Shown here: positions 1 through 64,000 of the stretch, in pieces
Position numbering within the stretch: the first letter of the stretch is position 1
Layout: every line of letters begins with the position of its first letter
Virus record (IMG/VR): IMGVR_UViG_3300037511_000246
Coordinates: 2,550-66,549 of that record
From: a virus
DNA: 64,000 nt
Reading direction: 5' to 3' (one strand)
Made by a program: the position numbers and the translations under genes
The notes under the pieces: generated by a model
Databases searched by the model: none
The model's input: the letters and a program-made list of their open reading frames with translations, nothing else
Told to the model about the DNA's origin: nothing

Positions 1-920
1 AGAAGGGTATCGATGAGAAGTGGAAGGACCCCAAGCTCTGGCCTCTGGTTACTCCCAACGCCGGCAGGTCCATCGCTATCGAAGACTTGATTATCTCGTA
101 TCGCGATGCAGAGAAGAAGGGCAAGGAAGAGCTCAAGTCTTGGGCCTCACAGCACTTGAACATCCAGATCGGGCTGGCGCTCAAGGCCGACTCATGGGTC
201 GGCGCTACCATATGGGAGAGCGCTGCCTATGCTAACGCTGTGTCGCTCAAGCACATACTCGATTCGTGCGAAGTCGTAGAGTGCGGAATCGACGGTGGTG
301 GTCTCGATGACTTCCTCAGCATCGCGGTTGTCGGTCGCGAGACTGACAGTGGCAAATGGCTCGCATGGACCAAGTCGTGGGTTTCGAAGCTCATACTTGA
401 GCGCCGGAAAGGCGAGGCCCAAACACTTGAGGAGTTTGCCAAGTCCGGAGATCTTGTGCTCGTAGAATCGCTGGGCGAAGACGTCGAAGAGATGCTTACG
501 ATAGTCGAAGCCTGCGAGAAGTCCGGGCTTCTGGACAAGATTGGCCTTGACCCCTATGGCGTCGGCACTATTGTCGACGAACTGCTGGCGATGGGCATAG
601 AGGAGAATCGCATCGTCGGTATCTCACAGGGCTGGCGTCTGGGCGGAGCAATTAAGACTGTGGAGCGCGCCCTGTCGGAGAAGCGCTTCAAGCATGGTGG
701 TCAGCCTATCAATGCATGGGCTGCGGCGAATGCGAAGTCGGAGCCGAAAGGTAACGCGACTTTGATTACGAAATCGGCGTCGGGTGTTGGAAAGATCGAT
801 CCGCTGATGGCTATCTTTGACGCGGTGCATTTGATTGCGTCGAACCCGACGTCGAAAGCCAAGCGATTTCAGATGTTGGTATTTGGCGGTGGAAAGAACG
901 CTAACCGGAAAGTGGCTTAG
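1..920 (+). CDS. terL: terminase large subunit, C-terminal nuclease part (5' end outside window)
   Basis: The frame is open from nt 3 into ORF 87..920. RNase-H-like nuclease motifs 'VECGIDGGGLDDFLSIAVVGRE' and terminal 'KIDPLMAIFDAV' are typical of TerL C-termini. It sits immediately upstream of protease and capsid genes. Confidence 0.75.
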   Translation, partial: KGIDEKWKDPKLWPLVTPNAGRSIAIEDLIISYRDAEKKGKEELKSWASQHLNIQIGLALKADSWVGATIWESAAYANAVSLKHILDSCEVVECGIDGGGLDDFLSIAVVGRETDSGKWLAWTKSWVSKLILERRKGEAQTLEEFAKSGDLVLVESLGEDVEEMLTIVEACEKSGLLDKIGLDPYGVGTIVDELLAMGIEENRIVGISQGWRLGGAIKTVERALSEKRFKHGGQPINAWAAANAKSEPKGNATLITKSASGVGKIDPLMAIFDAVHLIASNPTSKAKRFQMLVFGGGKNANRKVA

Positions 921-928
921 GAGGCAAC

Positions 929-1573
929 GTGTCAGTAGAAGCAGCAGTGTTGAAATCAATTCGTCGCACATACAGTACTCTCGAGTTCAAGGAGTTCGAT
1001 GACTCGAAGCGGGAGTTCGAAGGTATCGCGACGTCGATCTCAGAGGATCGCTACGGCGACATCGTCGAGACGGACGGTGCGCAGTTTGCACTTCCGCTTC
1101 CGTTGCTGTGGCAGCACATCTCGTCGCAGCCGGTCGGTCATGTGACCTCGGCAACGCCGACGAAGAAGAACATCAAGGTGAAGGGCAGCATCGCGAAGAC
1201 AGATGTTCCCGGCAGTCTGAAAGATCGACTGGATGAAGCATGGCAGAGCCTGAAGCTCGGTCTGGTGCGGCATCTGTCGATCGGGTTCCGTCCGTTGAAG
1301 ATGGAGCCCATTCCCGAAAGTGAACAGTATGGCTGGCGCTTCCTGCTTTGGGAGTGGCTGGAGCTGTCGCTGGTGACGATCCCCGCAAATGCGGATGCAT
1401 CCATCACCAATCTCAAACGGTACGATATGGAGTTGCTGCGAGCCGCGTCTGGCAGAAAGCATGCAAACATCCATGGAGTACCGCTCGTCAAGGTTGACGG
1501 TCTCGGCGTTTCGAGAACTTCTGTCAAGCTTGTTACGGGGCAGCGTAGGGCTGTGACTCTGGATACGAAGTAG
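929..1573 (+). CDS. HK97-family prohead protease
   Basis: '...ELSLVTIPANADA...' and overall pattern of S78/HK97 prohead proteases. Position directly before the major capsid gene. RBS 'aggagg' upstream; start appears to be GTG. Confidence 0.75.
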   Translation: MSVEAAVLKSIRRTYSTLEFKEFDDSKREFEGIATSISEDRYGDIVETDGAQFALPLPLLWQHISSQPVGHVTSATPTKKNIKVKGSIAKTDVPGSLKDRLDEAWQSLKLGLVRHLSIGFRPLKMEPIPESEQYGWRFLLWEWLELSLVTIPANADASITNLKRYDMELLRAASGRKHANIHGVPLVKVDGLGVSRTSVKLVTGQRRAVTLDTK

Positions 1574-1605
1574 ATCTCTCACAAACATTCCCTTAGGAGG
1601 GAACG

Positions 1606-2997
1606 ATGAACATTCAGGAAATGCTGCGCAAGTTGGCCGAGACCAAGAAGGCCAAGGTTGCGCGAATCCAGGCACTGCTGAAGGCCATGTCCGATGGCGA
1701 CCGCACCCTGGAACAGGCCGAGCAGGAAGAGTTCGATGGGCTGGACACCGAAGTCAAGCAGATCGATGCCGATGTGGTTCGCCTGAAGCGAGCCGAAGAG
1801 CTCATGGTGGCCGAAGCCACTCCGCCCGTGACGTCGGTGCAGCAGCGCGCGGCGCAGGGCAACGGTGGTCAGCGTGGCCCGACGGTCATCATCGATCGTC
1901 CGGAACACAAGGAAGAGAAGTTCAAGGGTCAGCGGTTCACGCAGCTCTGCATCGCGCAGGCCGCGTCGCACATCAAGAACCATGTGTTCACTCCGGCACA
2001 GTACGCGGAGCATCGCTGGGGCAAGGCTGCCGCTGGCGTGATCATGATCCTCAAGGCTGGCGTCGCCGGTGCGGGCACGCTGTCCGGAGACTGGGGTGCG
2101 GAACTGCTGGAACTGAACAGCCAGTATCGCGGCGACTTCATCGAGTACCTGTATTCGAAGACGGTGTATGACCGTCTGCCGCTGCGCGTCGTTCCGGCGA
2201 ACGTGCTGATCAAGGGTCAGGACGGTGCGGGCACCGGATACTGGGTCGGTGAGAAGAAGGCCATTCCGGCCACTGCGATGGATTTCTCGGACGTGACGCT
2301 GCGTCATCTGAAGGTTGCGGCGCTGGCTGCGATCTCCAATGACCTGATCATGATGAGCGATCCGGCTGCGGAAGTGCTGGTGCGTGATGGTCTGGTGAAC
2401 GCCAGTGCGCAGCGCATCGACACCACGTTCCTGTCGGCGGCGGCGGCTTCGGCCAATGTGTCACCGGCGGGTATCCTCAATGGCGTGTCGGCACTGACCG
2501 CTGGCGGTGAGGATGCGCAGTCGCTCTACGACGACATCGGTCGCCTGTATGCGCCGTTCATCACGGCGAAGAACGCGTCCGGTCTGGCGTGGGTGATGTA
2601 CACGGGTCTGGCCAAGAGCATCTCGCTGATGCGGAATGCGCTGAGCCAGAAGGAGTTCCCGGACATCAACGTGAATGGCGGTACGCTGGAAGGCGACCCG
2701 GTGTTCACGGGCGACAACGTGGCAACGGACGACCTGATCCTGCTGAAGCCGAGCGACATCTATCGCATCGGTGACGGTGGCTTCGAGGTCTCGGTCTCGA
2801 AGGAAGCGACCATCGAGATGGATACCGTGCCCACGGGCGACGGTGACACTCCGGCCGCGCAGTCTGCGAACATGGTCTCCATGTTCCAGAACGAGATGAC
2901 CGCGTTCAAGGTCGTGCGCCACATCAACTTCGCCAAGCGCCGGACGGGCGTGGTGCAGTTCGTGGGCAATGCGACCTACGGTGGTCAGCAGACCTGA
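1606..2997 (+). CDS. major capsid protein, HK97 fold, with N-terminal coiled-coil delta-like region
   Basis: 463 aa. N-terminal charged coiled-coil (scaffolding/delta-like) followed by a capsid-like body. Strong RBS 'aggaggga' 7 nt upstream. Followed by a hairpin terminator. Confidence 0.8.
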   Translation: MNIQEMLRKLAETKKAKVARIQALLKAMSDGDRTLEQAEQEEFDGLDTEVKQIDADVVRLKRAEELMVAEATPPVTSVQQRAAQGNGGQRGPTVIIDRPEHKEEKFKGQRFTQLCIAQAASHIKNHVFTPAQYAEHRWGKAAAGVIMILKAGVAGAGTLSGDWGAELLELNSQYRGDFIEYLYSKTVYDRLPLRVVPANVLIKGQDGAGTGYWVGEKKAIPATAMDFSDVTLRHLKVAALAAISNDLIMMSDPAAEVLVRDGLVNASAQRIDTTFLSAAAASANVSPAGILNGVSALTAGGEDAQSLYDDIGRLYAPFITAKNASGLAWVMYTGLAKSISLMRNALSQKEFPDINVNGGTLEGDPVFTGDNVATDDLILLKPSDIYRIGDGGFEVSVSKEATIEMDTVPTGDGDTPAAQSANMVSMFQNEMTAFKVVRHINFAKRRTGVVQFVGNATYGGQQT

Positions 2998-3018
2998 TCT
3001 AGTGTCGTGATGAAAGGG

Positions 3019-3052
3019 CTGGGCACTCAGAGATGGGTGCCCGGTCTTTCTG
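3019..3052 (+). terminator. hairpin plus T-tract downstream of capsid gene (partial/leaky terminator)
   Basis: ctGGGCACtcagagatggGTGCCCggTCTTTCTg directly after the capsid stop codon. Confidence 0.35.
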
Positions 3053-3065
3053 CAGAGGTGGCGTC

Positions 3066-3362
3066 ATGAAAGAACTCAAGGTGCTTACTCCATTCGTCTA
3101 CGCAGGAAAACTGCGGAAGAAGGGAGAAAGAATCCGTTCCAGCAATCGATTCGCCACCGTCTTAGTTGCGGTTGGCAAGGTGTCAGAAGTGAAACATGAA
3201 GATCCGCCGCGTCCAAAGACGCGCAGCATGGAACCGCAGAAGGCTTCACGATCGAATCGTGTTGGGCCAAAGCGGCAGAACAGACAGCGTCCCTATCTTC
3301 GCTCCGACATGAGAGCAGATGAGGATTACGAACGCTCCGACTTGACGGTAGGTGACAAGTGA
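3066..3362 (+). CDS. hypothetical basic protein
   Basis: ATG at 3066 has RBS 'agaggtgg'. 98 aa, Arg/Lys-rich. No recognisable domain. Confidence 0.4.
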   Translation: MKELKVLTPFVYAGKLRKKGERIRSSNRFATVLVAVGKVSEVKHEDPPRPKTRSMEPQKASRSNRVGPKRQNRQRPYLRSDMRADEDYERSDLTVGDK

Positions 3363-4978
3363 AAAAGAACTTCCTCGTCAAAGCTTTCGAGAAGCGTGTC
3401 ATGGGACCGCTTGCCAAGAAGTTATTGGACTATCGTCCGATAGATGATCGTAGGGGATGGTGGAAAATCCTCGAACAGTATGCCGGTGCGTGGCAACAGG
3501 ATGTGCAGATCAACCTTAGTACGGTTGACGCGTATTGGGCGAACTTTGCATGCGTGACATTGATTGCGAGCGACATCTCGAAGATGCCGATCAATGTGAT
3601 GCAGTTTGATGAGACCCAGAAGATCTGGATCAAGACAAAGAAGAGGCCGGTTCTCAAGAAGCCTAATCACTACCAGACCACGATCGAGTTCATATTCTCG
3701 TGGATTGTCAGTCAGCTTCGGAATGGCAATACCTATGTCTTGAAGGTTCGTGACCCGCAAGGATTCATCACGAAGTTGTATGTTCTTGATCCGTGGAAGG
3801 TATGCCCACTGATCACAAAAGACGGTGCCATCTATTACCGTCTCGAGGTAGACAATCTTTCTGGCCTGGATGGAGAAGCTTCGATCGTGGTTCCGGCATC
3901 GGAAATTATTCACGATCGAATGTACCCACTCTATCATCCGCTGGTAGGTCTGTCACCGCTATTCGCTTGCGCCATTGCATCTATGCAGGGTGCGGCGATC
4001 ATGAGCACGGCGACGGGCTTCTTCAATAATCGTGGCCTGCCAGCCGGCATCTTGACGGCACCCGGCCACATCCCTGACGATACAGCGGCGCGTCTCAAGA
4101 CGTACTTTGACGACAACTTCACCGGGCAGAACGCTGGCAAGGTGGCCGTCCTCGGAGACAACCTGAAGTTCGAATCGCTGGCATCGAAGGCCGCAGATGC
4201 GCAGTTGATCGAGCAGTTGAAGATGACTGGTGAGATCGTGGCTGCCTGCTACCATGTGCCAGGATATAAGATTGGCGTGGGACAGATGCCGACGGTCAAC
4301 AACACTGCCGCTCTTAATCAGCAATACTACGAGCAGTGCTTGCAGTATCTGGTCGAGAAGATGGAATCACGGCTTGATGATGGCCTGGAGCTCATAGAAG
4401 AGCAGTGCTGGTGCGATACGTCTGTGCTGATGCGCATGGATCCGCAGACTCGCGCGACCGTCATTGGTCAGAAGGTGAAAGACGGCGTTATCTCACCGAA
4501 TGAAGCGCGCCGTGAGGATGATTCTCCGCCCGTTACTGGCGGTGATTTGCCCTACATGCAGCAGCAGAATTACTCGCTGGCAGATTTGGAGCGACGTTCT
4601 CAGCGTGATGCTGCCAAGGGTGAAGAAGGAAACGTTCAGGCGCAAGCGATGAACGGCGCTCAGGTGAGTTCGCTGCAGTCCATTATCACCTCTGTTGCCA
4701 ATGGTGAGATGCCGCCAGAGTCCGCGGCAGCAGCCATCTCAGTCGCGTTCCCACTTCTCACTGAAGCGGAGATCAGTGCGATCATCACGCCATTGAAAAC
4801 ATTCAAGCCGACGCCGACGCCTACTGCGCCATCGGCACCAGCTCCTGCAAATGAACCAGAAGATCCAGAGGGCCAAGATGATGGAACAGCAAAGTCGGTG
4901 GGAGAATTGTTTACCGCCAAAGATATTTCAGCCATGCTCGATGAGCAACTGGCGTCACTCGATGCGGAGGTCGCATGA
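3359..4978 (+). CDS. portal protein, HK97 family
   Basis: 539 aa. Portal-like blocks ('...GNTYVLKVRDPQG...', 'HPLVGLSPL', 'VAACYHVPGYKIGVG'). GTG start overlaps the upstream TGA stop (GTGA). Confidence 0.8.
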   Translation: MKKNFLVKAFEKRVMGPLAKKLLDYRPIDDRRGWWKILEQYAGAWQQDVQINLSTVDAYWANFACVTLIASDISKMPINVMQFDETQKIWIKTKKRPVLKKPNHYQTTIEFIFSWIVSQLRNGNTYVLKVRDPQGFITKLYVLDPWKVCPLITKDGAIYYRLEVDNLSGLDGEASIVVPASEIIHDRMYPLYHPLVGLSPLFACAIASMQGAAIMSTATGFFNNRGLPAGILTAPGHIPDDTAARLKTYFDDNFTGQNAGKVAVLGDNLKFESLASKAADAQLIEQLKMTGEIVAACYHVPGYKIGVGQMPTVNNTAALNQQYYEQCLQYLVEKMESRLDDGLELIEEQCWCDTSVLMRMDPQTRATVIGQKVKDGVISPNEARREDDSPPVTGGDLPYMQQQNYSLADLERRSQRDAAKGEEGNVQAQAMNGAQVSSLQSIITSVANGEMPPESAAAAISVAFPLLTEAEISAIITPLKTFKPTPTPTAPSAPAPANEPEDPEGQDDGTAKSVGELFTAKDISAMLDEQLASLDAEVA

Positions 4979-6396
4979 ACGCTAAAGAGTTACGCGCACT
5001 TCTCGAGCTGATCATGGGAGCTGTCGCGAGACAGCTTCATGGCGTGGTAAAGAGTCTCACAGGACGCTTCGATGCGCTCGAGAAGTCGGTCGGAGAAGTG
5101 CGCGAAGAGGCGCGTCAGATCAAAGAGGCGTCATCGACAACTCTCAAGATCTCAGTCGATTCTGCAGAACTACAACCGCTGATCGTAGAACTTAAGGATA
5201 TGGTAGCGGTTGCTGGCACTGAGTGTAAGGCACATCTCAGCGCTACGATCGAGGAGTGGCATGTCCTGGTGCGTAATGAGTTAGCACAGCAGGCAAAGGT
5301 GAATGGAGAGCTGAAGGGAATCCTCGCAGAGCGCACTGAGCAACTGAAGCCTGAAGAGCTGATGAGGATCGCAGTCTTGGCGCTCCGTAACAGCGATGAG
5401 AATAATGTGCGTGTGCTGACCGAGCTGCTGGCGCAGCGCATTACCGCCGCAGTTGACCCTATCAATCAGAAAATCGCCGAAGCTATGCTGGCAATCGATC
5501 AGTCTGAGACGAGACTGCGAGAGCTGATCAATGAGCTACCGCCAATCGATGAGATTGCGAAGGCGGTATTGCCGCTGATTCCAGAGCCGAAGAACGGCAA
5601 GGACGCTGTAGTACCAACAGAAGACGAGCTACGCAAACTCATCTCAACTGTGCTGACATCATCTGGCTTCAATGACAAATGGATGGAAAGCCTCGTAGAG
5701 AAAGCGGTCAACGCGAGAGCCGATATCGTTCTCAATGAGATGGTGGCTCGTAGCAATGAAGCCGTTGTCAATGCGATCGCGAATATCCGGCAGCCGAAAG
5801 ATGGTGTCGATGGTGTCTCACCAACGGAAGAGCAGGTTCGCAGCTACCTCGAGACCATTGTTGGAACGCGTATTCCAACGCTGGAGCAGCTACAGAAGAT
5901 GGCTGCAGAAACTTTCGAATCTCAGATGAACAAGTGGGCTCTTGAGTTCGAACGCCGCGCACAAGATGTTCTACAGCGAGCCATTGATCGTATGCCAGTG
6001 CCAAAAGACGGAAAGCCGGGTCGCGATGCCTTGTCTGTGAAGAACTTCAAAGTAACGCTGTCGGACGATGGTCGTACACTCAGCTTCATACTCGACGATG
6101 GTGAGACACGAGTTGAAGAGTCTGTACCATTTGTCGCATTGAAGTGGCGTGGCTACTTCAAGAGTGGCGAGACTTATTATCCTGGTGATGTTCTTCAGAG
6201 TCGCGGTTCTTCTTTCTTGGCAATCAGGGAGACGAAGGAAGGTCCGACCGAAGCGGCGAACGAAGCTTGGGTGCTCATGGTTAAGGCTGGGCGAGACGGT
6301 AGGAGCGTCAAGGGCGACAAGGGCGACAAAGGAGACAAGGGCGATCCAGGCATTTCCGAGATACCGAACCCACTAAATCCGATGAGAGGTGCATGA
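4975..6396 (+). CDS. head-associated protein with three internal PK(D/N)GxDxV-PTE repeats and a short collagen-like GDK repeat (scaffold/decoration candidate)
   Basis: 473 aa, coiled-coil rich. Three ~25-aa repeats ('PKNGKDAVVPTEDELRKLISTVL', 'PKDGVDGVSPTEEQVRSYLETIV', 'PKDGKPGRDALSVKNFKVTL'). C-terminal 'KGDKGDKGDKGDPG'. Lies between portal and connector. Confidence 0.4.
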   Translation: MNAKELRALLELIMGAVARQLHGVVKSLTGRFDALEKSVGEVREEARQIKEASSTTLKISVDSAELQPLIVELKDMVAVAGTECKAHLSATIEEWHVLVRNELAQQAKVNGELKGILAERTEQLKPEELMRIAVLALRNSDENNVRVLTELLAQRITAAVDPINQKIAEAMLAIDQSETRLRELINELPPIDEIAKAVLPLIPEPKNGKDAVVPTEDELRKLISTVLTSSGFNDKWMESLVEKAVNARADIVLNEMVARSNEAVVNAIANIRQPKDGVDGVSPTEEQVRSYLETIVGTRIPTLEQLQKMAAETFESQMNKWALEFERRAQDVLQRAIDRMPVPKDGKPGRDALSVKNFKVTLSDDGRTLSFILDDGETRVEESVPFVALKWRGYFKSGETYYPGDVLQSRGSSFLAIRETKEGPTEAANEAWVLMVKAGRDGRSVKGDKGDKGDKGDPGISEIPNPLNPMRGA

Positions 6397-6716
6397 TGCC
6401 ACTTGCAATCATCACGCTAGAAGTAGCGAAGCAGCATCTGCGCCCACCGGGCACCATTGACGATGCGCGTATCGAACGCATGATGGATGAGGCCAGCGCG
6501 ATTGTGCTGGACTACATCAAGCTGCCATACGATTCATATCATGATACGAATGGCGAGCTTGTCGAAGAGGATGTGCCGCCTCCAGTGCGTGCTGCGACGT
6601 TACTTGTTCTTGGAGCGTTGTATGACAATGCGGATGGTCAGAACCCGGACAAGCAGCCACTCTCTGATGCAGCGAAAGCGCTTCTTCACACGCGGAGAGT
6701 ACCGACCCTTGCTTAA
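6393..6716 (+). CDS. head-tail connector protein, gp6-like
   Basis: N-terminus 'ITLEVAKQHLR...DDARIERMMDEASAIVLDYI' matches the gp6-like head-tail connector family signature. ATGA overlap with the upstream gene. Confidence 0.7.
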   Translation: MMPLAIITLEVAKQHLRPPGTIDDARIERMMDEASAIVLDYIKLPYDSYHDTNGELVEEDVPPPVRAATLLVLGALYDNADGQNPDKQPLSDAAKALLHTRRVPTLA

Positions 6717-7329
6717 CAAGTCTACGAACCGGATAGCTAAGTGGGCTGGACAGACTGTTGTCTGCGTCGCCTCTGGCCCATCGTTGACTAAAGAAGATGT
6801 GGACTTTGTGAAGGGTAAGGCGAAGGTCATAGTTGTGAACCGTGAGTTTGCGATGGCACCTTGGGCCGATGCTTGCTACGCTGCTGACTACAGATTTTGG
6901 AAGACATACCTGCCGAAGATCAAGGAAGCATCCTTCGCTGGTGAACTTTGGACAATGAGTGTGCAGGCTCGTAAAGAGTTTGGGATCAATTGCATCGGAC
7001 GTTCTAATGCCGATGGCTACTCTATGATCCAGCACAGCATCACCACTGGTGGCAACAGCGGTTATCAAGCTATCCATCTCGCTGCTTACTGGGGAGCATC
7101 TAGGATAGTGCTTCTCGGGTATGACATGCAGCGCACCTTCAATCGGGACCACCATTTTGGAAAGCATGATGGCGGTCTACCGAACGGTAGAGGGTTTCCT
7201 TTCTGGATCAGACGGTTCAAGCCACTGATCAAAGATCTCGAAGTTCTTGGGGTCAAGGTTGTCAATTGCTCGCGCCACACTGCTATCACATGCATACAGC
7301 GCAAGCCTTTAGCGGAGATAGTCTGGTGA
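6667..7329 (+). CDS. DUF115/Maf-like (MptE-like) putative glycosyltransferase
   Basis: 'VVCVASGPSL...KVIVVN...GGNSGYQAIHLAAYWGASRIVLLGYDM' resembles the conserved core of motility-accessory-factor/DUF115 proteins. Start inferred at the first ATG after the connector stop; uncertain. Confidence 0.4.
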   Translation: MQRKRFFTRGEYRPLLNKSTNRIAKWAGQTVVCVASGPSLTKEDVDFVKGKAKVIVVNREFAMAPWADACYAADYRFWKTYLPKIKEASFAGELWTMSVQARKEFGINCIGRSNADGYSMIQHSITTGGNSGYQAIHLAAYWGASRIVLLGYDMQRTFNRDHHFGKHDGGLPNGRGFPFWIRRFKPLIKDLEVLGVKVVNCSRHTAITCIQRKPLAEIVW

Positions 7330-7397
7330 GAATAAACACTAACAGAAGCACCGACGTCGCGCGAATACTTGCAGCGAGATTGTCTGCAGATCGCGAC

Positions 7398-8063
7398 ATG
7401 ATGAATATGAAGCGCTTCAAGAGATATCGCCCAGACTGGGATTGGAAGGGCATCATTGGTAGCGCAGCCTGTATCAAGTGGAGCTTCAGAGATCTGGAAA
7501 ACCTTGATGCAGCGCTTGGGCTCTTCTCTGCTCGTAGGCGCGCAGTGCAGGCTGGTGGAAACATCGGTATCTTTGCCAAGCGTCTCGCAGAAGAGTTCCA
7601 AGAGGTTGTGACCTTCGAGCCGGATGCTGGCCTGTTCAAGGCGATGTCCATCAATGCGCCGGAGCGTAACATCGTTCGCCATCAGATGGCTCTTGGAGAC
7701 ATGTCTTGCGGCGTTTCTCTGAGTGCTGAGCGCAGAGACAGCAGTGGTCGGCCCTCTCATGAAGGGCTGACGCACGTTACCGGCGATGGAAATATTCCAA
7801 TGCGCACGCTGGACTCATTCCAGTATGCGTACTGCTCACTGCTATATCTGGACATCGAAGGTTATGAGCTGAAGGCACTTCGGGGTGCGTCTGAAACCAT
7901 CGATCGATGCCGGCCAGTGGTAGGCTTGGAAGTCAATGGATCTTCAGAGTACTACGGTGATAGCGACGAAGCGCTGAGAACCTTCATGCGAGAGAAGCGC
8001 TACGTTCTGAAGTTCACAAGGAACAGTGATGAGATATATCTTCCAGAGGAGTTCACGCTGTGA
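7398..8063 (+). CDS. FkbM-family methyltransferase
   Basis: 'AVQAGGNIGIFA...VVTFEPDAGLF...LLYLDIEGYELKALRG' is the FkbM methyltransferase pattern. Start at the first ATG after the upstream stop; a GTG at 7326 is possible. Confidence 0.6.
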   Translation: MMNMKRFKRYRPDWDWKGIIGSAACIKWSFRDLENLDAALGLFSARRRAVQAGGNIGIFAKRLAEEFQEVVTFEPDAGLFKAMSINAPERNIVRHQMALGDMSCGVSLSAERRDSSGRPSHEGLTHVTGDGNIPMRTLDSFQYAYCSLLYLDIEGYELKALRGASETIDRCRPVVGLEVNGSSEYYGDSDEALRTFMREKRYVLKFTRNSDEIYLPEEFTL

Positions 8064-8800
8064 AGACCGTAGCGACAAAAGAGCAGTATGAGGCCGCTTG
8101 GAAGACCGAAGTCGCCAACGCATATGCGGCGATTGATGCCTATGAGCGTGTGTGCGGATACGCTGTAGACCTGGATTGGCTCAATGGCATTGCGCGCATT
8201 CTCAATTGCCCTGTCAAAGTGAATCCGCCGAACTGGCAGCATGGGCGCGTGCTCTACGCGGCATTGCGGAAGTTCTTAGAGTCCAATGTTGGATTGGCGA
8301 CTGTCAAGTCACCGCGTGCGATTATTGACATTGGCACAGCCAAAGGGTTCAGCGCGAGTGTGATGGCTCGCGCACTGTATGATCATGGCGTGACATGGAT
8401 GCCGGTCTACACTGTTGATGTCATAGACCCAGATGCGCGGGTTATACGCAATACAGTTGCTGAAGTAGATGGTTTGAAGACACTCTACGAAGTGCTTGAT
8501 CCAACGCTACCTGCTGGCGTGCATGTGCAATGCTATGGTCGTGGGTCGCGCGACGTACTCGAGAGGCTGAAGCATGGTGGATACCGTATCCCATTCGCAT
8601 TCGTAGACGGTAAGCATTCTTTCGATGCCGTCAAGTTTGAAGGTGTTGCAATTGCCATGAGACAGCAGGCTGGCGACATGGTGATCTTCGATGATTGTCA
8701 GTTGCCAGAGGTGCGGCGAGCCGTTGAGATTCTCAACATGTATGAGGTATCGTATCTACAGAATGGCCCGCGCACCTATGCTATTGCGAGGCGTCTGTGA
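8060..8800 (+). CDS. class I SAM-dependent methyltransferase (O-methyltransferase-like)
   Basis: Gly-rich motif I 'IIDIGTAKGFSAS'; acidic 'FVDGKHSFDAV' and 'MVIFDDC' resemble TylF/CmcI-like O-MTases. GTGA start/stop overlap. Confidence 0.55.
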   Translation: MKTVATKEQYEAAWKTEVANAYAAIDAYERVCGYAVDLDWLNGIARILNCPVKVNPPNWQHGRVLYAALRKFLESNVGLATVKSPRAIIDIGTAKGFSASVMARALYDHGVTWMPVYTVDVIDPDARVIRNTVAEVDGLKTLYEVLDPTLPAGVHVQCYGRGSRDVLERLKHGGYRIPFAFVDGKHSFDAVKFEGVAIAMRQQAGDMVIFDDCQLPEVRRAVEILNMYEVSYLQNGPRTYAIARRL

Positions 8801-9456
8801 TTACCGTTGCTTGTGTGTATGTGCAGGGACATGTCGCGTTCACTCGTGAATATGTTCTGCGGCTGCGATCTATGGTCGCGCGGTATCTTTCGAGAGACCA
8901 CAGCTTTGTGTGCCTCACAGACAAGCCGCACCAGTTCAAAGATACGGACATCAAGGCCGTAGAAATCTCGAGACCGATGTATGGGATGTTTGGATGGTGG
9001 AGCAAGCTGCACCTCTTCGATGACTCTATTGCTGAACTGCAGAGCGGGCGCTGCATGTACTTGGACTTGGACACTCTCGTCCTGAAGACGCTCGATGTGG
9101 TAGTAGATTATCCATCACCATTCGCACTGGTGCCAGACGATGCTCCAAACTTCAGGGGCAAGATGGGGCGGCTGACAGTAAAGAAGTTCAATTCATCAGT
9201 GATGGTGTGGAATGGCGGAGAGCAGAACGCGCTCTACAATGATTTCAGGGTCGCTGTCAGTCACAGGTTGTGGGGTGACCAGGATTGGATTGGTGAGAAA
9301 GTTCCAACTGCCGACAGGATGCCTCTAGAATGGTTTCCGCGTGTATCTCAGTGCATCGCCGCTCCACCACCGGCTGCAAGAGTGGTGCTGTGCAAGAAGC
9401 CTAAGAACTATGAAGCGGCGAAAGAAATTCCTTGGGTCAGGGAGGCGTGGCAGTAA
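8797..9456 (+). CDS. nucleotide-sugar transferase-like protein (DxD motif), paralog of 10205..10939
   Basis: 'CLTDKP', 'YLDLDTLVL' (DxD) and 'VMVWNGGEQ...WGDQDWI' are shared with the downstream paralog. GT8-like character. GTGA overlap. Confidence 0.4.
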   Translation: MITVACVYVQGHVAFTREYVLRLRSMVARYLSRDHSFVCLTDKPHQFKDTDIKAVEISRPMYGMFGWWSKLHLFDDSIAELQSGRCMYLDLDTLVLKTLDVVVDYPSPFALVPDDAPNFRGKMGRLTVKKFNSSVMVWNGGEQNALYNDFRVAVSHRLWGDQDWIGEKVPTADRMPLEWFPRVSQCIAAPPPAARVVLCKKPKNYEAAKEIPWVREAWQ

Positions 9457-10208
9457 TGGGCGCACCTGGATTCGACGATGCCCCGCTTTGGACGACAATG
9501 AAAGCGTCGCTGCCTAAGAAGATTACGCTTGTCTATCCATACTATGACAATGCGCTGTTCTTGCACCATCAGTTGGAAGGCTGGCGCGCATTGCCTGACC
9601 ACATCCGAGACTGGCTGCGCATTATCATTGTTGATGATGGTTCTCCAAACATCCAGGCGAGGTCTGTGGTTGGATCGAGCCAGTGGCCTTTCGATGTCTC
9701 AGTGTACCGTATCGAAGTAGATATTCGATGGAACTGGCTGGCGGCAAGGAACATAGGTATGAACCATGCTGAAGAAGGATGGTGCGTGCTTACTGACATG
9801 GACCATGTCATTCCACAAGACACGTTCGACAGACTTCTTTATCGTTGGTACAATGAGAACATCATCTACAGGTTCAGTCGCCGTGAGCACACTGGTCAGT
9901 TGATACATCCGCATCCGAATTCGATGTTCATGACCAAGTCAATGTTCTGGAAGATTGGAGGGTATGATGAGGCATTGTCCGGTCACTATGGTACAGATGG
10001 TGACTGGCGCCGACGGTGCGCCGCTACTGCTTCAGTCAGAACCCTGCCGCACGAGCTCATCCGGCATGAGTATCAGCAGGACAGTTCTACGACATCGTAT
10101 CTGCGAAAGCAGCCGGAAGATGCAGGTAAGAAGGCGATCATTGCAAAGCGTGGGCCATCGTGGAAACCTCGGACACTGAGCTTTCCATATCACAAGGTGG
10201 AACTGTGA
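9456..10208 (+). CDS. family 2 glycosyltransferase
   Basis: 'LRIIIVDDGSP', 'ARNIG' and 'LTDMDHV' are GT2 (GT-A) hallmarks. No TM segment. RBS 'gggagg'. ATG overlaps the upstream TAA. Confidence 0.65.
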   Translation: MGAPGFDDAPLWTTMKASLPKKITLVYPYYDNALFLHHQLEGWRALPDHIRDWLRIIIVDDGSPNIQARSVVGSSQWPFDVSVYRIEVDIRWNWLAARNIGMNHAEEGWCVLTDMDHVIPQDTFDRLLYRWYNENIIYRFSRREHTGQLIHPHPNSMFMTKSMFWKIGGYDEALSGHYGTDGDWRRRCAATASVRTLPHELIRHEYQQDSSTTSYLRKQPEDAGKKAIIAKRGPSWKPRTLSFPYHKVEL

Positions 10209-10939
10209 GCGAAGTGCTTGACATCGTTTGCTGGAAGTGGAAGCCTGACCGGCCATACCGCAGCACCTACAATGGTGAGGCTGTGAACGTGCTTCGCAAT
10301 ATGGTGGCGCGTAACTACAGTGGCCCACACAGATTCTCATGCATCACTGATGATGCCAGTGGAATCGACCAAGCGATACGCGTGATACCTATTCGCGATG
10401 TGCACAAGGACGTGAGCAACCCGTCTAACAAGTCAAACCCTTCTTGCTACCGTCGTCTGTGGGCGTTCAGTGATGAGGCAAGGGCAGTCATTGGAGACCG
10501 CTTTGTATCGCTCGATCTTGACGTTGTCATCACAGGAAATCTGGATACGATGTTCAATCGTACAGAAGACTTTGTGATATGGGGTGGGCAGGCGCTTGGT
10601 CCTGGCAGACTTGGGTCTTATAACTGGTACAACGGCAGTCTGTGGATGCTGCGCGCAGGGACCAGAACCAAAGTATGGACAGAGTTCAATCCAGCTACCT
10701 CACCGCAAAAGGCACACGCGGCCGGATGCCGTGGGTCAGACCAAGGCTGGATCGCTCACTGTCTTGGACCAAAGGAAGCACGCTTCTCAGAAGGAGTTTA
10801 CTCTTTCAGGAATCATGTGATGCCAAACAAGGGTCGTCTGTTCAAAGATTCGAAGATCGTGATATTTCATGGTCGTCACGATCCATGGAACCCGGCTGTA
10901 CAGTTGCAGTATCCGTGGATTAAGGAGCACTACCGATGA
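10205..10939 (+). CDS. nucleotide-sugar transferase-like protein (DxD), paralog of 8797..9456
   Basis: 'CITDDASG', 'FVSLDLDVVI', 'SLWMLRAG...GSDQGWI' parallel the upstream paralog. RBS 'aggtgg'; GTGA overlap. Confidence 0.4.
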   Translation: MSEVLDIVCWKWKPDRPYRSTYNGEAVNVLRNMVARNYSGPHRFSCITDDASGIDQAIRVIPIRDVHKDVSNPSNKSNPSCYRRLWAFSDEARAVIGDRFVSLDLDVVITGNLDTMFNRTEDFVIWGGQALGPGRLGSYNWYNGSLWMLRAGTRTKVWTEFNPATSPQKAHAAGCRGSDQGWIAHCLGPKEARFSEGVYSFRNHVMPNKGRLFKDSKIVIFHGRHDPWNPAVQLQYPWIKEHYR

Positions 10940-11037
10940 ACAAGAAGACACAGCAGCGCAAGCCTTGTCAGGTGTGCATGCGCACCAGAAAGGTTCTGCG
11001 TCGTGTATTCAGAATTCCTGAGAGGGCAAAGAAGTGA
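10936..11037 (+). CDS. possible 33-aa basic CxxC peptide (not in ORF track)
   Basis: ATGA overlap with the upstream stop and GTGA overlap with the downstream start (coupling pattern). 'MNKKTQQRKPCQVCMRTRKVLRRVFRIPERAKK'. Confidence 0.25.
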   Translation: MNKKTQQRKPCQVCMRTRKVLRRVFRIPERAKK

Positions 11038-11408
11038 CTCAAGCAGGGCAGTTCAGACACGTGATTGAGATTCAGGCTCCGTCTGAAGAACAAGATACGT
11101 CTGGGCAAATGGAGACTTCGTTCTCAACCATCTACGAAGATATTCGCGCTGAGATAGTGCCGTTGTCAGGCCGAGAGTACATTGCGGCTCGACAGGTCGT
11201 TGCGGACGTGACAACGCGCATCAACATTCGTAGGTTGCCATTGGTGACTGCGAACTGCCGTATCCTTCGCACAATTGAGGATGACAGTCCGCCGACCGTA
11301 GAAGTCTACGATGTGCTGGCTGTATTGCCAGACCCAGTCAGCGGGTTGCGTTACATGAACTTGATGTGTGTGCAGCGCATCGCAGAGGGGTTCCGCCGTG
11401 GCGAATGA
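11034..11408 (+). CDS. head closure / head-tail adaptor protein (gp7-like, Phage_H_T_join)
   Basis: 124 aa. '...IRAEIVPLSGREYIAARQV...RINIRRLP...CRILR' fits the head-tail joining family. Position after the connector module. Confidence 0.6.
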   Translation: MTQAGQFRHVIEIQAPSEEQDTSGQMETSFSTIYEDIRAEIVPLSGREYIAARQVVADVTTRINIRRLPLVTANCRILRTIEDDSPPTVEVYDVLAVLPDPVSGLRYMNLMCVQRIAEGFRRGE

Positions 11409-11880
11409 ATCAGTCCAAGGTTCTGCTGCTCTTAAGGCCGCTCTCAAAGAGCTTGGCGATTTGAGCAAGCCAGAGTGGAAGTCAGTGCTTCGAGCGGCAG
11501 TGCGCAATCCGATGAATGCAGTGAAGAGACGCGCACAGTCCAACATCACGTCGTTCTCTCCCGGAAAGACGCCAGTGCATAAGACCTATCTTGGCAACTG
11601 GCGTAGTGCTGGCTTCGCTGCTAGAAGCATAGCCATGAAGGTGACGCTGAATCAGAGGACTGGGACAGCCACTGCTATTCTTGGCGTCGTCAAGGAAGCA
11701 TTCTATGCGCTGTCGTTCTTTGAGCTCGGTGTACCGAGTCGTGGAATACCGAGACAGCCGTGGCTCACGCCAGCTCTCGAGGCAAGCAAAGATGATGCGG
11801 TCCGACAGGTAGGAGATGCAATGCGCAAGCGCATCGATTCGATTGCAAAGAAACGCTACCGCGAAAGCATTGGAGGCTGA
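11398..11880 (+). CDS. HK97 gp10-family tail/neck component
   Basis: Sequence character and position. GTG start has RBS 'gagggg' 8 nt upstream. Confidence 0.55.
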   Translation: MANESVQGSAALKAALKELGDLSKPEWKSVLRAAVRNPMNAVKRRAQSNITSFSPGKTPVHKTYLGNWRSAGFAARSIAMKVTLNQRTGTATAILGVVKEAFYALSFFELGVPSRGIPRQPWLTPALEASKDDAVRQVGDAMRKRIDSIAKKRYRESIGG

Positions 11881-11881
11881 G

Positions 11882-12289
11882 ATGCTCGAGAAATCATTAG
11901 TGCCGTTTCTCGCGTCTCACACAGACGTCGTTTCGCTGATCGGTAGCGGCAGCATACTGCGCGTGTATCCGCTGATCATACCGCAGAAGCAACCTGCGAA
12001 AGATCAGATGCCGTGTATCGTCTACACAATTTCAGGAGAGCAGAGGCAAAAGAACTATTGTGGAACATCGCCGCTCGTACAGCTGATGTTCTCGCTCGAC
12101 TACTACGCAACGACAGCACTGAAGGCTCGAGAGCTTGCCAATGCTGTTAGAAACGTGCTGGTCGACTATCGAGGTCCGATGGGTGAGTTTCTGGTGAGCG
12201 ATGTCACGCTGGAGAACAGCATGACTCAGTACGACATGGAGCCGGGGCTCTTGCGTGTGATTGACATGTTTTCGATGTGGTATCAATAA
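11882..12289 (+). CDS. tail terminator / tail completion protein (DUF3168-like)
   Basis: ATG with RBS 'ggagg'. ~135 aa. Located between the gp10-like and major tail genes. Confidence 0.45.
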   Translation: MLEKSLVPFLASHTDVVSLIGSGSILRVYPLIIPQKQPAKDQMPCIVYTISGEQRQKNYCGTSPLVQLMFSLDYYATTALKARELANAVRNVLVDYRGPMGEFLVSDVTLENSMTQYDMEPGLLRVIDMFSMWYQ

Positions 12290-12300
12290 GGAGTACTACG

Positions 12301-12759
12301 ATGACCGACCGTGTTTTACTTGGTAATGACTTCAAGGTTCTGCTGGGCGACGAAAACTCACCGCCGAACTTCACGGACATGTGTGCCGCTGTCGACTTCG
12401 GTTCAGTTGGTGAGGAGAAGCCGCTCGTCGATGTGACCAGCTACTGCGATGATGCGCGTGCGTATCGCAATGGTCTGGCAGACGGTGTGGAAATTCCACT
12501 GCAGATGAACTACGTCAGTGGTGACGTTGCTGCGAAGGCGCTCTACACCGCCTACAAGAACGACGAGATCGTCCTGATCCGCATCCAGAAGAAAGGGCTG
12601 GCGGATGATTCGCCGGATGAAGAGCTCGAGTTCTTCGAGTTCAATGCCACTGTCCGTGCCTGGAACGTGGCCGGTGCCATCGGCGAGCGTGCGACGCTCA
12701 CCTTCACGCTGAAGGTCAGTGGCGAAGTGTTGTGGCAGACACCTGTTGTGGAGGGATGA
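12301..12759 (+). CDS. major tail (tube) protein
   Basis: ~150 aa. 'NFTDMCAAVDFGSVGEEKPLVDVTSY...' resembles small siphovirus tube proteins. RBS 'ggag'. Directly upstream of the chaperone and tape-measure genes. Confidence 0.65.
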   Translation: MTDRVLLGNDFKVLLGDENSPPNFTDMCAAVDFGSVGEEKPLVDVTSYCDDARAYRNGLADGVEIPLQMNYVSGDVAAKALYTAYKNDEIVLIRIQKKGLADDSPDEELEFFEFNATVRAWNVAGAIGERATLTFTLKVSGEVLWQTPVVEG

Positions 12760-12763
12760 TTAA

Positions 12764-13099
12764 GTGAAGCAGCAACTACTCGAAGCGGCTGTTCTCAGGA
12801 CTGACACTGTTCCGATCAATGGTCAGAAGGTGACAGTCCGAGAAGCTAGCACCGAGGCTTTCTCGAGGTACAGCGAACTGTCCAAGACGGACCGCGTCAG
12901 GGCGATGGCTTCATTGATCGCACACTGTGTGGTCGATGAAGCCGGTGTCGAGATGCTCACCGAAGAGGAGGCGATTCCACTGGCGAAGCTGGCGCGTACC
13001 GCTACGCCATTGATGAGCAAGCTCATGACTCTGTCTGGTCTCAAGATGGAGGATGAGAAAGAAGGAGACCAGCCGGAAAAACATCCTAACGCCGGATGA
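12764..13099 (+). CDS. tail assembly chaperone (gpG-like)
   Basis: Small acidic protein immediately before the tape measure. An overlapping downstream ORF in another frame follows. Confidence 0.65.
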   Translation: MKQQLLEAAVLRTDTVPINGQKVTVREASTEAFSRYSELSKTDRVRAMASLIAHCVVDEAGVEMLTEEEAIPLAKLARTATPLMSKLMTLSGLKMEDEKEGDQPEKHPNAG

Positions 13100-13472
13100 G
13101 CTATTCGACCATCGACTCGCTTCATTGCTTGGCTATTCAGACATAGAAGTAATGAAGCGGTCGATGTCCTATAGGTCATATACCGGCTGGAAGAAGTACT
13201 GGAACACTGAACCTTGGGGACCCTACAGAGACAACATGCACATCGGAATTCTTGCAAGAGAGATACGACGCATGGCACCTGGATCAAAGGTTCCAAAGTT
13301 AGAAGTGTTCATGATCAGGCCACCGATAGAGAGAGCACTGGAAATGAGCGGTAAGATTATGGCGTCGCTTGGCACACTTGCATCGCCTGCGACACCAGAA
13401 GCTCGTCGCAAACTTCGCAAGGCTCGTCTAGCCAGAAAGAAGGCACGACGAGTCAAGGGGACTAAGAAATGA
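12764..13472 (+). CDS. tail assembly chaperone frameshift fusion (gpGT-like); shift apparently -2/+1 near GAAAAAC at ~13076-13082
   Basis: The second frame is open from 13029 to 13472, overlapping the G ORF end (13099). Only A-run is 'ccgGAAAAAcat': Lys-tRNA on AAA can re-pair 2 nt upstream and then reads 'NILTPDE...'. A -1 shift hits a stop within 3 codons. Confidence 0.5.
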
Positions 13473-15271
13473 CAGATCTGGCAAAACTCGTCGTCAAGCT
13501 TGAGGCGCAGACTGCGCAGTTCTCGCAGCAGCTTGATATGATGACGAAGAAACTGAACACCTTCGATTCAGTTGCTAAGGGCATTGTCAAGAGCGTCGCT
13601 GGTGCCTTCGCTGGCTTCCAGGTACTGTCGTTTGCCAAGAGCGTCATTGACACAGCAGACCACATCAATGACATGTCGAAGACTCTTGGCGTGGCAGTCG
13701 AGGATTTGTCAAGGCTGCAATATGCAGCTGAGCAGTCAGGGACAGACTTGGATTCTCTTGGCGTAGGTCTGAAGAAACTTGCGAAGGCAGCGTCAGAAGC
13801 GGCTGGCGGCAGTAAGGAACAGAAGGAAGCATTCGATGATATAGGCGTCGCTGTTACAGATGCCAGTGGCAAGCTCAAGCCGATGCAGCAGATTCTGCTT
13901 GAGGTGGCCGAGAAGTTTTCCAACATGGAAGACGGCGCTGAGAAGGCAGCAGAGGCGCAGAAGATCTTTGGTAAAGCTGGCGCTGATCTCATTCCGTTGT
14001 TGAACGAAGGAGCTGCCGGTGTCCAGGCTTTGATGGATCAGGCAGACGCTCTTGGCATAACCTTGTCTACTGAGACTGCACAGGCTGCTGACGAGTTCAA
14101 TGATTCGCTGAATACGATGAAGGCGAACGCCATCGGAACGGCGCGTACCATCGTAGGTGTGCTGCTGCCAGCGTTGACAGCACTGTCCAAGGGTCTGAAC
14201 TCTATAGCGAGCGGCGCGGTATTTGTCTTCCAGACTATCGGTAAGGACATTGGCGCACTATCGGCGTCTGCTGTCACAGCAGTGCAGGGAGACTTCGCCA
14301 AGGCTGGTAAGATTCTGGATATGCGCAATGCTGACTTCGAAGCAGAAGCGCAGAGGTTCGCTGATAAGATCAACGGTATCTGGGAAGGCGTCAATATCTC
14401 TGAGGGTATCGACAAGCAGCTCAACACAGTTCTGTCAGAGGTGAAAGTCACCGCGAAGAAGATCGGCGATACTCTGAACAACAAGTTCAAGTTCGTAGGT
14501 CTTGAAGACATTCACATCAATGCTCAAAAGATCGACGTCTCTCCAATGGAGAACTTCTATAAAGAGCTCGACGATCTTACGCAGACATCGACCGAGAAGC
14601 AACTGGATCAGCTTGCCAAGATTGAGTCGGCGCTCAATGAGCTACAGGCAGCCCATCGTATCACCGCAGAAGAAGCCGCAAAGCGTTGGTCAGAAGCGCT
14701 TGATAGTGTACTTGATGAGGTTAAGGTAACGGCCAAGAAGGTCGGACCTGAGATCATGAAGGAATTCGACAAGGTCAATGAATATCAGCTTGAGCTCGCT
14801 CGCAACACTCAGGACATCATTGCGGACACGTTGGTGAACGGGTTCGATCATGGTGTCAAGGGTATGCTGAAGGCATTCGAAGATATGCTCACCAAGCTCG
14901 CAGCGCAAGCTGTCGCTGCTGATATTGGAAAGTATATATTTGGAAACATCGGTGCTGGCGGAACTGCCCCCGGTGGAAAGCTCGGCGGTCTGTTTGGAAA
15001 AGGCATGGACCTACTGAGCGGTCTGTTCGGCGGAACAAAGGACAGTGGTGGTCGTGGCAGTGCTGGTTCTGCGTACATGATTGGCACTGGCGCGCAGCCT
15101 GAGATGTTCGTTCCAGACTCTGCCGGCACCTTCTATCCGCGTGATCAGTGGTCGGGCGGCAATGGTGGTGTCAATAACTGGTACATACAAGGAACGGTTA
15201 GCGAGCAGACGCGTAGACAGCTAGATCTAGACGCACAACGTCGTCAACGTCAAGCATTGAGGTTCGTCTAA
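13469..15271 (+). CDS. tape measure protein
   Basis: 600 aa, alpha-helical/Ala-rich with a Gly-rich C-terminus. Canonical position after G/GT. Confidence 0.8.
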   Translation: MTDLAKLVVKLEAQTAQFSQQLDMMTKKLNTFDSVAKGIVKSVAGAFAGFQVLSFAKSVIDTADHINDMSKTLGVAVEDLSRLQYAAEQSGTDLDSLGVGLKKLAKAASEAAGGSKEQKEAFDDIGVAVTDASGKLKPMQQILLEVAEKFSNMEDGAEKAAEAQKIFGKAGADLIPLLNEGAAGVQALMDQADALGITLSTETAQAADEFNDSLNTMKANAIGTARTIVGVLLPALTALSKGLNSIASGAVFVFQTIGKDIGALSASAVTAVQGDFAKAGKILDMRNADFEAEAQRFADKINGIWEGVNISEGIDKQLNTVLSEVKVTAKKIGDTLNNKFKFVGLEDIHINAQKIDVSPMENFYKELDDLTQTSTEKQLDQLAKIESALNELQAAHRITAEEAAKRWSEALDSVLDEVKVTAKKVGPEIMKEFDKVNEYQLELARNTQDIIADTLVNGFDHGVKGMLKAFEDMLTKLAAQAVAADIGKYIFGNIGAGGTAPGGKLGGLFGKGMDLLSGLFGGTKDSGGRGSAGSAYMIGTGAQPEMFVPDSAGTFYPRDQWSGGNGGVNNWYIQGTVSEQTRRQLDLDAQRRQRQALRFV

Positions 15272-15867
15272 TGTTTATCGAAGAAAGAATTCTTGAGTGC
15301 GTCACGTTTGGCACAGCGATGGCGCCGACATGGCGGACGCGTAAGATTGCACTGAAGTCTGGCATCATGCGCAGAAATGCCATGCGGTCACGACCGTTGT
15401 ATCGGCTGACGCTCCAGTATAGAAACCTCGACCCAGATCGGCATGCAGAAGTGATCAATGCGTTCAACGCATGCATGGGTGGCGTACATAGCTTCCGTGT
15501 CAAGGATTGGTCAGACTTCACTGCTGATGATGAACTGCTGCCGGTGCTAGGTACTGGTGCGCCACAGTCAGTGCAGCTGATCAAGACCTATGCGTTTGGA
15601 AACGTAGAATTGGCGAGGTCGATCAGGAAGCCAGTAGCATCGACAGTGGTGGTAACAGCGAACGATGTGCCAATCTCAGCCTCGATCAGCACTGTTGGCG
15701 TAGCTACATTCACCGCAGCGTCTTCAGCGATTCTTAGGTGGAGTGGTGAATTCGATGTGCCGATGATGTTCGAGCAAGACGAGCTTCCGTTTACTGGTGA
15801 CGACAAAGGTCGCAATGGTCTGTTTCTGACAGGAGATGTTCCGCTGATCGAGGACATAGACGTATGA
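15271..15867 (+). CDS. distal tail protein (DUF2460 / TIGR02217, GTA g12-like)
   Basis: 198 aa. Character and position immediately after the TMP. Followed by a BR0599-like gene and a peptidase, as in RcGTA-like tails. Confidence 0.6.
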   Translation: MFIEERILECVTFGTAMAPTWRTRKIALKSGIMRRNAMRSRPLYRLTLQYRNLDPDRHAEVINAFNACMGGVHSFRVKDWSDFTADDELLPVLGTGAPQSVQLIKTYAFGNVELARSIRKPVASTVVVTANDVPISASISTVGVATFTAASSAILRWSGEFDVPMMFEQDELPFTGDDKGRNGLFLTGDVPLIEDIDV

Positions 15868-16838
15868 CTGCGATTGGCACAGTTCCAGAAGCGCTGCAAG
15901 ACCACCTTGACACTTCTGCCACTACTACTTGCAGACTGCTGAAGTTCAAGCTGAAGAGTGGCCTAGTGTTTGGGTTGACAACACTAGATGCAGACATTGT
16001 GTATGACGATGCCAGCGGCGATGGCGAGATCACCTACGTTGCAACGAATGGATTTGACCCATCGGCACTCGAAGGAGACATCAACTTCACTGTCGGGAAC
16101 GGCGAAGGCAATGCTCTGTTGAGCAATCCGATTCCTGGTATTACTGAAGAGATGATCCGCGCCGGTGAGATGGATGATGCTACGTGGGTTTGCTACCTTG
16201 TGAACTATAAAGCCATCGGCGACAGTCCTGGCAACGAGCACTTCATACTTGATGCTGGCGACGTCGGTCAGGTGAGAATCAAGTATGGCATGCTGTGGAT
16301 GCCTGAGCTTCTGAGCTATGTGATGCGTCTCAAGCAGCCGATCGGCAGTGTGTGGAGCAGAAAGTGCCGTGCCATATTTGGATCGTCGCCAAGTTCTCAG
16401 ACTGGCTGTGGCATTGACGTCACTTCTTTGTGGGTCGCTGGCTCAGTGTCATCTGTTGGCGGAGAGACAGATCGAACATTCACTGGCAGTGCTGTCGCTA
16501 CGCTACCGGCCACCAATTATCCTGCACGAGTACAGTTCTTGACTGGTGACAATGCTGGCCGAGAGTTCGCAGTCGAAGAAGTCAATGGTCTAGTGGTCGA
16601 CCTGATCGAGACTACGCCATATCCGATAGCTCCTGGCGACACATACCGTATGCGCAAGGATTGCCAGAAGCGGTACGAGGAAGACTGCATTGCGATCTAC
16701 AGCAATGGTCCGAACTTCAAAGGCGAGCCGCATATTCCAGTTGGTGATGGTACGCAGAGCCAGACACCATCTGCACAGTTACCCGGCGGAGGTGTGGTGA
16801 CGCACTTGGCTCGAGAGGTGATCGATGACCTCAGTTAA
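15864..16838 (+). CDS. tail hub protein (DUF2163 / 'BR0599' family, GTA g13-like)
   Basis: 'LDTSATTTCRLLKFKLKSGLVFGLTTLDADIVYDD...Y.A..GF' matches the N-terminal signature of TIGR02218-type proteins. Confidence 0.6.
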   Translation: MTAIGTVPEALQDHLDTSATTTCRLLKFKLKSGLVFGLTTLDADIVYDDASGDGEITYVATNGFDPSALEGDINFTVGNGEGNALLSNPIPGITEEMIRAGEMDDATWVCYLVNYKAIGDSPGNEHFILDAGDVGQVRIKYGMLWMPELLSYVMRLKQPIGSVWSRKCRAIFGSSPSSQTGCGIDVTSLWVAGSVSSVGGETDRTFTGSAVATLPATNYPARVQFLTGDNAGREFAVEEVNGLVVDLIETTPYPIAPGDTYRMRKDCQKRYEEDCIAIYSNGPNFKGEPHIPVGDGTQSQTPSAQLPGGGVVTHLAREVIDDLS

Positions 16839-17259
16839 CTGGCAGGCCGACTTCGTGCGAGAAGCGCGGGGATTGATTGGCGTCAAGTGGCGTCACCGTG
16901 GTCGAAAGCCGTGGGCCGTTGACTGCATCGGTCTCATTGCTCTCGCTGCTGAGCGTAGCCATGTTCCATTTGAAGATGAGCGTGGGTATGGTCGCGAGCC
17001 TTGGGACGATCAGATCAGAAAGGGCTGCCGTAAGCGTTGGGGAATGCCGATCGAACGCAGGGATGCGCGTGCCGCTGACATCGCTGTGGTGCGCTGGTAC
17101 AAGGCTGAACCTTCACACTTGGGGATCATAGCTGATCACCCAGATGGCGGTTTGTCGATCATACACGCGCACCTGATACATGGTGTGATAGAGCAAGGGA
17201 TTGACGACAACATGTTAGAGTGCATTGTTGAAGTCTATAGAATCAAGGTGTCACCATGA
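16825..17259 (+). CDS. NlpC/P60 family cell-wall peptidase (tail-associated)
   Basis: Catalytic 'VDCIGLI' Cys and a downstream His ('IIHAHLIHG'). GTA g14-like position. Confidence 0.7.
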   Translation: MTSVNWQADFVREARGLIGVKWRHRGRKPWAVDCIGLIALAAERSHVPFEDERGYGREPWDDQIRKGCRKRWGMPIERRDARAADIAVVRWYKAEPSHLGIIADHPDGGLSIIHAHLIHGVIEQGIDDNMLECIVEVYRIKVSP

Positions 17260-20200
17260 GTCTACGAACAGTTCTCGGCGGTGTAGGCGCTGCGATCGGG
17301 TTCATCTATGGTGGACCATCTGGAGCGCGATGGGGCTTCATGATCGGTTCTACGATCGGAAGTCTCGTAGACCCACAGACCATCCAAGGTCCGAAGATTG
17401 GTGAGATCGCGAACCAGACTGCTCAGGAAGGCGGTCCAAGACCGATTGTGTATGTTCGCAGTCCACCGATGCCGGGTAATGTGATCGATCAGAGTAACCC
17501 GCGCATCGTCAAGAAAAAGAGCGGCGGTAAGGGCGGACCGAAGGTTGTGTCGGAGCAAGTGTTCCGTACCTATGCCATCGGCGTCTGCGAAGGTCCGATC
17601 TCAGGGTTCAGAAGGGTCTGGCGCAACAATGTTCTTGTATACGACGTATCAGAGAACTCTGCGATTAGCGCTGAGGATAACGCGGCCTTCCTAACTAAGG
17701 GACGGTTCTTCCTAGGAACGTTTGATCAGGATGCTAGCCCTGATCTTGAGGCTATCCATGGGGTAGGCACAACGCCATCGTATCGTGGCACTGCATACAT
17801 GGTCATGGCAGACGAGGATCTTACGGATCTTCGTGGTGCTATTCCTCAGTGGATATTCGAAGTAGCGTCAGGGTGCGCCCTAGAGCGTGTGATATTTGAT
17901 GAGAGCGGTGTGTGGAATCGCCCTGACGGTGTTACAAACATCAACCTATTCTTAGTAGGTCCGGGCGGTGAAGGCCGAGGTAACTTCGGAACTGCTACTG
18001 CTGCTGCCGGTGCGCCCGGTGGTGGCGGCGAAGTATTCTATGAGACCAATGTCGATGTCTCTTCTCAGACACAGTGGCGATTGCTCGTTGACAGAGCAGA
18101 TCTAGCGACGCCGGGTGGTGACCCACATGCTCGTACACAGTTTGGACATGGCGACCCAAGTAACTCTACCTTCGTCGAACTTTCATTTGTCCGTGACGGA
18201 AGAACGATAACTTGCGGCGCTAATCAGGGCGGTAGTGGTTATCCTAGCCTCGATCCAAATAACTCTGGCGCTAGTGGTGGTGGTGGCAGCAGGTCCGTGT
18301 TCATATCAACGACTAATCCTCCTGAGTCTAATCGCTATGTTTCTCACAGTGATATTCTACCTCCTGGAGGCGGTGATCCGGGCGGTGCTGGTGGTGAGAG
18401 CCAGTTAGTCACGTTCATCAATCCCAAGATAGGTGATGGAGAGACTGACTTCGCTGGTGTCGCTGGTGGTGGCGGTGGCGCTGGCGGAGCTGGTGCGCCT
18501 GCTACTTCAGGCGGTGCTGGCGCTGGTGGTCCGGGTCTCTACTATGGAAACATCGTTGGTGATGATCTAGGCGACAATGGATGGTTCGGTGGTGGTGGTG
18601 GTGGTGCTGCTGGAGCGAGCCTTTGGGATGAAGATAGTGGCCCACAGATTGCGCAGGGTGCTCCCGGTGGTCTTGGAGGTGGCGGCAATGGCTACGGCTA
18701 CAACTTCGCACAAGTCGCACCATACGGTGGAACTCCAGGACTTGCTGGAAGCGGTGGCGGCGGTGGTGGCGCTGGTGCTGCATTTGAAACGTTCTTCGTT
18801 CCTGGTGGCGCTGGTATCGGCGTAATCCTTTACTGCCCAAGCGGAGCCAACAATCTTTCACTTAAGGACATCGTAACGCAAATCTGTGAGCGAGCTGGAA
18901 TGCCGTCAACGTTAATTGATGTCTCGCTACTGCCAGACGTCAATATCGAAGGTCTGGCAGTAACGAATCAGTATACGGCTGGTGAGATTCTCAGATCACT
19001 TGGGCAAGCTTACCTGTTCGATCCATCACCTCGCGATGGCAAGGTCTGGTTCATACCGAGAGGTGGCAACCATGTTGCTACGGTGGCAGATGCAGACCTT
19101 GTCGATGAAGACGATACACCAGAAGATGATCGTCGAGATGATTCGATCAGCGTGCCAAGAGTGCTGCATCTCAACTATTGGGACGTAGATGGTGGTCTTG
19201 CCACTAGCAAGCAGAGCAGTGAGCGTAGCGGTGATCGTCGAAGTGTAGGTGAGACGTCTATTCAGACACCAGTGTTGATGACTGCAACTCAGGCTGCACA
19301 GAACGTCGTTATCAATCACAAGGTGTTGGCGGAGAATCAGCGCGGTGCTGTCAACCTGACTCTTCCAGACAAGTGGATTGGGCTTAGACTGGCGCATCCA
19401 ATCATCGCTGAGATTGGTGGCGTCAATCATCGTGTGATGATTCAGAAGATGTCGGTGCTTGACGGGTACCAGAAGTATGAGGCTACCTACGATCGGCAGA
19501 GCGCCTACACTTCAAACGTCGAGGGCATCCCCGCTGTTCCACAGACGCCTCCTCCGACTTCCAATGTTGGACCGACGTTAATAATTCCTCTGGACATCCA
19601 GCTCCTTAAAGATAGCGATGACAACGAAGGTCTCATCTACTATGTAGCAGTCGCAGGTATAAGCCCAGCTTGGAGCGGCGCACTAGTAGAGCTCAGTTAT
19701 GATGGTGGCGCGAATTATGTGGATAGTCGAGAAGCCCTTGCATCGTCTATCATCGGTAACTTAGTTGATGATCTGCCGTCTCATCCCAGAGAATATCCAG
19801 ACACTGTACACTCGTTCCGAGTTAGCATCAATCCACCAGATTCTGAGCTTGAAGATGTCGGGCTGTCTGGAATGCAGAACAGGCTTAATCTGGCAGCCGT
19901 AGGCAGCTTAGCTCTTGGATGGGAGCTTATCAATTTCGGTGCGTGTGAGGAAACTACCGCTGATCAATGGGAGCTCAGTAACCTGCTGCGAGGTAGGAAA
20001 GACACGACGCCAAGACTGCACAATGCTGGTGAGAGCTTTGTAATGCTTGATCACAATGTGCTGGGGCTAGTAGTGTCGTCTGTTACAGACATAGGTCGCA
20101 CACTGACTCTGAGAGCTACAAGTCTGGGTGCGCCAGTAGAAACCGGCACAGTGGTCAGCATGACTTATGCAGGCCAGTCTCAGATAGAGCGACACATTGG

Positions 20201-21407
20201 ATACTTGGATGTTCGAATCGACGGTTCCAATGCAATCGTTTCGTGGCAGGGTGTGGCTCGATTGGGTGGCGGATCACTTGTAGCACATGGCGCGCAGTTC
20301 ATAGGGTATCGCGTGACATTCTATGATAACGTGAATGACCCTATCGTTGTCGATACGCTCTCGCAGAGCATCACCCAGGATATCTCCTCACTTGAAGATG
20401 ACTTCATCATCAAAGTGGTTCAAAGAAACAATCTGACTGGTGAGGGTCCGCCTACCTTCTGGCCAGACGGTGCTGACGTAGTGATACCGCCTACAGAAGA
20501 TACTGTACCACCTTATCTGTTTGAGATTGGTCAAGATATGGAATTTGATATGGGTGGAATAATGGTACAGCGCATGATCTTTAATGACGCGGTGCCACCA
20601 TATCGAATTGATATTCGTAGAATTGTGACTGCTGGACTAGACTACTCTACGCACTATTTCCCGTTAGATGCTGATTCCATAGATGATAGAACTTTCGTCT
20701 ATGCATTGGCAGATCAAGTGTGGGGCCTGACAAGACATCCAACAGACCCAGAGCGTCTCTACTGGTCAGATGGTAATACGGCGTACTATGCCAATGTGCG
20801 CGAGCATATGGGTGGCGGCAGTCCGGTCATCACATCTTTGTCCCCATTATTGGCAGGGCTCATGTTCAATGAAGATGGAACTGAACTCTATGCAGCTAAG
20901 ATCGATTTGCCATCTAGTTGCGAAATAAGAGTGTTAGATCCCGATACGATGAATCCAATTCGAGACCTGAGTATTGGCAGTAGCTGCCCGTTCAAGTTCA
21001 TACAAGGAACTGATGCTAGCGCGCCAAATAGCTTGTGGCTGTGCGACATCATCAATGGAACGCACAACGGACAGCTGTTCCGAGTTGACCGTACCACTGG
21101 CGTCATCGATAAGACGATTGAGTGTCGTCGGTACCCGATGGGTGGCCTTATTGTTGGTGACTTCATCTATGTATACTGCAAGAACAGTGATGTCGGCCAT
21201 GACCCACCTGCCGGATTCGGCATGTTCAAATATCAGATATCGACAGAGTCTGAAGTTGCGAATTTCATCAATGCAGATGACGGCGATCCATACATTGGGC
21301 AAGAGTCTAACGCTGTTGTCGTCGATGCACCATATATCTCAGTCGGCTGGGGCATTGGCCATAAAGTGTTCGATACCACAGTAGACGCATACCTTGACGC
21401 GCCGTAG
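17256..21407 (+). CDS. host-specificity / central tail fibre protein (gpJ / GTA g15-like) with internal ~300-aa Gly-rich low-complexity tract
   Basis: 1383 aa. N-terminus 'GGPSGARWGFMIGSTIGSLVDPQTIQGPKIGE...' resembles J-like proteins. Residues ~230-520 are (GGxG)n low complexity. Confidence 0.7.
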   Translation: MSLRTVLGGVGAAIGFIYGGPSGARWGFMIGSTIGSLVDPQTIQGPKIGEIANQTAQEGGPRPIVYVRSPPMPGNVIDQSNPRIVKKKSGGKGGPKVVSEQVFRTYAIGVCEGPISGFRRVWRNNVLVYDVSENSAISAEDNAAFLTKGRFFLGTFDQDASPDLEAIHGVGTTPSYRGTAYMVMADEDLTDLRGAIPQWIFEVASGCALERVIFDESGVWNRPDGVTNINLFLVGPGGEGRGNFGTATAAAGAPGGGGEVFYETNVDVSSQTQWRLLVDRADLATPGGDPHARTQFGHGDPSNSTFVELSFVRDGRTITCGANQGGSGYPSLDPNNSGASGGGGSRSVFISTTNPPESNRYVSHSDILPPGGGDPGGAGGESQLVTFINPKIGDGETDFAGVAGGGGGAGGAGAPATSGGAGAGGPGLYYGNIVGDDLGDNGWFGGGGGGAAGASLWDEDSGPQIAQGAPGGLGGGGNGYGYNFAQVAPYGGTPGLAGSGGGGGGAGAAFETFFVPGGAGIGVILYCPSGANNLSLKDIVTQICERAGMPSTLIDVSLLPDVNIEGLAVTNQYTAGEILRSLGQAYLFDPSPRDGKVWFIPRGGNHVATVADADLVDEDDTPEDDRRDDSISVPRVLHLNYWDVDGGLATSKQSSERSGDRRSVGETSIQTPVLMTATQAAQNVVINHKVLAENQRGAVNLTLPDKWIGLRLAHPIIAEIGGVNHRVMIQKMSVLDGYQKYEATYDRQSAYTSNVEGIPAVPQTPPPTSNVGPTLIIPLDIQLLKDSDDNEGLIYYVAVAGISPAWSGALVELSYDGGANYVDSREALASSIIGNLVDDLPSHPREYPDTVHSFRVSINPPDSELEDVGLSGMQNRLNLAAVGSLALGWELINFGACEETTADQWELSNLLRGRKDTTPRLHNAGESFVMLDHNVLGLVVSSVTDIGRTLTLRATSLGAPVETGTVVSMTYAGQSQIERHIGYLDVRIDGSNAIVSWQGVARLGGGSLVAHGAQFIGYRVTFYDNVNDPIVVDTLSQSITQDISSLEDDFIIKVVQRNNLTGEGPPTFWPDGADVVIPPTEDTVPPYLFEIGQDMEFDMGGIMVQRMIFNDAVPPYRIDIRRIVTAGLDYSTHYFPLDADSIDDRTFVYALADQVWGLTRHPTDPERLYWSDGNTAYYANVREHMGGGSPVITSLSPLLAGLMFNEDGTELYAAKIDLPSSCEIRVLDPDTMNPIRDLSIGSSCPFKFIQGTDASAPNSLWLCDIINGTHNGQLFRVDRTTGVIDKTIECRRYPMGGLIVGDFIYVYCKNSDVGHDPPAGFGMFKYQISTESEVANFINADDGDPYIGQESNAVVVDAPYISVGWGIGHKVFDTTVDAYLDAP
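17950..18830 (+). repeat. Gly-codon (GGY) rich low-complexity coding tract inside the tail fibre gene
   Basis: Runs of ggtggtggcggtggcgctggc. Generates spurious antisense His-rich ORFs. Confidence 0.6.
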
Positions 21408-21422
21408 CGCGGGAGATTCACG

Positions 21423-22232
21423 ATGAGCAATAGCCCGAACAAACAAATACCTTATGTTCCAGAAGGAACGCTGGACCCTGCTGCTGGTCTCAACGACGCA
21501 ATCGATGTCCTAGACGCTATCGATAGCGTTGTCGGTGTTCTCAGCATAGGGCTGACTGAGCCTCCAACTGCTAGCGATGGTGACCTCTACATCGTAGGCG
21601 AAGACGCCACTGGTGACTGGACCGGACTTGACAATCGTCTGGTTCGATATGTGGCAGATGGCGACTTCTGGCGAAGCTTCTTGCCAGGAGCTCAAGTAAC
21701 GCTGGTATACAATCGCGAAGACGGCTTACTCTATCGTTTCGACGAAGTCAATTCGCCAAGTGGATGGATCATCGCAGCTGGTATCGGAGATGCGCCGAGC
21801 GATGGTACGCGATACGCGCGCAAGGATGCTGGTTGGGAATCCTTTGCGTTTCCGGTACGAGCAGAACGTGTGACATGGATTAGTCCGATTGACGGCGTAG
21901 CCTTGGATGACAGCGTAAACTATGTAGACTTGGTCATTCCATACGATGGCACGATTATCGGAATGCGCGTTACTTCGAAGGATGGCCCTGGAACCGCTGT
22001 CATCGATATCCAGAAGAAGGCATTCGGTAGCTGGCCTCCTGATGGAACCAATTCCATTTTGGATACTAGCAAGATCACCATCACCGCGGCTGACACATTC
22101 TCGACAGACACGCCTCTTAGCGATGGCTTTGAAGATATCGATGTGGAGGCTAACGATGTTCTACGATTTGTTCTCGATTCCACGGACACCTTCACTGGGC
22201 TGTTCGTGACCCTCCTGATTCAACCTCTGTAA
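21423..22232 (+). CDS. DUF2793-like tail-associated protein
   Basis: 'IPYVPEG...DGDLYIVG...GDWTG...W' resembles DUF2793 proteins that accompany GTA-like tail clusters. RBS 'gggag'. Confidence 0.5.
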   Translation: MSNSPNKQIPYVPEGTLDPAAGLNDAIDVLDAIDSVVGVLSIGLTEPPTASDGDLYIVGEDATGDWTGLDNRLVRYVADGDFWRSFLPGAQVTLVYNREDGLLYRFDEVNSPSGWIIAAGIGDAPSDGTRYARKDAGWESFAFPVRAERVTWISPIDGVALDDSVNYVDLVIPYDGTIIGMRVTSKDGPGTAVIDIQKKAFGSWPPDGTNSILDTSKITITAADTFSTDTPLSDGFEDIDVEANDVLRFVLDSTDTFTGLFVTLLIQPL

Positions 22233-22240
22233 GGTGTAAC

Positions 22241-23137
22241 ATGACAACAGCAGCATGGTCTTCACGTGTCCGTCACGATTCTGACGCGATGTACTGGGAA
22301 TGGAGAGATGAGTTTATCACAAAGCTTGGCCTTCTTGTTGCCGGCGGTGCGTTAGCAGCAGATGAGACCAACATCACTCCGGGTGCCGGTGCGCGCGCAA
22401 GTACAAATGCCGAGCAGGGATACGCAGTCTATCATTTGGATGATTCCTTGCATGGTACTGCACCGGTCTATATTCGGTTCGGATTTGGAACGGCATCGAA
22501 CGCATCGTGCCCGCGTATCCGCGTTACTGTCGGTACGAGCACGAATGGAAGTGGCGTGCTTGGCGGAACAGCGCTTACGGCGTCGCTGGTGTGCAATTAT
22601 GAAGGTGCAGGTGTGCAGTCGAGCGACACAGCGCGCCAGAGCTACATGTCTGGGACAGACGGATTCTTTGGATTTTCATGGAAGATTGGGTACTCTACAA
22701 CGCCAGAAGCCTTCTTTGGTGTCACACGTACTTGTGACGCTGATGGCGTTATGGACGCGCGAGGCGCACTATGCATGTATTTCGGTAGTGGAAACACTAC
22801 GAAAGGCATGCAGGCACTGCGCTTTGCGGCAACGGCTGCGGCATACACGGCCTCAACTTCTAGCGTGGATCTCAGCTTCTTTCCACAGAAGGAGAACGGT
22901 CTTATTGGTTCAGATATTCGGCTCGGTGTAGGCTGGAGCATTATTCCTGAACCAACGCCGATAACCGGCTTCTGTACGACGCGTCTTACAGACTTCGCAC
23001 CTGGAGCGACATTCACCGCAGCACTAGTCGGTAGTACACCAAGAACGTATATAGCACTGACGAGTTCAGCGGTGACACCAGTGGCAAGTACATCGCAGAA
23101 TGGCGGTGCGAATTATTTGGGAATGCTTTGGGAGTAG
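22241..23137 (+). CDS. hypothetical structural protein (Gly/Ser/Thr-rich, beta-rich; fibre or RBP candidate)
   Basis: 298 aa in tail-distal position. No domain recognised. Confidence 0.35.
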   Translation: MTTAAWSSRVRHDSDAMYWEWRDEFITKLGLLVAGGALAADETNITPGAGARASTNAEQGYAVYHLDDSLHGTAPVYIRFGFGTASNASCPRIRVTVGTSTNGSGVLGGTALTASLVCNYEGAGVQSSDTARQSYMSGTDGFFGFSWKIGYSTTPEAFFGVTRTCDADGVMDARGALCMYFGSGNTTKGMQALRFAATAAAYTASTSSVDLSFFPQKENGLIGSDIRLGVGWSIIPEPTPITGFCTTRLTDFAPGATFTAALVGSTPRTYIALTSSAVTPVASTSQNGGANYLGMLWE

Positions 23138-23140
23138 ATT

Positions 23141-23347
23141 ATGGCATTCGTCATTTGTCCATACATAAACTACAGTGATTCGCCACCACCGAATCCTATC
23201 GGACCGGTACTGCAGATGTCTGGGATCATAGGTGTGGCGCAAGAAACGGTTGTCGGGCCAGCATACCGAGCTGGAAACTCGTATGTTCCAGTTGTACCAG
23301 CCGGAGCAGCAGGTGTTGATGTAGCGCCGGTTGGATATGCGGGTTAA
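23141..23347 (+). CDS. hypothetical small protein (Pro/Val/Gly-rich)
   Basis: 68-aa ORF packed tightly between neighbours. Confidence 0.3.
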   Translation: MAFVICPYINYSDSPPPNPIGPVLQMSGIIGVAQETVVGPAYRAGNSYVPVVPAGAAGVDVAPVGYAG

Positions 23348-23361
23348 CTAGGAGATACCAG

Positions 23362-23793
23362 ATGAACGTGTGGGAAATTGCGTTGAAGTTAGTTTTCGGG
23401 CTGGTGCCACCGAGCGTCTGGAGACTGTTCAAGGGGAGCAGATTGGCAGCTAAGTATCAGCATGCTGAACGGCGTAGTATCGATCGAGACGTCTTCATTT
23501 GGGAGGTATTTGTGTCTATCACATCAATGGGATTAGTGGGCGTCGCAGTGCTTACATTCATCGGCAATGGGTTCGCATTGGCGAAAGATCAGCGAAGCAC
23601 TGAGAAGCAAGTTATTGCGACTCGACTCGAACAGCTTGAGTGGCGCATGTTTGATCTACGGGTCAAACAGTGTGAAGCGATCAAACGTGGCGAGAGCCCG
23701 CAAGTGTACACGGTTCAACTCGCAGAACAGATGAAGACTTACCGCGCCATAGCAGGCAGAGACCCTGATCTGCCTCGGTGTGAGCAAGTATGA
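23362..23793 (+). CDS. membrane protein (holin candidate)
   Basis: Two hydrophobic segments ('ALKLVFGLVPPSVW', 'VFVSITSMGLVGVAVLTFIGNGFALA'). Followed by a peptidase-like gene. Confidence 0.3.
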   Translation: MNVWEIALKLVFGLVPPSVWRLFKGSRLAAKYQHAERRSIDRDVFIWEVFVSITSMGLVGVAVLTFIGNGFALAKDQRSTEKQVIATRLEQLEWRMFDLRVKQCEAIKRGESPQVYTVQLAEQMKTYRAIAGRDPDLPRCEQV

Positions 23794-24218
23794 GCGAGTC
23801 ATTAGGCCAGAAGCAGGAACGCTTCGCACTGGCATTTGCTAACTGGATTGTCGCTGTTGCGGCGCTCGGTTACAGCATTCGCCTTGGCGAAGTACTCCGC
23901 AGTGATGAGCAGGCTGAGATCAATGCCATCGGCAACGACGGTCGCAAGAAACTGTCTGCAGAACTGATGGTGCATTGGCCAGAGCTCGCAAAGCGCATTG
24001 CCAACAATGCAGGTTCTGGGATCAGGAACAGCCTGCATGAGATCAAGCTTGCTGCAGATGTGAACCTCTTCTATCAGGGTCAGTGGATCAGTGATGGCAA
24101 CAGCGAGCACTGGAAGAAGTGTGGCGAACTGTGGGAATCGATGGGCACTGACCATCGTTGGGGCGGACGCTTCGGTGATGGCAACCATGTCAGCATCGAG
24201 CATGAGGGACGCAAGTGA
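23790..24218 (+). CDS. M15-like (VanY/L-Ala-D-Glu peptidase-like) endolysin candidate with N-terminal signal-anchor
   Basis: 'NSLHEIKLAADV' fits SxHxxxxAxD (H-x6-D zinc ligands). 'WGGRFGDGNHVSIEH' resembles the C-terminal D..H.E motif. Hydrophobic 'FALAFANWIVAVAALGY' at the N-terminus. Confidence 0.45.
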   Translation: MSESLGQKQERFALAFANWIVAVAALGYSIRLGEVLRSDEQAEINAIGNDGRKKLSAELMVHWPELAKRIANNAGSGIRNSLHEIKLAADVNLFYQGQWISDGNSEHWKKCGELWESMGTDHRWGGRFGDGNHVSIEHEGRK

Positions 24219-24823
24219 AAGATTCCTTCTATGGCCCGATCCGCAGCTTTGAGTGGGATTTGTGGAAGCTATGGCTGCGCAAGGGATCGAGCATTCTCGA
24301 GCTCGGCAATAAGAAGAACATCCTTGGCGTATACAAGATCTTCCTTGAGAGCAAGGGATACCAGCATGTGAGCATCGATATCAATGGTCAGGATGGCGCA
24401 CTGCCGTTTGACTTGCGAGAGCCGGTGCCGCCATTGCTCGAGAAGCTGAGATTGCCACGTCAGTATGATCTGCTGACGAACTCTGGGGTCATTGAACATG
24501 TCGATGTCAATCAGGAAGCGGCATGGCGCAACGCCTTTGATCTTGTCAAAGTCGGCGGTGTGCAGATCCACATTACTCCGGCTGCCGGGCACTGGTTGAA
24601 TCATGGACTCTATCATCCAACGATTGAGTTCTTTGAGACGATGGCTATTGCGAATGACATGGTGGTGCATACACTCGAGAAGTACAGTTGGACGAAAGGC
24701 AAGGTCTTGATAAGGGCTGTCTTGCAGAAAACACGAGACATGGATTTCCAGTATCCTGGAGATCACTTGCTTGATGATACGCCGCGTCGGCATGCTATTG
24801 CACGCGGCAAGCCTTTGAGTTGA
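24215..24823 (+). CDS. putative SAM-dependent methyltransferase-like protein
   Basis: Weak class-I MTase motifs 'ILELGNKKN', 'YDLLTNSGVIEHV', 'LVKVGGVQI'. Confidence 0.3.
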   Translation: MKDSFYGPIRSFEWDLWKLWLRKGSSILELGNKKNILGVYKIFLESKGYQHVSIDINGQDGALPFDLREPVPPLLEKLRLPRQYDLLTNSGVIEHVDVNQEAAWRNAFDLVKVGGVQIHITPAAGHWLNHGLYHPTIEFFETMAIANDMVVHTLEKYSWTKGKVLIRAVLQKTRDMDFQYPGDHLLDDTPRRHAIARGKPLS

Positions 24824-24848
24824 TCGTAGTTACAAGAGGAGAGCTGAG

Positions 24849-25244
24849 ATGAGAAAGATGCTGATGGTTGGAACAATCGCCGCGATGCTTGCGGCAGGTG
24901 CAGCGCTCGCTGCTACTTTGAATATCTCATGGCAGAACGCCACACAGAATACGGATGGTTCCGCCATTCCAGCTTCTGGGGCCGGAAGCCTCGTATCCAC
25001 GACGGTGGAGTATGGTCCATGCAACGCTGCGAAAGATGCGCTCGCATCTATCACTGGCACCATCACGACGCCATATCCTGGAACGGCACCGGCCACGAAG
25101 CCGGATGTTCCGCCCGGTACATGGTGCGGTCGTGCATGGCATACGAACACATACGGGGTCACCAGTGATCCAACGGCAGTGGCCTCAGCGGTGAAGGATC
25201 CGCCGAAGCCGAACAAGCCGGCAAATTTTTCGTTCGGATTGTAA
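24849..25244 (+). CDS. secreted protein (signal peptide)
   Basis: N-terminal 'MRKMLMVGTIAAMLAAGAALAATL' signal peptide. RBS 'aggagag'. Confidence 0.4.
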   Translation: MRKMLMVGTIAAMLAAGAALAATLNISWQNATQNTDGSAIPASGAGSLVSTTVEYGPCNAAKDALASITGTITTPYPGTAPATKPDVPPGTWCGRAWHTNTYGVTSDPTAVASAVKDPPKPNKPANFSFGL

Positions 25245-25300
25245 GGGCTCTGCTGGGCTTACTATCCAAGATATTCTAACTGGCAGAAGAGAGGTTTAAG

Positions 25301-26002
25301 ATGGACAAGATCGGTATGCTCGATTCAGCCGTCATCAGAGCATTGCTGCTCGCGGTGGCTGGTCTGGTAGGTTTGATACTTTCGTTCTTCGGTGTGACTC
25401 AGGAGATGTTTGACGCGCAATCGTCAAGGGTGATCGATGCTGTGCTGCTGGTTATCACGACCGGCTCTGCCTTCTATGCCATGTGGTCTCGAGCGCGACA
25501 TGCGACGCCGCCCATTACCGATGCTGCGGTAAAGGCTACGGAGCAGCGTGTTGCACAAGAGACCGCTGACAAGCAAGGCGGAAGAGCCAGTGTGTCGCTT
25601 CTCAGTCTCATTGCTGGCATCGGTGTGATGTCAGTAGTGCTGATGGCAAGTGGATGCGCTTCACTCAACCCGGTGAGAGCCGCGCAGAGCTCAGAGCAAA
25701 AGGCATACGCGCTCTATGGAGAGTTCGTAGTGTTCGAAGAGCAGGCTGCGGTCTTATACCAGAGCTCGACGGCATCGGCGAAAGTGAAGACTGCATTACG
25801 CGCAGCAGATGCAGTGGCGAAGCCGCTGGCTGACAAACTGCTGGACGCCGCACAGTCAGTGCTTGCCATCAAATTGGAACTGGATGCCGGCACTACTACG
25901 AAGGACAAGCTGCTGATCGCACTACAGAATCTCGATCGGTACATTACCGAAGCCGGTCCGAAGATCAAAGCGCTCGGTAGCGCATTCAAGGAGGCAACAT
26001 GA
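25301..26002 (+). CDS. membrane protein (spanin-like or holin-associated candidate)
   Basis: Three hydrophobic segments. Contains 'LMASGCASL' (lipobox-like). C-terminal half is Ala-rich and helical. Confidence 0.35.
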   Translation: MDKIGMLDSAVIRALLLAVAGLVGLILSFFGVTQEMFDAQSSRVIDAVLLVITTGSAFYAMWSRARHATPPITDAAVKATEQRVAQETADKQGGRASVSLLSLIAGIGVMSVVLMASGCASLNPVRAAQSSEQKAYALYGEFVVFEEQAAVLYQSSTASAKVKTALRAADAVAKPLADKLLDAAQSVLAIKLELDAGTTTKDKLLIALQNLDRYITEAGPKIKALGSAFKEAT

Positions 26003-26355
26003 GCTTGCAATCGACGTTCTCAACTATCTCAGCTCTGCTGAGTGGACTGAGCCTTGCTGCGCGCAATCCGGTGTTCTCCGGTGCTGGTGTGGCAATCTCA
26101 GCGGTACTGGATCTGGCATCGTCTCTGGTGGCGCGTGGTGAAGCCGGAGCTGCAGAGCTCGAGAAGCTGACCGAAGAAATCAAAGCGATGGTGGCCGAAG
26201 GTCGACAGCCGACGGCTGCAGAATGGAAGTCGCTGCGGTCTCGATCAGATGCAGCACATGCCATTCTTCAAGGGACACCGGCATCAGCGCCGGAACCCGA
26301 GAAGCCGGTGGACAGTGGTGGCAGTGGTGATGGAAGCGGCGGTCAGCAGACGTAA
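25999..26355 (+). CDS. hypothetical protein (N-terminal hydrophobic helix, Gly/Ser-rich C-terminus)
   Basis: ATGA-coupled to the upstream gene. Last gene of the plus-strand operon. Confidence 0.35.
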   Translation: MSLQSTFSTISALLSGLSLAARNPVFSGAGVAISAVLDLASSLVARGEAGAAELEKLTEEIKAMVAEGRQPTAAEWKSLRSRSDAAHAILQGTPASAPEPEKPVDSGGSGDGSGGQQT

Positions 26356-26373
26356 GATCTGAGACGTTCAAAA

Positions 26374-26413
26374 GGCCCGTCACCTTGAGTGGTGACGGGC
26401 CTTGTTCTTTATT
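26374..26413. terminator. bidirectional rho-independent terminator between convergent operons
   Basis: GGCCCGTCACC-ttgagt-GGTGACGGGCC followed by ttgttctttatt; an A-run precedes it for the opposite strand. Confidence 0.7.
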
Positions 26414-26663
26414 AGACTAGGTTCTGCAGCGAGCACATCTCGGTGTCGTAACCGAAGAGCTCCATTAGACGCATGGCGCTCAATGACATGGCGCGCAGTT
26501 CTTTGCGCAGCTTGTCAACGTCTCGATCGGAGTCGAGTATCTCCTCGTCGTCCAATTGAGATATGGCGTCTTCAAGTGTGGATAGTTGCGCATGCACAAA
26601 GCCACGTTCATACTCGCCAAGTTTCGCCGGCTTGGGTTTCTTGCTTGTCTTCTTGCTAGCCAT
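26412..26663 (-). CDS. hypothetical acidic protein
   Basis: Start at the internal ATG with RBS 'ggagacggagaac'. 83 aa. Confidence 0.4.
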   Translation of the reverse strand: MASKKTSKKPKPAKLGEYERGFVHAQLSTLEDAISQLDDEEILDSDRDVDKLRKELRAMSLSAMRLMELFGYDTEMCSLQNLV

Positions 26664-26694
26664 GTTCTCCGTCTCCTGTAGATAGAACGGGAGC

Positions 26695-26723
26695 ACGGTA
26701 GCGCGCAATGCGCAGCGTTGCAA
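26695..26723 (-). promoter_or_regulatory. sigma70-like promoter (TTGCAA-N17-TACCGT) containing palindrome CGCAATGCG in the spacer
   Basis: On the minus strand: TTGCAAcgctgcgcattgcgcgcTACCGT, ~30 nt upstream of the 26663 start. Same architecture as the promoter at 55938..55967. Confidence 0.4.
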
Positions 26724-26765
26724 CGGTAATGCCCGGTGCCTAGGGCCGGCTTTGCGCCCTAGCAC

Positions 26766-26940
26766 ATGTGCGCCCGGTAGGGCAACTATTCACTGCCTAT
26801 GCCGCCTCTTTATAGCGGCGCGGCCCGGTAGCGCGGGCCTAGGCTGGCCCGGTGCCGTGGCCGGCTGGCAGGCCCGCGCCGTGGGCAGCCTAGGGCCTTG
26901 CCGCCCCATGCCCACACTGCCACGGCGCACCCGGCCAGCC
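26766..26940. repeat. GC-rich (~75%) intergenic island with degenerate GGCCCGGT / CCTAGGGC / GGCCGGCTGG repeats
   Basis: Motifs recur every ~25-50 nt. Shares the 15-mer ggcccgcgccgtggg with the second island at ~55897. Confidence 0.5.
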
Positions 26941-27666
26941 CTAGGGCGCGGCAGGCTGGCCGGCTGGCGCTGGCCCGGTGCTGGCGCTGGCCGGCTGTAC
27001 GGGCCGCAGCGTAACCGGGTCCACGGGTATCAGCGGCTCGTCCGCGCCACGGTACAGCATAGCCGGCTTGATGGCTCTGTCGCAGTTCGGGAGGTGTGCG
27101 CCGTTTGCGCCACCACACAGATTGCATGTGATCAGCACAGCCTGAGATGAACGCTCTGCTGGATGCGCATTCGAATCTGTCGCCAGTGGATTCGGTGGAT
27201 CGCCATTGTCCCATTCAACCTCACGAACTTGTCTGTCCAGTTCTGCTGAGAGCACAGCCGGCATCGTTGACGCACGTACCTGGGTCAAGTAAGAATCGAG
27301 TTCAGACAGTGCCATCTCGATATCGGCCTTTGTGCGCCACCAGATGACCAGCTTGGTGATGGTGCCTTGGAAGTAGTCGAGTTTGAACGTCTCAATAATG
27401 GTGTACAGACCAACACCAGACGACAGCCGTGCTTCGTTTGGACGACCATGCGCTTCAATGACTTCGAGATACTTCTCGAGGTAGTGTCTTGACTTCTCGA
27501 GGTCTTGCAACCCATTCTTGTTCCGCCACCTGAACAGGTACTTGGTAATATTACCTTGGAAGTAGTCGAGCGCCAGGATGGCAACCATGTCCCAGTGTTG
27601 CAGATCTGGTTTGCCGTGTGCCTTGTAGTGGTCGCCACCGACTTGTGTTGAGTTCGCGTTGGACAT
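26941..27666 (-). CDS. tandem DUF3310-domain protein with C-terminal Cys cluster and Pro/Ala-rich tail
   Basis: Two repeats of 'LDYFQGnITKyl..W' ('VAILALDYFQGNITKYLFRW', 'FKLDYFQGTITKLVIWW'). 'CNLCGG...LPNC'. RBS 'aggaggaaagtga'. Confidence 0.55.
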   Translation of the reverse strand: MSNANSTQVGGDHYKAHGKPDLQHWDMVAILALDYFQGNITKYLFRWRNKNGLQDLEKSRHYLEKYLEVIEAHGRPNEARLSSGVGLYTIIETFKLDYFQGTITKLVIWWRTKADIEMALSELDSYLTQVRASTMPAVLSAELDRQVREVEWDNGDPPNPLATDSNAHPAERSSQAVLITCNLCGGANGAHLPNCDRAIKPAMLYRGADEPLIPVDPVTLRPVQPASASTGPAPAGQPAAP

Positions 27667-27933
27667 TCACTTTCCTCCTGAGCATGTGTTGTAGAGTATG
27701 GCAAGTATGATCATAGTGATGATCCAGATAACGATGCGCCACGGAATGAATCGTTTCGGTTCTGCTGGCGGTTGCTCGATAACATTCGGAGCCGCCATCT
27801 GCTCGAGATCCTCGAGGGTGAAGTTGACCACTGCACGACAGTCAGCGCACATCGACTGGCGCTGTGCCAGTGTGCTGATGTCGACCCATGTACCAGTGCA
27901 TCCAGGCTTCGTATGGAACGTGTCACCAGTCAT
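27667..27933 (-). CDS. small membrane protein with CxxC
   Basis: 88 aa. 'CADCRAV' and a C-terminal TM 'IVIWIITMIILAILY'. Confidence 0.35.
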   Translation of the reverse strand: MTGDTFHTKPGCTGTWVDISTLAQRQSMCADCRAVVNFTLEDLEQMAAPNVIEQPPAEPKRFIPWRIVIWIITMIILAILYNTCSGGK

Positions 27934-28460
27934 CGCCGCACCAGCCCTCGCGCTATCTCGTAGCGCTTTATGACGAGAGCCATGATCTCATGCTCTACAG
28001 GCTTGCCATCATCCAACAGACGGTCTGAGCCGATCGCATCGAGTATGCGGCCAACCATAGGTAAGGCACTGTGGTTGCCACGCGACACTTCTTCAAGGGC
28101 AAAGAAGGCCAGCTCCACTCTGTCGGCCAGCTTCAGCAGGCGCTTCTCATCGTCTGTTAGCTCGACATCTAAGCAATACGTGGCTTCTATCTGAGCCTCG
28201 GCTTCTTTGTACGCCCTGCGCAGATCAGGAAAGTCACGAAGCGTTGGCGATGGAGTGTCACCTACCTTCGCCTCCGCGACATCGTGGTAGAGGCCAGCCT
28301 TCAACAAGTTGGCGCTGCACTTGCCGTCTGTCAGTTCGATGAGAAGCAGACATACACCGAAGCTGTGAGCACCGACACTTTGTAGTTCTACAGTGGGCAT
28401 AGTGTGGAAGCGGATGATACGCTGTGCTGATCGCCCAAGTTCCAATCGAAGGATATTCAC
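27930..28460 (-). CDS. HD-domain phosphohydrolase (YfbR-like 5'-deoxynucleotidase)
   Basis: 'RFHT...QSVGAHS' and 'LLKAGLYHDVAEAKVGDTPSP' (HD motif). GTG start overlaps the upstream stop; the ORF track extends to 28517. Confidence 0.65.
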   Translation of the reverse strand: MNILRLELGRSAQRIIRFHTMPTVELQSVGAHSFGVCLLLIELTDGKCSANLLKAGLYHDVAEAKVGDTPSPTLRDFPDLRRAYKEAEAQIEATYCLDVELTDDEKRLLKLADRVELAFFALEEVSRGNHSALPMVGRILDAIGSDRLLDDGKPVEHEIMALVIKRYEIARGLVRR

Positions 28461-29527
28461 TCTGATCTCCCAGCACGACGCGCTATCCACTGCATAGCTG
28501 CCAAGCGCCAGTCGCACTCCACCATGTTCTCAGACAAGTGATCGATGGCAGCCTGTGCTCTCATCACTTTCGTATTGCGATCTGTTTCAGAATGGTAGAT
28601 AACCCATGCTTCTCGCATAGGGACAGCCACTTTCTTGAAGAATGGTACTTTTGGAGACGCACCATTGCAGAAGTCTTCGCACTCTTGCAACCATATCTTC
28701 CAGTCCAGATGGTTGAAGCCACTCATCAATGGAAACGGTTGCATGCCTGTCTGGTAGTAGTCCTTGTCCCAGTCCGGACTGTTGATGATCTTTCTCCATG
28801 TCTCCTGCGCTTGGTCTGTGTAGACATGGAAGCTGTCACTGATCTGACGGTATACACCTACCGGCACATCGATTGCAGAAGCTATGAACTCTTGCAGCAC
28901 AGAGAACTGAACGACGTTGGCCCCATACGCACCCCATAGAGCATCGTTCGAACGGCAGCATACCGTCATGTTGAGATGGCCGTCACGAATCTTGAACATG
29001 ACCATATCATTGCACGGCATGTCTTTGGTCTTGGCACCGAGATCGACTGCCGGGTCCCAGATACTGAGAACGACTTGCCGTGTGCTGTGGTCTTGCGACA
29101 GCAGTTCGATCGCGACCCTAACCTGATCGATGGCATCAACTTCACCAACGGTAGCGTCTGGGATAAAGTGGTTGCGTAGTCGAAATCCGTAGGGCGCATG
29201 GAAGGTTGAGCCATTGTCCGAATAGTTCCGCATTTGCTTGTTGTATGCCGCAAGGAATTCGACGTCAGCACGGCCAGCCAGAATCCATAGCGCTTCCATC
29301 AGGTGGAAGAACGGATTGGCGTCACGATGAGGAGACCAGAGCACTCGTTCTGTCGGCTCGCTGTACTCCGTTGTCACAACACCTCGGTACTCCATTGTCT
29401 GCATACCGCGTGGACTGATATCGCGCCAGAAGTAGTCGCGACGAGGATCCTTCATCGACATGCGCAACTTTGAGAGCGCTTGATTCACATTGCGAACCCT
29501 GATAATGGTAGCTTCTTCGAATCTCAT
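28457..29527 (-). CDS. thymidylate synthase-family enzyme (ThyA homolog; candidate dUMP hydroxymethylase or thymidylate synthase)
   Basis: 'DMPCNDMVMFKI' (catalytic Cys) and 'CRSNDALWGAYGANVVQFSVL' align with ThyA '[20 protein letters not shown]', giving Asn at the uracil-specificity position. 356 aa with an N-terminal extension. RBS 'aaggag'. Confidence 0.65.
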   Translation of the reverse strand: MRFEEATIIRVRNVNQALSKLRMSMKDPRRDYFWRDISPRGMQTMEYRGVVTTEYSEPTERVLWSPHRDANPFFHLMEALWILAGRADVEFLAAYNKQMRNYSDNGSTFHAPYGFRLRNHFIPDATVGEVDAIDQVRVAIELLSQDHSTRQVVLSIWDPAVDLGAKTKDMPCNDMVMFKIRDGHLNMTVCCRSNDALWGAYGANVVQFSVLQEFIASAIDVPVGVYRQISDSFHVYTDQAQETWRKIINSPDWDKDYYQTGMQPFPLMSGFNHLDWKIWLQECEDFCNGASPKVPFFKKVAVPMREAWVIYHSETDRNTKVMRAQAAIDHLSENMVECDWRLAAMQWIARRAGRSE

Positions 29528-30228
29528 ATGTGCGCTCCTTTGTTTGAATTGGCGAGGTCATCTGCGAGTGATTGCGGCGTGCCCCACTCATGGAGCATGT
29601 CGCGGTTGATTTTGACAGCGAGCTTAGTGCCGTGCAGATGTTCGAAGACACCTGACAAGTAGAACTCCCCATTGGCTGCTGGCGCTGCGCGTATATTGGC
29701 GGTGACAAGATCTTTGGCGCTTCGAAAGTAGAATGCTCCGGCTAGTGCATACGGACTGATGGGATTCTTCTCCGCACCCTTTGAGAAATAAGGATACCCA
29801 TCGACAAACCCGTATCTGTCATGGTCGGCTTCGAAGACCAGTGCTGCGGCTGACGCGTGTGCGCGCCGTGCTCTGATTACCATGTACATTGGGGCATATC
29901 CGTCGAAGGCATTGTCACTATTGACTACAAGAAGCTCATCTTCTGGGCTTACTGCGTTAGCCATCATAGCTACGGTACAGGCTTGTCCAGTGCTGTCTAC
30001 AATAGGCGTCACGGTATACAGTGGTAGCGCTTCTTCGAAGCGTTCTCGATCATCAAACTTGACACCGACTGTAGTATGTAACGCTACGCCTACGGACGCT
30101 ACGATATGCTCGATCATAGTGGCTCGCTTGCCACGCCATTCAATCTGCATGAGACCTTTTGGAGTTGTGTATCCGGCGTCTTTGAAGCGCTGGCTCTCAC
30201 CAGCAGCAGGGATCAACAGGTGCAGCAT
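29524..30228 (-). CDS. sugar-phosphate nucleotidyltransferase
   Basis: N-terminus 'MLHLLIPAAGESQRF' is the NTP-transferase signature (MurU/GlmU/RmlA-like). ATGA-coupled. The track ORF begins 3 codons earlier at a GTG. Confidence 0.6.
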   Translation of the reverse strand: MLHLLIPAAGESQRFKDAGYTTPKGLMQIEWRGKRATMIEHIVASVGVALHTTVGVKFDDRERFEEALPLYTVTPIVDSTGQACTVAMMANAVSPEDELLVVNSDNAFDGYAPMYMVIRARRAHASAAALVFEADHDRYGFVDGYPYFSKGAEKNPISPYALAGAFYFRSAKDLVTANIRAAPAANGEFYLSGVFEHLHGTKLAVKINRDMLHEWGTPQSLADDLANSNKGAHI

Positions 30229-30686
30229 ATTGTCCACTCCGTACTTGCGCGCATGAGAACAGCGGCGGCAGCGTTGTCCTCAAACATTATGCCTGGAACA
30301 TTGCTCTCATTCATTGTACGAATCTTGGCTTCCAACGTCAGTGAGCAAAGCCATTCTACTTGTGCAATGATTGGAAAATGGTAAGCGAGTATTTGCAGAG
30401 CATTGTAAGAAGCGCCGGTAAAGATTCTTGGCGCACGACCACCAATAGCCAGCGCTGTGAACAGCGACATCAGCGGCAGCGGGCGTACTTCTTTCGCATG
30501 CTCCATATAGTATTGCTGCTTCAAACTGTGAACGCGCTGAGCTTCTATCGCGTCACCTTTGAACCACTCTGCGAATGTTTTGCCAAAGAAGTCCTCCGGA
30601 GGAGGGTGGCCGGCATGTGTGTAGGCATCGCGAATCACCTTGCGCGTGTCTACCAATGTGCCATCTAAATCGAAAGCGTATTGCAT
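30213..30686 (-). CDS. HAD-superfamily phosphatase
   Basis: Motif I 'FDLDGTLVDT'. RBS 'acggag'. 157 aa. Confidence 0.65.
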   Translation of the reverse strand: MQYAFDLDGTLVDTRKVIRDAYTHAGHPPPEDFFGKTFAEWFKGDAIEAQRVHSLKQQYYMEHAKEVRPLPLMSLFTALAIGGRAPRIFTGASYNALQILAYHFPIIAQVEWLCSLTLEAKIRTMNESNVPGIMFEDNAAAAVLMRASTEWTICCTC

Positions 30687-31435
30687 ATGTACTCCGTCGT
30701 CACTCGGTCTCTGCAGAAGGCGTCATGGATAGCGGCTACGCGCCCTTCAGCCCAGAGTCGCTGTGGTGCGCGCTCTTCAGTGTCTGCATACGGTATGATG
30801 CGCATGCAATGGACCATGCACCAGAACCATGCGCGCCGCACTGTCATGGGGTCCATGCCAATGGTAAGGCTATGAGCACACACCTTGCCGTCGTACGACC
30901 AGCCGGCAATGGACTTCTCCCAGCCGACTGCAGACTGCAACAGCTTGCCCATGTCCACCGTCCAGTGCGATGGTATGTATGGCGACCGCAACGGGTCTAT
31001 CAACACGAAGTCATAGCCTCTAATCATAGTATTGGAAAGCGTCGGGTCGCCGTGGATAACTTGCCAGTTAGCCTGATCCAGCCACATACTGCACAGCATC
31101 GGTTCGATGTCGATACTCGTCACGTCATGGAAGCGCTGTGCCAGCAGATACTCCCAGTTGCGCGGTTGTCCGCTTGTGTCTTGTATCGGCCATACATGCC
31201 GCGCCAATAACTGCCGCACATACTTCATGGTCCGATAGGCTGTGTCTATGTGCAGTGGTCTCAGCTCTTCAAGCCGCTCCATACGATACGAGTCACCGAA
31301 CTTCTCGAGTACCTTTGGACACACCTTGTTGAGTGGGTAGGTCTCACAGAGCTTACCTTGCTCGAATACTCCCTCACCTGTCTTGATGACCGATGCCTCT
31401 TCAATCTGAATAGTCGCACGACTGAACCCCTTCAC
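30665..31435 (-). CDS. APH/choline-kinase-fold kinase (anomeric sugar kinase-like)
   Basis: 'QVIHGDPTLSNTMI' (HGDxxxxN catalytic loop) and 'FVLIDP' (Mg-binding D). GTG start with RBS 'aagggag'. Confidence 0.55.
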   Translation of the reverse strand: MKGFSRATIQIEEASVIKTGEGVFEQGKLCETYPLNKVCPKVLEKFGDSYRMERLEELRPLHIDTAYRTMKYVRQLLARHVWPIQDTSGQPRNWEYLLAQRFHDVTSIDIEPMLCSMWLDQANWQVIHGDPTLSNTMIRGYDFVLIDPLRSPYIPSHWTVDMGKLLQSAVGWEKSIAGWSYDGKVCAHSLTIGMDPMTVRRAWFWCMVHCMRIIPYADTEERAPQRLWAEGRVAAIHDAFCRDRVTTEYICNTLSI

Positions 31436-32274
31436 TTCTGACTCCCTTGATATGCCTTCTTCCAGTAACAGATCACCTCTTTGCGAGGTGTGCTGAGTTT
31501 GTAATCCTTCTCCACGACCTTTACCAGTCCTGGATGCAGCTTCGCCAGCTTCTCGGCATCCTTATTCGATGCCTCCATTGTGCGTTCTAGCTTGGCACCA
31601 CCGGGACCAGCACCATAGGACTGATCCACGCAGAACTCTGCCAGCACGCGGTTCTGGTAGCCGGCACTAAGTAGCTGCAGACAATAGTCCATGTCCTCAC
31701 GATGCTCGATGCGTCCCAGTTCGCAGTGCTTCAGCAAGACATCAGTATTGTAGCCAAGCGCATAGATCATCCGGCTGTTAGGCTCCCACCGCAGGAAGGC
31801 TTTCTCATCAGCCTTGCCGATGTTCGTACCTTCGCCGCGTTCCTTTGCCATGCGGTTGCGCTGCATGGATTCGAGATTGTTGTTGCCCTGCCTTGCCGAG
31901 ACACCGACATGGGCAAACTTGCCGAGCTTGCGTTCCAGAAGCTGGAGCATCAGATCGACATCGTCCTCATCACACTGCTTGAGGAAGGTCGGTGTCTTGT
32001 TGTAGTCGCGGCGACAGAAGCGCAGGTCATCATCGAACATTACAATCCGCTCGCCAGCGAACTCCTTGATGATCCATGCGCGCTTCTGAGCAATGCTCTT
32101 GATACGGTCTGGTACGACCATGACCTCGATGTCAGTCTTCTTGGTTTTCTTCTGAAGACCGGGCGCGTCTTCGTCATCGCACACCAGCACAGTCCTGTCG
32201 TGCCACGACTCTGGAATGCATCGCAGCGTGAACTGTCGGTCGTTGCGACGATAGGTCGGTATGATGATTTTCAT
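31432..32274 (-). CDS. GT-A fold glycosyltransferase (paralog 2)
   Basis: Start at 'MKIIIPTYRRN...', one nt overlapped with the upstream TAA. DxD 'MFDDDLRF'. The track ORF extends upstream to 32502 but without this N-terminal signature. Confidence 0.55.
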   Translation of the reverse strand: MKIIIPTYRRNDRQFTLRCIPESWHDRTVLVCDDEDAPGLQKKTKKTDIEVMVVPDRIKSIAQKRAWIIKEFAGERIVMFDDDLRFCRRDYNKTPTFLKQCDEDDVDLMLQLLERKLGKFAHVGVSARQGNNNLESMQRNRMAKERGEGTNIGKADEKAFLRWEPNSRMIYALGYNTDVLLKHCELGRIEHREDMDYCLQLLSAGYQNRVLAEFCVDQSYGAGPGGAKLERTMEASNKDAEKLAKLHPGLVKVVEKDYKLSTPRKEVICYWKKAYQGSQK

Positions 32275-33059
32275 TATAAGATCCCCGTAGCTTGGGCATT
32301 CACCAGCCTTGCGTTGTCCAATGCGTTGCGCCATTTGAACGTGGCGCCGATGCCGGAAATGGAGTGCTTCGTTTCGCGCAGCGTCACATACTGCGGCCAT
32401 GCCTTTGCGAGCCGCTTGAACGCGGCGCGCTCCACTGCCACGGTCCTGAACTTCTTCAGACCACCGACCGCGTAGTATTTGGCATCCTTGCTGTACTCGC
32501 ACAGCACGCCAGCCGGCAATCCAATGGACAGCAGTTGCAGATGCATATCATGCTCTTGGTTCAAAGGCATCCTAAAGTTCGGCACCGGCACCTTCAGCTT
32601 TCTGGCTCTGGCTTTGATCATCTTGATGTTGTAGCCGAGAACCTGATTGTAGCGCCCATCAACCTTCACGCCACGAGGCTGGTGCTGTGACATGAACTTG
32701 TCGATGAGACCAGCGTGTGCATAGGCGCTCAGAACATGGTTCATGGTGACCAGCATACGCATGACTTCTTTCGAAGAGCTCTTCTTGAACGATCCATCAC
32801 GCTTGCGATCGAAGAACGTGAGATCATCATCGAGCATCACCATGCGGCCAGCACGGCACTTCTCGAAGAGCTTGGCGCGTTTCTCGCATAGAGTCTTGGC
32901 CTGTATGACTATGACACGACTACCCCACTCAGCGCGGTAGTCTGGCAGTGTTGGATCATTAGCAGCGACGACGATCTTGAAGTTGACACCTGCCGCAACC
33001 AGAAGCTCGGCTGTCTTCTGATTGTGCGGGCGACCACGACTTGGGATGTAGATCTTCAT
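32274..33059 (-). CDS. GT-A fold glycosyltransferase (paralog 1)
   Basis: 'MKIYIPSRGRP' and 'MVMLDDDLTFF' parallel paralog 2. ATGA-coupled; RBS 'gaggatgaaga'. Confidence 0.55.
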   Translation of the reverse strand: MKIYIPSRGRPHNQKTAELLVAAGVNFKIVVAANDPTLPDYRAEWGSRVIVIQAKTLCEKRAKLFEKCRAGRMVMLDDDLTFFDRKRDGSFKKSSSKEVMRMLVTMNHVLSAYAHAGLIDKFMSQHQPRGVKVDGRYNQVLGYNIKMIKARARKLKVPVPNFRMPLNQEHDMHLQLLSIGLPAGVLCEYSKDAKYYAVGGLKKFRTVAVERAAFKRLAKAWPQYVTLRETKHSISGIGATFKWRNALDNARLVNAQATGIL

Positions 33060-33439
33060 TCTTCATCCTCGTCTTCATCGTCGTTATCATCGCGCGCATA
33101 GCGCCGACTATCCAGCTTGCCAGCAGCCGGAAGGCCGAGCAACTCGCGCTCACGCTTCGACAGTTTCGAGAGCGCTTTGTTGGCGTCTTCAGTCTCAGCA
33201 CGGCGCGCATCTTCAGCGGCCTTGCGCTTGGCATCGCGCTTCTTGTGGCGCTCCCACCATGCTTCGAACTGTTTGCGCGTGATGCCTGCCTCTTTCCAGT
33301 TGATCTTGGCAACCACATTAGGCAGACGGCCTAATGCTTCGAGTGCAGTCATGAGAGCACATGCGATGGCCGGAGCCATGCGGTCGTCGCGCTCTTCTTG
33401 ACTTGGCGGGTAAGGTACGCCACCATCAGTACATGGCAT
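33056..33439 (-). CDS. hypothetical protein with acidic C-terminus
   Basis: RBS 'taggag'. 127 aa. Confidence 0.4.
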   Translation of the reverse strand: MPCTDGGVPYPPSQEERDDRMAPAIACALMTALEALGRLPNVVAKINWKEAGITRKQFEAWWERHKKRDAKRKAAEDARRAETEDANKALSKLSKRERELLGLPAAGKLDSRRYARDDNDDEDEDEE

Positions 33440-33449
33440 TGTGAATCTC

Positions 33450-33638
33450 CTACCTTGTTCTTACGACGCTCAGAATGACAGAGGTGCCTTTGGTGAACTC
33501 CGCCAGCATCTTCGGCATGTCTTCTTCAGTGTCAACAGTGAAGTTGATGGTCTCCATGTTGCCATCATGAATGTGCGTAAGCGCATAGCGCAACGCTGTG
33601 CCGTTGTCAGTCTTTTTCTTGCCGATCTTGATTTCCAT
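33450..33638 (-). CDS. hypothetical small protein
   Basis: RBS 'caggagacg'. 62 aa. Confidence 0.35.
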   Translation of the reverse strand: MEIKIGKKKTDNGTALRYALTHIHDGNMETINFTVDTEEDMPKMLAEFTKGTSVILSVVRTR

Positions 33639-33656
33639 TACTGTCGTCTCCTGTCG

Positions 33657-33911
33657 TTATTGAGTCGTCTGTGGCACTGCTCGATGTTCACGTAGCGTGC
33701 CAACCCTGCCACGCTGACTAACAGCGTAAGCGTTCAATTCTCGCCAGAACTTTAGTTTGCGTTCCACCTCGTTCTCCGGCACACCACTATGAAGTACCGA
33801 CCAAGCAGTCCATACGACTTCTGAAGAGAAGTGGCATCCGTTGTAGCATCGTCTTTGCGGGTCTGTGTTGACCTCTATCTGCAACCTTGTCTCTATGGTG
33901 AACTTAGCCAT
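33657..33911 (-). CDS. hypothetical small protein
   Basis: ATGA-coupled to the upstream gene. 84 aa. Confidence 0.35.
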   Translation of the reverse strand: MAKFTIETRLQIEVNTDPQRRCYNGCHFSSEVVWTAWSVLHSGVPENEVERKLKFWRELNAYAVSQRGRVGTLREHRAVPQTTQ

Positions 33912-34894
33912 CACTCATCGTCCTTGTAGTGGGTTACGTGACGGTCGATTGGAGGCCTGTACCTGCTGCGCGGCTTGCCCTCGCCATTCTTAACGCGCAT
34001 GTACTTGTCGAACTCGCAAAGCGAATGTTCGATCTCACGCATCTCGAACGGCACTCCTTCCTTGGTCATATCGAGATGCTTCTGCAAATCCTTTGGCACC
34101 ATCGTGAGAAGCTCACGCATGGCACTGTTCCAGTCGATTGGCTTGCCACCCTTCTTTTCAGCACTGCCATACAACAGCCGACGGATGCCGCGCTTTGCGC
34201 CCGGACCTGGATTGGCCCAAGCCAGTACGTCGCGCGCATTGTTCAGCACCTTGGTGAACCGCAGGTCGCACGCGATCTCGTAGGCCACAAAGCTACCGAC
34301 AGTCGGAATGCACTGCAGGATCTCGACAGCCTTCTCCATCGACTTCTTGCGCTTGATCTTGTTGGCTAACCTGATCTTGCGCTTGTAGGCATAGTCCACA
34401 GCCTCGCAGATAACCTGGATCTTCGACTCTGTGCGATTGCCATTCGACACGATGTATGCGCCGGTAAAGATCTGCTCATGATCTTCGTCGCGACGCTGCT
34501 CGAGAATCTTGATGGCCTTCTTGAGGTTCCAGTCCTTGCGACCGGTGATGCCATAGAACAATGCGTCGTAGGTTTCCGGCAGGTTGAACAGCCGGAACAT
34601 GATGCAGTGAAAAAGGATATCGCTGTTCTTCAGCTTCTTGCCACGGTTCAGCAAGTGGACATAGCGATCTTGCCATGCCAGCGACACTCGATCAAGCTGC
34701 CGGTACACGTTGGTGAACTTGTACTCGGTGAGGATCTTGTCCTTGGTCCAAGGGTGCGGTTCTTTCTCCTTGAACCGCTTCAGGTATATTGCATGGCGCT
34801 CTCGCATCCAATACCAGAACATCTTCAGCTGAGAAGCGCGGAACTTGAACTTCGGTTTCTTTGTCTTAGCCATTGGATGCACCATCGTCATCAA
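33911..34894 (-). CDS. hypothetical basic protein (327 aa), possible DNA-modification accessory enzyme
   Basis: Long ORF immediately upstream of the glycosylation cluster. No P-loop. Conserved-looking blocks 'FTNVYRQLDRVS', 'VGSFVAYEIACDLRFT'. Start codon ambiguous (34873-34894). Confidence 0.4.
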   Translation of the reverse strand: MMTMVHPMAKTKKPKFKFRASQLKMFWYWMRERHAIYLKRFKEKEPHPWTKDKILTEYKFTNVYRQLDRVSLAWQDRYVHLLNRGKKLKNSDILFHCIMFRLFNLPETYDALFYGITGRKDWNLKKAIKILEQRRDEDHEQIFTGAYIVSNGNRTESKIQVICEAVDYAYKRKIRLANKIKRKKSMEKAVEILQCIPTVGSFVAYEIACDLRFTKVLNNARDVLAWANPGPGAKRGIRRLLYGSAEKKGGKPIDWNSAMRELLTMVPKDLQKHLDMTKEGVPFEMREIEHSLCEFDKYMRVKNGEGKPRSRYRPPIDRHVTHYKDDE

Positions 34895-35057
34895 CTTCTA
34901 TGACTGTGATCCCCTTCCTGTCGCAGCGAGTCTTGAACTCCTCAAAGGCATTGCGCGTATCCAAGTTGATCACCTGCATGGCAACAGCACAGCCGTTATT
35001 ACCGAACTGTCCGCCAGTGCCACGCTCTGTCGCCACCACTAATGCTCTTACCATCAT
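34866..35057 (-). CDS. hypothetical small protein
   Basis: Very good RBS 'gggaggtc' before ATGATG. 63 aa. Confidence 0.4.
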   Translation of the reverse strand: MMVRALVVATERGTGGQFGNNGCAVAMQVINLDTRNAFEEFKTRCDRKGITVIEVDDDGASNG

Positions 35058-35127
35058 GACCTCCCGTTAAAGTAGAAGGCCGCATTGCTGCGGCCCTCTA
35101 TCCTGCACCATTGGTACAGTGCCCCGA

Positions 35128-36516
35128 TCAGTACTTCAGGAAGCCGTACTTCGCCAGGAACGGTACGAACTTCTTGACATCCTTGGCCGAGATGTCCTCG
35201 TCCGCGGCCTTCTTGACCAGCGCCTTCAGCGTGATCGTCTTGGCAGCACGCACCAGTTCCAGCAGCTTGGTCTTGCTGCCCTTCTTCGGACGCTTCTTCA
35301 CGAAGCTGATCTTGGTGCTGTCTTCCAGCTTGCCCAGCTTCTCCTTCTTCGCCGGCTTGTCCTTGACCTTCTTGTCGGCCTTCTTGGCCTTGCCCTTTTT
35401 GCCTTTCTTCACTTCGTCATCCTCCTCATCGTCGGTGTCTTCATCTTCGTCATCTTCGTCATCTTCGTCATCGCCCTTGGCTTTCTTGGCCTTGCCCTTC
35501 TTGCCCTTGGCGAAACCCTTGGACTTGGACTTCTTGCCTTTCGGCTTCTCGTCCTCGTCGTCCTCGTCGTCCTCGTCGTCCTCGTCATCCTCCGAGTCTT
35601 CATCGTCCTCGTCGTCTTCCGAGTCCTCGTCGTCGTCCTCGTCATCCTCGTCGTCATCCTTGGCCTTGGACTTCTTGCCGGACTTGGCCTTGGGCTTGGA
35701 CTTCTTGCCTTTCGGCTTCTCGTCCTCTTCATCGTCCTCCGAGTCTTCGTCCTCGTCGTCATCCTCGGAGTCTTCGCCCTCATCGTCCTCGTCATCGGAC
35801 TCGTCGTCCTCATCCTCATCCTTGTCGCCGGCAGCCTCTGCCGCAAGTGCGAGACGCTTCTCTTCCAGGTCTTCATCGGTCATGAACCGCATTTTCTTGT
35901 CCTCCTTAGATGGACGCTTGCGTGATTCGACGGGCCAATCATCAAGCACAGTGCGGTCCGTCAGCCGCAAGGTGCCCTTCTTCTCGACGGCCTTCAATGC
36001 CAGAAGCATCACGTGCCGTGCGAAATGGAAAGCTTCGGTCCATGACTTTGACGACAGCCCTAGCGGGCCTTCATCAGCTGTCAGACCTTTGTATGCCAGC
36101 GCTCCGAGTTCGTTCCATGAGCAGGTGCTCAGTATGGATACGATCTCGAACATGAACTGAGGCTCTGCCTGCTGCTTTGGCAGATACTCGCGATACTGTG
36201 GCGGCTTCTTTTCCTTGAGCTTACACAGATCGACGAAGGCATCGAATAGATTGTTCGTGAAGACATGCACCTGCTCTTCCTTGAAGAGTGCCTGCCGCAG
36301 GTCTTCACCGCGCAGACTGGTCGCCAGCTTGCGCCGCGACTTCTTGCTGGCCTTGGCTTCGTCGCGCATGCGCTTAGACCGCTTGCCTGCCCTGCGGTAC
36401 TTCTTGAGGTCCTCGTCAGTCGACGGCACAAACCCACTCTTATCCTTCTTTGGCGGGTCTGGATCGAACGGAGGATCCTCCGACTTCTTCTTACGCCGCT
36501 TTTTTCCGAAAGCCAT
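35128..36516 (-). CDS. large protein with ~200-aa N-terminal domain and ~230-aa tail of alternating poly-Asp/Glu and poly-Lys blocks
   Basis: 462 aa. RBS 'ggagaag'. Blocks such as 'DDEDDEDDDEDSEDDEDDEDSEDD' alternate with 'KPKGKKSKSKGFAKGKKGKAKKAKG'. Confidence 0.6.
   Translation of the reverse strand: MAFGKKRRKKKSEDPPFDPDPPKKDKSGFVPSTDEDLKKYRRAGKRSKRMRDEAKASKKSRRKLATSLRGEDLRQALFKEEQVHVFTNNLFDAFVDLCKLKEKKPPQYREYLPKQQAEPQFMFEIVSILSTCSWNELGALAYKGLTADEGPLGLSSKSWTEAFHFARHVMLLALKAVEKKGTLRLTDRTVLDDWPVESRKRPSKEDKKMRFMTDEDLEEKRLALAAEAAGDKDEDEDDESDDEDDEGEDSEDDDEDEDSEDDEEDEKPKGKKSKPKAKSGKKSKAKDDDEDDEDDDEDSEDDEDDEDSEDDEDDEDDEDDEDEKPKGKKSKSKGFAKGKKGKAKKAKGDDEDDEDDEDEDTDDEEDDEVKKGKKGKAKKADKKVKDKPAKKEKLGKLEDSTKISFVKKRPKKGSKTKLLELVRAAKTITLKALVKKAADEDISAKDVKKFVPFLAKYGFLKY
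35400..35830. repeat. GAN/GAY trinucleotide-like coding repeat (acidic tract)
   Basis: tcgtcctcgtcgtcctcgtcatcctc... Produces spurious mirror ORFs on the plus strand. Confidence 0.6.
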
Positions 36517-37987
36517 ATTGCTTCTCCATTGCTTTGAGGATGCTCTGTTGTGTCTTGTCTTTGCTGCGAATGGCGAATCTCATCGTCTCATCCACAGTGT
36601 TGCGCACCAGAATACGATACAGCAGCACGCGTCGGCGCTGGCCCTGTCGCCACACTCTCTGATAGAACTGCTCGTAGTTCTCAAGGTTCCATGTCATCGC
36701 ATAGTAGATAACGATGCCGCCCTTGCCTTGCAGGTTCAGTCCGTGTGCGATGGACTCTGGGTTGCCGAACACCACTGGATGCTCGCCACGTTCCCACTCG
36801 TCGATGATCTTATTGACTACACTGTCCTTTGTGCCACCGTCGATCAGCGGTGCGTTGATGAAGTTGTTGGGCGCGTCATGCTTCTTGAAGTAGTTCTGTA
36901 TGCGCTTGTAGTCGTGCTTGAACTCCACCGCTACCAGCGCAGGCTCACCATTCAGCTCTTCGAGCAAGTCCAGCAGGTTCTCTTCCTTCTCGTTGTGGAT
37001 GGTCAAGAACTTTCTGTTCTTCTTGTTGCGAACCTTCTCTTTGTCAACCTTCTCATTCGACAGGTAACGGCCACGCTCGTCAATGAAGATGCCACCATTG
37101 GCAATCTGTCGCAGCTTACCACTGGCGACCGCAGCGTTGGCCGCGACGATCTCATTGCTCTGCCAGTTGACGATGAACTCCTTCTCGAGTTCGTCGTACA
37201 TGGCGCGAGCCTTCTTCGGCAGCTCAACCCATCTGTTGATGACCTTGAGTGGTGGCAGGTCTAATTGATCGTGCCCGTAGCGTATGATCAGTGGTGCTAT
37301 GGCCTTGAAGATTCGCTTCTCAGCACCGTCTTGTGGAACCCACTCATAGCCCTTGTACCCTGCGGGCATGAAGAACCGATTGCGGTACTGTGTGATGAAC
37401 TTGCCGAGCGACGCGCCAAGATCCAGGATGTACACCTGACTGAACAGGTTCATCAGACCACGGGGCGCAGGTGATCCAGTGCCAATGTACCGACGTATGA
37501 ACAGCGGCAGTATCTTCTTCAGAGCGCGGAAACGCTTGGTGACAGAGTTGCGCAGCCTTGACGATTCGTCGATCGCCAGCATGATCTTGCCCTTGCTCTT
37601 CAGCAGTCGCTTCTGCTTGGCAAGCCACGGCAGTCCTTCGAAGTTCATCAGATACAGTTCGGCGTCCTCTTCGAGCGCCGCTTTCCGGTTACCATGTACT
37701 ATGCTGATACGGATGTCTTCGAGACCCTTCCATTTCTTGACTTCTCGAGGCCAGACGTTCTGTACGATCTTCTTTTTCGATATGACGAACAGGCAGTCTA
37801 CAAGACCAGCGGCCCGCAAGATCTTGAAGATCCATAGCCAGATAACGGTCTTGCCTAGACCCGGTGCCAAGAATAAGCCAGCCTCTGGTCTAGTGACTCC
37901 GAACTCGATTGCTGTCTTTTGGTAGGGCTTTGGTTTGAATAATTTTCTCGCAGATTGCAATCGCTTTCTTCGCCGTGTAGACCACAT
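36491..37987 (-). CDS. SNF2-family (DEAD/DEAH-like) helicase
   Basis: 'LAPGLGKT' Walker A, 'LAIDESSRLRN' DExx box, helicase C 'HGLNLQ...QRVWRQGQ'. Start taken at 'MWSTRRRKRL'; the track ORF extends to 38149. Confidence 0.7.
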   Translation of the reverse strand: MWSTRRRKRLQSARKLFKPKPYQKTAIEFGVTRPEAGLFLAPGLGKTVIWLWIFKILRAAGLVDCLFVISKKKIVQNVWPREVKKWKGLEDIRISIVHGNRKAALEEDAELYLMNFEGLPWLAKQKRLLKSKGKIMLAIDESSRLRNSVTKRFRALKKILPLFIRRYIGTGSPAPRGLMNLFSQVYILDLGASLGKFITQYRNRFFMPAGYKGYEWVPQDGAEKRIFKAIAPLIIRYGHDQLDLPPLKVINRWVELPKKARAMYDELEKEFIVNWQSNEIVAANAAVASGKLRQIANGGIFIDERGRYLSNEKVDKEKVRNKKNRKFLTIHNEKEENLLDLLEELNGEPALVAVEFKHDYKRIQNYFKKHDAPNNFINAPLIDGGTKDSVVNKIIDEWERGEHPVVFGNPESIAHGLNLQGKGGIVIYYAMTWNLENYEQFYQRVWRQGQRRRVLLYRILVRNTVDETMRFAIRSKDKTQQSILKAMEKQYGFRKKAA

Positions 37988-38237
37988 AAGTTGGAATCCC
38001 CATTGCCTTGAAACGTCGGCGGTAATACTGTTGGATCTTCGTAGGTTCCTTACCGTCGCGCTTGAACTCGAATGCGACTGGTATCGCAAACGGCTTCGAT
38101 GGCAACAGCACCAGCTTGTCGCTACGTCCCACCTTACCATAGCGCCCAAACATTGTCAACTTGATAACCTCCGCATCCCAGCGTCTCTCGGCTTCGTCCT
38201 TGAACTTGCGTTCTTCTACTGCCTCGTCCTTACTCAC
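37890..38237 (-). CDS. VRR-NUC domain nuclease
   Basis: 'GKVGRSDKLVLLP...AFEFKRDGKEPTKIQQYYRRRFKAMGIPTYVV' has VRR-NUC character. Typical partner of phage SNF2 helicases. Confidence 0.55.
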   Translation of the reverse strand: MSKDEAVEERKFKDEAERRWDAEVIKLTMFGRYGKVGRSDKLVLLPSKPFAIPVAFEFKRDGKEPTKIQQYYRRRFKAMGIPTYVVYTAKKAIAICEKIIQTKALPKDSNRVRSH

Positions 38238-38599
38238 AACCGTCTACCCTTTGGCTTGCGTGTCGTGCCATCAACATAGCGATGGTACGGCACAGCCCTA
38301 TCCTTCGGCGGCTCTATCATTGTTCTCATGCGCTTGATAACTGGCGGTGCCTCATATCTGATGGGACAGTACGGACCACACTTCTGAAGCACCCCGTCAA
38401 CAAAGATGTTGTTCAGCACGATCGGCGTATGGCCCTTCAGCTTCATCTTACTGATGGGTACGACCTTCGACGTACCCTTGCCAGCCACCATGCAACTAGT
38501 GTAGATCATTGGATGAGCTTCAGCGTCGGTACTTCTTTGGCCGGCACACAAACAGCGGCAGCTACCTTGTAATAACCACGCGTCATCTTCTCTTCCCAC
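38234..38599 (-). CDS. hypothetical protein (start uncertain)
   Basis: ORF only; no RBS found at the candidate ATGs. Confidence 0.25.
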   Translation of the reverse strand: MGREDDAWLLQGSCRCLCAGQRSTDAEAHPMIYTSCMVAGKGTSKVVPISKMKLKGHTPIVLNNIFVDGVLQKCGPYCPIRYEAPPVIKRMRTMIEPPKDRAVPYHRYVDGTTRKPKGRRL

Positions 38600-38724
38600 T
38601 GTTTGGCAGCACGCTCACAGTCAGCCTGAGACGTGATATTCGGAACCGTTGATACAATCGCTGGCGGTTCGGCGTTGATCACCAGCGTCAATATGAGAAT
38701 CCACATTGTTGATCTCCCATTCAT
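38506..38724 (-). CDS. small secreted protein
   Basis: N-terminal 'MWILILTLVINA' signal-like segment. Confidence 0.3.
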   Translation of the reverse strand: MNGRSTMWILILTLVINAEPPAIVSTVPNITSQADCERAAKQWEEKMTRGYYKVAAAVCVPAKEVPTLKLIQ

Positions 38725-38821
38725 GGTTTGGACATTTGATTACATGTATGCCTTCAACGTAGCCACAGCCGCAAGGCTTGCTGTCGTGCATGACTACGTC
38801 TAGAAGAACTAGAGTCATGGG

Positions 38822-39514
38822 TCACTCCATGAAGTCTTCGCATGGACCACCCTTGTCTGCACGCAGAAAGCAGAACCTGCAATTGTCACGAGACGGTGAC
38901 TTCGGCCACTTCTTGCGCGGACTGAGAATCTCTCTGCCACGTTCGGTCCACATCTTCTTGGCGTACTTGAGATATGTCAGATCAAATGTGTGCTGCATGA
39001 CATACCCTTGATCGCCATACCAGAACTCTGCCTGCACAGCATCGGCCTTTGGAAACAGCTCCAGCCCGATACACCCGTACAGCTCGCCTTGCTCGAGATG
39101 GCTTGGATACTCCCTGCCAGTCTTGTAGTCCTGGATGAAGAGCATGTTGTCCGTGACGCGCGATGGCCCTACAGCAGCATCCATCTTCATCACGACCCAT
39201 GATTGCCACTTGACAGGCTTCCACTTCTCATCGACTCCCCAGAACTGCTCGACGATTGGGTTGGCACGTTTGAGCTCTGCGTACTCCTTCTTCAGCAGGT
39301 TGAACGAGTCTGGCAGTTGCTTGATGTTGCCCTTGAGATACTGCTCTGCGATCTTGTGCTGCGCAATGCCGCGCTCCATCTGCGGGCCGGGCTCTTCCTT
39401 CATGCCAAGGATGCGGATGTGGTAATACTTGAACATGCACTTGAACATGCCCCAAGCGGAGTAGGACCATCCAGTCGGGAACTTCTCGACCTTCGGAATC
39501 TTCAGTCTCTTCAT
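38822..39514 (-). CDS. PD-(D/E)xK nuclease, RecB/Cas4-like with C-terminal Fe-S cysteines
   Basis: 'IQDYKTG' (RecB motif III) and C-terminal 'CRFCFLRADKGGPC' with an N-terminal Cys. Confidence 0.65.
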   Translation of the reverse strand: MKRLKIPKVEKFPTGWSYSAWGMFKCMFKYYHIRILGMKEEPGPQMERGIAQHKIAEQYLKGNIKQLPDSFNLLKKEYAELKRANPIVEQFWGVDEKWKPVKWQSWVVMKMDAAVGPSRVTDNMLFIQDYKTGREYPSHLEQGELYGCIGLELFPKADAVQAEFWYGDQGYVMQHTFDLTYLKYAKKMWTERGREILSPRKKWPKSPSRDNCRFCFLRADKGGPCEDFME

Positions 39515-39873
39515 GCTATGCGCACCATTGATATATCGATGTGAGTTGGGCCTCTTGGCATATAGGCATTCGAGTTACCTATGGACGTTAGATGCTCATA
39601 CTCTATGCGATTCTGCATCGCAGTGAGAATGTACGTGCCAAAGATAACGCCGTCTTGCATGAGAAGAACCTCAGTGTTACCAAAGTAGGCATCATTGAGA
39701 TCAATAATATTGATGCGCCGTGCCTGCGGCATCTTGCCGTATACAATCACGCGCTCCCCGGGCTTCGGTTCCGGCGCTGGCAATGCCAGCTCTGCGGCGA
39801 GCGCCGACGGGAGTACTACTCCAGCCGGCACTGCCACGGCACCGATAAGAAATCCGCGCCGTGAGACGTTCAT
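39511..39873 (-). CDS. Tat-signal secreted protein
   Basis: 'MNVSRRGFLIGAVAVPAGVVLPSALAA' is a twin-arginine signal peptide. Confidence 0.45.
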   Translation of the reverse strand: MNVSRRGFLIGAVAVPAGVVLPSALAAELALPAPEPKPGERVIVYGKMPQARRINIIDLNDAYFGNTEVLLMQDGVIFGTYILTAMQNRIEYEHLTSIGNSNAYMPRGPTHIDISMVRIA

Positions 39874-40169
39874 CGCTGGAAGCTGCCGTCTTCACGATCT
39901 GGGCCACCAGTCGTGCGACGCCGCGCTTCTGGTGTGATCGCCGGTGCTGGCGTCGGATGCAGGATCACCGGAGTGAGAACTCCCTTCGTCACCACTTCGA
40001 CTTGACCGATGTCGTAGTGCTGCGTCTCCTGCGGCTTGCCGTCCTTCAGCTCCTGCGGTTGCAGTCCGACACGAATGCAACCATTGAGCCACGTTGACAT
40101 CACTGTCACGACACCAGAGAATCCTGTGATCTTGCACTTGCCGAGATCACCGAGTTGAACCATTTCCAT
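39870..40169 (-). CDS. hypothetical protein
   Basis: ORF coupled to its neighbours. 99 aa. Confidence 0.3.
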   Translation of the reverse strand: MEMVQLGDLGKCKITGFSGVVTVMSTWLNGCIRVGLQPQELKDGKPQETQHYDIGQVEVVTKGVLTPVILHPTPAPAITPEARRRTTGGPDREDGSFQR

Positions 40170-40180
40170 TTGACTTCTCC

Positions 40181-41101
40181 TTACTTACGTTCTTGTGGCA
40201 GATCAACCATCACGCCGTTTGGCAGCATCGGCAGATAGGTTGACACTTGCACGCCATTCCAACGTTCGGCGCGCGTGAGCTCGATCTTCAGCTGGCGAAG
40301 CTTGACTTCGGTTTCCATGCTCTGATTGATCAGCTTGTTGTAGTCCGTCTCACCCTGACCTTCAGCACGGCGCGCATCAGCGCGCAGTATCGCTGCCTGC
40401 TTCTCGCCTTCTGCCTGCGCGATCAATGCTCTGGCACCGGCTTCAGCCTTGATGGACTGTGCTCGCGATTCTTGCTCGATACGATCAGCTTCAGCTTTGG
40501 CCTGCGCAACACGCTGTTGAGTGTTCATCGTGCTCTTGATCTGAGCATCGAAGTCATCTGACCAATCCCAATTCGTAAGACTGATCTGCGTGATCTTCAC
40601 AGGATACAGCTTGGCTTGTTCCGAAGCCGTTGTTCTTGCATCGAGAGCGATCTTGCCGGCACTGCCAGCCAGTTCAAAGATCGTATACTTTCCGATCTCA
40701 GCTTTGATGGCGCTGTAGATAGTGTCATTGACAATACCTTCGAGCTTGCTGCGATTGGTGTACACCTTCACCAGTTCCATGACACGAGACGTATCGTATG
40801 CCCATGTGACTGTGGCACTGACGCCGATCGACTGATTGTCTTTCGATATCGCGCCATCAGACTTCTCAGTGATCACCACTTGCTGCTTGAACGGATCAGC
40901 GCTGACAGTTTCGAAGTGTGAGAACAGCGGTATCTTCATCTGCACGCCGGGACCATACGTCTGATCAGACGCTGTTCCCATCGTCACCTTCACTGCGCGT
41001 TCAGATGGCGATATCACTTCGAAGGAACCGAATATGATGATAAGCAGTATGAGCGCTGCGACACCACCAACGGCCAGTTTGAAAGTCTTCAACGGATTCA
41101 T
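40181..41101 (-). CDS. SPFH/band-7 (prohibitin/HflKC-like) membrane protein
   Basis: N-terminal TM, SPFH core and a C-terminal Ala/Glu coiled coil ('AQAKAEADRIEQESRAQ'). Confidence 0.65.
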   Translation of the reverse strand: MNPLKTFKLAVGGVAALILLIIIFGSFEVISPSERAVKVTMGTASDQTYGPGVQMKIPLFSHFETVSADPFKQQVVITEKSDGAISKDNQSIGVSATVTWAYDTSRVMELVKVYTNRSKLEGIVNDTIYSAIKAEIGKYTIFELAGSAGKIALDARTTASEQAKLYPVKITQISLTNWDWSDDFDAQIKSTMNTQQRVAQAKAEADRIEQESRAQSIKAEAGARALIAQAEGEKQAAILRADARRAEGQGETDYNKLINQSMETEVKLRQLKIELTRAERWNGVQVSTYLPMLPNGVMVDLPQERK

Positions 41102-41137
41102 GTCTAACTCCTCACTCTTGTTGATTGAACTACGAAC

Positions 41138-41791
41138 TCAATAATAGACATGCCGCAGAATGCTGCTGGCATGCCTCGCCTGATGCACTGCGTCTGCCAG
41201 TGCATTGTGCTTCTCTCCCTCAAAGTTTTCAGGGCGGATGTTCTTGAAGATGTTCTTCAGCGTTCGATAGCAGCGAGTGTTGTACCACTGCCACGGCTGC
41301 TCGATCTTGCAGCGCTTGTACGCATTGGACAATATGACTGGGTCAAAGTCACCACCATTACCCCACAGCCACACTTCCACATCGCTGCGGTCGCCCTTGA
41401 GAGAGTATACTTTCATCTCTTCAGCGACCCAGTGATGGAAGTTGTGCAGCGTCACTTCCAGATTGATGTGCTTGTCATTCTTGAGAGCATTGCGCGCTTC
41501 GAGCGTCTGGTTCTCCCACCACTTGACGGTTTCCGGATCTACGTCGCTGCCGGGCTGATCAGGGCCGTCACATGACTCATAGAACTGCGAGCCGACGCCA
41601 TTGACGTCGAAGAAGCATGCGCCGATCGAACGTATGTAGGCATTCGGCGCCAGTGAACACGTCTCGAGGTCTACCATCAGATGCAGTCGCGTCTTCTGCT
41701 TTTCCGGTGGCGCTCCAATACCGCGTCGCCACAGAAAGTAGACCACCAGCACTATGATCACAGCTATTGTCATGTAGACCTGAAAACGCAT
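41138..41791 (-). CDS. DEDDh 3'-5' exonuclease with N-terminal TM helix
   Basis: 'LMVDLETCSL' (Exo I DxE) and 'HNALADAVHQARH' (Exo III). Confidence 0.6.
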   Translation of the reverse strand: MRFQVYMTIAVIIVLVVYFLWRRGIGAPPEKQKTRLHLMVDLETCSLAPNAYIRSIGACFFDVNGVGSQFYESCDGPDQPGSDVDPETVKWWENQTLEARNALKNDKHINLEVTLHNFHHWVAEEMKVYSLKGDRSDVEVWLWGNGGDFDPVILSNAYKRCKIEQPWQWYNTRCYRTLKNIFKNIRPENFEGEKHNALADAVHQARHASSILRHVYY

Positions 41792-41792
41792 G

Positions 41793-42050
41793 TCACTTCT
41801 CCCTCTTCTTGATTGGACACCACTCTGGTGTCGCGGTTAGTCCTGATCCAAATCCAATGTATCTTGGCATCGTACGATTGACGGCTTCAATGTGCCGTTC
41901 AACTGATGGATGCTTGCAGTACCAGTTGTCCGTCGTGCCACCGGGCCGTGCTCTGATTGATCGTGAGCGCATCGTGGTCTGCAGATGTATGCAGCCATTG
42001 CAAACTTCATTCCGCACCGTCACGACTCTAAGGGTCGGGCCTTCTTTCAT
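41793..42050 (-). CDS. hypothetical Cys/His-containing small protein
   Basis: RBS 'aggagg'. 85 aa. Confidence 0.35.
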   Translation of the reverse strand: MKEGPTLRVVTVRNEVCNGCIHLQTTMRSRSIRARPGGTTDNWYCKHPSVERHIEAVNRTMPRYIGFGSGLTATPEWCPIKKREK

Positions 42051-42349
42051 GGCTTCTTGAACCTCCTGACGACTTCTATTACCTTGCGCACATCGACTTC
42101 TATTGCACCGGCTTCTACGGCCAGTTTGCGCTTTGCCTTGCAGATATCGTAGTGCGGATAGCGTGCCTTGCTTTGGAACCACTTGCGGTTGACACCTATG
42201 GTATCAGCCATCGCATGCAGCTCTTCCAGTGTGTCGGCTACCATGTGGCACATGTGCATGCGACCGAACCTGTAGATCGGCTCGTCGACGTAGACGCTCA
42301 CTTCTTGGGTGCCTCGTACATCGAGCCGCTGGATTGGCAATGTATCCAA
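42047..42349 (-). CDS. DUF4031-family protein
   Basis: 'VYVDEP...CHMVADTLEELHAMADTIGVNRKWFQ...PHYDICKAKRKLAVEAGA' matches DUF4031. Confidence 0.55.
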   Translation of the reverse strand: MDTLPIQRLDVRGTQEVSVYVDEPIYRFGRMHMCHMVADTLEELHAMADTIGVNRKWFQSKARYPHYDICKAKRKLAVEAGAIEVDVRKVIEVVRRFKKP

Positions 42350-42753
42350 TTCTTGTAGCCATCACGGAAGCTGTGATTGGCGAGTGTGCCATCTGGCTTG
42401 ACGCCAGCACGGCTTCTGCACTTTGGGCACAAGACCACAGACATCTTGCTCGGCGTGACCACAAGCTTTCCGGCTTCCAAGTTGACCGTCGACTTGACGC
42501 CATGCTTGCGCTCCATAAGAGCGATGTAGTTGAACAGGTGCGTTATCGGCATGTCCTTGTCCAACGGATATTCAACTGGTGCGTACTTCTTCACGATCTT
42601 TGGTATCTTCAATGGCGGGTCTTGGCATAGATGCACCACTCCCTTGTCATCTACCAGACGTCGCGCCTTCACATTGTCAGCGAGCAATACGTTTGCCCAC
42701 GTCAACCCAGTCTTGACGCTGCAATACTTGCATCCCTCTGTCTTCGCTTTCAT
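42298..42753 (-). CDS. zinc-finger protein (multiple CxxC pairs)
   Basis: Strong RBS 'aaggagg'. 'CKYC...C', 'CPKC...HC'. Confidence 0.4.
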   Translation of the reverse strand: MKAKTEGCKYCSVKTGLTWANVLLADNVKARRLVDDKGVVHLCQDPPLKIPKIVKKYAPVEYPLDKDMPITHLFNYIALMERKHGVKSTVNLEAGKLVVTPSKMSVVLCPKCRSRAGVKPDGTLANHSFRDGYKNWIHCQSSGSMYEAPKK

Positions 42754-44657
42754 GCTGCCTCCTTGAACTCTGAATAGTCTACAGCACGCGCCCATGATCT
42801 GGTTGCATACTTGGCTTCCGCCATCATCGGCACGTTGAACTCCATGTCGCACATGGCTTCGATGATGCGCTTGCCATAGATATTGACCTTGCGCACTCGT
42901 GGCACCATGCAGACGAGTTCGTCATGCACCTGCACTGCGATGCGCGCTTCTGGCACGCGCTCCTTCACTTGGATCATACCTTGCTTGGTGACGTCTGCGG
43001 CAGATGGTTGGATCTGGTAGTTCAACATCTTGTAGTCGAACGACATCCAGCGACCATACTTCTTGACGAACTTCGGCTCTTCACAGAAGTACTCACGGCC
43101 ACCCCATGTGCGCAGAGGTTCATCACGACGAGCCAGACGCTTGAGCTGCTTCATCAGCTTACTGATCCCAGGTACTGCCTCGAGAATGCCATCGCGCACT
43201 TGCTTGGCAGTGTCCTTGTCCGCATCCATCTGCACAGCCAGCTTGTCCACGCCCATGCCGTAGATGATACCGAACACTGTGGTCTTGATGGCCTTGCGAG
43301 GAAACTCGATGCCTGTGATATCCTTCACAAGCTGCTGGCAGAACGTATGTACGTCCAGCATCGGGTTCTCAATGTAGGCGCGCATGAGAACGTCTTTCTC
43401 GAAATGCGCCAGCAGCCGCAGCTCTTGCTGATTGTAGTCGACGCAGATCATCACACAGTTGTCGTCTGGTATTATATAGTCGCGCAGACCTATGAACGGG
43501 TAGTCGTACTCGTCCTTGAGAAGCTTCTGCATCAGCAGCAGAACATCTTTGTTCTTCGACTCTTCGACATTAGCGCTGATGTTCTGCATGTTCGGATCGC
43601 TGCTGCTATAGCGACCAGAGCGTGCGCCACCGCCACCTTCGTCATAGCCGCGCACCTGATTGAACTTAGGCAACAGTCTGTCACCAGTGAGAATGCACTG
43701 GTCCATCCACGGATGCATGAACGACGAGATAGTCTTGTTGGCAACAGAGTGGATAGCCAGCAGGTTCAGCAGCTCTTTGTCGTTGCAGCCTTCTTGCAGC
43801 AGTGCGATCTTCGTGCTGACCTTGCCAGTAGGCGTGCGGCTGATCTTGTCAAGCTTGTGCGCTTTGATCATCGCATCGGCAAGCTGTACACCTGAGTTGA
43901 GGTTGAAGCCCTTCGGGTTCTCAGGTGACTTCATGTTCTTCGGATCGAGACGCAGCTTCTTGGCTATGCGCCGCAGTACGTCACGATCCATCTGCTCGAA
44001 GACTGCAGTGCCCTTCTTCAGACGTTTGACGTCGATGCGAACACCACTGCGCTCCATCTCGAGCGTGATGGGCACGCACTTGAGCTCTCGCTCGTACGCT
44101 TCTCGCATGCCTCGCCTGTCGACTTCCGGCATCATCTTCTTGTCGAGGCGATAGGTGCGACTCACGTCACCGATGGCATACTTGCCAACTAGACCACCGG
44201 GAGCCTGATCAATGTACTCGCCCCATGACGACGGCTTCTTGCGCGCCGCAGGTATATGGTCGATGATCCATTCACGCAATCTGTCCTGCTCATCTGGAGC
44301 CATGTCTAGATGGTCAGCAGCCAGACCCTTCAAGTCCAGCTCTTGTGCGTGTGGGTCCAGCAAGAATGCTTGGAACAGCGTATCGTCGAAACGCTTGGGC
44401 GGTTTGATGTTGAGATGGCACTCGCCAACGTCCATGTCAAATGCGCCGTGATGAAAGAGTACGCGGTCAGCTTTGTAGGCATCCTTGATCTTGGAGCGTG
44501 CTGTACCTATGTCGGTATTGTTGCCTTCAGGGTGGCCCCATGCGAGATACTCTTTCTCGCCGTTCGGCCATCGAATGGCGGCACCGACTGGCTTCGGTGG
44601 ATACTGCGGCCGGCTTCTTATAGCGCCGGTTTCAAAGTCGACCGTTGACGTTTCCAC
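42750..44657 (-). CDS. family A DNA polymerase with 3'-5' exonuclease domain
   Basis: 'VDFETGA' Exo I, motif A 'DYNQQELRLLAH', motif B 'RKAIKTTVFGIIYGMG', motif C 'VHDELV'. Confidence 0.85.
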   Translation of the reverse strand: METSTVDFETGAIRSRPQYPPKPVGAAIRWPNGEKEYLAWGHPEGNNTDIGTARSKIKDAYKADRVLFHHGAFDMDVGECHLNIKPPKRFDDTLFQAFLLDPHAQELDLKGLAADHLDMAPDEQDRLREWIIDHIPAARKKPSSWGEYIDQAPGGLVGKYAIGDVSRTYRLDKKMMPEVDRRGMREAYERELKCVPITLEMERSGVRIDVKRLKKGTAVFEQMDRDVLRRIAKKLRLDPKNMKSPENPKGFNLNSGVQLADAMIKAHKLDKISRTPTGKVSTKIALLQEGCNDKELLNLLAIHSVANKTISSFMHPWMDQCILTGDRLLPKFNQVRGYDEGGGGARSGRYSSSDPNMQNISANVEESKNKDVLLLMQKLLKDEYDYPFIGLRDYIIPDDNCVMICVDYNQQELRLLAHFEKDVLMRAYIENPMLDVHTFCQQLVKDITGIEFPRKAIKTTVFGIIYGMGVDKLAVQMDADKDTAKQVRDGILEAVPGISKLMKQLKRLARRDEPLRTWGGREYFCEEPKFVKKYGRWMSFDYKMLNYQIQPSAADVTKQGMIQVKERVPEARIAVQVHDELVCMVPRVRKVNIYGKRIIEAMCDMEFNVPMMAEAKYATRSWARAVDYSEFKEAA

Positions 44658-44866
44658 TAACCTCTCCTAGACTGCTCGTCTTTAATGCACTGACACAAGA
44701 ACTCAAGGCACTGTGTCTGTGCAGCCAGAAGCCTGTTCTGTTGCTTGACCAGATTACGAATCTCGAGATGCACAGTACGCATCTCAAAGCCTAGGCTGCA
44801 TACAGCGCACCGCGAACGACGGCTGTTAGGTGGCAGATCAGCGTTGCAGTCTGTACAGTTGCTCAT
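44657..44866 (-). CDS. small zinc-ribbon protein
   Basis: 'CTDCNADL...CAVC'. 69 aa. Confidence 0.35.
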   Translation of the reverse strand: MSNCTDCNADLPPNSRRSRCAVCSLGFEMRTVHLEIRNLVKQQNRLLAAQTQCLEFLCQCIKDEQSRRG

Positions 44867-45231
44867 GGGTTCACCATATAGTCTCGACGGTAGTGAGACG
44901 TCTCACGTGGTAGCTCCTTGCCTTCTTCAAAGCGGTTTCCAAACTGTCGCCAGAACTCGACGGATCTGTCGTCGGAGAACACTGCGATCTCTTCGTATCT
45001 CGATCCATTGAGAGCGTCGTAGTCGAAGAAGCGCTTCAGTTCGATGGCGATGTTCGAGTAGGCTGACGGACCTTCGTACAGAGCATCGAACTTGGCATAC
45101 GGCTCTTCCAACATCGGAATCGACAATCGCTGCGGCTCAGGTCTGTACTTGTCCGGCAGGTCAAGCACGCCCAGCACTATCTTCGGTGTGCAGCAGCACC
45201 GCACATTGAACTTCATCGCAGTGGCTTCCAT
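44863..45231 (-). CDS. hypothetical protein
   Basis: ORF in an operon-coupled context. Confidence 0.35.
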   Translation of the reverse strand: MEATAMKFNVRCCCTPKIVLGVLDLPDKYRPEPQRLSIPMLEEPYAKFDALYEGPSAYSNIAIELKRFFDYDALNGSRYEEIAVFSDDRSVEFWRQFGNRFEEGKELPRETSHYRRDYMVNP

Positions 45232-45434
45232 TTGCGCTGATCAAGCGGCAGCTTCTCCATCTCCTTGAATAGCCCTTCTATGGTTTCAGACTCAGCGTAG
45301 ATGATGGTGGCAACAGGTGCGTCCATCCATGCGTAAAGAACAAACTTACCACTGTCAACACTAATGCTCGGTCCACCGTCTGATGAACCAAGCATCACCT
45401 TGACCATAGCCTCTTCTTCAGACTTGATCTTCAC
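45213..45434 (-). CDS. hypothetical small protein
   Basis: 73-aa ORF; its start overlaps the upstream gene's stop. Confidence 0.3.
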   Translation of the reverse strand: MKIKSEEEAMVKVMLGSSDGGPSISVDSGKFVLYAWMDAPVATIIYAESETIEGLFKEMEKLPLDQRKWKPLR

Positions 45435-45739
45435 CGCTTTCTCCTTCTCTCCTCGTCACGTTGAGACAGCAGCATCAGCAGCTCGTTCAGATCGTCACGA
45501 ATTGAGATGAATGCAAGGTGCTCCTTAGTAGGAGATGCTAGTATCAGCACATCGTTCGTCCATGAATGAGAGCCACCGTGTTGCTCTTCAGATTCGTACA
45601 GCTTTCCGTCCTTCAGAAAGACGTCTTTTGGGATGCCGAGACGATCGGCGATGTCAGCCATCAGTGCGTCATACGCTTCTCGAGGCGCAATCTCCACGTC
45701 AACAAACCGTGACGTCCGTTCGGTCGCCCTGACTTTCAT
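45431..45739 (-). CDS. hypothetical protein
   Basis: 102-aa ORF; its start overlaps the stop of the upstream gene 45736..46041. Confidence 0.35.
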   Translation of the reverse strand: MKVRATERTSRFVDVEIAPREAYDALMADIADRLGIPKDVFLKDGKLYESEEQHGGSHSWTNDVLILASPTKEHLAFISIRDDLNELLMLLSQRDEERRRKR

Positions 45740-46041
45740 GACAGGTAACTGCTGAGCTCATCAGCAGCCTCCTTGCGCATCGTCTTGATCTTCGTCAGAT
45801 CTGCATCGGTGCTCTTCTTGAACGCCTGGATCTTGCGGTTCACGATGCGGCGATGCAGAAGCTCGATCAGATTGTTGCGTCTGTCGCTCTTCGGCCTTGA
45901 CACTTCCAACACCAGTGCCGCACGAAGCTCATCTTCGTTCATGTGCGGCATTGCCTGCATCAGCGTACGGAAATCCGTCATCACAACTTCCGGCGCGTAG
46001 CTGGCGCGAACCGTCTTCGGTCGCTTCAACTTCTTAGCCAT
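45736..46041 (-). CDS. hypothetical basic protein
   Basis: Start at 'MAKKLKRPK' with RBS 'ggagga'. Confidence 0.4.
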   Translation of the reverse strand: MAKKLKRPKTVRASYAPEVVMTDFRTLMQAMPHMNEDELRAALVLEVSRPKSDRRNNLIELLHRRIVNRKIQAFKKSTDADLTKIKTMRKEAADELSSYLS

Positions 46042-46104
46042 GTTTCCTCCAGTCAAAGGGCGCGGCCTTCAAGCCGCGCCCTTAAGTCAACAGTCGACGA
46101 TCGA

Positions 46105-47358
46105 CTACTTCTTGCCGAAGCGTGAGCCCTTCTTGGACTTCACTTTGCCCTTGCCAGACTTCTTGGAAGGCTTCTCGTCTTCCTCGTCATCTTCATCGTC
46201 TTCGTCATCGTCTTCATCATCGTCGTCATCGTCGTCATCGTCGTCAGCAGCTTTTCGAGAACGCTTGCCTTTGCCGCCAGTGTCTTTCTTACCGCCGCGT
46301 CGCTTGGAAGACTTGCGATCATCTTCGTCATCGTCTTCCTCGTCTTCGTCATCATCCTCGTCGTCTTCGTCATCATCCTCGTCGTCTTCTTCATCGTCCT
46401 CATCGTCTTCTTCGTCGCGCTTGGACTTGCGCTTTTTGCCCTTGCCGCGCTTGGGCTTTTCGTCCTCGTCTTCTTCGTCTTCATCCTCGTCATCCTCCTC
46501 GTCGTCGTCATCATCCTCGTCGTCCTCATCGTCGTCATCACGACGCTTGGACTTCTTGCTGGCCTTGGACTTCTTGTCCTTCTTGCCTTTCTTGCGCGGC
46601 TTGTCGTCATCCTCGTCATCGTCCTCGTCGTCCTCGTCGTCCTCACTGTCATCAGTGCCGTCGAACGGGGTCAGCAGCTGATCGCGAATCTCCTGCTGCT
46701 TGGACTCGATGGCGCGCAGAACTTCCTTGTCCTTGATCTTCTTGTCGATGTCGAAGAGCACGACCGGGTAGTCCTCGTCTTCATCGAACGACAGTTCGAC
46801 AATGACTTCGAAGAACTCCTTGTTGAGGTTCGTGTCGCAGTCCTTGACGAAGGCTGACCAGTGCCGCAGGCTCTTCGGCGGCAGTTCGATGAACGCAATG
46901 TCTGCGTTCTCAACGTCGTCGAGATCATCCGCACTGATGACCGCAAGCCTCCGGCGGTTCTGACACTTGCCAGCAGTGCGTCCGCCCTGATAGGCCATCG
47001 GGCAGTCATCGCACGACTTGGCCTGCGGTGACTTGACGTTGTCGTGCGGTACGAGTTCGTCCTTCTCCATGTCGATGGCGAAGCACTTCGGGATGTTGCC
47101 ACCATCCTTGCTGTAGCCCTTGGCGTAGTAGGTGTTGAGATAGCAGAAATCCACCACCACGACCTTCAGCGTGCGTCCGAGGTTCTCCTGATCCAATGTG
47201 AACCGTCGGCTCTGCAAGCTGATCCTGTTCTCCAGACCGCCACCGCCGGCGGGACCCTTCTCGCGCGCATTGGCACTGCGTTTGGCCTTCTTGCCCATGT
47301 CCTTCTCCCAGTCCTTGTCTTTCGACTTGGACTTCTTCGATGTCTTCTTCATCATCAT
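46105..47358 (-). CDS. large protein with Cys-containing N-terminal domain and ~200-aa alternating poly-acidic/poly-basic tail (ssDNA-binding-like?)
   Basis: 417 aa. N-terminal ~200 aa contain 'CDDCPMAYQGGRTAGKC'. The tail has 'DDSEDDEDDEDDDEDDD' blocks interleaved with 'KPRKKGKKDKKSKASKKSKRR'. Confidence 0.55.
   Translation of the reverse strand: MMMKKTSKKSKSKDKDWEKDMGKKAKRSANAREKGPAGGGGLENRISLQSRRFTLDQENLGRTLKVVVVDFCYLNTYYAKGYSKDGGNIPKCFAIDMEKDELVPHDNVKSPQAKSCDDCPMAYQGGRTAGKCQNRRRLAVISADDLDDVENADIAFIELPPKSLRHWSAFVKDCDTNLNKEFFEVIVELSFDEDEDYPVVLFDIDKKIKDKEVLRAIESKQQEIRDQLLTPFDGTDDSEDDEDDEDDDEDDDKPRKKGKKDKKSKASKKSKRRDDDDEDDEDDDDDEEDDEDEDEEDEDEKPKRGKGKKRKSKRDEEDDEDDEEDDEDDDEDDEDDDEDEEDDDEDDRKSSKRRGGKKDTGGKGKRSRKAADDDDDDDDDDEDDDEDDEDDEEDEKPSKKSGKGKVKSKKGSRFGKK
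46180..46640. repeat. GAN/GAY trinucleotide-like coding repeat (acidic tract)
   Basis: Long runs of tcgtcatc/ctcgtcgtc within 46105..47358. Confidence 0.6.
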
Positions 47359-47777
47359 CCTCTCTTGCGGATTGAAACGCTCACCTTCTCGAACTTGCCG
47401 ATGCCCGGTACGGCCTCACCTTCCTCCAGTCGGGCAATGAGAGCACGTGAAGCGACGCGATTCTGGTAGAGGTCGAACGCATCATTCTTCTTCACATACT
47501 TCTGGAACTTGACGGGGTTCTTGATGTTGTAGATCGTGCGACGCTGGATGCCCGCCTGACTCTTCACACCTGCGGCCTTCTCGAGGTCGCTGTCTTCCAT
47601 CTTCACCCGCAGCTTGTACTCCAGCACGGCACGCTTCTTCTTAAGCTTGCCGAGTGCAGATTCTGCGGAATGAATCTTCTGATCGAAGGCATAGAGCCCG
47701 TCGATCAAAGAGCCAAGCTTCTTGCTCGGCTTCAGCGGCTTCTCCTTCTTGCCGCGCTTCTTAGTGGCAGTGCGCAT
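47355..47777 (-). CDS. hypothetical basic coiled-coil protein
   Basis: RBS 'gaggag'. 140 aa. Confidence 0.4.
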   Translation of the reverse strand: MRTATKKRGKKEKPLKPSKKLGSLIDGLYAFDQKIHSAESALGKLKKKRAVLEYKLRVKMEDSDLEKAAGVKSQAGIQRRTIYNIKNPVKFQKYVKKNDAFDLYQNRVASRALIARLEEGEAVPGIGKFEKVSVSIRKRG

Positions 47778-48321
47778 GACTTGGTTTCTCCTCTGCCTGT
47801 TTGCCAGTGAGACGGACTTCATTGGCTTCGGCTATGTGCTTGCGCACTTCACTTTCCAGCTTTCCATGGAAGTCGAGCATGGACAGCTTCGTATCCTGCA
47901 ACAGCTCCACCGTGTGCAGCAGTAGGGCACTTGACACTTCGTACAACGCTTCCATGTTCTGGTGTGATGGCAGCGGCTCCGATTCGGCTACAGCCTTGCC
48001 GATCTCATATGCCGAGTGGATGCACTTGCCTGTCGCGCTCAAGTGCAAGTTGATGATCCAGGCCAGGACATTGAAGACTGCCGTGTAATCGTCACGGCCA
48101 GTTGGAACCATTCTGTGCGCCGCATGGCCGCATGGATTGGTCTTCAAGCATTCGAAGACCTCGTCCATCACATTGGACGATGTTTCGATTACCGACTTGA
48201 CGTACTTGTCGATGTGCTCTTGCATTGCCTTCTGACGCAGAGACTCCTTCTCATCGATGGCACCGCCTCCGAGTATTTGGACAAGCTGTGCCAATGCGGC
48301 TAGACCGTCGCGCCCTTTCAT
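47761..48321 (-). CDS. hypothetical protein
   Basis: 186-aa ORF. Confidence 0.35.
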   Translation of the reverse strand: MKGRDGLAALAQLVQILGGGAIDEKESLRQKAMQEHIDKYVKSVIETSSNVMDEVFECLKTNPCGHAAHRMVPTGRDDYTAVFNVLAWIINLHLSATGKCIHSAYEIGKAVAESEPLPSHQNMEALYEVSSALLLHTVELLQDTKLSMLDFHGKLESEVRKHIAEANEVRLTGKQAEEKPSHAHCH

Positions 48322-49214
48322 ACTTGCTCCTTGTCTGGTCGTAGTTTGATGAACCGTGGATGCCGCAGTGACCCGTGGACTGTCGGCTTCTGAAACTCGA
48401 TCTCAGCAATGGGTCTGGCCTTGCTGAACGTGTGCCGCATGTTGAACAGGGTATCGCGCACATCGTCCGACATGCCTGACACGCTCACACGCTTGAGAAC
48501 CTTCTTACCCTTGATTGTCACCTTGCGCTCGACATAGACAGCACCGAGCGTACCTTCGTACTTGCCCTTGCCCGGTTTCCATCCAACGATGGGCAGGTCT
48601 TCGGTGTCCGACTCTTTGAGCTTCAGCCATGCTTTATGGCGTTTGGCAATCCAAGGGACTGCCATGTTCTTCAGCATCGCGCCCTCGTACTCGCCCTTCA
48701 AGAATTCGCGATAGGCAATCTTGACGTCTCGATCGGAGGCGACGCTCACAGATGGCACGATGCTGATGCCACGTAAATTCAACCGAGCAACAGCACGGCT
48801 GAGATTGTCGTGGCGTATGCGTTGCGCCACTGCATCCTCACCTGCGATGAAGTGCTTGATGGGCATGGCGAAGAACACATGGTAGACGGCGGCTTCTTCG
48901 GTGTGGTTCTTTCGATGGATCGCACCACCTATGTCATTGAACGTAGTGCTGCACATCTCACCGTCGATCATGACGCCGCCACGGTACTCATCGCTCTGGT
49001 TGAGCAACCGCACGCGCAGTTTGGATATCTGATCCACCAGATGACTGAACATGTCCAGCTCCCTGCCGTTGCGAGAGTAGAACTTGTAGTCACCGTCTCG
49101 AGCCAGACAGATCACGCGCACGCCATCCATCTTTGGCTCGACCTGATAGTGGCTCCAGTCTTCGATCTTACCCGGTCGATAGACATGGGCCTTCATCACT
49201 TCAAAAGCTCTCAT
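48318..49214 (-). CDS. ATP-dependent DNA ligase
   Basis: 'VEPKMDGVRV' (KxDG adenylation motif). 298 aa, with a downstream OB region. Confidence 0.8.
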   Translation of the reverse strand: MRAFEVMKAHVYRPGKIEDWSHYQVEPKMDGVRVICLARDGDYKFYSRNGRELDMFSHLVDQISKLRVRLLNQSDEYRGGVMIDGEMCSTTFNDIGGAIHRKNHTEEAAVYHVFFAMPIKHFIAGEDAVAQRIRHDNLSRAVARLNLRGISIVPSVSVASDRDVKIAYREFLKGEYEGAMLKNMAVPWIAKRHKAWLKLKESDTEDLPIVGWKPGKGKYEGTLGAVYVERKVTIKGKKVLKRVSVSGMSDDVRDTLFNMRHTFSKARPIAEIEFQKPTVHGSLRHPRFIKLRPDKEQV

Positions 49215-49537
49215 CGCTTTCTCCTCCCTGTCATGGCACTGCCGACGACAGCAAATTGTCCTTCGATTGGTGGCAGGCTTGCGTTACGGAGTTTCCGACC
49301 TTGGGCCACTATGGCGCGCATCTCCTTCGCCAGCACATCATCAGTGATTCGAGGCTGGTCGATCTTGATGTCCACTTCTAGGTCTTTGATCGACAGATCA
49401 TAGCTCCAGCCCTTTGGAAGCTTTTCAAAGTCTCGCTTGGTACGACCGCGACCAAAGAACATGCCCATGATCTCTTCATCCATGTGCATTCGCCAGCGCT
49501 TCAGAAACTCCTCGTGCAGAAAGTACTCTCGACTCAC
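49211..49537 (-). CDS. hypothetical protein
   Basis: 108-aa ORF. Confidence 0.35.
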   Translation of the reverse strand: MSREYFLHEEFLKRWRMHMDEEIMGMFFGRGRTKRDFEKLPKGWSYDLSIKDLEVDIKIDQPRITDDVLAKEMRAIVAQGRKLRNASLPPIEGQFAVVGSAMTGRRKR

Positions 49538-50082
49538 GACGCTACCTGCCCTTGACGCTCCATGTCCAACACCGATGGATCATACCAGAATGGCGGCTTG
49601 GACGGGTAGGTCCACTGCATCATGTTGCGCTTTGCCATGCGCATGTAGCGACGATAGGCCGTAACCGCATCTTCGCCACGGTCTCGCACTGGTACGCACT
49701 GAACGAATGGTGTCAGCTCGCCCATCGGTATCAGCTTCGGCTGCTTCTTCAGCAGATCGACAAAGCATTCCATTGGATGGATGCGCTTCATGCGTATCTC
49801 GTATTCCAGACACAGCGAACTGAACAGCTTGGCTGTCCACTGATAGTTCTGACTGCTGGCGCGGACCCACTTGGCACAGTCGTGGTTGATGTCGGATGCG
49901 CGTGCCATCGGCGGCATGAAGATGCGCGCCGCTACAGTTACGTTCGCTACAGCGTTGCCATCACACATCACGTGCGCTGCAAACAGCATGCAACATGCAT
50001 CACGTATGGCAGCAGGCACATGTCTGTCACTGTGATAGCGCGCAGCCCAAGCCGGGTCTCGATCGAGAATGTAGATGTTCAT
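49534..50082 (-). CDS. hypothetical protein
   Basis: 182 aa. 'MNIYILDRDPAWAARYHSDRHV'. No confident family. Confidence 0.35.
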   Translation of the reverse strand: MNIYILDRDPAWAARYHSDRHVPAAIRDACCMLFAAHVMCDGNAVANVTVAARIFMPPMARASDINHDCAKWVRASSQNYQWTAKLFSSLCLEYEIRMKRIHPMECFVDLLKKQPKLIPMGELTPFVQCVPVRDRGEDAVTAYRRYMRMAKRNMMQWTYPSKPPFWYDPSVLDMERQGQVAS

Positions 50083-50522
50083 GCTGACACACCTTCTGTT
50101 GGGTAATCGTTAAGAACGTCTTCACCGCGTGGCAGCCTGCCAGTGACCGTGCCAGTCTTAGGGCTATTGGACCTGTTCCGCTTCTTACTGTCGAAGCGTC
50201 CAGTCTTAGCAGCCGTCGACTCTTCGGGCGGACGGTTCCAGTACAGATGCTCCGGCACGAAGCTCGGCTTGAGCACGGCACATCCAGCATAGACGGGGAT
50301 CAGCTTGTGACCGATGACCTCGAAGACATAGACACGCTCGAGATCATTGCAGTCTGACTGCATACGGTCAGCAAGTGTAACCTGTCGCAGCAGATCGGTG
50401 CCATCGCCCCAGACAGTCGACTTGGGTACGCGCACATAGTCGAGGCGACGACCGACGCGTTTGCCTGTCTCGTCGTACTGCATCTCGAACGTGGCCTTGA
50501 CGGTAAAGATAACGTACTTCAT
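50079..50522 (-). CDS. hypothetical protein
   Basis: Start at 'MKYVIFTVKATFE' with RBS 'aggagaagg'. Confidence 0.4.
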   Translation of the reverse strand: MKYVIFTVKATFEMQYDETGKRVGRRLDYVRVPKSTVWGDGTDLLRQVTLADRMQSDCNDLERVYVFEVIGHKLIPVYAGCAVLKPSFVPEHLYWNRPPEESTAAKTGRFDSKKRNRSNSPKTGTVTGRLPRGEDVLNDYPTEGVSA

Positions 50523-50733
50523 TTCCTTCTCCTGCTGGCGCGGCTGTGATGCTCGAAGATGTCCGAGCCAGCTTGTGATGCGTCTTCCGCCTGATGTTCC
50601 GCCGACGTCGACAGCACTATGTTCTGTGACGTCAGTCTGGTCCGAGAGTCGAAGACAGTTTCGACCTCCACCTTGCACCCGAGATGGGTATGCATCTCAC
50701 GATGTTTGGTGACGATCAGTGTCTCACTCGTAT

Positions 50734-51636
50734 TCATGCTGCCTCCTTCTCAAGTGATTGGAACGCACGGGTATACTCTGCGATCGCCTGCCGCTTGCTG
50801 TAGCACTCGCCGATGCGCAGCACTGTCTCTCCGCCCTTCTGGCGGTCCAGCAGTGTCTTGGGCAGCCCATAGTTCAAGGTATACCCATACCCTGACGATG
50901 GTGTCCATGGGCCAGCATGGAACCCTATGAAGCCCATGCTGCGGAAGTAGCCGACACTAAGCATGGCTGCCATGCGGTCTGGCACCAGAGGCTCATTGGT
51001 CTTCTTGACGCACCATCCCTGCCACAACTTGCGCGGACCATGGCGAAACACGTTAGCGCCCGATGTGGTGATCCATACCTCCATGGTGCGGCCTGCCCGC
51101 GCCATGCCATCGACCAGCAGCATGCACAAGGCCGTTCGCCACATCGCCTCTGCATGGCTTACTGTGCAGTTTGACGCTATGTCGAAGGCAAGTGTTACGC
51201 GCTTCTGATTGACCTGCTGCCGTTCCACATGCACTGGCCGTTCCCATGCAGTGTCGAGATCGCCGTTCCATACACGGCCCATGTCCAGCGTGTCGCCGTG
51301 GTCGTCGCGATGCCGCTTACGCTTGCGCAGCGTTGTCTTAGTGGGGAACACCGGCACCTCCAGCCCAAGCTGTGCCGCCATCGCTTCAGCCAGCTCACGC
51401 AACTCAGGCCAGCCATTCTGAATGCGGCTCATGATGCCTTCATACCATCCAGAGCATCCATACCAGTAGTCACTGGAGCCGTAGCCTTGGCGTTGCTTGT
51501 AATGGTTGCCAGCCAGCACAATCATGCTGTCCAGCTTGTGGCGTGTCTGGATGTCGGCAATGTCCGAGACAGCCTCTTCATGAGAGCTCCACTCAAAGCT
51601 GACACCACCATCGTGCGTAGTGATAGTTCCGTTCAT
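50734..51636 (-). CDS. hypothetical protein, partner of the AAA+ ATPase (CobT-like position, no clear vWA MIDAS)
   Basis: RBS 'caggagc'. ATGA-coupled downstream of the AAA+ gene. Confidence 0.4.
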   Translation of the reverse strand: MNGTITTHDGGVSFEWSSHEEAVSDIADIQTRHKLDSMIVLAGNHYKQRQGYGSSDYWYGCSGWYEGIMSRIQNGWPELRELAEAMAAQLGLEVPVFPTKTTLRKRKRHRDDHGDTLDMGRVWNGDLDTAWERPVHVERQQVNQKRVTLAFDIASNCTVSHAEAMWRTALCMLLVDGMARAGRTMEVWITTSGANVFRHGPRKLWQGWCVKKTNEPLVPDRMAAMLSVGYFRSMGFIGFHAGPWTPSSGYGYTLNYGLPKTLLDRQKGGETVLRIGECYSKRQAIAEYTRAFQSLEKEAA

Positions 51637-52823
51637 GACAGTGCTCCTGCGACCAGCGCCAGTTCGGCGTCGGTCCAACCATTGAAGTAGGCATTGGTCC
51701 AGTCATCTTTCTTCCACTCGTACATCTCAGTCATACGAGCAAGATCCTTGATGACGCGTGTCGACATGACGCGACGCAGTTTGTTGCGTCGTATCTCGGC
51801 ACGTACCTTCCATGCCCAATTGCACAGCTCTTCACCGCCGAGGGACAGCTCTACTTCCTTGCTGTAGTCCATCGTTATCATGCCGACCTTGAACCGGTCT
51901 AGCGTAGCGGCGTCGAGCTGATTGCGTCCCACGTACATGGCGTCAGCGCCACTGCCATATGTGTTAGCAGCAGCAACGAGAACGAAGTCCTCATGCTTCT
52001 TGACGACAGGCTTCAACCAGCGCTGTTCAACAGTGTAGCTGTTGTTCGCAATGGCCTTGTTGATGTACGTGAAGAGGTTGGGATCACCGGCATCGATCTC
52101 ATCCAGCAGCATGATGCCGCCCTTCTCGTAGCGCGTCATGAATGGTGACGGCACATGGTCGAACGCACCATTGCGGCCAATGGGCAGCAACCGACCATTG
52201 AACACGCTCTCAGACATGCCTTCACTGCAAGACTGATCGCTGACATCGAGGTCCAGCGCTTCGCCGAGCTTCTCGCACAGATACGTCTTGCCGCAGCCGG
52301 CAGGGCCGACGAGCATGACAGGCACACGGGCCGATGCAAGCTCTACCATGCGCTTGAACTCCGGCGGCAGTACGCCTTTCACCTTGCGCACCTTGCCACG
52401 GTCCTTGATGACGAACGGCGCGGTCTTCTCTGCGACTTCTTGCAGCACCTTGCGCGCAGACTTGCGCATGTCGTCTTCCATGCCGCGCAGCCTCTTGTCT
52501 ACTGCGCCGTTAGCCTGCATCTCAACGTCGCCGAGAGTTGCCTGCACTACGCTCGTAGCCATCTCGAGGAAGCGCTTCTCACCATCGTTGGCAGGCTTGG
52601 CACTACCCGGTGACTGGCGCAACACAATAACAGCGTAGCCTTCCTGCGCATGGGCAGGGTTACGCTCAACCTCCTCCTTGAGCATTGCGTAGCGCTCGGG
52701 CATCGTCTTGCATGAACGCGCACGGGCCAGACAGCCCATCCAGTCAGCAAGCGTCCAGACCTGAGAGCCGCGCAAGGATGAGAAATCTAAATCCTTGATA
52801 CTAGCGGGATACTTCTTCGCCAT
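51633..52823 (-). CDS. AAA+ ATPase (MoxR/CobS-like, AAA_5)
   Basis: 'VPVMLVGPAGCGKTYLCEKLGEAL' Walker A and 'IMLLDEID' Walker B. Preceded by the conserved 25-nt leader. Confidence 0.7.
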   Translation of the reverse strand: MAKKYPASIKDLDFSSLRGSQVWTLADWMGCLARARSCKTMPERYAMLKEEVERNPAHAQEGYAVIVLRQSPGSAKPANDGEKRFLEMATSVVQATLGDVEMQANGAVDKRLRGMEDDMRKSARKVLQEVAEKTAPFVIKDRGKVRKVKGVLPPEFKRMVELASARVPVMLVGPAGCGKTYLCEKLGEALDLDVSDQSCSEGMSESVFNGRLLPIGRNGAFDHVPSPFMTRYEKGGIMLLDEIDAGDPNLFTYINKAIANNSYTVEQRWLKPVVKKHEDFVLVAAANTYGSGADAMYVGRNQLDAATLDRFKVGMITMDYSKEVELSLGGEELCNWAWKVRAEIRRNKLRRVMSTRVIKDLARMTEMYEWKKDDWTNAYFNGWTDAELALVAGALS

Positions 52824-52848
52824 GATCGTCTCCTTTGAGAGGTGATGG
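52824..52848 (-). promoter_or_regulatory. conserved 25-nt 5' leader / RBS element (copy 1 of 3)
   Basis: On the minus strand: CCATCACCTCTCAAAGGAGACGATC then ATG. Near-identical copies at 54568..54592 and 55376..55400. Confidence 0.5.
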
Positions 52849-52859
52849 CAGTTGTTGAA

Positions 52860-53051
52860 CTAGAACCAGACTTCTTCGAACTCGACCAGCTTGAGCTGTC
52901 CGTTGGTTTCCTGATCAACGCGGCATCTCGAGTAGCCGAGGCCGTTTGTCCACAGCACTTCGAAGATCTCACCGACCTCCATCTTGTGTGCTGTCTTCGG
53001 AGCAGCCTTCTTCGGAAGGGCAGCGAACTTGCCAAAGTCTCGCATCAGCAT
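52860..53051 (-). CDS. hypothetical small protein
   Basis: 63-aa ORF. Confidence 0.3.
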   Translation of the reverse strand: MLMRDFGKFAALPKKAAPKTAHKMEVGEIFEVLWTNGLGYSRCRVDQETNGQLKLVEFEEVWF

Positions 53052-53461
53052 GTTGCTGCTCCTCTTGACTGCGCCGCTTCACAGAACGCACACCACAGAT
53101 CACCATCGAAGAAGTTGTTCAGCACCTCTTCAACGGCCAGTATCTGCTGCTCTGTGAAGCCAAGTGCAGCCAGCACCCATTCAGCGCTCTCGTTCACTGG
53201 CTCGACCACATGTGTCCAGCACAGTTCATCCATCGTAGCGCCAACACCATGGAAGGCTTCGCGATGCTCCGACTTCAACCTGTTCCACACATCAGCAAGT
53301 GTGGCGTCCTTGACACTGGCAAGAACTGGCTCTGCCACTGCAAAGCGCTCGTTCCAGTTCTCTGGCACCTCTGCATCGATGTCCATCTTCGATGGTTGCA
53401 TCTCCATCAGCAGTGCCTGAAACGCTCTGATCACAGTTGGGTAGGACTTAAGCGTTGCCAT
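53045..53461 (-). CDS. hypothetical protein
   Basis: Start at 'MATLKSY' with RBS 'gaggag'. Confidence 0.35.
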   Translation of the reverse strand: MATLKSYPTVIRAFQALLMEMQPSKMDIDAEVPENWNERFAVAEPVLASVKDATLADVWNRLKSEHREAFHGVGATMDELCWTHVVEPVNESAEWVLAALGFTEQQILAVEEVLNNFFDGDLWCAFCEAAQSRGAATC

Positions 53462-53672
53462 CGACATACTCCTCACTGTTCTTCGGATAGACCCAAGCGC
53501 CTTCTTCAGGATCCCACCTACCACCGCGCTCTTTGCGATAGATGTACTCGCCAAGCTCATCAGCCTCAGCATCGAGCTCTGCTGCCTTGTTGACGTCGCC
53601 CTTGGCGCGGGCCTCAGCTTCTTGATCCAAGAGCTGCTGGTGCTGCTCGCGCAGATTGGTGAGAATCGTCAT
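53448..53672 (-). CDS. hypothetical acidic coiled-coil protein
   Basis: ATGA-coupled. 75 aa. Confidence 0.35.
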   Translation of the reverse strand: MTILTNLREQHQQLLDQEAEARAKGDVNKAAELDAEADELGEYIYRKERGGRWDPEEGAWVYPKNSEEYVDGNA

Positions 53673-54049
53673 ATGATTGCTCCAAGGCTTAAATGATGGT
53701 CGATGACCGCGCCACACTTGCACATGGTGAACGTCTCACCTGGATAGCCAGCGACGTCATGTGTGCCGCCACATGCACGATGCATGCGGTAGCGGGCAGC
53801 GTCGCGCTTACGCAGGAAACGCAAGCACTGGTCGGGCGTATAGCCGGTCAGCTTGGCAAACAACGTATCCGGTTCCTCATCTACTAGGATAACGTCATTT
53901 GATCCACGCCACTTGACCTCCAACCATTCGCCTAAGCCATCATGTAGCTTGATCTGCAGCAAGCCATTGGACACGATGATCTCATTGAACGCATACGGGT
54001 CATGGCATGGGCCTTCTACGCCTTCTCGAGCCTGTAGCACAGTGTTCAT
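53669..54049 (-). CDS. hypothetical Cys/His-rich protein
   Basis: 'HRACGGTHD...CKCG'. Confidence 0.35.
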   Translation of the reverse strand: MNTVLQAREGVEGPCHDPYAFNEIIVSNGLLQIKLHDGLGEWLEVKWRGSNDVILVDEEPDTLFAKLTGYTPDQCLRFLRKRDAARYRMHRACGGTHDVAGYPGETFTMCKCGAVIDHHLSLGAII

Positions 54050-54116
54050 GATCGCACCTTGCGCACAAGCAGGATCACGGCCTCGATGAGAACCACTGCA
54101 ATGAGTATCTGCATGC

Positions 54117-54290
54117 TCATGATTCCACCTCCGGTATCTGAGACTTGGCTTCCTTCAACAGAGCGTGATACATGGTATTGAGCTCTGCCATGTTCGCGTC
54201 TGTTATGCCCTCGCGCTTGAGCTTGTGGGTGAACCGCGATGCCAAGCGCTGCATCGGTGTAACCTTTGTTAAGTCGATGACATTATCCAT
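54117..54290 (-). CDS. hypothetical small protein
   Basis: Start at 'MDNVIDL' with RBS 'aggaga'. The track ORF extends to 54449. Confidence 0.3.
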   Translation of the reverse strand: MDNVIDLTKVTPMQRLASRFTHKLKREGITDANMAELNTMYHALLKEAKSQIPEVES

Positions 54291-54567
54291 TGTCATTCTC
54301 CTGCAGAACTTCCTGAGCCTCGTCCATGATGCCTTCGATCTGATCGTTCTCATCCAGTTCATCCATCGGAACTTCACGCTGCTCTGCGACAAGCTTCGTG
54401 ATGTCGAAGCAGGTTTGGATGAGAGCCTTGGCTGCGCGAAGTTCGTCATCGCTTAGAGGTGTTTGACCTTCGTCGCCGCCACCTTCGAAGATCTCCTCCA
54501 AGGTGCGCTGGCAATCTGCCAAGTCTGAAAGCGTGTTCTGGAATTTGCAATAATTCATGTTACCCAT
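54283..54567 (-). CDS. hypothetical acidic protein
   Basis: Preceded by the conserved 25-nt leader with RBS 'taggagacg'. Confidence 0.45.
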   Translation of the reverse strand: MGNMNYCKFQNTLSDLADCQRTLEEIFEGGGDEGQTPLSDDELRAAKALIQTCFDITKLVAEQREVPMDELDENDQIEGIMDEAQEVLQENDNG

Positions 54568-54592
54568 GATCGTCTCCTATGAGAGGTGATGG
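54568..54592 (-). promoter_or_regulatory. conserved 25-nt 5' leader / RBS element (copy 2 of 3)
   Basis: CCATCACCTCTCATAGGAGACGATC then ATG (minus strand). Confidence 0.5.
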
Positions 54593-54988
54593 TTATTGAA
54601 CAGTTGAACTTTGAATGCGCGCAGACCAGCGCGCGATGTCTGCCTTGCGCCATGTGCGGGCTGCTGGATGCGGCAGCCTGTACACCTTGCAAGCCTTGCC
54701 TACCATGCCGCGCTTGAACGTGGCCTGTGCTACCGCGCCACAGACCAGCACAACGCTAGGCGCAAGGGCGGCAAGGTTCTGCTGTAGCCATGTGGCGTTA
54801 GGCTTACCCTTACCGCTTGCTGCATACACAATGTCTGCGCATGCATTGGTAACGAGAAACTGATTGTGCCCTATCAGCTTGATCAGACGGTTGCCACTGT
54901 GGTTACGAGGGTTGATCCGGAACCACCTAGATGGTCTGTCTCCAGGATAACCCCATTGCACTGCAAGAACTACAACTATGCGGCGCAT
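54593..54988 (-). CDS. uracil-DNA glycosylase superfamily protein (family 4/5-like)
   Basis: 'WGYPGD' (motif A-like), 'FLVTNACADIVY', 'VVLVCGAVAQ', 'RLPHPAAR' (HPS-like C-terminal motif). Confidence 0.45.
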   Translation of the reverse strand: MRRIVVVLAVQWGYPGDRPSRWFRINPRNHSGNRLIKLIGHNQFLVTNACADIVYAASGKGKPNATWLQQNLAALAPSVVLVCGAVAQATFKRGMVGKACKVYRLPHPAARTWRKADIARWSARIQSSTVQ

Positions 54989-55122
54989 AGTACACGCGCC
55001 TGATCTGCAGTGCGCTCGAGAAGCTGCACAACGTCTTCGCGCCCTTCTGCCCGCGCCATATTGAATGCGCGTGTCAGACCAAACGTGCGCACCAGATAAC
55101 CAGCGTAAGATGCAGTGTTCAT
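54976..55122 (-). CDS. possible small protein
   Basis: Internal ATG right after the upstream stop; no RBS. Confidence 0.15.
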   Translation of the reverse strand: MNTASYAGYLVRTFGLTRAFNMARAEGREDVVQLLERTADQARVLCAA

Positions 55123-55123
55123 A

Positions 55124-55375
55124 TTAGCGCGCCCAGTTGATAATGGCGTTAGTACCCTTCTCGTCTCCACCTGAGATGTGGGCGCGAGTTCCCTGTTCAG
55201 CAAACTGAACTTCTACAATGCTCTTGGCAACCCACACTTCCCTGAATGAGACGTTCTCATCGGAGCATGTGGCAGTCAGAATGTTGCCAATGTAGAACAC
55301 TTTCCATCCGAGCGCTAGAAAACCGCGCCTCTTCAATTCTGTGCGCAGAAACTTCGACATTGAGTTCTTATCCAT
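55124..55375 (-). CDS. hypothetical protein
   Basis: Preceded by the conserved 25-nt leader (copy 3). 83 aa. Confidence 0.45.
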   Translation of the reverse strand: MDKNSMSKFLRTELKRRGFLALGWKVFYIGNILTATCSDENVSFREVWVAKSIVEVQFAEQGTRAHISGGDEKGTNAIINWAR

Positions 55376-55400
55376 GATCGTCTCCTATGAGAGGTGATGG
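55376..55400 (-). promoter_or_regulatory. conserved 25-nt 5' leader / RBS element (copy 3 of 3)
   Basis: CCATCACCTCTCATAGGAGACGATC then ATG (minus strand). Confidence 0.5.
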
Positions 55401-55937
55401 TTGTGGAGTCAGGTGCTCCGCGTAACAGCACGCATGCTGCTATGCGGAACACCCGACAGACTTTGCTATTGTCTATCGGGCATTACCGTTGCTTTGTACC
55501 CGGTTGACGCGACGTAGCCGTGCCGTCGAAAGATGCGCTGCTGCGATGAGAGGCCGTCTTGCCAGCTTGGCCGATATGGCGAAGAGCTGATTTGCTAGAC
55601 AGCACACTGGCATCAATCCGCCGTGCTACATGTCGTCTCGTTGATTTCTGCCGGCCTGCGTCCCGGCTGATGCGTTGCTTGCCGCACCACGTACTAACAA
55701 GTTCATACCTTGTTAGTGCTGCCACCGCTTGCGCCGCTTGGAGCGGCCCGGCTCTGTGCGCCGGAGTACCATGCTAGGGTTAGGGTTCAGGAGGCTGGCT
55801 TGCGCCGTGGCCGTTTCAAGAGCGCGGCGCATAACGCCTGACCGCTCGCCTGTACCGCCCTTCGGCTAGCCCTTGCGCATTAGGCTGGTACGTTTGGGCC
55901 TGCGGCCCGCGCCGTGGGTTAGCTAAACCCACACCTT

Positions 55938-55967
55938 ATTATAGGTCCGCAATGCGGGCCGTTGCAA
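55938..55967 (-). promoter_or_regulatory. strong sigma70-like promoter TTGCAA-N18-TATAAT, with CGCAATGCG palindrome in the spacer
   Basis: Minus strand: ccgTTGCAAcggcccgcattgcggaccTATAATaagg. Points toward the ~550-nt ORF-less region and gene 55124..55375. A second, weaker TTGCAACGGCCCACATTGCG copy lies at ~56011-56031. Confidence 0.5.
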
Positions 55968-56119
55968 CGGTACTGCCGCACAGTTTTTCGCAATATAAGG
56001 CATTGCAAAACAATCACTTAGCGCAATGTGGGCCGTTGCAAGGCCCTGCCGGCAGGGCCTAGGCCGTACCGGCCGAGAACCATGCCCTACGGGCCATGCA
56101 CAGATGCGTAGATGCCTAG

Positions 56120-56965
56120 TTAGCTGTCCGCCTTCAGCCGCGACTTGTTCGCCTCTACAAGCGCTTCTATCAGCGCTGGACGCATGCCAGTCGATGCGCA
56201 CACTGCCAGCAATGCTTCAGTATCCTTTGGCAAACACTTGCCATCGAATCCAGGCTTGTGTGCAAACGCTGCAGAGTGAGAGCGCCCATTGCGTGGATCA
56301 TCCAGCCAGCCTTCACGAACTGTGTGATAGCTGGCGCCGAAGTGATTGCAGATGTCGCGCATCTCATTGGCGAACGTCACCTTCAACGCAAAGAACGTGT
56401 TCTCGAAATACTTGACGAGCTCTGCGTCGGTCGACGTCATCTTGCGAAACTTGGTTGATGGCCCTACTATCGGCATCATCATGTCGATGATGTAGTCTGC
56501 AGAGCCTGCACCCTCGGCCATCGGCGACGAGCCGAGAATCACAAAGCCATGTGATATGGGATCATTCGGATTCGGAAACTCTGGTGGTGTCCAGTATCCA
56601 CCTTCGCCGATGTACTCCGGTGAGAACACCAGTGAGCGATTGAACAGCTTCGACAGTCGTGCTGTCGTGCCCGGCTCGATGGTGGACTTGATCATCACTA
56701 GTGAGATGTCGCGCGGCAGCTTCTCGATCTCCTGTTCCACGATGCTTGTGTCGCACCTGCCGTTCGGCAGCATCGGCGTCGGCACGCAGATGATGGCAAG
56801 ATTGCACAGTTTCATGATGTCGCGCTCAACCTGACGTCCCTTGTATGGATCTTGTATGAACGTCTTATACTTGCGATCGAAGAGGCTGGCATAAGCCTGC
56901 CCGACGTAACCGTGGCCTACGACCAGAACCTTGCCGCTCACTTCGCACCTCCACGCTTCGGGCAT
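56120..56965 (-). CDS. UDP-glucose/GDP-mannose 6-dehydrogenase family protein lacking the C-terminal UDP-binding domain
   Basis: N-terminal 'VLVVGHGYVGQ' Rossmann motif and catalytic 'GKCLPKD'. Only 281 aa; ends ~35 aa after the catalytic Cys, followed by ~750 nt without ORFs. Confidence 0.55.
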   Translation of the reverse strand: MPEAWRCEVSGKVLVVGHGYVGQAYASLFDRKYKTFIQDPYKGRQVERDIMKLCNLAIICVPTPMLPNGRCDTSIVEQEIEKLPRDISLVMIKSTIEPGTTARLSKLFNRSLVFSPEYIGEGGYWTPPEFPNPNDPISHGFVILGSSPMAEGAGSADYIIDMMMPIVGPSTKFRKMTSTDAELVKYFENTFFALKVTFANEMRDICNHFGASYHTVREGWLDDPRNGRSHSAAFAHKPGFDGKCLPKDTEALLAVCASTGMRPALIEALVEANKSRLKADS

Positions 56966-57510
56966 GCGCGGTCACGCACGGATTCTGTCATGAGACTGTT
57001 CGCAACAGTGTCGCCGCAATGAACGCAGACGAAGCTGTTGCCATCGTCATCTTCAAGCCAGTCGCACTTCAGCACTGGAGGATCCTTGGCGTCCTTTGGA
57101 TCTGGTGGCAACAGATGCCGGATTCCGGCCTTGACCTTGTCCTTCTGCTTGGACCTGATCTTCCGTGTGTTGTGTACACAGTAGGCCAGCCCCATCTGCA
57201 TCGCATGCTCCATGCTGATGTTGTGAGCTGAACACAGGCCGGCGACGGAGATCATCACGCCTCCGACTTCCTGTGGTACCTCACCAACCGGACGGCCATA
57301 GGTATACTTGACGGCCTTGGCGATTTCCGCTTCTGTGATTCCAGTAGCCTGACAGAGCTCAAGAGTCTCCTCAAGCAGTGCCAATGAGCGTGTCTTGTGA
57401 TCTTCTGCAATCTCCTGTCCGAAGCACTGCTTCATCCAGGCCATCGTCTGTATCTGAAAGTCTCTGATCTTCACTGTACACTCCCTATCGGTTGAGAACG
57501 AATTTGCCAT
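56938..57510 (-). CDS. MazG-like nucleotide pyrophosphohydrolase with C-terminal Cys cluster
   Basis: 'LALLEETLELCQATGITEAE' (EExxE-type all-alpha NTP-PPase motif). C-terminal 'CDWLEDDDGNSFVCVHCGDT'. Confidence 0.45.
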   Translation of the reverse strand: MANSFSTDRECTVKIRDFQIQTMAWMKQCFGQEIAEDHKTRSLALLEETLELCQATGITEAEIAKAVKYTYGRPVGEVPQEVGGVMISVAGLCSAHNISMEHAMQMGLAYCVHNTRKIRSKQKDKVKAGIRHLLPPDPKDAKDPPVLKCDWLEDDDGNSFVCVHCGDTVANSLMTESVRDRACPKRGGAK

Positions 57511-58105
57511 TCACCAGGAAGCCATGCCACTTCGGCGTCTGTATTGATCCAGCGCCAGCGCCGCATGTCTTGCCATTCTTATCGACTGTCAGCATCGGCG
57601 GTTCGCCATGCCGTATCCAGCACTTGTGTTCTGTGTCTTTCTTCATATCGCAATTGCTAGCGCGAGAGTCGATGCACCATTCATGTCCATCAGGGCACAC
57701 TACCATGATGCTTCGGCCATCAGCGCCGACATACTGAGTATCGTGCAGCCACCATGCGTCGTACATCATCCCAGGCACATTGTCGCGCAGCAGATACTCA
57801 CGACCTTTCTTATCCACATAGATCTGATCAACGAACTCCTGCCATGCATCTGAGTCTTGAAAGGCATACCCGCATGCACAGCGCGTCGGCCATCGCGGAT
57901 CTGTCTTTGGATAGCGCTCGAAGACTTCCGGACCACCTTGCGATATGTATGTGCCGGCGGTATGCGGTCGGCGCTCAACTTCCTCGCTGTGTGCATTGTG
58001 GTATCCGCCCACAGAACAGCGAGACTCATCAAAGCCGACGTAACGCCGCAGCCTCACCTTCAGTGTTCCAGACGGCTCGATCCAGAAGCACTTCACATTA
58101 TCCAT
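57485..58105 (-). CDS. hypothetical Cys/His/Trp-rich protein
   Basis: 206 aa. 'CPDGHEWC...CWIRHG...TCGAGAGS...WHGFLVNG'. Confidence 0.35.
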   Translation of the reverse strand: MDNVKCFWIEPSGTLKVRLRRYVGFDESRCSVGGYHNAHSEEVERRPHTAGTYISQGGPEVFERYPKTDPRWPTRCACGYAFQDSDAWQEFVDQIYVDKKGREYLLRDNVPGMMYDAWWLHDTQYVGADGRSIMVVCPDGHEWCIDSRASNCDMKKDTEHKCWIRHGEPPMLTVDKNGKTCGAGAGSIQTPKWHGFLVNGKFVLNR

Positions 58106-58367
58106 TGGAGTCTCTCATCTGCATGTAGTCAATGAAGTTGATGACTGCTGCGTCTTCTTCACGGCTCGAGAGTTGTAGTGTCTCGCTTTTGTCATACGTG
58201 GCGTCTGCCCGCATGTTGATGAAGCCTGCGCTTACCGGCTTGGCTCCACGCACTAGCCTGCAGATCGCCTTGCTCACGTCTTCATGTACGAGCGAATTCG
58301 GAAAGATCACTGGCAGCATCTGAACCATGCCATCATCCATCGACACTTCAATGAAGACGTACTTCAT
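58098..58367 (-). CDS. hypothetical protein
   Basis: 89-aa ORF. Confidence 0.3.
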   Translation of the reverse strand: MKYVFIEVSMDDGMVQMLPVIFPNSLVHEDVSKAICRLVRGAKPVSAGFINMRADATYDKSETLQLSSREEDAAVINFIDYMQMRDSNG

Positions 58368-58433
58368 GGCTTCTGCTTCCAGAACATTCCCAGCAGATAC
58401 GCTATGAAGAACATCAAGTTGCCTACCATCATC
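58365..58433 (-). CDS. possible 22-aa hydrophobic peptide (not in ORF track)
   Basis: 'MMVGNLMFFIAYLLGMFWKQKP'. Its stop overlaps the downstream ATG (ATGA). Confidence 0.2.
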
Positions 58434-58457
58434 AATCCGAAGACTACCTTGTCTTTG

Positions 58458-58742
58458 TCAAGCTGCACGATTGTCCTCCTTAGCCAGTTCGATCTCACCA
58501 TACAAGATGGAGGCTACTGCCCTCACCTCTTTGCGGTTCAGTTCCAGCTTCTTAGCAATGTTGTCCATGTGCGTACATGTCGTCTTCTCTGAGACATCGA
58601 GTAGCTGCGACACTTCCCTGCATCCCATGCCATGTGCCAGCAACCTCATCACTTGAAGTTCTCGAGGCGACAGCAGATGCTCAACACAGATCTTTCCGTC
58701 TTGCGTTGCCTTGCTGGTAATCACGATCACTTCCCTGCCCAT
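58458..58742 (-). CDS. LuxR/GerE-family HTH transcriptional regulator
   Basis: 'LSPRELQVMRLLAHGMGCREVSQLLDVSEKTTCTHMDNIAKKL' is the canonical GerE HTH. Confidence 0.75.
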   Translation of the reverse strand: MGREVIVITSKATQDGKICVEHLLSPRELQVMRLLAHGMGCREVSQLLDVSEKTTCTHMDNIAKKLELNRKEVRAVASILYGEIELAKEDNRAA

Positions 58743-58743
58743 G

Positions 58744-58956
58744 CTACCTCCCTAGCGTAATCGCAGCTCTTACAGCCGCCATAACTGTTCTGTTCGGTTG
58801 TGGATTCTGCGCAGAGTGCGCTTCAAGAGCACGAACGTCGCGCGCATATTGCGCAGCCTCACGCATCGAGCGCTCCACTTGCGTCTCAGTCAGCATCGTA
58901 ACGCCATGTCTGTCATAGACAGCATAGCCCTTGCCTGTCTTCTTAACTTTTGTCAC
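58744..58956 (-). CDS. hypothetical small protein
   Basis: 70-aa ORF. Confidence 0.3.
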   Translation of the reverse strand: MTKVKKTGKGYAVYDRHGVTMLTETQVERSMREAAQYARDVRALEAHSAQNPQPNRTVMAAVRAAITLGR

Positions 58957-59192
58957 TTGACGGACCTCAACACTGGCGCTTCAGGCACCTTGTCCGATGG
59001 CACGCATCCCACAGACTCTATCCCGCCACCATACCAGCGCCGCGTCCTCACTTCCATGCCAGCGACAGTGCAGGCCTCTGCTACGATGACGAGTTGTTCA
59101 TTGGTGACTGTCGGTGATCGACCACATCCAACGATCAGCAATGCTAGTACAATGGCGATCATTGTCTTGATCAGTAGTGTGTAGTTTCTCAT
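58953..59192 (-). CDS. lipoprotein
   Basis: Signal plus lipobox 'ALLIVGCG'. Confidence 0.45.
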   Translation of the reverse strand: MRNYTLLIKTMIAIVLALLIVGCGRSPTVTNEQLVIVAEACTVAGMEVRTRRWYGGGIESVGCVPSDKVPEAPVLRSVK

Positions 59193-59386
59193 TAGAAGTC
59201 CCTATCCTCTTCGATTTCTGGTTCTTTGGCTGTCACATCAAATCGTGGGCCATACCACGGTCCCATCGGAGTACATGTGCATCGAGCGCCACATGATACG
59301 AAGCAGAACTTGTGCCGTACCCATCGTCCATCAGGACCATAGTGACCATCGCGATGCCATTCTGCGATTGTCATGCCGATACCCAT
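59192..59386 (-). CDS. small Cys-rich protein
   Basis: 'CFVSCGARCTC'. Confidence 0.3.
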   Translation of the reverse strand: MGIGMTIAEWHRDGHYGPDGRWVRHKFCFVSCGARCTCTPMGPWYGPRFDVTAKEPEIEEDRDF

Positions 59387-59571
59387 GTGTCTAACAGTAG
59401 CGCAGAATTATCCCTTAGAGCCTTCGCATAGTCATTGATAGCATTCAGTTCATCAATAGTGAACTGTCCATCTGCAATGACTGTCACACTTCCATCAGGG
59501 CACCGTGTGAAGTATACAGTCTCGGACCTGTTCACTTCTGCAATTATCTTCGCCGCGTCTTCGAATGTCAT
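59371..59571 (-). CDS. hypothetical small protein
   Basis: 66-aa ORF. Confidence 0.3.
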   Translation of the reverse strand: MTFEDAAKIIAEVNRSETVYFTRCPDGSVTVIADGQFTIDELNAINDYAKALRDNSALLLDTWVSA

Positions 59572-59762
59572 TTTTTCTTAGCCCTGCTTCTAATGTCAGC
59601 AAGCGCGAACACTGCGAGAATGCCAGCAAAGAATCCCCAAGTGCGCGGCCATGTCCAGTACAGATAGAGCGACACTGCGCACAGCCCTGCCGCTAGCATG
59701 CAGAACAACACCAGCGACAACGCCTCATGCATTATCTTCCTTGAGTTCATGTTAGTCTTCAT
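59568..59762 (-). CDS. small membrane protein
   Basis: Start taken at an internal Met ('MKTNMNSRK...'). C-terminal TM 'LSLVLFCMLAAGLCAVSLYLYW'. Confidence 0.3.
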   Translation of the reverse strand: MKTNMNSRKIMHEALSLVLFCMLAAGLCAVSLYLYWTWPRTWGFFAGILAVFALADIRSRAKKK

Positions 59763-59919
59763 TGTCTGAATCGTCCTTGTCTTCCTTGTCTTCAACGAGA
59801 CTGTCATCCAGCAGGATAGACCCTGTGCCTTCACAGTGTGGGCACGGCTTTCCAGGATCGTCTGGATCGTCACATGTGCCGCAGCACAGATCACACTGTT
59901 CAATGACGCTAGTTACCAC
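59752..59919 (-). CDS. possible 55-aa zinc-ribbon protein (not in ORF track)
   Basis: Strong RBS 'taggagg' 6 nt before GTG. 'CDLCCGTCDD...CPHCEG' and an acidic tail. Confidence 0.3.
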   Translation of the reverse strand: MVTSVIEQCDLCCGTCDDPDDPGKPCPHCEGTGSILLDDSLVEDKEDKDDSDNED

Positions 59920-59974
59920 GACTGCCTCCTATGAAGACGCTCAGTGTTATCCAAGCGTCTTCACGTTGCCTGTA

Positions 59975-60202
59975 TCATCCGAACGAGAATTCGAGGATCT
60001 CGATCGTCTTCAGAACCTCGATGCCATCGATGTCCGCGACTTCGAGGACACGGTAGCCAGCATTTCCAAAGAGATTGCTCACGTTCTCCTTGGTGATGTG
60101 TACCCTGTCCACGTTGATGTTCGCGATGATCTTGTTGTCAGCAGTCTCAAGCGTACCGATGACGTCATCCGGATTGTGCTTTAAAAGCAATGGAACTCTC
60201 AT
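59975..60202 (-). CDS. hypothetical small protein
   Basis: RBS 'gaggag'. 75 aa. Confidence 0.4.
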   Translation of the reverse strand: MRVPLLLKHNPDDVIGTLETADNKIIANINVDRVHITKENVSNLFGNAGYRVLEVADIDGIEVLKTIEILEFSFG

Positions 60203-60450
60203 CTTCGTTTTCTCCTCTTGGCTTCGACCTTATCCATCTTCTGCAATACGATCTGCACGCTGCCATTGGGAAATGATCCTGTAGCAACGCGCTTCGTGTT
60301 CTTGTGGACGACCACATATCTTGCGATGCGTCGACCGTTCCTGTTCAACAGTATGGTCTCGATCTTCATGGCGCTGCATTCGGACATGTTAGAGAATGTA
60401 CGACGCCGCGACAGACGCATGAAGGATGAAAGCCGTGTATCCACGACCAT
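60199..60450 (-). CDS. hypothetical basic protein (start uncertain)
   Basis: ORF only. Confidence 0.25.
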   Translation of the reverse strand: MVVDTRLSSFMRLSRRRTFSNMSECSAMKIETILLNRNGRRIARYVVVHKNTKRVATGSFPNGSVQIVLQKMDKVEAKRRKRR

Positions 60451-60953
60451 GACTTCTCATCAAAGTACGCTGGATCAGGATCACGCTGTCCGCGCTGATG
60501 CATCTGCCAGCGATTCTGTGGTGGGCGCGGAGGACGCTGTCGTTCAATGTTCATGGCATGTTCTCGCAATCGCGGCCGGTGTAAGTAGCGCATCGCATGC
60601 CCTTGCGACTGATAGAAGAACTGAACCCACAGTCTGCGCCACACCAAGAACAGCGGCTATGGCTCCAACGTAGAACGCGTCGACAGTTACCCAACACCCA
60701 TGCAGCAACATCTGCAACTCGGCCCTTGATCTTCCAGCGAATACGTTCTTGTATGATGATGCGACGTCGTGCCATTCTCATCGGTAGTCTCTCCATTCTA
60801 TTTCTATCGGATCAACGACAGTGCCGCCAGTAGTGTCGCCATTCCAGCGTCCCATTCGGATCAGACCATTGCCAGCCTCTGTCACGTATCCAAAGTGATA
60901 TCCGCCGATCCCTTTGAACCGCCACCACACCATCGATCCACTGGAAGGACGGT

Positions 60954-61547
60954 TCATAGCGCGCCCACTGCCAGCTTCTCGCGCAGACCCATCCAAAGTC
61001 TGCCTAGCATGTTCTGGCCCTTCTTATCTGGTCCCCATCCCCAGAAACTGTCGCGCCATGAATTCTCGATGAGAGTGCGCATCCCTGTCTCGAGCAACTT
61101 GCGCCGCACATACTCATGCTGATGAATCTTCAGCACAAGAATCCGCATCATCACGTCCACCTTCTCGTTGTTCCAGTTCGGACGCTGTAGTTCCTTGCGC
61201 CCTTGCGCAAAGGTATAAGCGTCATGCGCGGAACGAGCCATGCGCACAACGCTCTGCGCGCCAGCTCCACCACATACGTCAAAGCGGCTCCAGTGGTAGG
61301 CATGCTCCACAGTGGGAAAGACGATACCCTTGTAGTCCACGGCGAATGCAGAGAAGTTCGACAGGACGTAGAACTCCTGCTCATAGAAGAACACCTGATT
61401 CTCCGTATCCAGTCCATGATGCTTCTCCTGCTCTGTGCGCAGGTTCCATCCAGCCTCGAAAGCCATGCGCCATGCATCAGGTGCATTGCCGCCATCCTGA
61501 TTCCACTTCCGATATGCCTCTTCGACAGCAGTAGTGCTCACGTTCAA
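60954..61547 (-). CDS. NADAR (YbiA/DUF1768) domain protein
   Basis: 'FYVLSNFSAFAVDYKGIVFPTVEHAYHWSRF' and 'ENSWRDSFWGWG...NMLGRLWMGLR' match NADAR. Confidence 0.65.
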   Translation of the reverse strand: MNVSTTAVEEAYRKWNQDGGNAPDAWRMAFEAGWNLRTEQEKHHGLDTENQVFFYEQEFYVLSNFSAFAVDYKGIVFPTVEHAYHWSRFDVCGGAGAQSVVRMARSAHDAYTFAQGRKELQRPNWNNEKVDVMMRILVLKIHQHEYVRRKLLETGMRTLIENSWRDSFWGWGPDKKGQNMLGRLWMGLREKLAVGAL

Positions 61548-61807
61548 TCCTCCCCATTAGCGATCCGCGCCAGTATGTCACCATGACATGCTTTTGGAGC
61601 GCACCAGCAACCGAGTATCTTGCCCTTCAATTCCTTCTTAGCCCGTTTGATGAGCTCCGGCTGTTTCTTCAGCCACTTCTCATACTTCCTGATCGTCTGT
61701 TTGCGATTGCCATCACGATAGATGACAAACGGATTTCCCCAAGGACCTGGACGACCGATATAGACATCGTGCTTCTCACGCTTGCAGTGGACAACACGCT
61801 TGTTCAT
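61544..61807 (-). CDS. DUF4326 domain protein
   Basis: 'YIGRPGPWGNPF...KILGCWCAPKACHGDIL' is the DUF4326 signature. Confidence 0.6.
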   Translation of the reverse strand: MNKRVVHCKREKHDVYIGRPGPWGNPFVIYRDGNRKQTIRKYEKWLKKQPELIKRAKKELKGKILGCWCAPKACHGDILARIANGED

Positions 61808-63915
61808 GTCCGAACCTTCCCGCCGAACTTCTTCGCATGCGTTGTGTAGTGCTCAGCCCATTCACGATTCTTCTTGCTGTCCCATTTGTCCTTGTTGAAC
61901 AGGCAGTACAGCCACATCGCCTTCGAGGTAGCGCTCACGCGCACCTGTCGGCGCTCTATGTTCGCGTCGTTCAACATCCTTCCCAGACGCTGTATGGTGA
62001 CGTTGAAGCGATACTTGGGGTACAGCCGCTCGAACAGCCGCAGCAGGTCCTCGGCGCGATAGAGATGCAGGTCTGGCAAATGGCCGTCCACCATCATCAA
62101 CATCTCCGCGTCTGTCCGCACTCTATCAACAAACTCGCCAAGCTGATCCTTGCCAAGCCCGACCAGTCCGGCCTTCCACTCCGTCTTCATGACGTCTGCC
62201 TTCGGATTGAAGTCTCCCACGTCTACCTCGTTCAACAGGTAGTGCAGTATGTGTGCAGGGCCATCACCTCGCCGCACGTACTCGTCCAGTTCGTCGTACA
62301 CTGTCTGGTCGAGCTTCTCGGTCGGCGCCTCAATCACGAAGATGCGACGGTCGTTCTTGTCGATGATCAGAGCGTCGCTGTGGTTCGACGTGAAGTAGTA
62401 GTTGCAGTGGTCAACGTAGTCGACCTCTGGCTGAAATTTCTCGTTCACTGACACGGTATCGCGCGTTATCATGTCGTTGACCGCGCCCATCAGTGCCTTG
62501 CGATCGGCGAAGTCAGACAGGTAGATCTCGTTCGTCACCACCATCTGGCTGCGACCCGCATAGGTGTTGTACACGCCATTCAAAGAAGCGTTCTTTAGAC
62601 GCTTGAAATTCTCTTTCCCGTATATGTACTCCATCACTGGATCCACCGCAAAGGTCTTACCTATGCCTTGCTTGGCACCATAGACGAATACTGCCTGAAA
62701 GAGCTTCGCTCCCGGATGCTGTACAGGGTACGCCAGCCATTTGAGAAACCACTCGACGTACTCCGGCTTCCGGAAGATGTAGTGAACGAGATCGAGCCAC
62801 ATGGCAGGCTTCTGCTTCTTGGGTCGCACCACTGTCGGCTTCCACAGGTTCATGTCGTTGTCTTCCGTCATCTCCGGCGCACCCGGCTCATATATCACGC
62901 TCTTGACGGAACGCCTATGCTGCGACTTTCCCCATAAGTCGATTACCAGCGCTGTCTGCTTCGGGCCGATCATCTCCTCGCCCTCATTCATGAACGTCTC
63001 GCGTGCATGATAGAAGCTGCGAAAGAACTTCCGCGCCTTGATATCGAAGAACCGCATCTCGTCTTCTACATAGCAGATCTTGTCGTTGAGAGCATTGATG
63101 CGACTATTGGCCCTGTACTCCTGTCGCGGCAAGTCTGCAAACGCTTCCGCGCCGTGCTCTATCAGGTAATCATCAAGGCCCGTCTTGGGGCCTGCGGTCT
63201 CCGCGTCGAGCATCACGAAGCTGATGGACTTGGGCGAGTACTCTTTTGTGAGTGTGAGCGCCAGCCCTGTAAGAGCGTCGCGCACTTCGGACTTGAGCAT
63301 GACGTCTGCGTCATAGCAGATCTCCACTTCCCTGTCCGCCCATTTGAATTGAGTGAGCTCTGGGATGAGATCCCAAAGCCTCTTCTGCGACTTGTATCCG
63401 TACACGCCACCGAGCGCTATGCATGGAATGCCGAGCTTGCATGCCAGCGCCGCCTTCTTCTCGCCCTCAGTGATGAGGATCTTCTGCTCGATGTCTCCCG
63501 CCACCTTCTTCCAGTTCAGGTAGGGAGCAAGGTACACATGTGGACTTGAGTTTGAGGGCTGTGAATAACGGAAGCTTCCGCCCTTCTTGGTAAAGCCTCC
63601 CTTCTTCGATTCCAGAAAGCGTACTCTGGAATACGAGATCTTCTTCCCTGAGAAGTCAAAGTACGGAATCCGATAACTGGATCGTGGTTCACCAACATAG
63701 GAATCCGTCTCGTCGCGCGAGAGTACTTCCAGTTGGAGTTTCCTGAAATCCTTCTCGGTCAAAGAACTCCGCTTTAGATCCTCCAATGCTGCTTCTAGCA
63801 GTTCATCACGGTCTACACTGTTGGTATCCCTACCTTTTGTCTTTCCACCCTTGCGCTTCTCAGACTTCCGGATTCCGTGTTCCGGCTTCTTTGCTTTCTT
63901 TTTTCCAAACGACAC
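61804..63915 (-). CDS. primase-helicase (Toprim primase domain + D5/P4-like SF3 helicase P-loop)
   Basis: 'ILITEGEKKAALACKLGIPCIALGGVYGY' (Toprim) and 'VYGAKQGIGKT' Walker A with a downstream D5-like region. 703 aa. Confidence 0.75.
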   Translation of the reverse strand: MSFGKKKAKKPEHGIRKSEKRKGGKTKGRDTNSVDRDELLEAALEDLKRSSLTEKDFRKLQLEVLSRDETDSYVGEPRSSYRIPYFDFSGKKISYSRVRFLESKKGGFTKKGGSFRYSQPSNSSPHVYLAPYLNWKKVAGDIEQKILITEGEKKAALACKLGIPCIALGGVYGYKSQKRLWDLIPELTQFKWADREVEICYDADVMLKSEVRDALTGLALTLTKEYSPKSISFVMLDAETAGPKTGLDDYLIEHGAEAFADLPRQEYRANSRINALNDKICYVEDEMRFFDIKARKFFRSFYHARETFMNEGEEMIGPKQTALVIDLWGKSQHRRSVKSVIYEPGAPEMTEDNDMNLWKPTVVRPKKQKPAMWLDLVHYIFRKPEYVEWFLKWLAYPVQHPGAKLFQAVFVYGAKQGIGKTFAVDPVMEYIYGKENFKRLKNASLNGVYNTYAGRSQMVVTNEIYLSDFADRKALMGAVNDMITRDTVSVNEKFQPEVDYVDHCNYYFTSNHSDALIIDKNDRRIFVIEAPTEKLDQTVYDELDEYVRRGDGPAHILHYLLNEVDVGDFNPKADVMKTEWKAGLVGLGKDQLGEFVDRVRTDAEMLMMVDGHLPDLHLYRAEDLLRLFERLYPKYRFNVTIQRLGRMLNDANIERRQVRVSATSKAMWLYCLFNKDKWDSKKNREWAEHYTTHAKKFGGKVRT

Positions 63916-64000
63916 AACATAGCCTCCATCGATGAGCAGTCAGGGTCACGAAGGTGTGTGGCCCGTGGTCTGTCAGCGCTGCGCATGTGGAGGATTACAG

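Follow-up and report, generated by a model that had tools for sequence, protein, structure and literature searches.

A conserved accessory gene cassette of phages at the head-tail joining region with a possible role in the glycosylation and O-methylation of virion proteins

Archaeal and giant viruses possess their own systems for the glycosylation of their particles, while among phages a virally encoded glycosylation of the virion is, to our knowledge, demonstrated for actinobacteriophages alone, in which it alters immune recognition. A precedent for a methylated virion glycan is provided by the capsid glycosylation of the chlorovirus PBCV-1, whose A064R protein combines two glycosyltransferase domains with a methyltransferase domain; however, PBCV-1 is a eukaryotic giant virus with N-linked glycans, and its enzymes are multidomain fusions without a Maf-like component, unlike the gene cassette considered here. 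In the actinobacteriophage Corndog, an O-methyltransferase, two glycosyltransferases and a GlcNAc-transferase (gp35-38) are encoded within the structural operon (PMC4351075), and a passage of PMC12619734 that refers to Freeman et al. 2023 states that mycobacteriophage capsid and tail-tube subunits carry glycans.

The locus described here resembles the systems of Corndog and Che8-type actinobacteriophages in that soluble glycosyltransferases and an O-methyltransferase are encoded among structural genes as late, accessory functions for which a methylated glycan on the particles is proposed. It differs from them in its enzyme set (a Maf-like protein, two GT8-like proteins, a GT2 enzyme, and FkbM and Methyltransf_24 methyltransferases), in its position (portal/protease there, the Ad1/Hc1 junction here), and in the type of host, as the tail genes here resemble those of RcGTA and alphaproteobacterial phages. 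Furthermore, its capsid and tail-tube proteins show no Ser/Thr-rich C-terminal extension. A search of 50,697 phage records by tblastn with genes D, E and F yielded no match in an actinobacteriophage.

In the window (the whole stretch of 64,000 nucleotides that was analyzed), six co-directional genes, A to F, are located between the genes for the Ad1 (gp6-like) connector and the Hc1 (gp7-like) head-closure protein:

6393 to 6716, plus strand: Ad1 head-tail adaptor (gp6-like connector), the upstream boundary (PF05135, E 3.8e-5; phrog_40, E 2e-14)
6709 to 7329, plus strand: gene A, Maf-like/DUF115 (MptE-like) protein with a sialyltransferase fold (preferred start TTG at 6709; alternative ATG at 6667)
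7326 to 8063, plus strand: gene B, FkbM-family SAM methyltransferase (PF05050, TIGR01444, phrog_8156)
8060 to 8800, plus strand: gene C, class I SAM methyltransferase, Methyltransf_24 (PF13578)
8797 to 9456, plus strand: gene D, glycosyltransferase with a GT8 fold (retaining GT-A, DxD), assigned by fold and without a Pfam family
9456 to 10208, plus strand: gene E, soluble GT2-family glycosyltransferase (PF00535, PF10111)
10205 to 10939, plus strand: gene F, GT8-like DxD paralog of D (BLASTP against D; phrog_1962)
10936 to 11037, plus strand: small basic CxxC open reading frame of 33 amino acids, overlap-coupled to F and Hc1
11034 to 11408, plus strand: Hc1 head closure (gp7-like), the downstream boundary (PF05521, E 7.4e-18; phrog_25, E 3.7e-19)

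The original prediction had placed six genes (6667 to 10939) between a gp6-like connector and a gp7-like head-closure gene within the late structural operon, several of them linked by GTGA start/stop overlaps. All of these elements are present, and together they form a single co-directional, overlap-coupled late gene string. The GTGA tetranucleotide is found at the A/B, B/C, C/D and E/F junctions and again between the small open reading frame and Hc1, while D and E are joined by TAATG, and F and the small open reading frame by ATGA; within this string of structural genes, the cassette shows no enrichment in promoter or terminator signals. Two details of the prediction require amendment. The cassette does not directly abut Hc1, as the overlooked seventh small open reading frame separates F from it, and gene A most likely starts not at ATG 6667 but at TTG 6709, giving an overlap of 8 nt with the end of the Ad1 gene. 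We prefer the latter start because Ad1 and A are arranged in the same way in L148, a relative with 80% identity, because the consensus of the homologs begins there, and because residues 1-20 of the structural model built from 6667 have low pLDDT values.

The family assignments that had been proposed for the six proteins hold throughout. Gene B scores well above the cut-offs of both FkbM models (PF05050, 57.7 bits against 22.7; TIGR01444, 58.7 bits against 37.7) and matches phrog_8156 with an E-value of 3.6e-27, and the class I SAM methyltransferase encoded by gene C belongs to Methyltransf_24 (PF13578, 38.8 bits against a cut-off of 26.3), a membership from which the O-methylation of sugars is a separate question. 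The GT2 enzyme E exceeds the cut-offs of PF00535 (35.0 bits against 23.3) and PF10111 (41.9 bits against 27.3) and, as predicted, has no membrane anchor: it contains no hydrophobic segment (maximum KD19 0.51), and none of the six proteins possesses a hydrophobic 19-mer of the membrane-helix type (maximum Kyte-Doolittle value 1.26). D and F are indeed two paralogous DxD transferases (BLASTP E 2e-9, 25% identity). The predicted structure of D has a GT-A fold with a DxD motif and is closest to GT8 structures, and the F translation contains an LDLD motif. The GT8 family of retaining glycosyltransferases includes LgtC, glycogenin, GlyE of serine-rich-repeat adhesin glycosylation and the Skp1 alpha-galactosyltransferase, but neither D nor F matches Pfam Glyco_transf_8; D has no Pfam match at E <= 0.1, and F matches phrog_1962 (E 3.9e-11) and, below the cut-off and weakly, PF03407 (17.1 bits).

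Maf enzymes are O-glycosyltransferases of a protein, flagellin. The Maf/DUF115 likeness of gene A is borne out by a predicted fold with the sialyltransferase-like central catalytic domain. Its PF01973 match stays below the gathering score (29.8 bits against 34.6) and is confined to a C-terminal motif (residues 120-155); precomputed PF01973 matches exist for many of its orthologs. With 206-220 amino acids (about 200-215 in its homologs), the protein does not have the multidomain architecture of about 600 residues found in flagellin-modifying nonulosonic-acid transferases such as that of Magnetospirillum magneticum (5mu5, 632 residues), whose flanking Maf domains it lacks. Its ties also differ, as phage connector and other structural genes take the place of genes for flagellin or for Pse/Leg biosynthesis; the ORFs of the window that were scanned include no Pse/Leg/Neu synthase.

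Its occurrence in sequence collections shows the cassette to be a conserved accessory module of phages. All six genes are present on 23 distinct IMG/VR contigs, with median identities of 38-60%; A is always the first gene, the order B-C-D-E is invariant and F is movable, and on these full-cassette contigs the module always occupies the junction between Ad1 and Hc1. Identity of the neighbouring head genes can be as low as 22-29%, or the tail genes may be undetectable. Among the 35 portal relatives whose downstream sequence extends over 7 kb or more, two carry the full cassette and 11 carry A with or without extras, while in the other 22 Hc1 directly follows Ad1. This pattern of presence and absence supports the earlier description of the cassette as inserted; the composition of the DNA does not, since it gives no sign of recent foreign origin. 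A single insertion of six genes must, however, be given up, because this very position is often occupied by the Maf-like gene in D3/PAJU2-like phages, which carry the A homolog only (D3 orf7, PAJU2 ORF010). Gene A is the core and most widely distributed member of the cassette. A related cassette (two A-like genes with B-, E- and F-like genes) is found in the same position in 'Tetraselmis viridis virus' S20, whose complete genome measures 39 kb. In variants elsewhere, the additional sugar-decorating enzymes are further methyltransferases, a glycosyltransferase of the GT-D fold in fusion with a methyltransferase and, as a weak match below the Pfam gathering score, a sulfotransferase-like protein.

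The D family is phage-specific and consists of proteins of about 215 amino acids in 542 clusters, nearly all of them metagenomic, among them PmgQ of phage P1. P1 pmgO is a homolog of gene A (34% identity, E 4e-13) and pmgQ of D (hhalign E 3e-16), and, as in the cassette, the two lie in one late operon, pmgL-pmgS, under a late promoter. P1 has only these two of the six enzymes, with pmgP and a Ser/Thr phosphatase between them, and lacks the methyltransferases. Both genes are annotated as 'putative morphogenetic' and are non-essential in the laboratory (PMC10695390), as is expected for a decorating function; on the other side, a keyword search of a paper on the virion proteome of P1 gave no match for pmgO, pmgP or 'glycos'. 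Phage proteins of 685-700 amino acids in BFVD, MptE-like by their UniProt names, also contain a D-like domain, and we read these proteins of uncultured phages as probable A-like/D-like fusions. Together with the shared P1 operon, they suggest that A- and D-type enzymes are functionally linked. A different reading of the same genes denies A, and perhaps others, a transferase function: A would either belong to the virion or its assembly and have a degenerate enzyme fold, or be an MptE-type pyrophosphokinase, with the remaining genes as unrelated morons at a permissive insertion site. We consider this very improbable.

We give even chances to the proposal that the cassette is a late, accessory system for the cytoplasmic glycosylation and O-methylation of virion proteins. 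The enzymes would be co-translated with the head and tail proteins; A and/or the soluble E may prime Ser/Thr residues of a virion protein with nucleotide sugars drawn from the host, whose supply is possibly boosted by the phage, whereupon the retaining GT8-fold enzymes D and F might add alpha-linked hexoses and B and C O-methylate the sugars. Particles with a methylated glycan coat would result, the surface properties, stability or recognition of which could be changed. This proposal is strengthened by the fact that many phage lineages have kept the module at the junction of head and tail genes, by its independence from DNA hypermodification genes, and by folds typical of protein-glycan pathways (Maf; GT8 as in GlyE, Gat1 and glycogenin; GT-D in the variants). 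What counts against it is that neither the major capsid protein nor the major tail protein has an obvious Ser/Thr-rich C-terminal extension as in mycobacteriophages, and that the cassette travels with unrelated head and different tail modules, so that a protein acceptor would have to be loosely recognized or differ between phages. The failure of D, E and F to match any actinobacteriophage sequence also speaks against it.

Among the best structural matches of D are LgtC and WbbM, which act on LOS and O-antigen, respectively, and this points to another possible target: a glycoconjugate of the host envelope (LPS core or O-antigen, capsule, flagellin) modified late in infection, whereby the receptor would be destroyed or masked, and either the loss of progeny on debris avoided or superinfection blocked. 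The GT8 enzymes of the LPS core are likewise soluble or peripheral, Maf proteins act on flagellin, and O-antigen pathways include methyltransferases of the FkbM and other families; furthermore, the movement of the cassette with unrelated virion modules fits a non-virion acceptor. We nevertheless consider such a target unlikely. The D-family profile has a single match among 185,579 bacterial and archaeal species (one genome each); hence, prophages do not carry the cassette, and a lysogen would gain nothing from it. The genome itself looks virulent: it encodes a PolA, a primase-helicase and a ligase of its own, and the 11 minus-strand (early) ORFs of at least 300 amino acids that were scanned include no integrase. 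No flippase, polyprenol-linked initiating enzyme or membrane anchor was found in the cassette, its position is fixed within the head-tail joining genes of many lineages, and its late synthesis would leave scant time for the export of new LPS.

The cassette also does not resemble seroconversion systems of the Gtr type (GtrA/GtrB/GtrX): the proteins have no membrane segments, no integrase is encoded by the 11 scanned minus-strand ORFs of at least 300 amino acids, and the near-absence of the D family from bacteria argues against a lysogenic process.

The same phage carries a DNA glycosylation and hypermodification kit that the original prediction had missed and that constitutes a rival acceptor. 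It occupies about 28.4-34.9 kb of the window and encodes a thymidylate-synthase homolog, a 5-hmdU DNA kinase and two TET-associated glycosyltransferases (TAGT); the modification of DNA with sugars by the same genome counts against virion proteins as the target. In this reading, the cassette would extend and methylate a glycan on the phage DNA, downstream of this cluster; a sugar-1-phosphate nucleotidyltransferase and an NDP-sugar dehydrogenase are also encoded in the window. According to the literature, secondary glycosyltransferases build di- and trisaccharides on DNA, genes for DNA glycosyltransferases are sometimes located near terminase genes, and the modification occurs late, before packaging (bioRxiv 10.1101/2023.12.21.572611; PMC13326640). 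However, about 18 kb separate the cassette from the cluster; it is encoded on the opposite strand, in the structural operon, and shows neither the adjacency to nor the co-occurrence with TAGT and thymidylate-synthase-homolog genes that characterize phage DNA glycosylation clusters. The S20 genome has its related cassette but no thymidylate-synthase homolog, kinase or TAGT; scans of viral contigs for the kinase, ThyA-like protein and TAGT share only the closest relative with the cassette contigs; and the nearest kinase relatives are not among the matches of the D or E scans. P1 and D3/PAJU2 have A or A and D homologs, with hypermodification genes absent from the regions examined. We know of no DNA-modifying enzyme with a Maf/sialyltransferase fold, and in our view a DNA-linked glycan is quite improbable.

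If virion proteins are the acceptors, a more specific proposal can tentatively be made, although we regard it as rather doubtful. The minimal Maf-like enzyme would prime protein glycosylation in a virion-modifying system common to phages of Gram-negative bacteria, and its donor would come from the CMP-activated keto-sugar acids of the host (pseudaminic acid, legionaminic acid or Kdo). P1 (pmgO/pmgQ) and D3/PAJU2 would then represent its minimal version, and the six genes an elaborated version that makes a methylated oligosaccharide coat. Should virion glycosylation by the cassette be true, it would bring this process, with another set of enzymes, to phages whose hosts are of the Gram-negative type, the cassette being part of a large, almost entirely uncultured family with hundreds of protein clusters, and it would offer a testable function for the long-unexplained late genes pmgO and pmgQ of P1, orf7 of D3 and ORF010 of PAJU2. 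A coat of methylated glycan could influence how stable the particles are, how they adsorb and how they fare under grazing or immune clearance, and also how virion proteomics is to be interpreted.

Finally, a peptide with a CxxC motif and rich in Arg/Lys is kept just upstream of Hc1 in L003, L148, L009, L011, L026 and L050, and in L148 the counterpart of the small open reading frame is a called gene of 32 amino acids.

The first 25 kb of the window carry, on the plus strand, a single unbroken string of late genes, into which six enzyme genes (A to F) are set between the genes for the gp6-like connector Ad1 and the gp7-like head-closure protein Hc1:

at the window start, + strand, terminase large subunit, truncated by the window start
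929-1573, + strand, prohead protease
1606-2997, + strand, major capsid protein, followed by a small gene
3359-4978, + strand, portal
4975-6396, + strand, 473-aa coiled-coil/collagen-like protein
6393-6716, + strand, Ad1/gp6-like connector, followed by the six enzyme genes and a 33-aa ORF
10936-11037, + strand, 33-aa basic CxxC ORF (MNKKTQQRKPCQVCMRTRKVLRRVFRIPERAKK), overlap-coupled to F and Hc1
11034-11408, + strand, Hc1/gp7-like head closure
downstream of Hc1, + strand, Neck1, tail terminator, major tail protein, chaperones, tape measure and distal tail genes

The gene identities proposed in the original prediction were borne out by profile, fold or BLASTP evidence: A is Maf/DUF115-like, B an FkbM and C a Methyltransf_24 protein, D a DxD-type transferase, E a GT2 enzyme, and F a paralog of D. 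GTGA start/stop overlaps, predicted for several of the genes, are read directly in the sequence at the A/B, B/C, C/D and E/F junctions, and again between the small ORF and Hc1; the D/E junction reads TAATG and that between F and the small ORF ATGA. The GT2 protein had been described as lacking a membrane anchor, and a membrane-type hydrophobic segment is indeed absent from all cassette proteins. The start of gene A, previously placed at 6667, is most likely the TTG codon at 6709, which would overlap the Ad1 stop by 8 nt; this start is preferred since the same layout is found in an 80%-identical relative and the consensus of the homologs begins there. F and Hc1 are not directly adjacent, because the conserved small CxxC ORF intervenes; a similar CxxC-containing, Arg/Lys-rich peptide is encoded immediately 5' of Hc1 in the relatives L003, L148, L009, L011, L026 and L050. 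Promoter-like and terminator-like sites occur in the scanned sequence at no more than background frequency. GC content offers no support for a recent foreign origin of the cassette.

A megablast search with window positions 3-13 kb against 50,697 phage records matched nothing. Used as queries against IMG/VR, D and E recovered dozens of loci; all six genes are present on 23 distinct contigs, with median identities of 38% (A), 49% (B), 45% (C), 52% (D), 60% (E) and 56% (F); the neighbouring Ad1 and Hc1 proteins are 33-37% identical. On these contigs the order B-C-D-E is invariant, A comes first in every case, and F is placed immediately behind A or at the end. Hc1 may precede, interrupt or follow the block. 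In some carriers, tail genes of the type found here adjoin an unrelated head module (terminase, portal and protease, 22-29% identity), and others combine the PAJU2-like head module with a different tail module. Among 35 portal relatives (44-72% identity, each followed by 7 kb of sequence or more), the full cassette is found in two, A, alone or accompanied by one or two extra genes, in 11, and no cassette gene in the remaining 22, where Hc1 directly follows Ad1. The cassette is a conserved, mobile and accessory module; its genes form a genuine set that is widespread and highly conserved. Variants on other viral contigs have taken up further enzymes for decorating sugars, among them additional Methyltransf_24, _23 and _11 genes; in L052 (5553-6698) and L057 (12721-13401) these are a fusion of a GT-D-fold glycosyltransferase with a SAM methyltransferase, and a weakly sulfotransferase-like ORF scoring below the Pfam gathering threshold. 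Judging from this fusion and the sulfotransferase-like ORF, the glycan decoration seems to diversify between phages. At E <= 1e-5 the D family comprises 542 clusters; the A family is larger, with more than 1000, and almost every cluster of either family is metagenomic and unnamed. A scan with the D profile of 185,579 bacterial and archaeal species, each represented by one genome, gave a single match, to a MAG; the phages that carry the module are therefore non-integrated and mostly uncultured.

The structure of D is predicted with a pLDDT of 96.8 and matches GT8 retaining transferases, namely LgtC (score 17.8), glycogenin (17.1), GlyE (16.9) and the Skp1 alpha-galactosyltransferase (16.9), as well as UGGT. 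D belongs to no Pfam family; its D-x-D motif is invariant, and an LDLD motif is common to D and its paralog F (25% identity). Sequence searches of the PDB with profiles of A and D and with single B, C and E sequences gave spurious or weak matches only, except for that of D to the Skp1 alpha-galactosyltransferase (E 0.009), and an NCBIfam search named only B, plus E weakly. With hhalign, the A profile aligned to an approximate Cst-II sequence solely over the SG...GxD motif (5.5% probability), an alignment to which we give no weight.

Relatives of the cassette genes occur in several cultured phages. At about 40% identity, the structural module resembles that of Pseudomonas phage PAJU2, in which Ad1 and Hc1 are followed by the A-like ORF010, gp11 and the methyltransferase gp12; gp11 has no similarity to the D family. 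The original PAJU2 record (AP009624.1, 3781-4350) labels the Maf-like ORF010 'structural protein', as it does the capsid and major tail proteins. In phage D3, the A-like gene, orf7, follows the capsid gene and precedes Ad1, with gp11 and gp12 homologs after Hc1, and further A-like genes are found in P1/P7, phiNP and jumbo phages of Caulobacter, Brevundimonas, Xanthomonas and Stenotrophomonas. In P1 (NC_005856.1), the late operon LPpmgL encodes the Maf-like A homolog pmgO (3093-3755) and pmgQ (4950-5651), with a Ser/Thr phosphatase gene between them. PmgQ is clearly homologous to the D family, to which hhalign aligns it with 98.7% probability (E 3e-16), and has the motifs CLTD, GWWxK, YLDLDT and WGDQ in common with this family; PmgP has no similarity to it. 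Both pmgO and pmgQ are reported to be dispensable for plaque formation (PMC10695390). The best viral structural matches of D in BFVD are two proteins of uncultured phages annotated as MptE-like, A0A6J5PVH5 (700 aa) and A0A6J7XC21 (685 aa), which we read as natural A-like/D-like fusions, that is, as a Rosetta-stone link. Given this recurrent pairing in P1 and in the putative fusions, A-type and D-type enzymes probably act in one pathway. The complete genome of 'Tetraselmis viridis virus S20' (NC_020840.1), 39 kb long, is that of a siphophage and encodes terminase, portal, protease, tape measure and endolysin. A block of nine glycosyl/methyl-transferase genes (26950-32800) separates its capsid gene from Hc1; two of them are A-like, others resemble B, E and F, and the rest are further glycosyltransferase and methyltransferase genes. 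S20 offers a culturable phage on which the cassette can be tested. Its record is filed as that of an algal virus despite the siphophage genome, and the recorded host is probably wrong.

The closest analogs among known systems are gp35-38 of phage Corndog, an O-methyltransferase, two glycosyltransferases and a GlcNAc-transferase encoded within the structural operon (PMC4351075); the capsid glycosylation machinery of chloroviruses is another. Mycobacteriophage capsid and tail-tube subunits reportedly carry glycans (Freeman et al. 2023, cited in PMC12619734). The cassette is not a member of the actinobacteriophage or chlorovirus systems: D, E and F have no detectable sequence homology to actinobacteriophage glycosyltransferases (tblastn against the 50,697 phage records), the enzyme set, including its Maf-like component, differs from those of Corndog/mycobacteriophages and chloroviruses, and the capsid and tail-tube proteins encoded here, unlike those of mycobacteriophages, have no Ser/Thr-rich C-terminal extension. 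The searchable literature contains no description of this gene set or its function, and a search on DUF115/Maf/sialyltransferase-like proteins in phage virions and on pmgO returned nothing relevant. The function of the cassette is a prediction, and the gene set supplies a specific hypothesis for P1 pmgO/pmgQ as well as D3/PAJU2 orf7/ORF010.

As the leading explanation, held at about even odds, the cassette would encode a cytoplasmic pathway that is co-expressed with the structural proteins and glycosylates and O-methylates proteins of the virion. A and/or E would prime the glycan, D and F would elongate it as alpha-transferases, and B and C would act as sugar O-methyltransferases. Since the cassette travels with unrelated head and tail modules, any recognition of proteins must be loose or variable. 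Ser/Thr-rich termini, sought as an acceptor signature, were not seen in the major capsid or major tail protein. The 473-aa protein encoded directly after the portal gene (4975-6396, + strand), a homolog of PAJU2 gp07, has a C-terminal domain and a collagen-like tail (GDKGDKGDKGDPG) in addition to a long coiled-coil and repeats of the motif P-K-D/N-G-x-D-G; as a possible head-associated fibre, it is a candidate for carrying the glycan. The C-terminal domain has matches at the C-termini of the 'portal protein' PHROGs phrog_1289 and phrog_2271, so that proteins of this type may be fused to the portal in some phages, and it also matches a tail-fibre PHROG. The C-terminal region of the portal itself (~4790-4870, + strand) contains a Pro/Thr/Ala-rich, mucin-like-looking linker (TFKPTPTPTAPSAPAPANEPEDPEG), which is expected to lie inside the capsid.

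DNA has to be weighed as an alternative acceptor, as the minus-strand early region of the same window encodes a hypermodification kit:

28457-29527, - strand, thymidylate-synthase homolog
29524-30237, - strand, sugar-1-P nucleotidyltransferase-like gene
31432-32502 and 32274-33059, - strand, two TET-associated glycosyltransferase (TAGT) paralogs
33911-34894, - strand, 5-hmdU DNA kinase (PF18723, E 4e-60)
56120-56965, minus-strand early region, NDP-sugar dehydrogenase-like ORF

From these genes, it is very probable that the phage hypermodifies its DNA, perhaps with the involvement of sugars, and published work describes DNA-glycan chemistry as late and secondary glycosyltransferases as able to extend DNA glycans (bioRxiv 10.1101/2023.12.21.572611; PMC13326640). 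Against such a role of the cassette, S20 carries a related block and no gene of the hypermodification kit; when viral contigs were scanned with the kinase, the TAGT or the ThyA homolog, the only cassette contig recovered was that of the closest relative, and the nearest kinase relatives are absent from the D and E scan results. The cassette is distributed independently of the hypermodification cluster. Because these co-occurrence scans were pattern-seeded and non-exhaustive, we still grant DNA a slim chance of being the acceptor.

Modification of the host envelope is somewhat less improbable, albeit unlikely. LOS/LPS is a substrate of GT8 enzymes, LgtC for example, which are, like the cassette proteins, soluble or peripheral. 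Against a seroconversion-type role speak the near-absence of the cassette from the bacterial genomes scanned with D, the lack of a flippase or lipid-linked initiating enzyme, and the cassette's fixed place inside the connector genes. Moreover, the genome appears to be that of a virulent phage: genes for its own PolA, primase-helicase and ligase are present, and the 11 scanned minus-strand ORFs of at least 300 aa include no integrase. Late receptor masking would be compatible with all these points. As to the host, the single MAG match of the genome scan does not allow it to be named, and a search for tRNA genes found none. The distal tail genes (15271-21407, + strand; 16528-20660 in the 80%-identical relative, L148) encode DUF2460, phiJL001 Gp84_N, BR0599 and Rcc01698_C domains of the RcGTA/alphaproteobacterial-phage type, which hint at an alphaproteobacterium-like host.

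Follow-up and report, generated by a model that had tools for sequence, protein, structure and literature searches.

In the PaMx11 and Yuavirus phage lineages, thymidine hypermodifications have been shown experimentally to derive from 5hmdU (PMC5889632, PMC8989533), and these lineages have in common with the cultured phage PhiJL001 a backbone gene order of HMUDK_hel – ThyA – HD – DUF3310 – PolA, which the locus described below also has. PhiJL001 combines HMUDK_hel and ThyA with a TAGT-family glycosyltransferase and has no kinase, whether of the P-loop or the APH type, nearby, while another cultured phage, phiRSL1, has an HMUDK_hel-like gene and three TAGTs together with an AfhE-like nucleotidyltransferase-kinase fusion, a sulfotransferase and an APS kinase. 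For the TAGT-type GT-A class, which resembles JGT, the related kinetoplastid base-J glucosyltransferase, glycosylation of 5hmC in DNA has been demonstrated; contigs pairing GT-A with ThyS genes, in which APH phosphotransferases and second glycosyltransferases co-occur, have already been catalogued (bioRxiv 10.1101/2023.12.21.572611). As to sugar supply, the published UDP-arabinose route, that of AfhE and AfhF in RB69 and HY126, runs from sugar-5-P through sugar-1,5-bisP and sugar-1-P to UDP-sugar (PMC13326640).

The locus considered here lies within a 64,000-nucleotide stretch of viral DNA (the window) and most likely constitutes, as judged from its sequence, a thymidine-hypermodification operon extending from 34894 to 26941 on the minus strand. 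All seven coupled genes reported there in a preliminary description were found at the positions given and on that strand, linked by start/stop overlaps; neighbouring genes meet in ATGA, GTGA or TAATG overlaps, or else overlap by 22-25 nt. The extent first proposed was too short, however, as the coupling continues downstream of the HD gene through an 88-aa ORF (joined to the HD stop codon by an ATGA overlap) to a DUF3310 gene, a candidate gp1.7-like kinase gene that had been missed. Similarly, a 327-aa gene is indeed present beyond GT2 but does not directly adjoin it, three small ORFs (127, 62 and 85 aa) intervening. From 34894 downwards the features are:

33911..34894, minus strand: HMUDK_hel protein, clade-1 aGPT-Pplase-like, 327 aa (PF18723, E 4e-60)
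33657..33914, minus strand: 85-aa ORF, unusually strongly conserved
33450..33638, minus strand: 62-aa ORF, 69% identical to a homolog at the same position in related locus L005
33056..33439, minus strand: 127-aa ORF that has an acidic tail and overlaps GT2 in an ATGA junction
32274..33059, minus strand: GT2, second TAGT-family glycosyltransferase (50 bits)
31432..32274, minus strand: GT1, glycosyltransferase of the TAGT family (PF20691, TET-associated glycosyltransferase; 58 bits)
30665..31435, minus strand: small-molecule kinase with the choline-kinase/APH fold, predicted to act at the anomeric C1 of a sugar or sugar phosphate
30213..30686, minus strand: small HAD-superfamily phosphatase, 157 aa, with motifs I-IV
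29524..30237, minus strand: sugar-1-phosphate nucleotidyltransferase (NDP-sugar pyrophosphorylase; NTP_transf_3)
28457..29527, minus strand: ThyA-family enzyme, predicted dUMP hydroxymethylase (5hmdUMP synthase; PF00303, phrog_5131)
27930..28517, minus strand: HD-domain phosphohydrolase of the YfbR-like 5'-deoxynucleotidase family (PF12917)
27667..27933, minus strand: 88-aa ORF, conserved, between the HD and DUF3310 genes
26941..27666, minus strand: DUF3310 protein, 241 aa, candidate T7 gp1.7-like nucleotide kinase, the last coupled gene

Taken together, gene presence, family membership, active-site signatures, folds and conserved synteny make it likely that this is a module for glycosylating 5hmU (a base-J-like modification) in the phage's own DNA, provided with its own sugar supply; it can be read as a coherent design built from parts known or predicted in other phages. 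If so, the modification presumably guards the DNA against restriction and CRISPR nucleases. Homology and synteny, together with the active-site signatures, support the earlier proposal of a DNA pyrimidine-hypermodification operon and agree on a dUMP-type hydroxymethylase, JGT/TAGT-type DNA glycosyltransferases and a phage NDP-sugar supply. The families assigned earlier are borne out by Pfam, PHROG and NCBIfam profile matches (in the case of the HAD protein, by invariant motifs, and in that of the kinase, by its fold and its homology to AfhE), and the motifs quoted for them (LIPAAGESQRF, FDLDGTL, IHGDPTLSN, IPTYRRNDR...FDDDL and IPSRGRPH...LDDDL) are present in the translations. What does not hold is that the locus falls outside described systems: its kinase and the kinase domain of RB69/HY126 AfhE are homologs, and the PhiJL001 and phiRSL1 clusters are, on sequence comparison, homologous, being simpler or richer versions of the same module. 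The novelty of the combination was also overstated, GT-A plus ThyS clusters, some with APH kinases, having been mined before (10.1101/2023.12.21.572611).

The identity of the modified base depends on the ThyA homolog (PF00303 E 3e-19; phrog_5131 E 4e-106), which is 39-41% identical to the PaMx11 and Lydia enzymes. Aligned to E. coli ThyA it keeps C146, N177 and D169, with L143 replaced by Asp, so that the catalytic Cys and specificity Asn claimed previously are both confirmed. Its signature (K142, D143, C146, N147, R166, S167, N168, D169, N177) is that of the PaMx11/Yuavirus dUMP hydroxymethylase homologs (gp51 in PaMx11), and recurs identically in PhiJL001 gp24 and phiRSL1 ORF230. Of the diagnostic substitutions, N177D denotes a dCMP substrate and D169N a 5hoC synthase (PMC13326640); dCMP hydroxymethylase and 5-hydroxy-dCMP synthase were accordingly rejected as identities for the enzyme, N177D and D169N respectively being absent. 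Because the homolog carries the phage dUMP hydroxymethylase signature rather than that of either of these types, the modified base would be 5hmU. A cytosine derivative, namely glycosyl-5hmC or glycosyl-5-hydroxyC of the T-even/RB69 kind, would suit the analogous sugar-supply module of RB69 (PMC13326640) and the naming of the PHROG glycosyltransferase family for the T6 beta-glucosyl-HMC alpha-glucosyltransferase, but is very improbable: besides the Asn and Asp at these two positions and the exact agreement with known dUMP hydroxymethylase lineages, similarity to RB69 gp48 is only 30% and local, and HMUDK_hel marks T-modifying phages. No dCMP deaminase or dUTPase to feed dUMP was found among the subset of window ORFs scanned.

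Given 5hmU as the base, the pre-replicative steps would begin with conversion of dUMP to 5hmdUMP by the ThyA homolog. Onward phosphorylation to 5hmdUDP may fall to the DUF3310 protein, which exceeds the cutoff for PF11753 (E 7.5e-7) and has two LDYFQGxITK repeats in its translation; its slot following the HD gene is also filled in related loci L004-L007, in PhiJL001 (gp26), in PaMx11 (gp53) and in Yuavirus Lydia, where the gene is annotated "nucleotide kinase gp1.7; T7-like". The HD protein (PF12917 E 4.5e-11, plus HD_3 and HD) matches dNMP phosphatase and dATP triphosphohydrolase families in PHROG, and its gene has syntenic counterparts in PaMx11 (gp52), Lydia (annotated "phosphohydrolase") and PhiJL001 (gp25); its true start is probably the GTG at 28460, in a GTGA overlap with the ThyA gene, rather than 28517. 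Membership of the YfbR-like family fits the earlier suggestion that this enzyme depletes the canonical nucleotide, in this case by lowering the pool of dT nucleotides, following which 5hmdU could replace T through the phage's family-A polymerase.

Both glycosyltransferases exceed the TAGT gathering cutoff of 27.5 bits and match phrog_842 (E 6e-43 for GT1, 4e-25 for GT2), and neither matched any other glycosyltransferase family in the Pfam search. They are paralogs with about 25% identity; the conserved motifs of GT1 are R10, DDD81-83 and REDMDY, while GT2 keeps the R, the DDD and the invariant Asp of its EHDMH motif. GT1 is found in 6/6 related loci, each time directly upstream of the kinase, and is 33-34% identical to PhiJL001 gp22 and the MW202897 glycosyltransferase, while orthologs of GT2 occur in L005, L006 and L009, L004 and L007 having none. 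Since GT1 is the ortholog of the sole glycosyltransferase in simpler clusters, it is probably the first to act, glycosylating 5hmU in DNA at its 5-hydroxymethyl oxygen after replication, and GT2 would then probably contribute a second sugar or an alternative linkage.

For the activated sugar, the kinase could phosphorylate either a host sugar phosphate or a free sugar at C1, the HAD enzyme could remove the other, non-anomeric phosphate from the resulting bisphosphate (a phosphomutase role is an alternative), and the nucleotidyltransferase could then form the NDP-sugar. A phage-encoded NDP-sugar supply, as first proposed, is supported, while the AmgK/MurU/MupP order of steps gives way to the published UDP-arabinose logic (PMC13326640), here distributed over separate genes and using unrelated HAD and nucleotidyltransferase proteins. 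AfhE provides the nearest characterised relative of the kinase (in its kinase domain). The HAD protein has weak, below-cutoff Pfam matches (Hydrolase/HAD_2), resembles PGP/beta-PGM-type HADs in the PDB at motif-I level only, and shows no specific similarity to RB69 gp51; its motifs I-IV (DxDGT, TGAS, K121, EDN/Q) are invariant in 6/6 orthologs, as are IPAAGxSxRF, PKGL, NSDN and EK in the nucleotidyltransferase. The latter reaches the NTP_transf_3 cutoff (27.3 bits), with weak NCBIfam matches to AglF, GlmU and RmlA and a PDB match to the NDP-sugar pyrophosphorylase 4evw (E 4e-6). Specific similarity to the characterised AfhF/AfhE is lacking in both proteins, so it is the kinase and the gene order that carry the analogy. 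No gene pointing to the identity of the sugar (an arabinose-5-P isomerase, an epimerase or another) is present in the window.

Among isolates, the closest homologs of the nucleotidyltransferase (28-30% identity) are cyanophage NDP-sugar pyrophosphorylases, in glycan clusters with glycosyltransferases, an epimerase and a HAD that others have proposed to act on cell-surface polysaccharide (PMC7824862). Together with the general promiscuity of GT-A enzymes across acceptor classes, this lends something to the idea that the glycosyltransferases and sugar genes serve a non-DNA acceptor (for instance a phage protein, or the LPS or capsule of the host), the ThyA, HD and DUF3310 proteins only supplying 5hmdU or dTMP and the adjacency being incidental. 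Such an arrangement seems unlikely in view of the TAGT scores, the family being DNA-specific, the translational coupling of the operon genes, and the clustering of glycosyltransferase(s) with the hydroxymethylase in five related contigs, PhiJL001, MW202897 and phiRSL1, where they adjoin it or only other cluster genes intervene.

The 327-aa protein, originally left unassigned, proves to be an HMUDK_hel protein with a helix-hairpin-helix DNA-glycosylase-like fold. It has homologs in 483 phage records, among which ViI-like, YuA-like and other known or predicted T-modifying groups predominate. The best fold match is the PaMx11 5-PmdU glycinyltransferase, with the Glu and catalytic-Cys motif positions kept, although the likeness to PUGT is structural, the hhalign score not being significant. 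The protein is predicted to bind 5-substituted dU in DNA, flip out the modified base and act on it, and its conserved Cys/Glu motif suggests chemistry beyond the needs of simple glycosyl transfer. Neither a P-loop 5-HMUDK nor a clade-2 aGPT-Pplase is present in the window, and the amino-acid route is therefore absent.

These features bear on one further scheme, in which the APH-fold kinase takes the place of the P-loop 5-hmdU DNA kinase and phosphorylates 5hmU in DNA, the HMUDK_hel Cys lets a nucleophile, perhaps a sugar or sugar phosphate, displace that phosphate, and the TAGTs elaborate the product. The PUGT fold and motif positions would accommodate it, as would the order in PaMx11, where the homolog gp50 directly follows the P-loop kinase gp49, a type missing from the window; the kinase is, moreover, the fastest-diverging gene of the module. 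It is nevertheless improbable, as PhiJL001 manages with neither kinase type, the similarity to AfhE is specifically to a sugar-kinase domain, the structural neighbours are small-molecule kinases, and the HAD and nucleotidyltransferase genes always follow the kinase, an arrangement sensible only if the substrate is a soluble sugar phosphate.

Five related phage contigs from metagenomes carry the entire module with its gene order unchanged and with varying tailoring genes, some having GT-B-like and sulfotransferase-like insertions, as expected of a diversifying glycan pathway. The small ORFs are also conserved: the 88-aa ORF, without a match in family searches, has homologs that occupy the equivalent place in L004, L005 and L006, and the 127-aa ORF belongs to a function-unknown family (phrog_34941, E 6e-10) and has a homolog in L005. 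The 85-aa ORF had no match in Pfam or PHROG; L005 and L006 each have an 85-aa gene call at the matching site, and identity to the L006 copy is 83%, as against 55-67% for the flanking genes.

The operon is, as far as homology and gene context allow one to judge, fairly likely to be a system for glycosylating 5-hydroxymethyluracil (5hmU) with a phage-encoded supply of NDP-sugar. The preliminary description had already proposed glycosylation of a hydroxymethylpyrimidine in DNA with a dedicated NDP-sugar supply; that proposal is upheld here, and the base is narrowed to 5hmU. All seven of the minus-strand reading frames that it described are present between 27930 and 33059 (HD, ThyA-like, nucleotidyltransferase, HAD, kinase and two glycosyltransferases), every motif quoted for them was found in the translations, and profile searches (Pfam, PHROGs, NCBIfam) agreed with most of the family assignments. 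Adjacent genes are joined by ATGA, GTGA or TAATG overlaps, or else by overlaps of 22–25 nt. Some details of the layout do require revision: the HD gene is real, although its probable start is the GTG at 28460; the core of the operon stands, but its limits do not, as the run of coupled genes extends downstream of HD to take in an 88-aa ORF and a DUF3310 gene; and the 327-aa gene, which had been said simply to follow the glycosyltransferases, is separated from GT2 by three small ORFs. The main features are as follows.

Genes of the operon
26941–27666, minus strand: DUF3310, a candidate T7 gp1.7-like nucleotide kinase; end of the coupled operon
27930–28517, minus strand: HD, YfbR-like 5'-deoxynucleotidase (E 4.5e-11)
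28457–29527, minus strand: ThyA-like, Thymidylat_synt (PF00303, E 3e-19); phrog_5131 (E 4e-106)
29524–30237, minus strand: nucleotidyltransferase (NTase), NTP_transf_3 at cutoff; weak AglF, GlmU and RmlA matches
30213–30686, minus strand: HAD; Pfam matches weak only
30665–31435, minus strand: kinase
31432–32274, minus strand: glycosyltransferase GT1, PF20691 TAGT (58.4 bits; cutoff 27.5)
32274–33059, minus strand: glycosyltransferase GT2, PF20691 TAGT (50.0 bits; cutoff 27.5)
33911–34894, minus strand: 327-aa gene, PF18723 HMUDK_hel (E 4e-60)

The identity of the base turns largely on the ThyA homolog. Sequence diagnostics for such phage proteins, in E. coli numbering, are available from work published in 2026 on RB69 and DLP3 (PMC13326640): N177D indicates dCMP as substrate, an acidic residue at L143 indicates a non-methyl product, and D169N marks the synthases of 5-hydroxy-dCMP that depend on flavin. 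Aligned with phmmer and MAFFT, the window's homolog has C146, D143, D169 and N177, so that L143 is replaced by Asp (in KDMPC) while D169 is retained (in RSND). The catalytic Cys previously reported as kept is the one aligned to C146, and the Asn previously noted at the specificity position, that of ...YGANVV..., indeed aligns to N177. Over K142, D143, C146, N147, R166, S167, N168, D169 and N177 the enzyme has one and the same signature as four phage proteins (PaMx11 gp51, a Yuavirus 'deoxyuridylate hydroxymethyltransferase', PhiJL001 gp24 and phiRSL1 ORF230); RB69 gp48, aligned with it, has E143 and N169. Its full-length identity to the PaMx11 and Yuavirus homologs, which belong to amino-acid hypermodification pathways, is 39–41%, and the M6-like and PaMx11-like phages are known by experiment to carry thymidine hypermodifications built from 5hmdU (PMC5889632, PMC8989533). 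Given this active-site signature and the identity to the PaMx11 and Yuavirus enzymes, the protein is best read as a predicted dUMP hydroxymethylase. An ordinary thymidylate synthase was rejected because of the change of L143 to Asp together with the hydroxymethylase-type signature, and a cytosine-directed system, making 5hoC or 5hmC, because of the active-site signature itself. No homologs of dCMP deaminase or of ribonucleotide reductase (RNR) were found in the window.

The 327-aa protein points to the same base. It had been left unassigned, yet it matches HMUDK_hel strongly, a family that some annotators call 'aGPT-Pplase clade 1'; TAGT, HMUDK and aGPT-Pplase are all said to have been defined by Iyer et al. 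in 2013. More than 1000 homologs were found at 45–70% identity, and the family is present in 483 isolate phage records, mostly of ViI-like, YuA-like and other T-modifying groups. Its family-invariant motif E289-H290-S-L-C293-E aligns with E243-T244-I-L-C247 of PUGT, the 5-PmdU glycinyltransferase of PaMx11 (gp46), where these positions coordinate metal and supply the Cys for attack on pyrimidine C6 (PMC11472151); the Glu and Cys are kept, while the second ligand position is His. The link to PUGT is an argument from fold and motif, since the hhalign comparison with gp46 is not significant (probability 0.5%, with the Cys motif alone aligned). PaMx11 also has a homolog of the 327-aa protein, gp50 (33% identical), which lies after the P-loop kinase gp49 and before gp51 (hydroxymethylase), gp52 (HD) and gp53 (DUF3310), whereas the PhiJL001 homolog, gp19, has no kinase nearby. 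In the window (64 kb of the ~66.5-kb contig) there is no homolog of gp49, the P-loop 5-hmdU DNA kinase, and Walker A motifs are confined to the primase-helicase and AAA5 genes and two unannotated reading frames in the presumed structural arm; nor did tblastn with gp46 find any clade-2 aGPT-Pplase (amino-acid:DNA transferase) in the window. It is by its family distribution, motif and synteny that the 327-aa protein marks the operon as a putative 5hmU-DNA system, and the presence of an amino-acid-transferase-like active site with no kinase partner provides a clean genetic context for establishing the function of HMUDK_hel.

Comparison with the amino-acid pathways of M6, PaMx11, ViI, SP10 and phiW-14 shows the same pre-replicative backbone in the same gene order, namely an HMUDK_hel/Pplase1-type gene followed by dUMP hydroxymethylase, HD and gp1.7-like kinase. 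What the window lacks are the P-loop 5-HMUDK, the clade-2 aGPT-Pplase and the PLP, rSAM and FAD tailoring enzymes of those pathways, and in their place it has glycosyltransferases and a sugar-activation cassette.

Both glycosyltransferases score well above the family cutoff. R10 and DDD81-83 are invariant across 12 sequences, and the third active-site motif (EDY/F) reads REDMDY in GT1 and, as a variant, EHDMH in GT2, the Asp being invariant. Phage GT-A enzymes resembling the base J glucosyltransferase JGT glycosylate 5hmC in DNA (Pyle et al., bioRxiv 10.1101/2023.12.21.572611; Cell Rep 2024), and from family membership and gene context we infer that GT1 and GT2 are candidates for sugar transfer to 5-hydroxymethylpyrimidine in DNA. 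GT1 is present in all six loci compared (the window and five related metagenomic phage contigs, L004, L005, L006, L007 and L009) and is the ortholog of the lone glycosyltransferase of PhiJL001 and of the Manatee Spring phage MW202897, while GT2 is found in four of the six (the window, L005, L006 and L009).

The predicted product, O-glycosylated 5hmU in DNA, would be of the same class as kinetoplastid base J, with a JGT-like GT-A enzyme as the transferase. The routes differ, however: in base J the 5hmU is made on DNA by a JBP dioxygenase, while here it would be made from dUMP by the ThyA homolog, before replication, and none of the ~50 window ORFs scanned matches a TET/JBP dioxygenase in Pfam or PHROGs. 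The window further differs in having two glycosyltransferases and a dedicated NDP-sugar supply, and substitution probably extends over the whole genome, where that of base J is confined to specific sites. In the sugar-bearing thymidines of SP-15, YerA41 and Carin-5 attachment is through a linker and phosphate, and not directly on the hydroxymethyl group (PMC12686479).

Turning to the sugar, a comparison can be made with the arabinosyl-5-hydroxycytosine system of RB69, DLP3 and HY126. There, and by prediction in the window too, the acceptor nucleotide is made ahead of replication by a member of the ThyA superfamily, the NDP-sugar is built by a kinase, a HAD phosphatase and an NTase that the phage itself encodes, and several glycosyltransferases act on DNA. 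As outlined in PMC13326640, citing work on HY126, AfhE first phosphorylates arabinose-5-P at C1, the HAD enzyme AfhF then removes the 5-phosphate, and AfhE finally forms UDP-arabinose. The window's kinase shows specific similarity to gp52 of RB69, the kinase half of an AfhE homolog (BLASTP E 3e-8; hhalign probability 96.6%, E 6e-10), with a common core VIHGDPxxSNTMI...IDP. In the HAD and the NTase the catalytic motifs are all in place, invariant in six orthologs, but neither BLASTP nor hhalign gave any specific similarity to RB69 gp51 (AfhF-type) and gp53 respectively, and for this reason homology of the whole cassette to Afh is not claimed. The kinase and NTase are moreover separate genes, not a bifunctional protein as in AfhE (NTase fused to sugar-phosphate 1-kinase), and the arabinose-5-phosphate isomerase that forms part of the RB69-type system is missing (no match below E 8 in a tblastn search of the window with RB69 gp55). 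By analogy, then, the cassette would work like the Afh route, yet as a separate and only partly homologous system, given a homologous kinase, a HAD and an NTase of no specific similarity, and no isomerase. The remaining differences lie outside the cassette: the window's base is U-derived rather than C-derived, D169 and N177 being retained where a 5hodCMP synthase would have D169N and N177D; its predicted chemistry is hydroxymethylation rather than flavin hydroxylation; and its transferases are of the GT-A/TAGT type rather than GT-B arabinosyltransferases. The order of steps suggested previously, on the AmgK/MurU/MupP pattern (dephosphorylation and then an anomeric kinase), is possible, but the Afh order has more precedent.

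The kinase gave no match in a tblastn search of 50,697 phage records and just 6 homologs in a word-indexed search, but its family proved not to be tiny once an exhaustive profile search had returned 841 cluster representatives; among the best 150 of these 841, almost all are stand-alone proteins of ~180–300 aa. When the window's copy (30665–31435, minus strand) is compared with its orthologs in L004, L006, L007 and L009, the kinase proves to be the fastest-diverging gene of the module, at 32–36% identity as against 49–62% for GT1, 45–64% for ThyA and 40–65% for neighbouring genes, which suggests that sugar specificity may be shifting among related phages. The homolog of the NTase that comes closest among isolates makes up the C-terminal half of a 461-aa protein of Synechococcus phage S-CAM9 (4341–5726 of locus L012), the cluster of which includes three glycosyltransferases, an epimerase and a HAD hydrolase. 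Elsewhere in the window (56120–56965, minus strand) is a 281-aa protein of the UDP-glucose 6-dehydrogenase family, with a Rossmann motif GHGYVG and the catalytic Cys in GKCLPKD but without the C-terminal UDP-binding domain; in the PDB it is best matched by UDP-glucose dehydrogenases (E 1.7e-17), over residues ~77–319 alone, and it could either form uronic acid as part of the sugar pathway or be a truncated remnant.

The gene combination had been described as standing apart from known systems, which is an overstatement: it is a recombination of three known elements, namely an M6/PaMx11-type 5hmdU backbone, JGT-related TAGT transferases and an Afh-like, partly homologous cassette. Metavirome GT-A hits adjoin 5mYOX or ThyS genes, and second glycosyltransferases, epimerases and APH phosphotransferases co-occur with them (Pyle et al., 10.1101/2023.12.21.572611); in view of this catalogue of GT-A, ThyS and APH co-occurrence, ThyS with GT-A is a recognised class. 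Besides these metagenomic sets, clusters of this kind considered here were PhiJL001 gp19–gp26 and that of MW202897. Both share the window's core (HMUDK_hel, TAGT, a ThyA carrying the same dUMP-hydroxymethylase signature, HD and DUF3310, beside replication genes), but they have one glycosyltransferase and no sugar-activation genes, whereas the window's clade has the kinase-HAD-NTase cassette inserted between the glycosyltransferase and ThyA genes and carries a second TAGT at four of its six loci. PhiJL001 was reportedly described by Lohr et al. in 2005. In the Ralstonia jumbo phage phiRSL1, ORF230–ORF238 bring together a ThyA with the window's signature, an HMUDK_hel-like gene, TAGTs and an AfhE-like kinase domain; unlike the window, this cluster has three TAGTs, a fused NTase-kinase with a second NTase, a sulfotransferase (annotated as galactose-3-O-sulfotransferase) and an APS kinase, lacks a separate small HAD gene, and sits in an unrelated jumbo-myovirus background. 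A search of the literature found no chemically determined product of a ThyS-linked TAGT cluster, no glycosyl-5hmU from a ThyA and TAGT route established by experiment, and no DNA chemistry for phiRSL1 or PhiJL001; since these two cultured phages have homologous clusters, the question can be tested.

The order of the module is kept in the five metagenomic contigs, as HMUDK_hel, small ORFs, GT2 (where present), variable genes (where present), GT1, kinase, HAD, NTase and ThyA, with HD and DUF3310 then following ThyA wherever the fetched DNA reaches (L009 stops inside ThyA). Two of the variable genes, neither with a homolog in the window, are the following.

Additional genes inside the cluster in related contigs
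GT-B/GT4-like, ~330 aa: L004 7509–8507; L006 3563–4552; L007 9371–10366; L009 11000–11995
Sulfotransferase-like, ~220 aa: L004 9330–9998; L009 10341–11003; Sulfotransfer_3 E 1e-5, just below cutoff

The first, absent also from L005, has the motifs GGGTTT...AHL near the N-terminus and GGGTQY..EAMDAGC near the C-terminus, and its L004 copy has no Pfam match. The second has an N-terminal PAPS-loop-like GNxRSGTT, and its two copies are 53% identical; paralleled as they are by the phiRSL1 sulfotransferase, and taken with the APS kinase of that phage, these genes offer a hint of what may be sulfated DNA glycans. Rewiring of the module with an extra GT-B, a sulfotransferase and kinase variants is what would be expected of an arms race with modification-dependent nucleases.

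If the prediction of 5hmU glycosylation is correct, the system would do for thymine what T-even and RB69-like phages do for cytosine by glycosylation, yielding a base-J-like nucleobase that arises by a pre-replicative route and carries a sugar activated by the phage itself, and the predicted enzymes could serve as tools for labelling 5hmU in DNA. A more specific version, in which 5hmU is mono- or diglycosylated genome-wide with a sugar other than the standard host NDP-sugars, supplied by a split and independently assembled Afh analogue, and a catalytically active, Cys-dependent HMUDK_hel partner is needed, is a good deal more doubtful; were it true, ThyA-route base-J-like modification in a bacterial virus would have its first chemical structure, and the widespread clade-1 Pplase/HMUDK_hel family its first function.

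As to the setting, the source is an uncultured phage, on a contig from JGI metagenome 3300045391 that also turned up in a Logan run, in which a minus-strand replication arm (SNF2 helicase, PD-(D/E)XK nuclease, exonuclease, PolA, ligase, primase-helicase) comes after a plus-strand arm presumed to be structural. No close isolate relative was found, the best PolA match being 37%, and the only similarity at the DNA level is in short pieces of the ThyA gene, which match YuA-like and Bordetella phages. Among the small ORFs next to the 327-aa gene, one of 85 aa (33657–33914, minus strand) has no family match but is 83% identical in L006, as against 55–67% for the flanking enzymes, and for this reason appears to be under unusually strong constraint. 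Between the SNF2 helicase and HMUDK_hel genes lies a 462-aa protein (35128–36516, minus strand) with conserved ends and a long low-complexity core rich in Asp/Glu and Lys; it has no family match but has homologs in L004, L005, L007 and L009, and is possibly a DNA mimic or chromatin-like. A NADAR-domain protein (60954–61547, minus strand; PF08719, E 1.5e-26) adjoins the primase-helicase gene, and the replication arm also carries a pair made up of a MoxR-like AAA5 ATPase and a DUF7192 protein (50734–52823, minus strand) and an SPFH/Band-7 protein (40181–41101, minus strand); in L009, a Band_7 gene and a CsrA-like gene lie just upstream of the HMUDK_hel gene.
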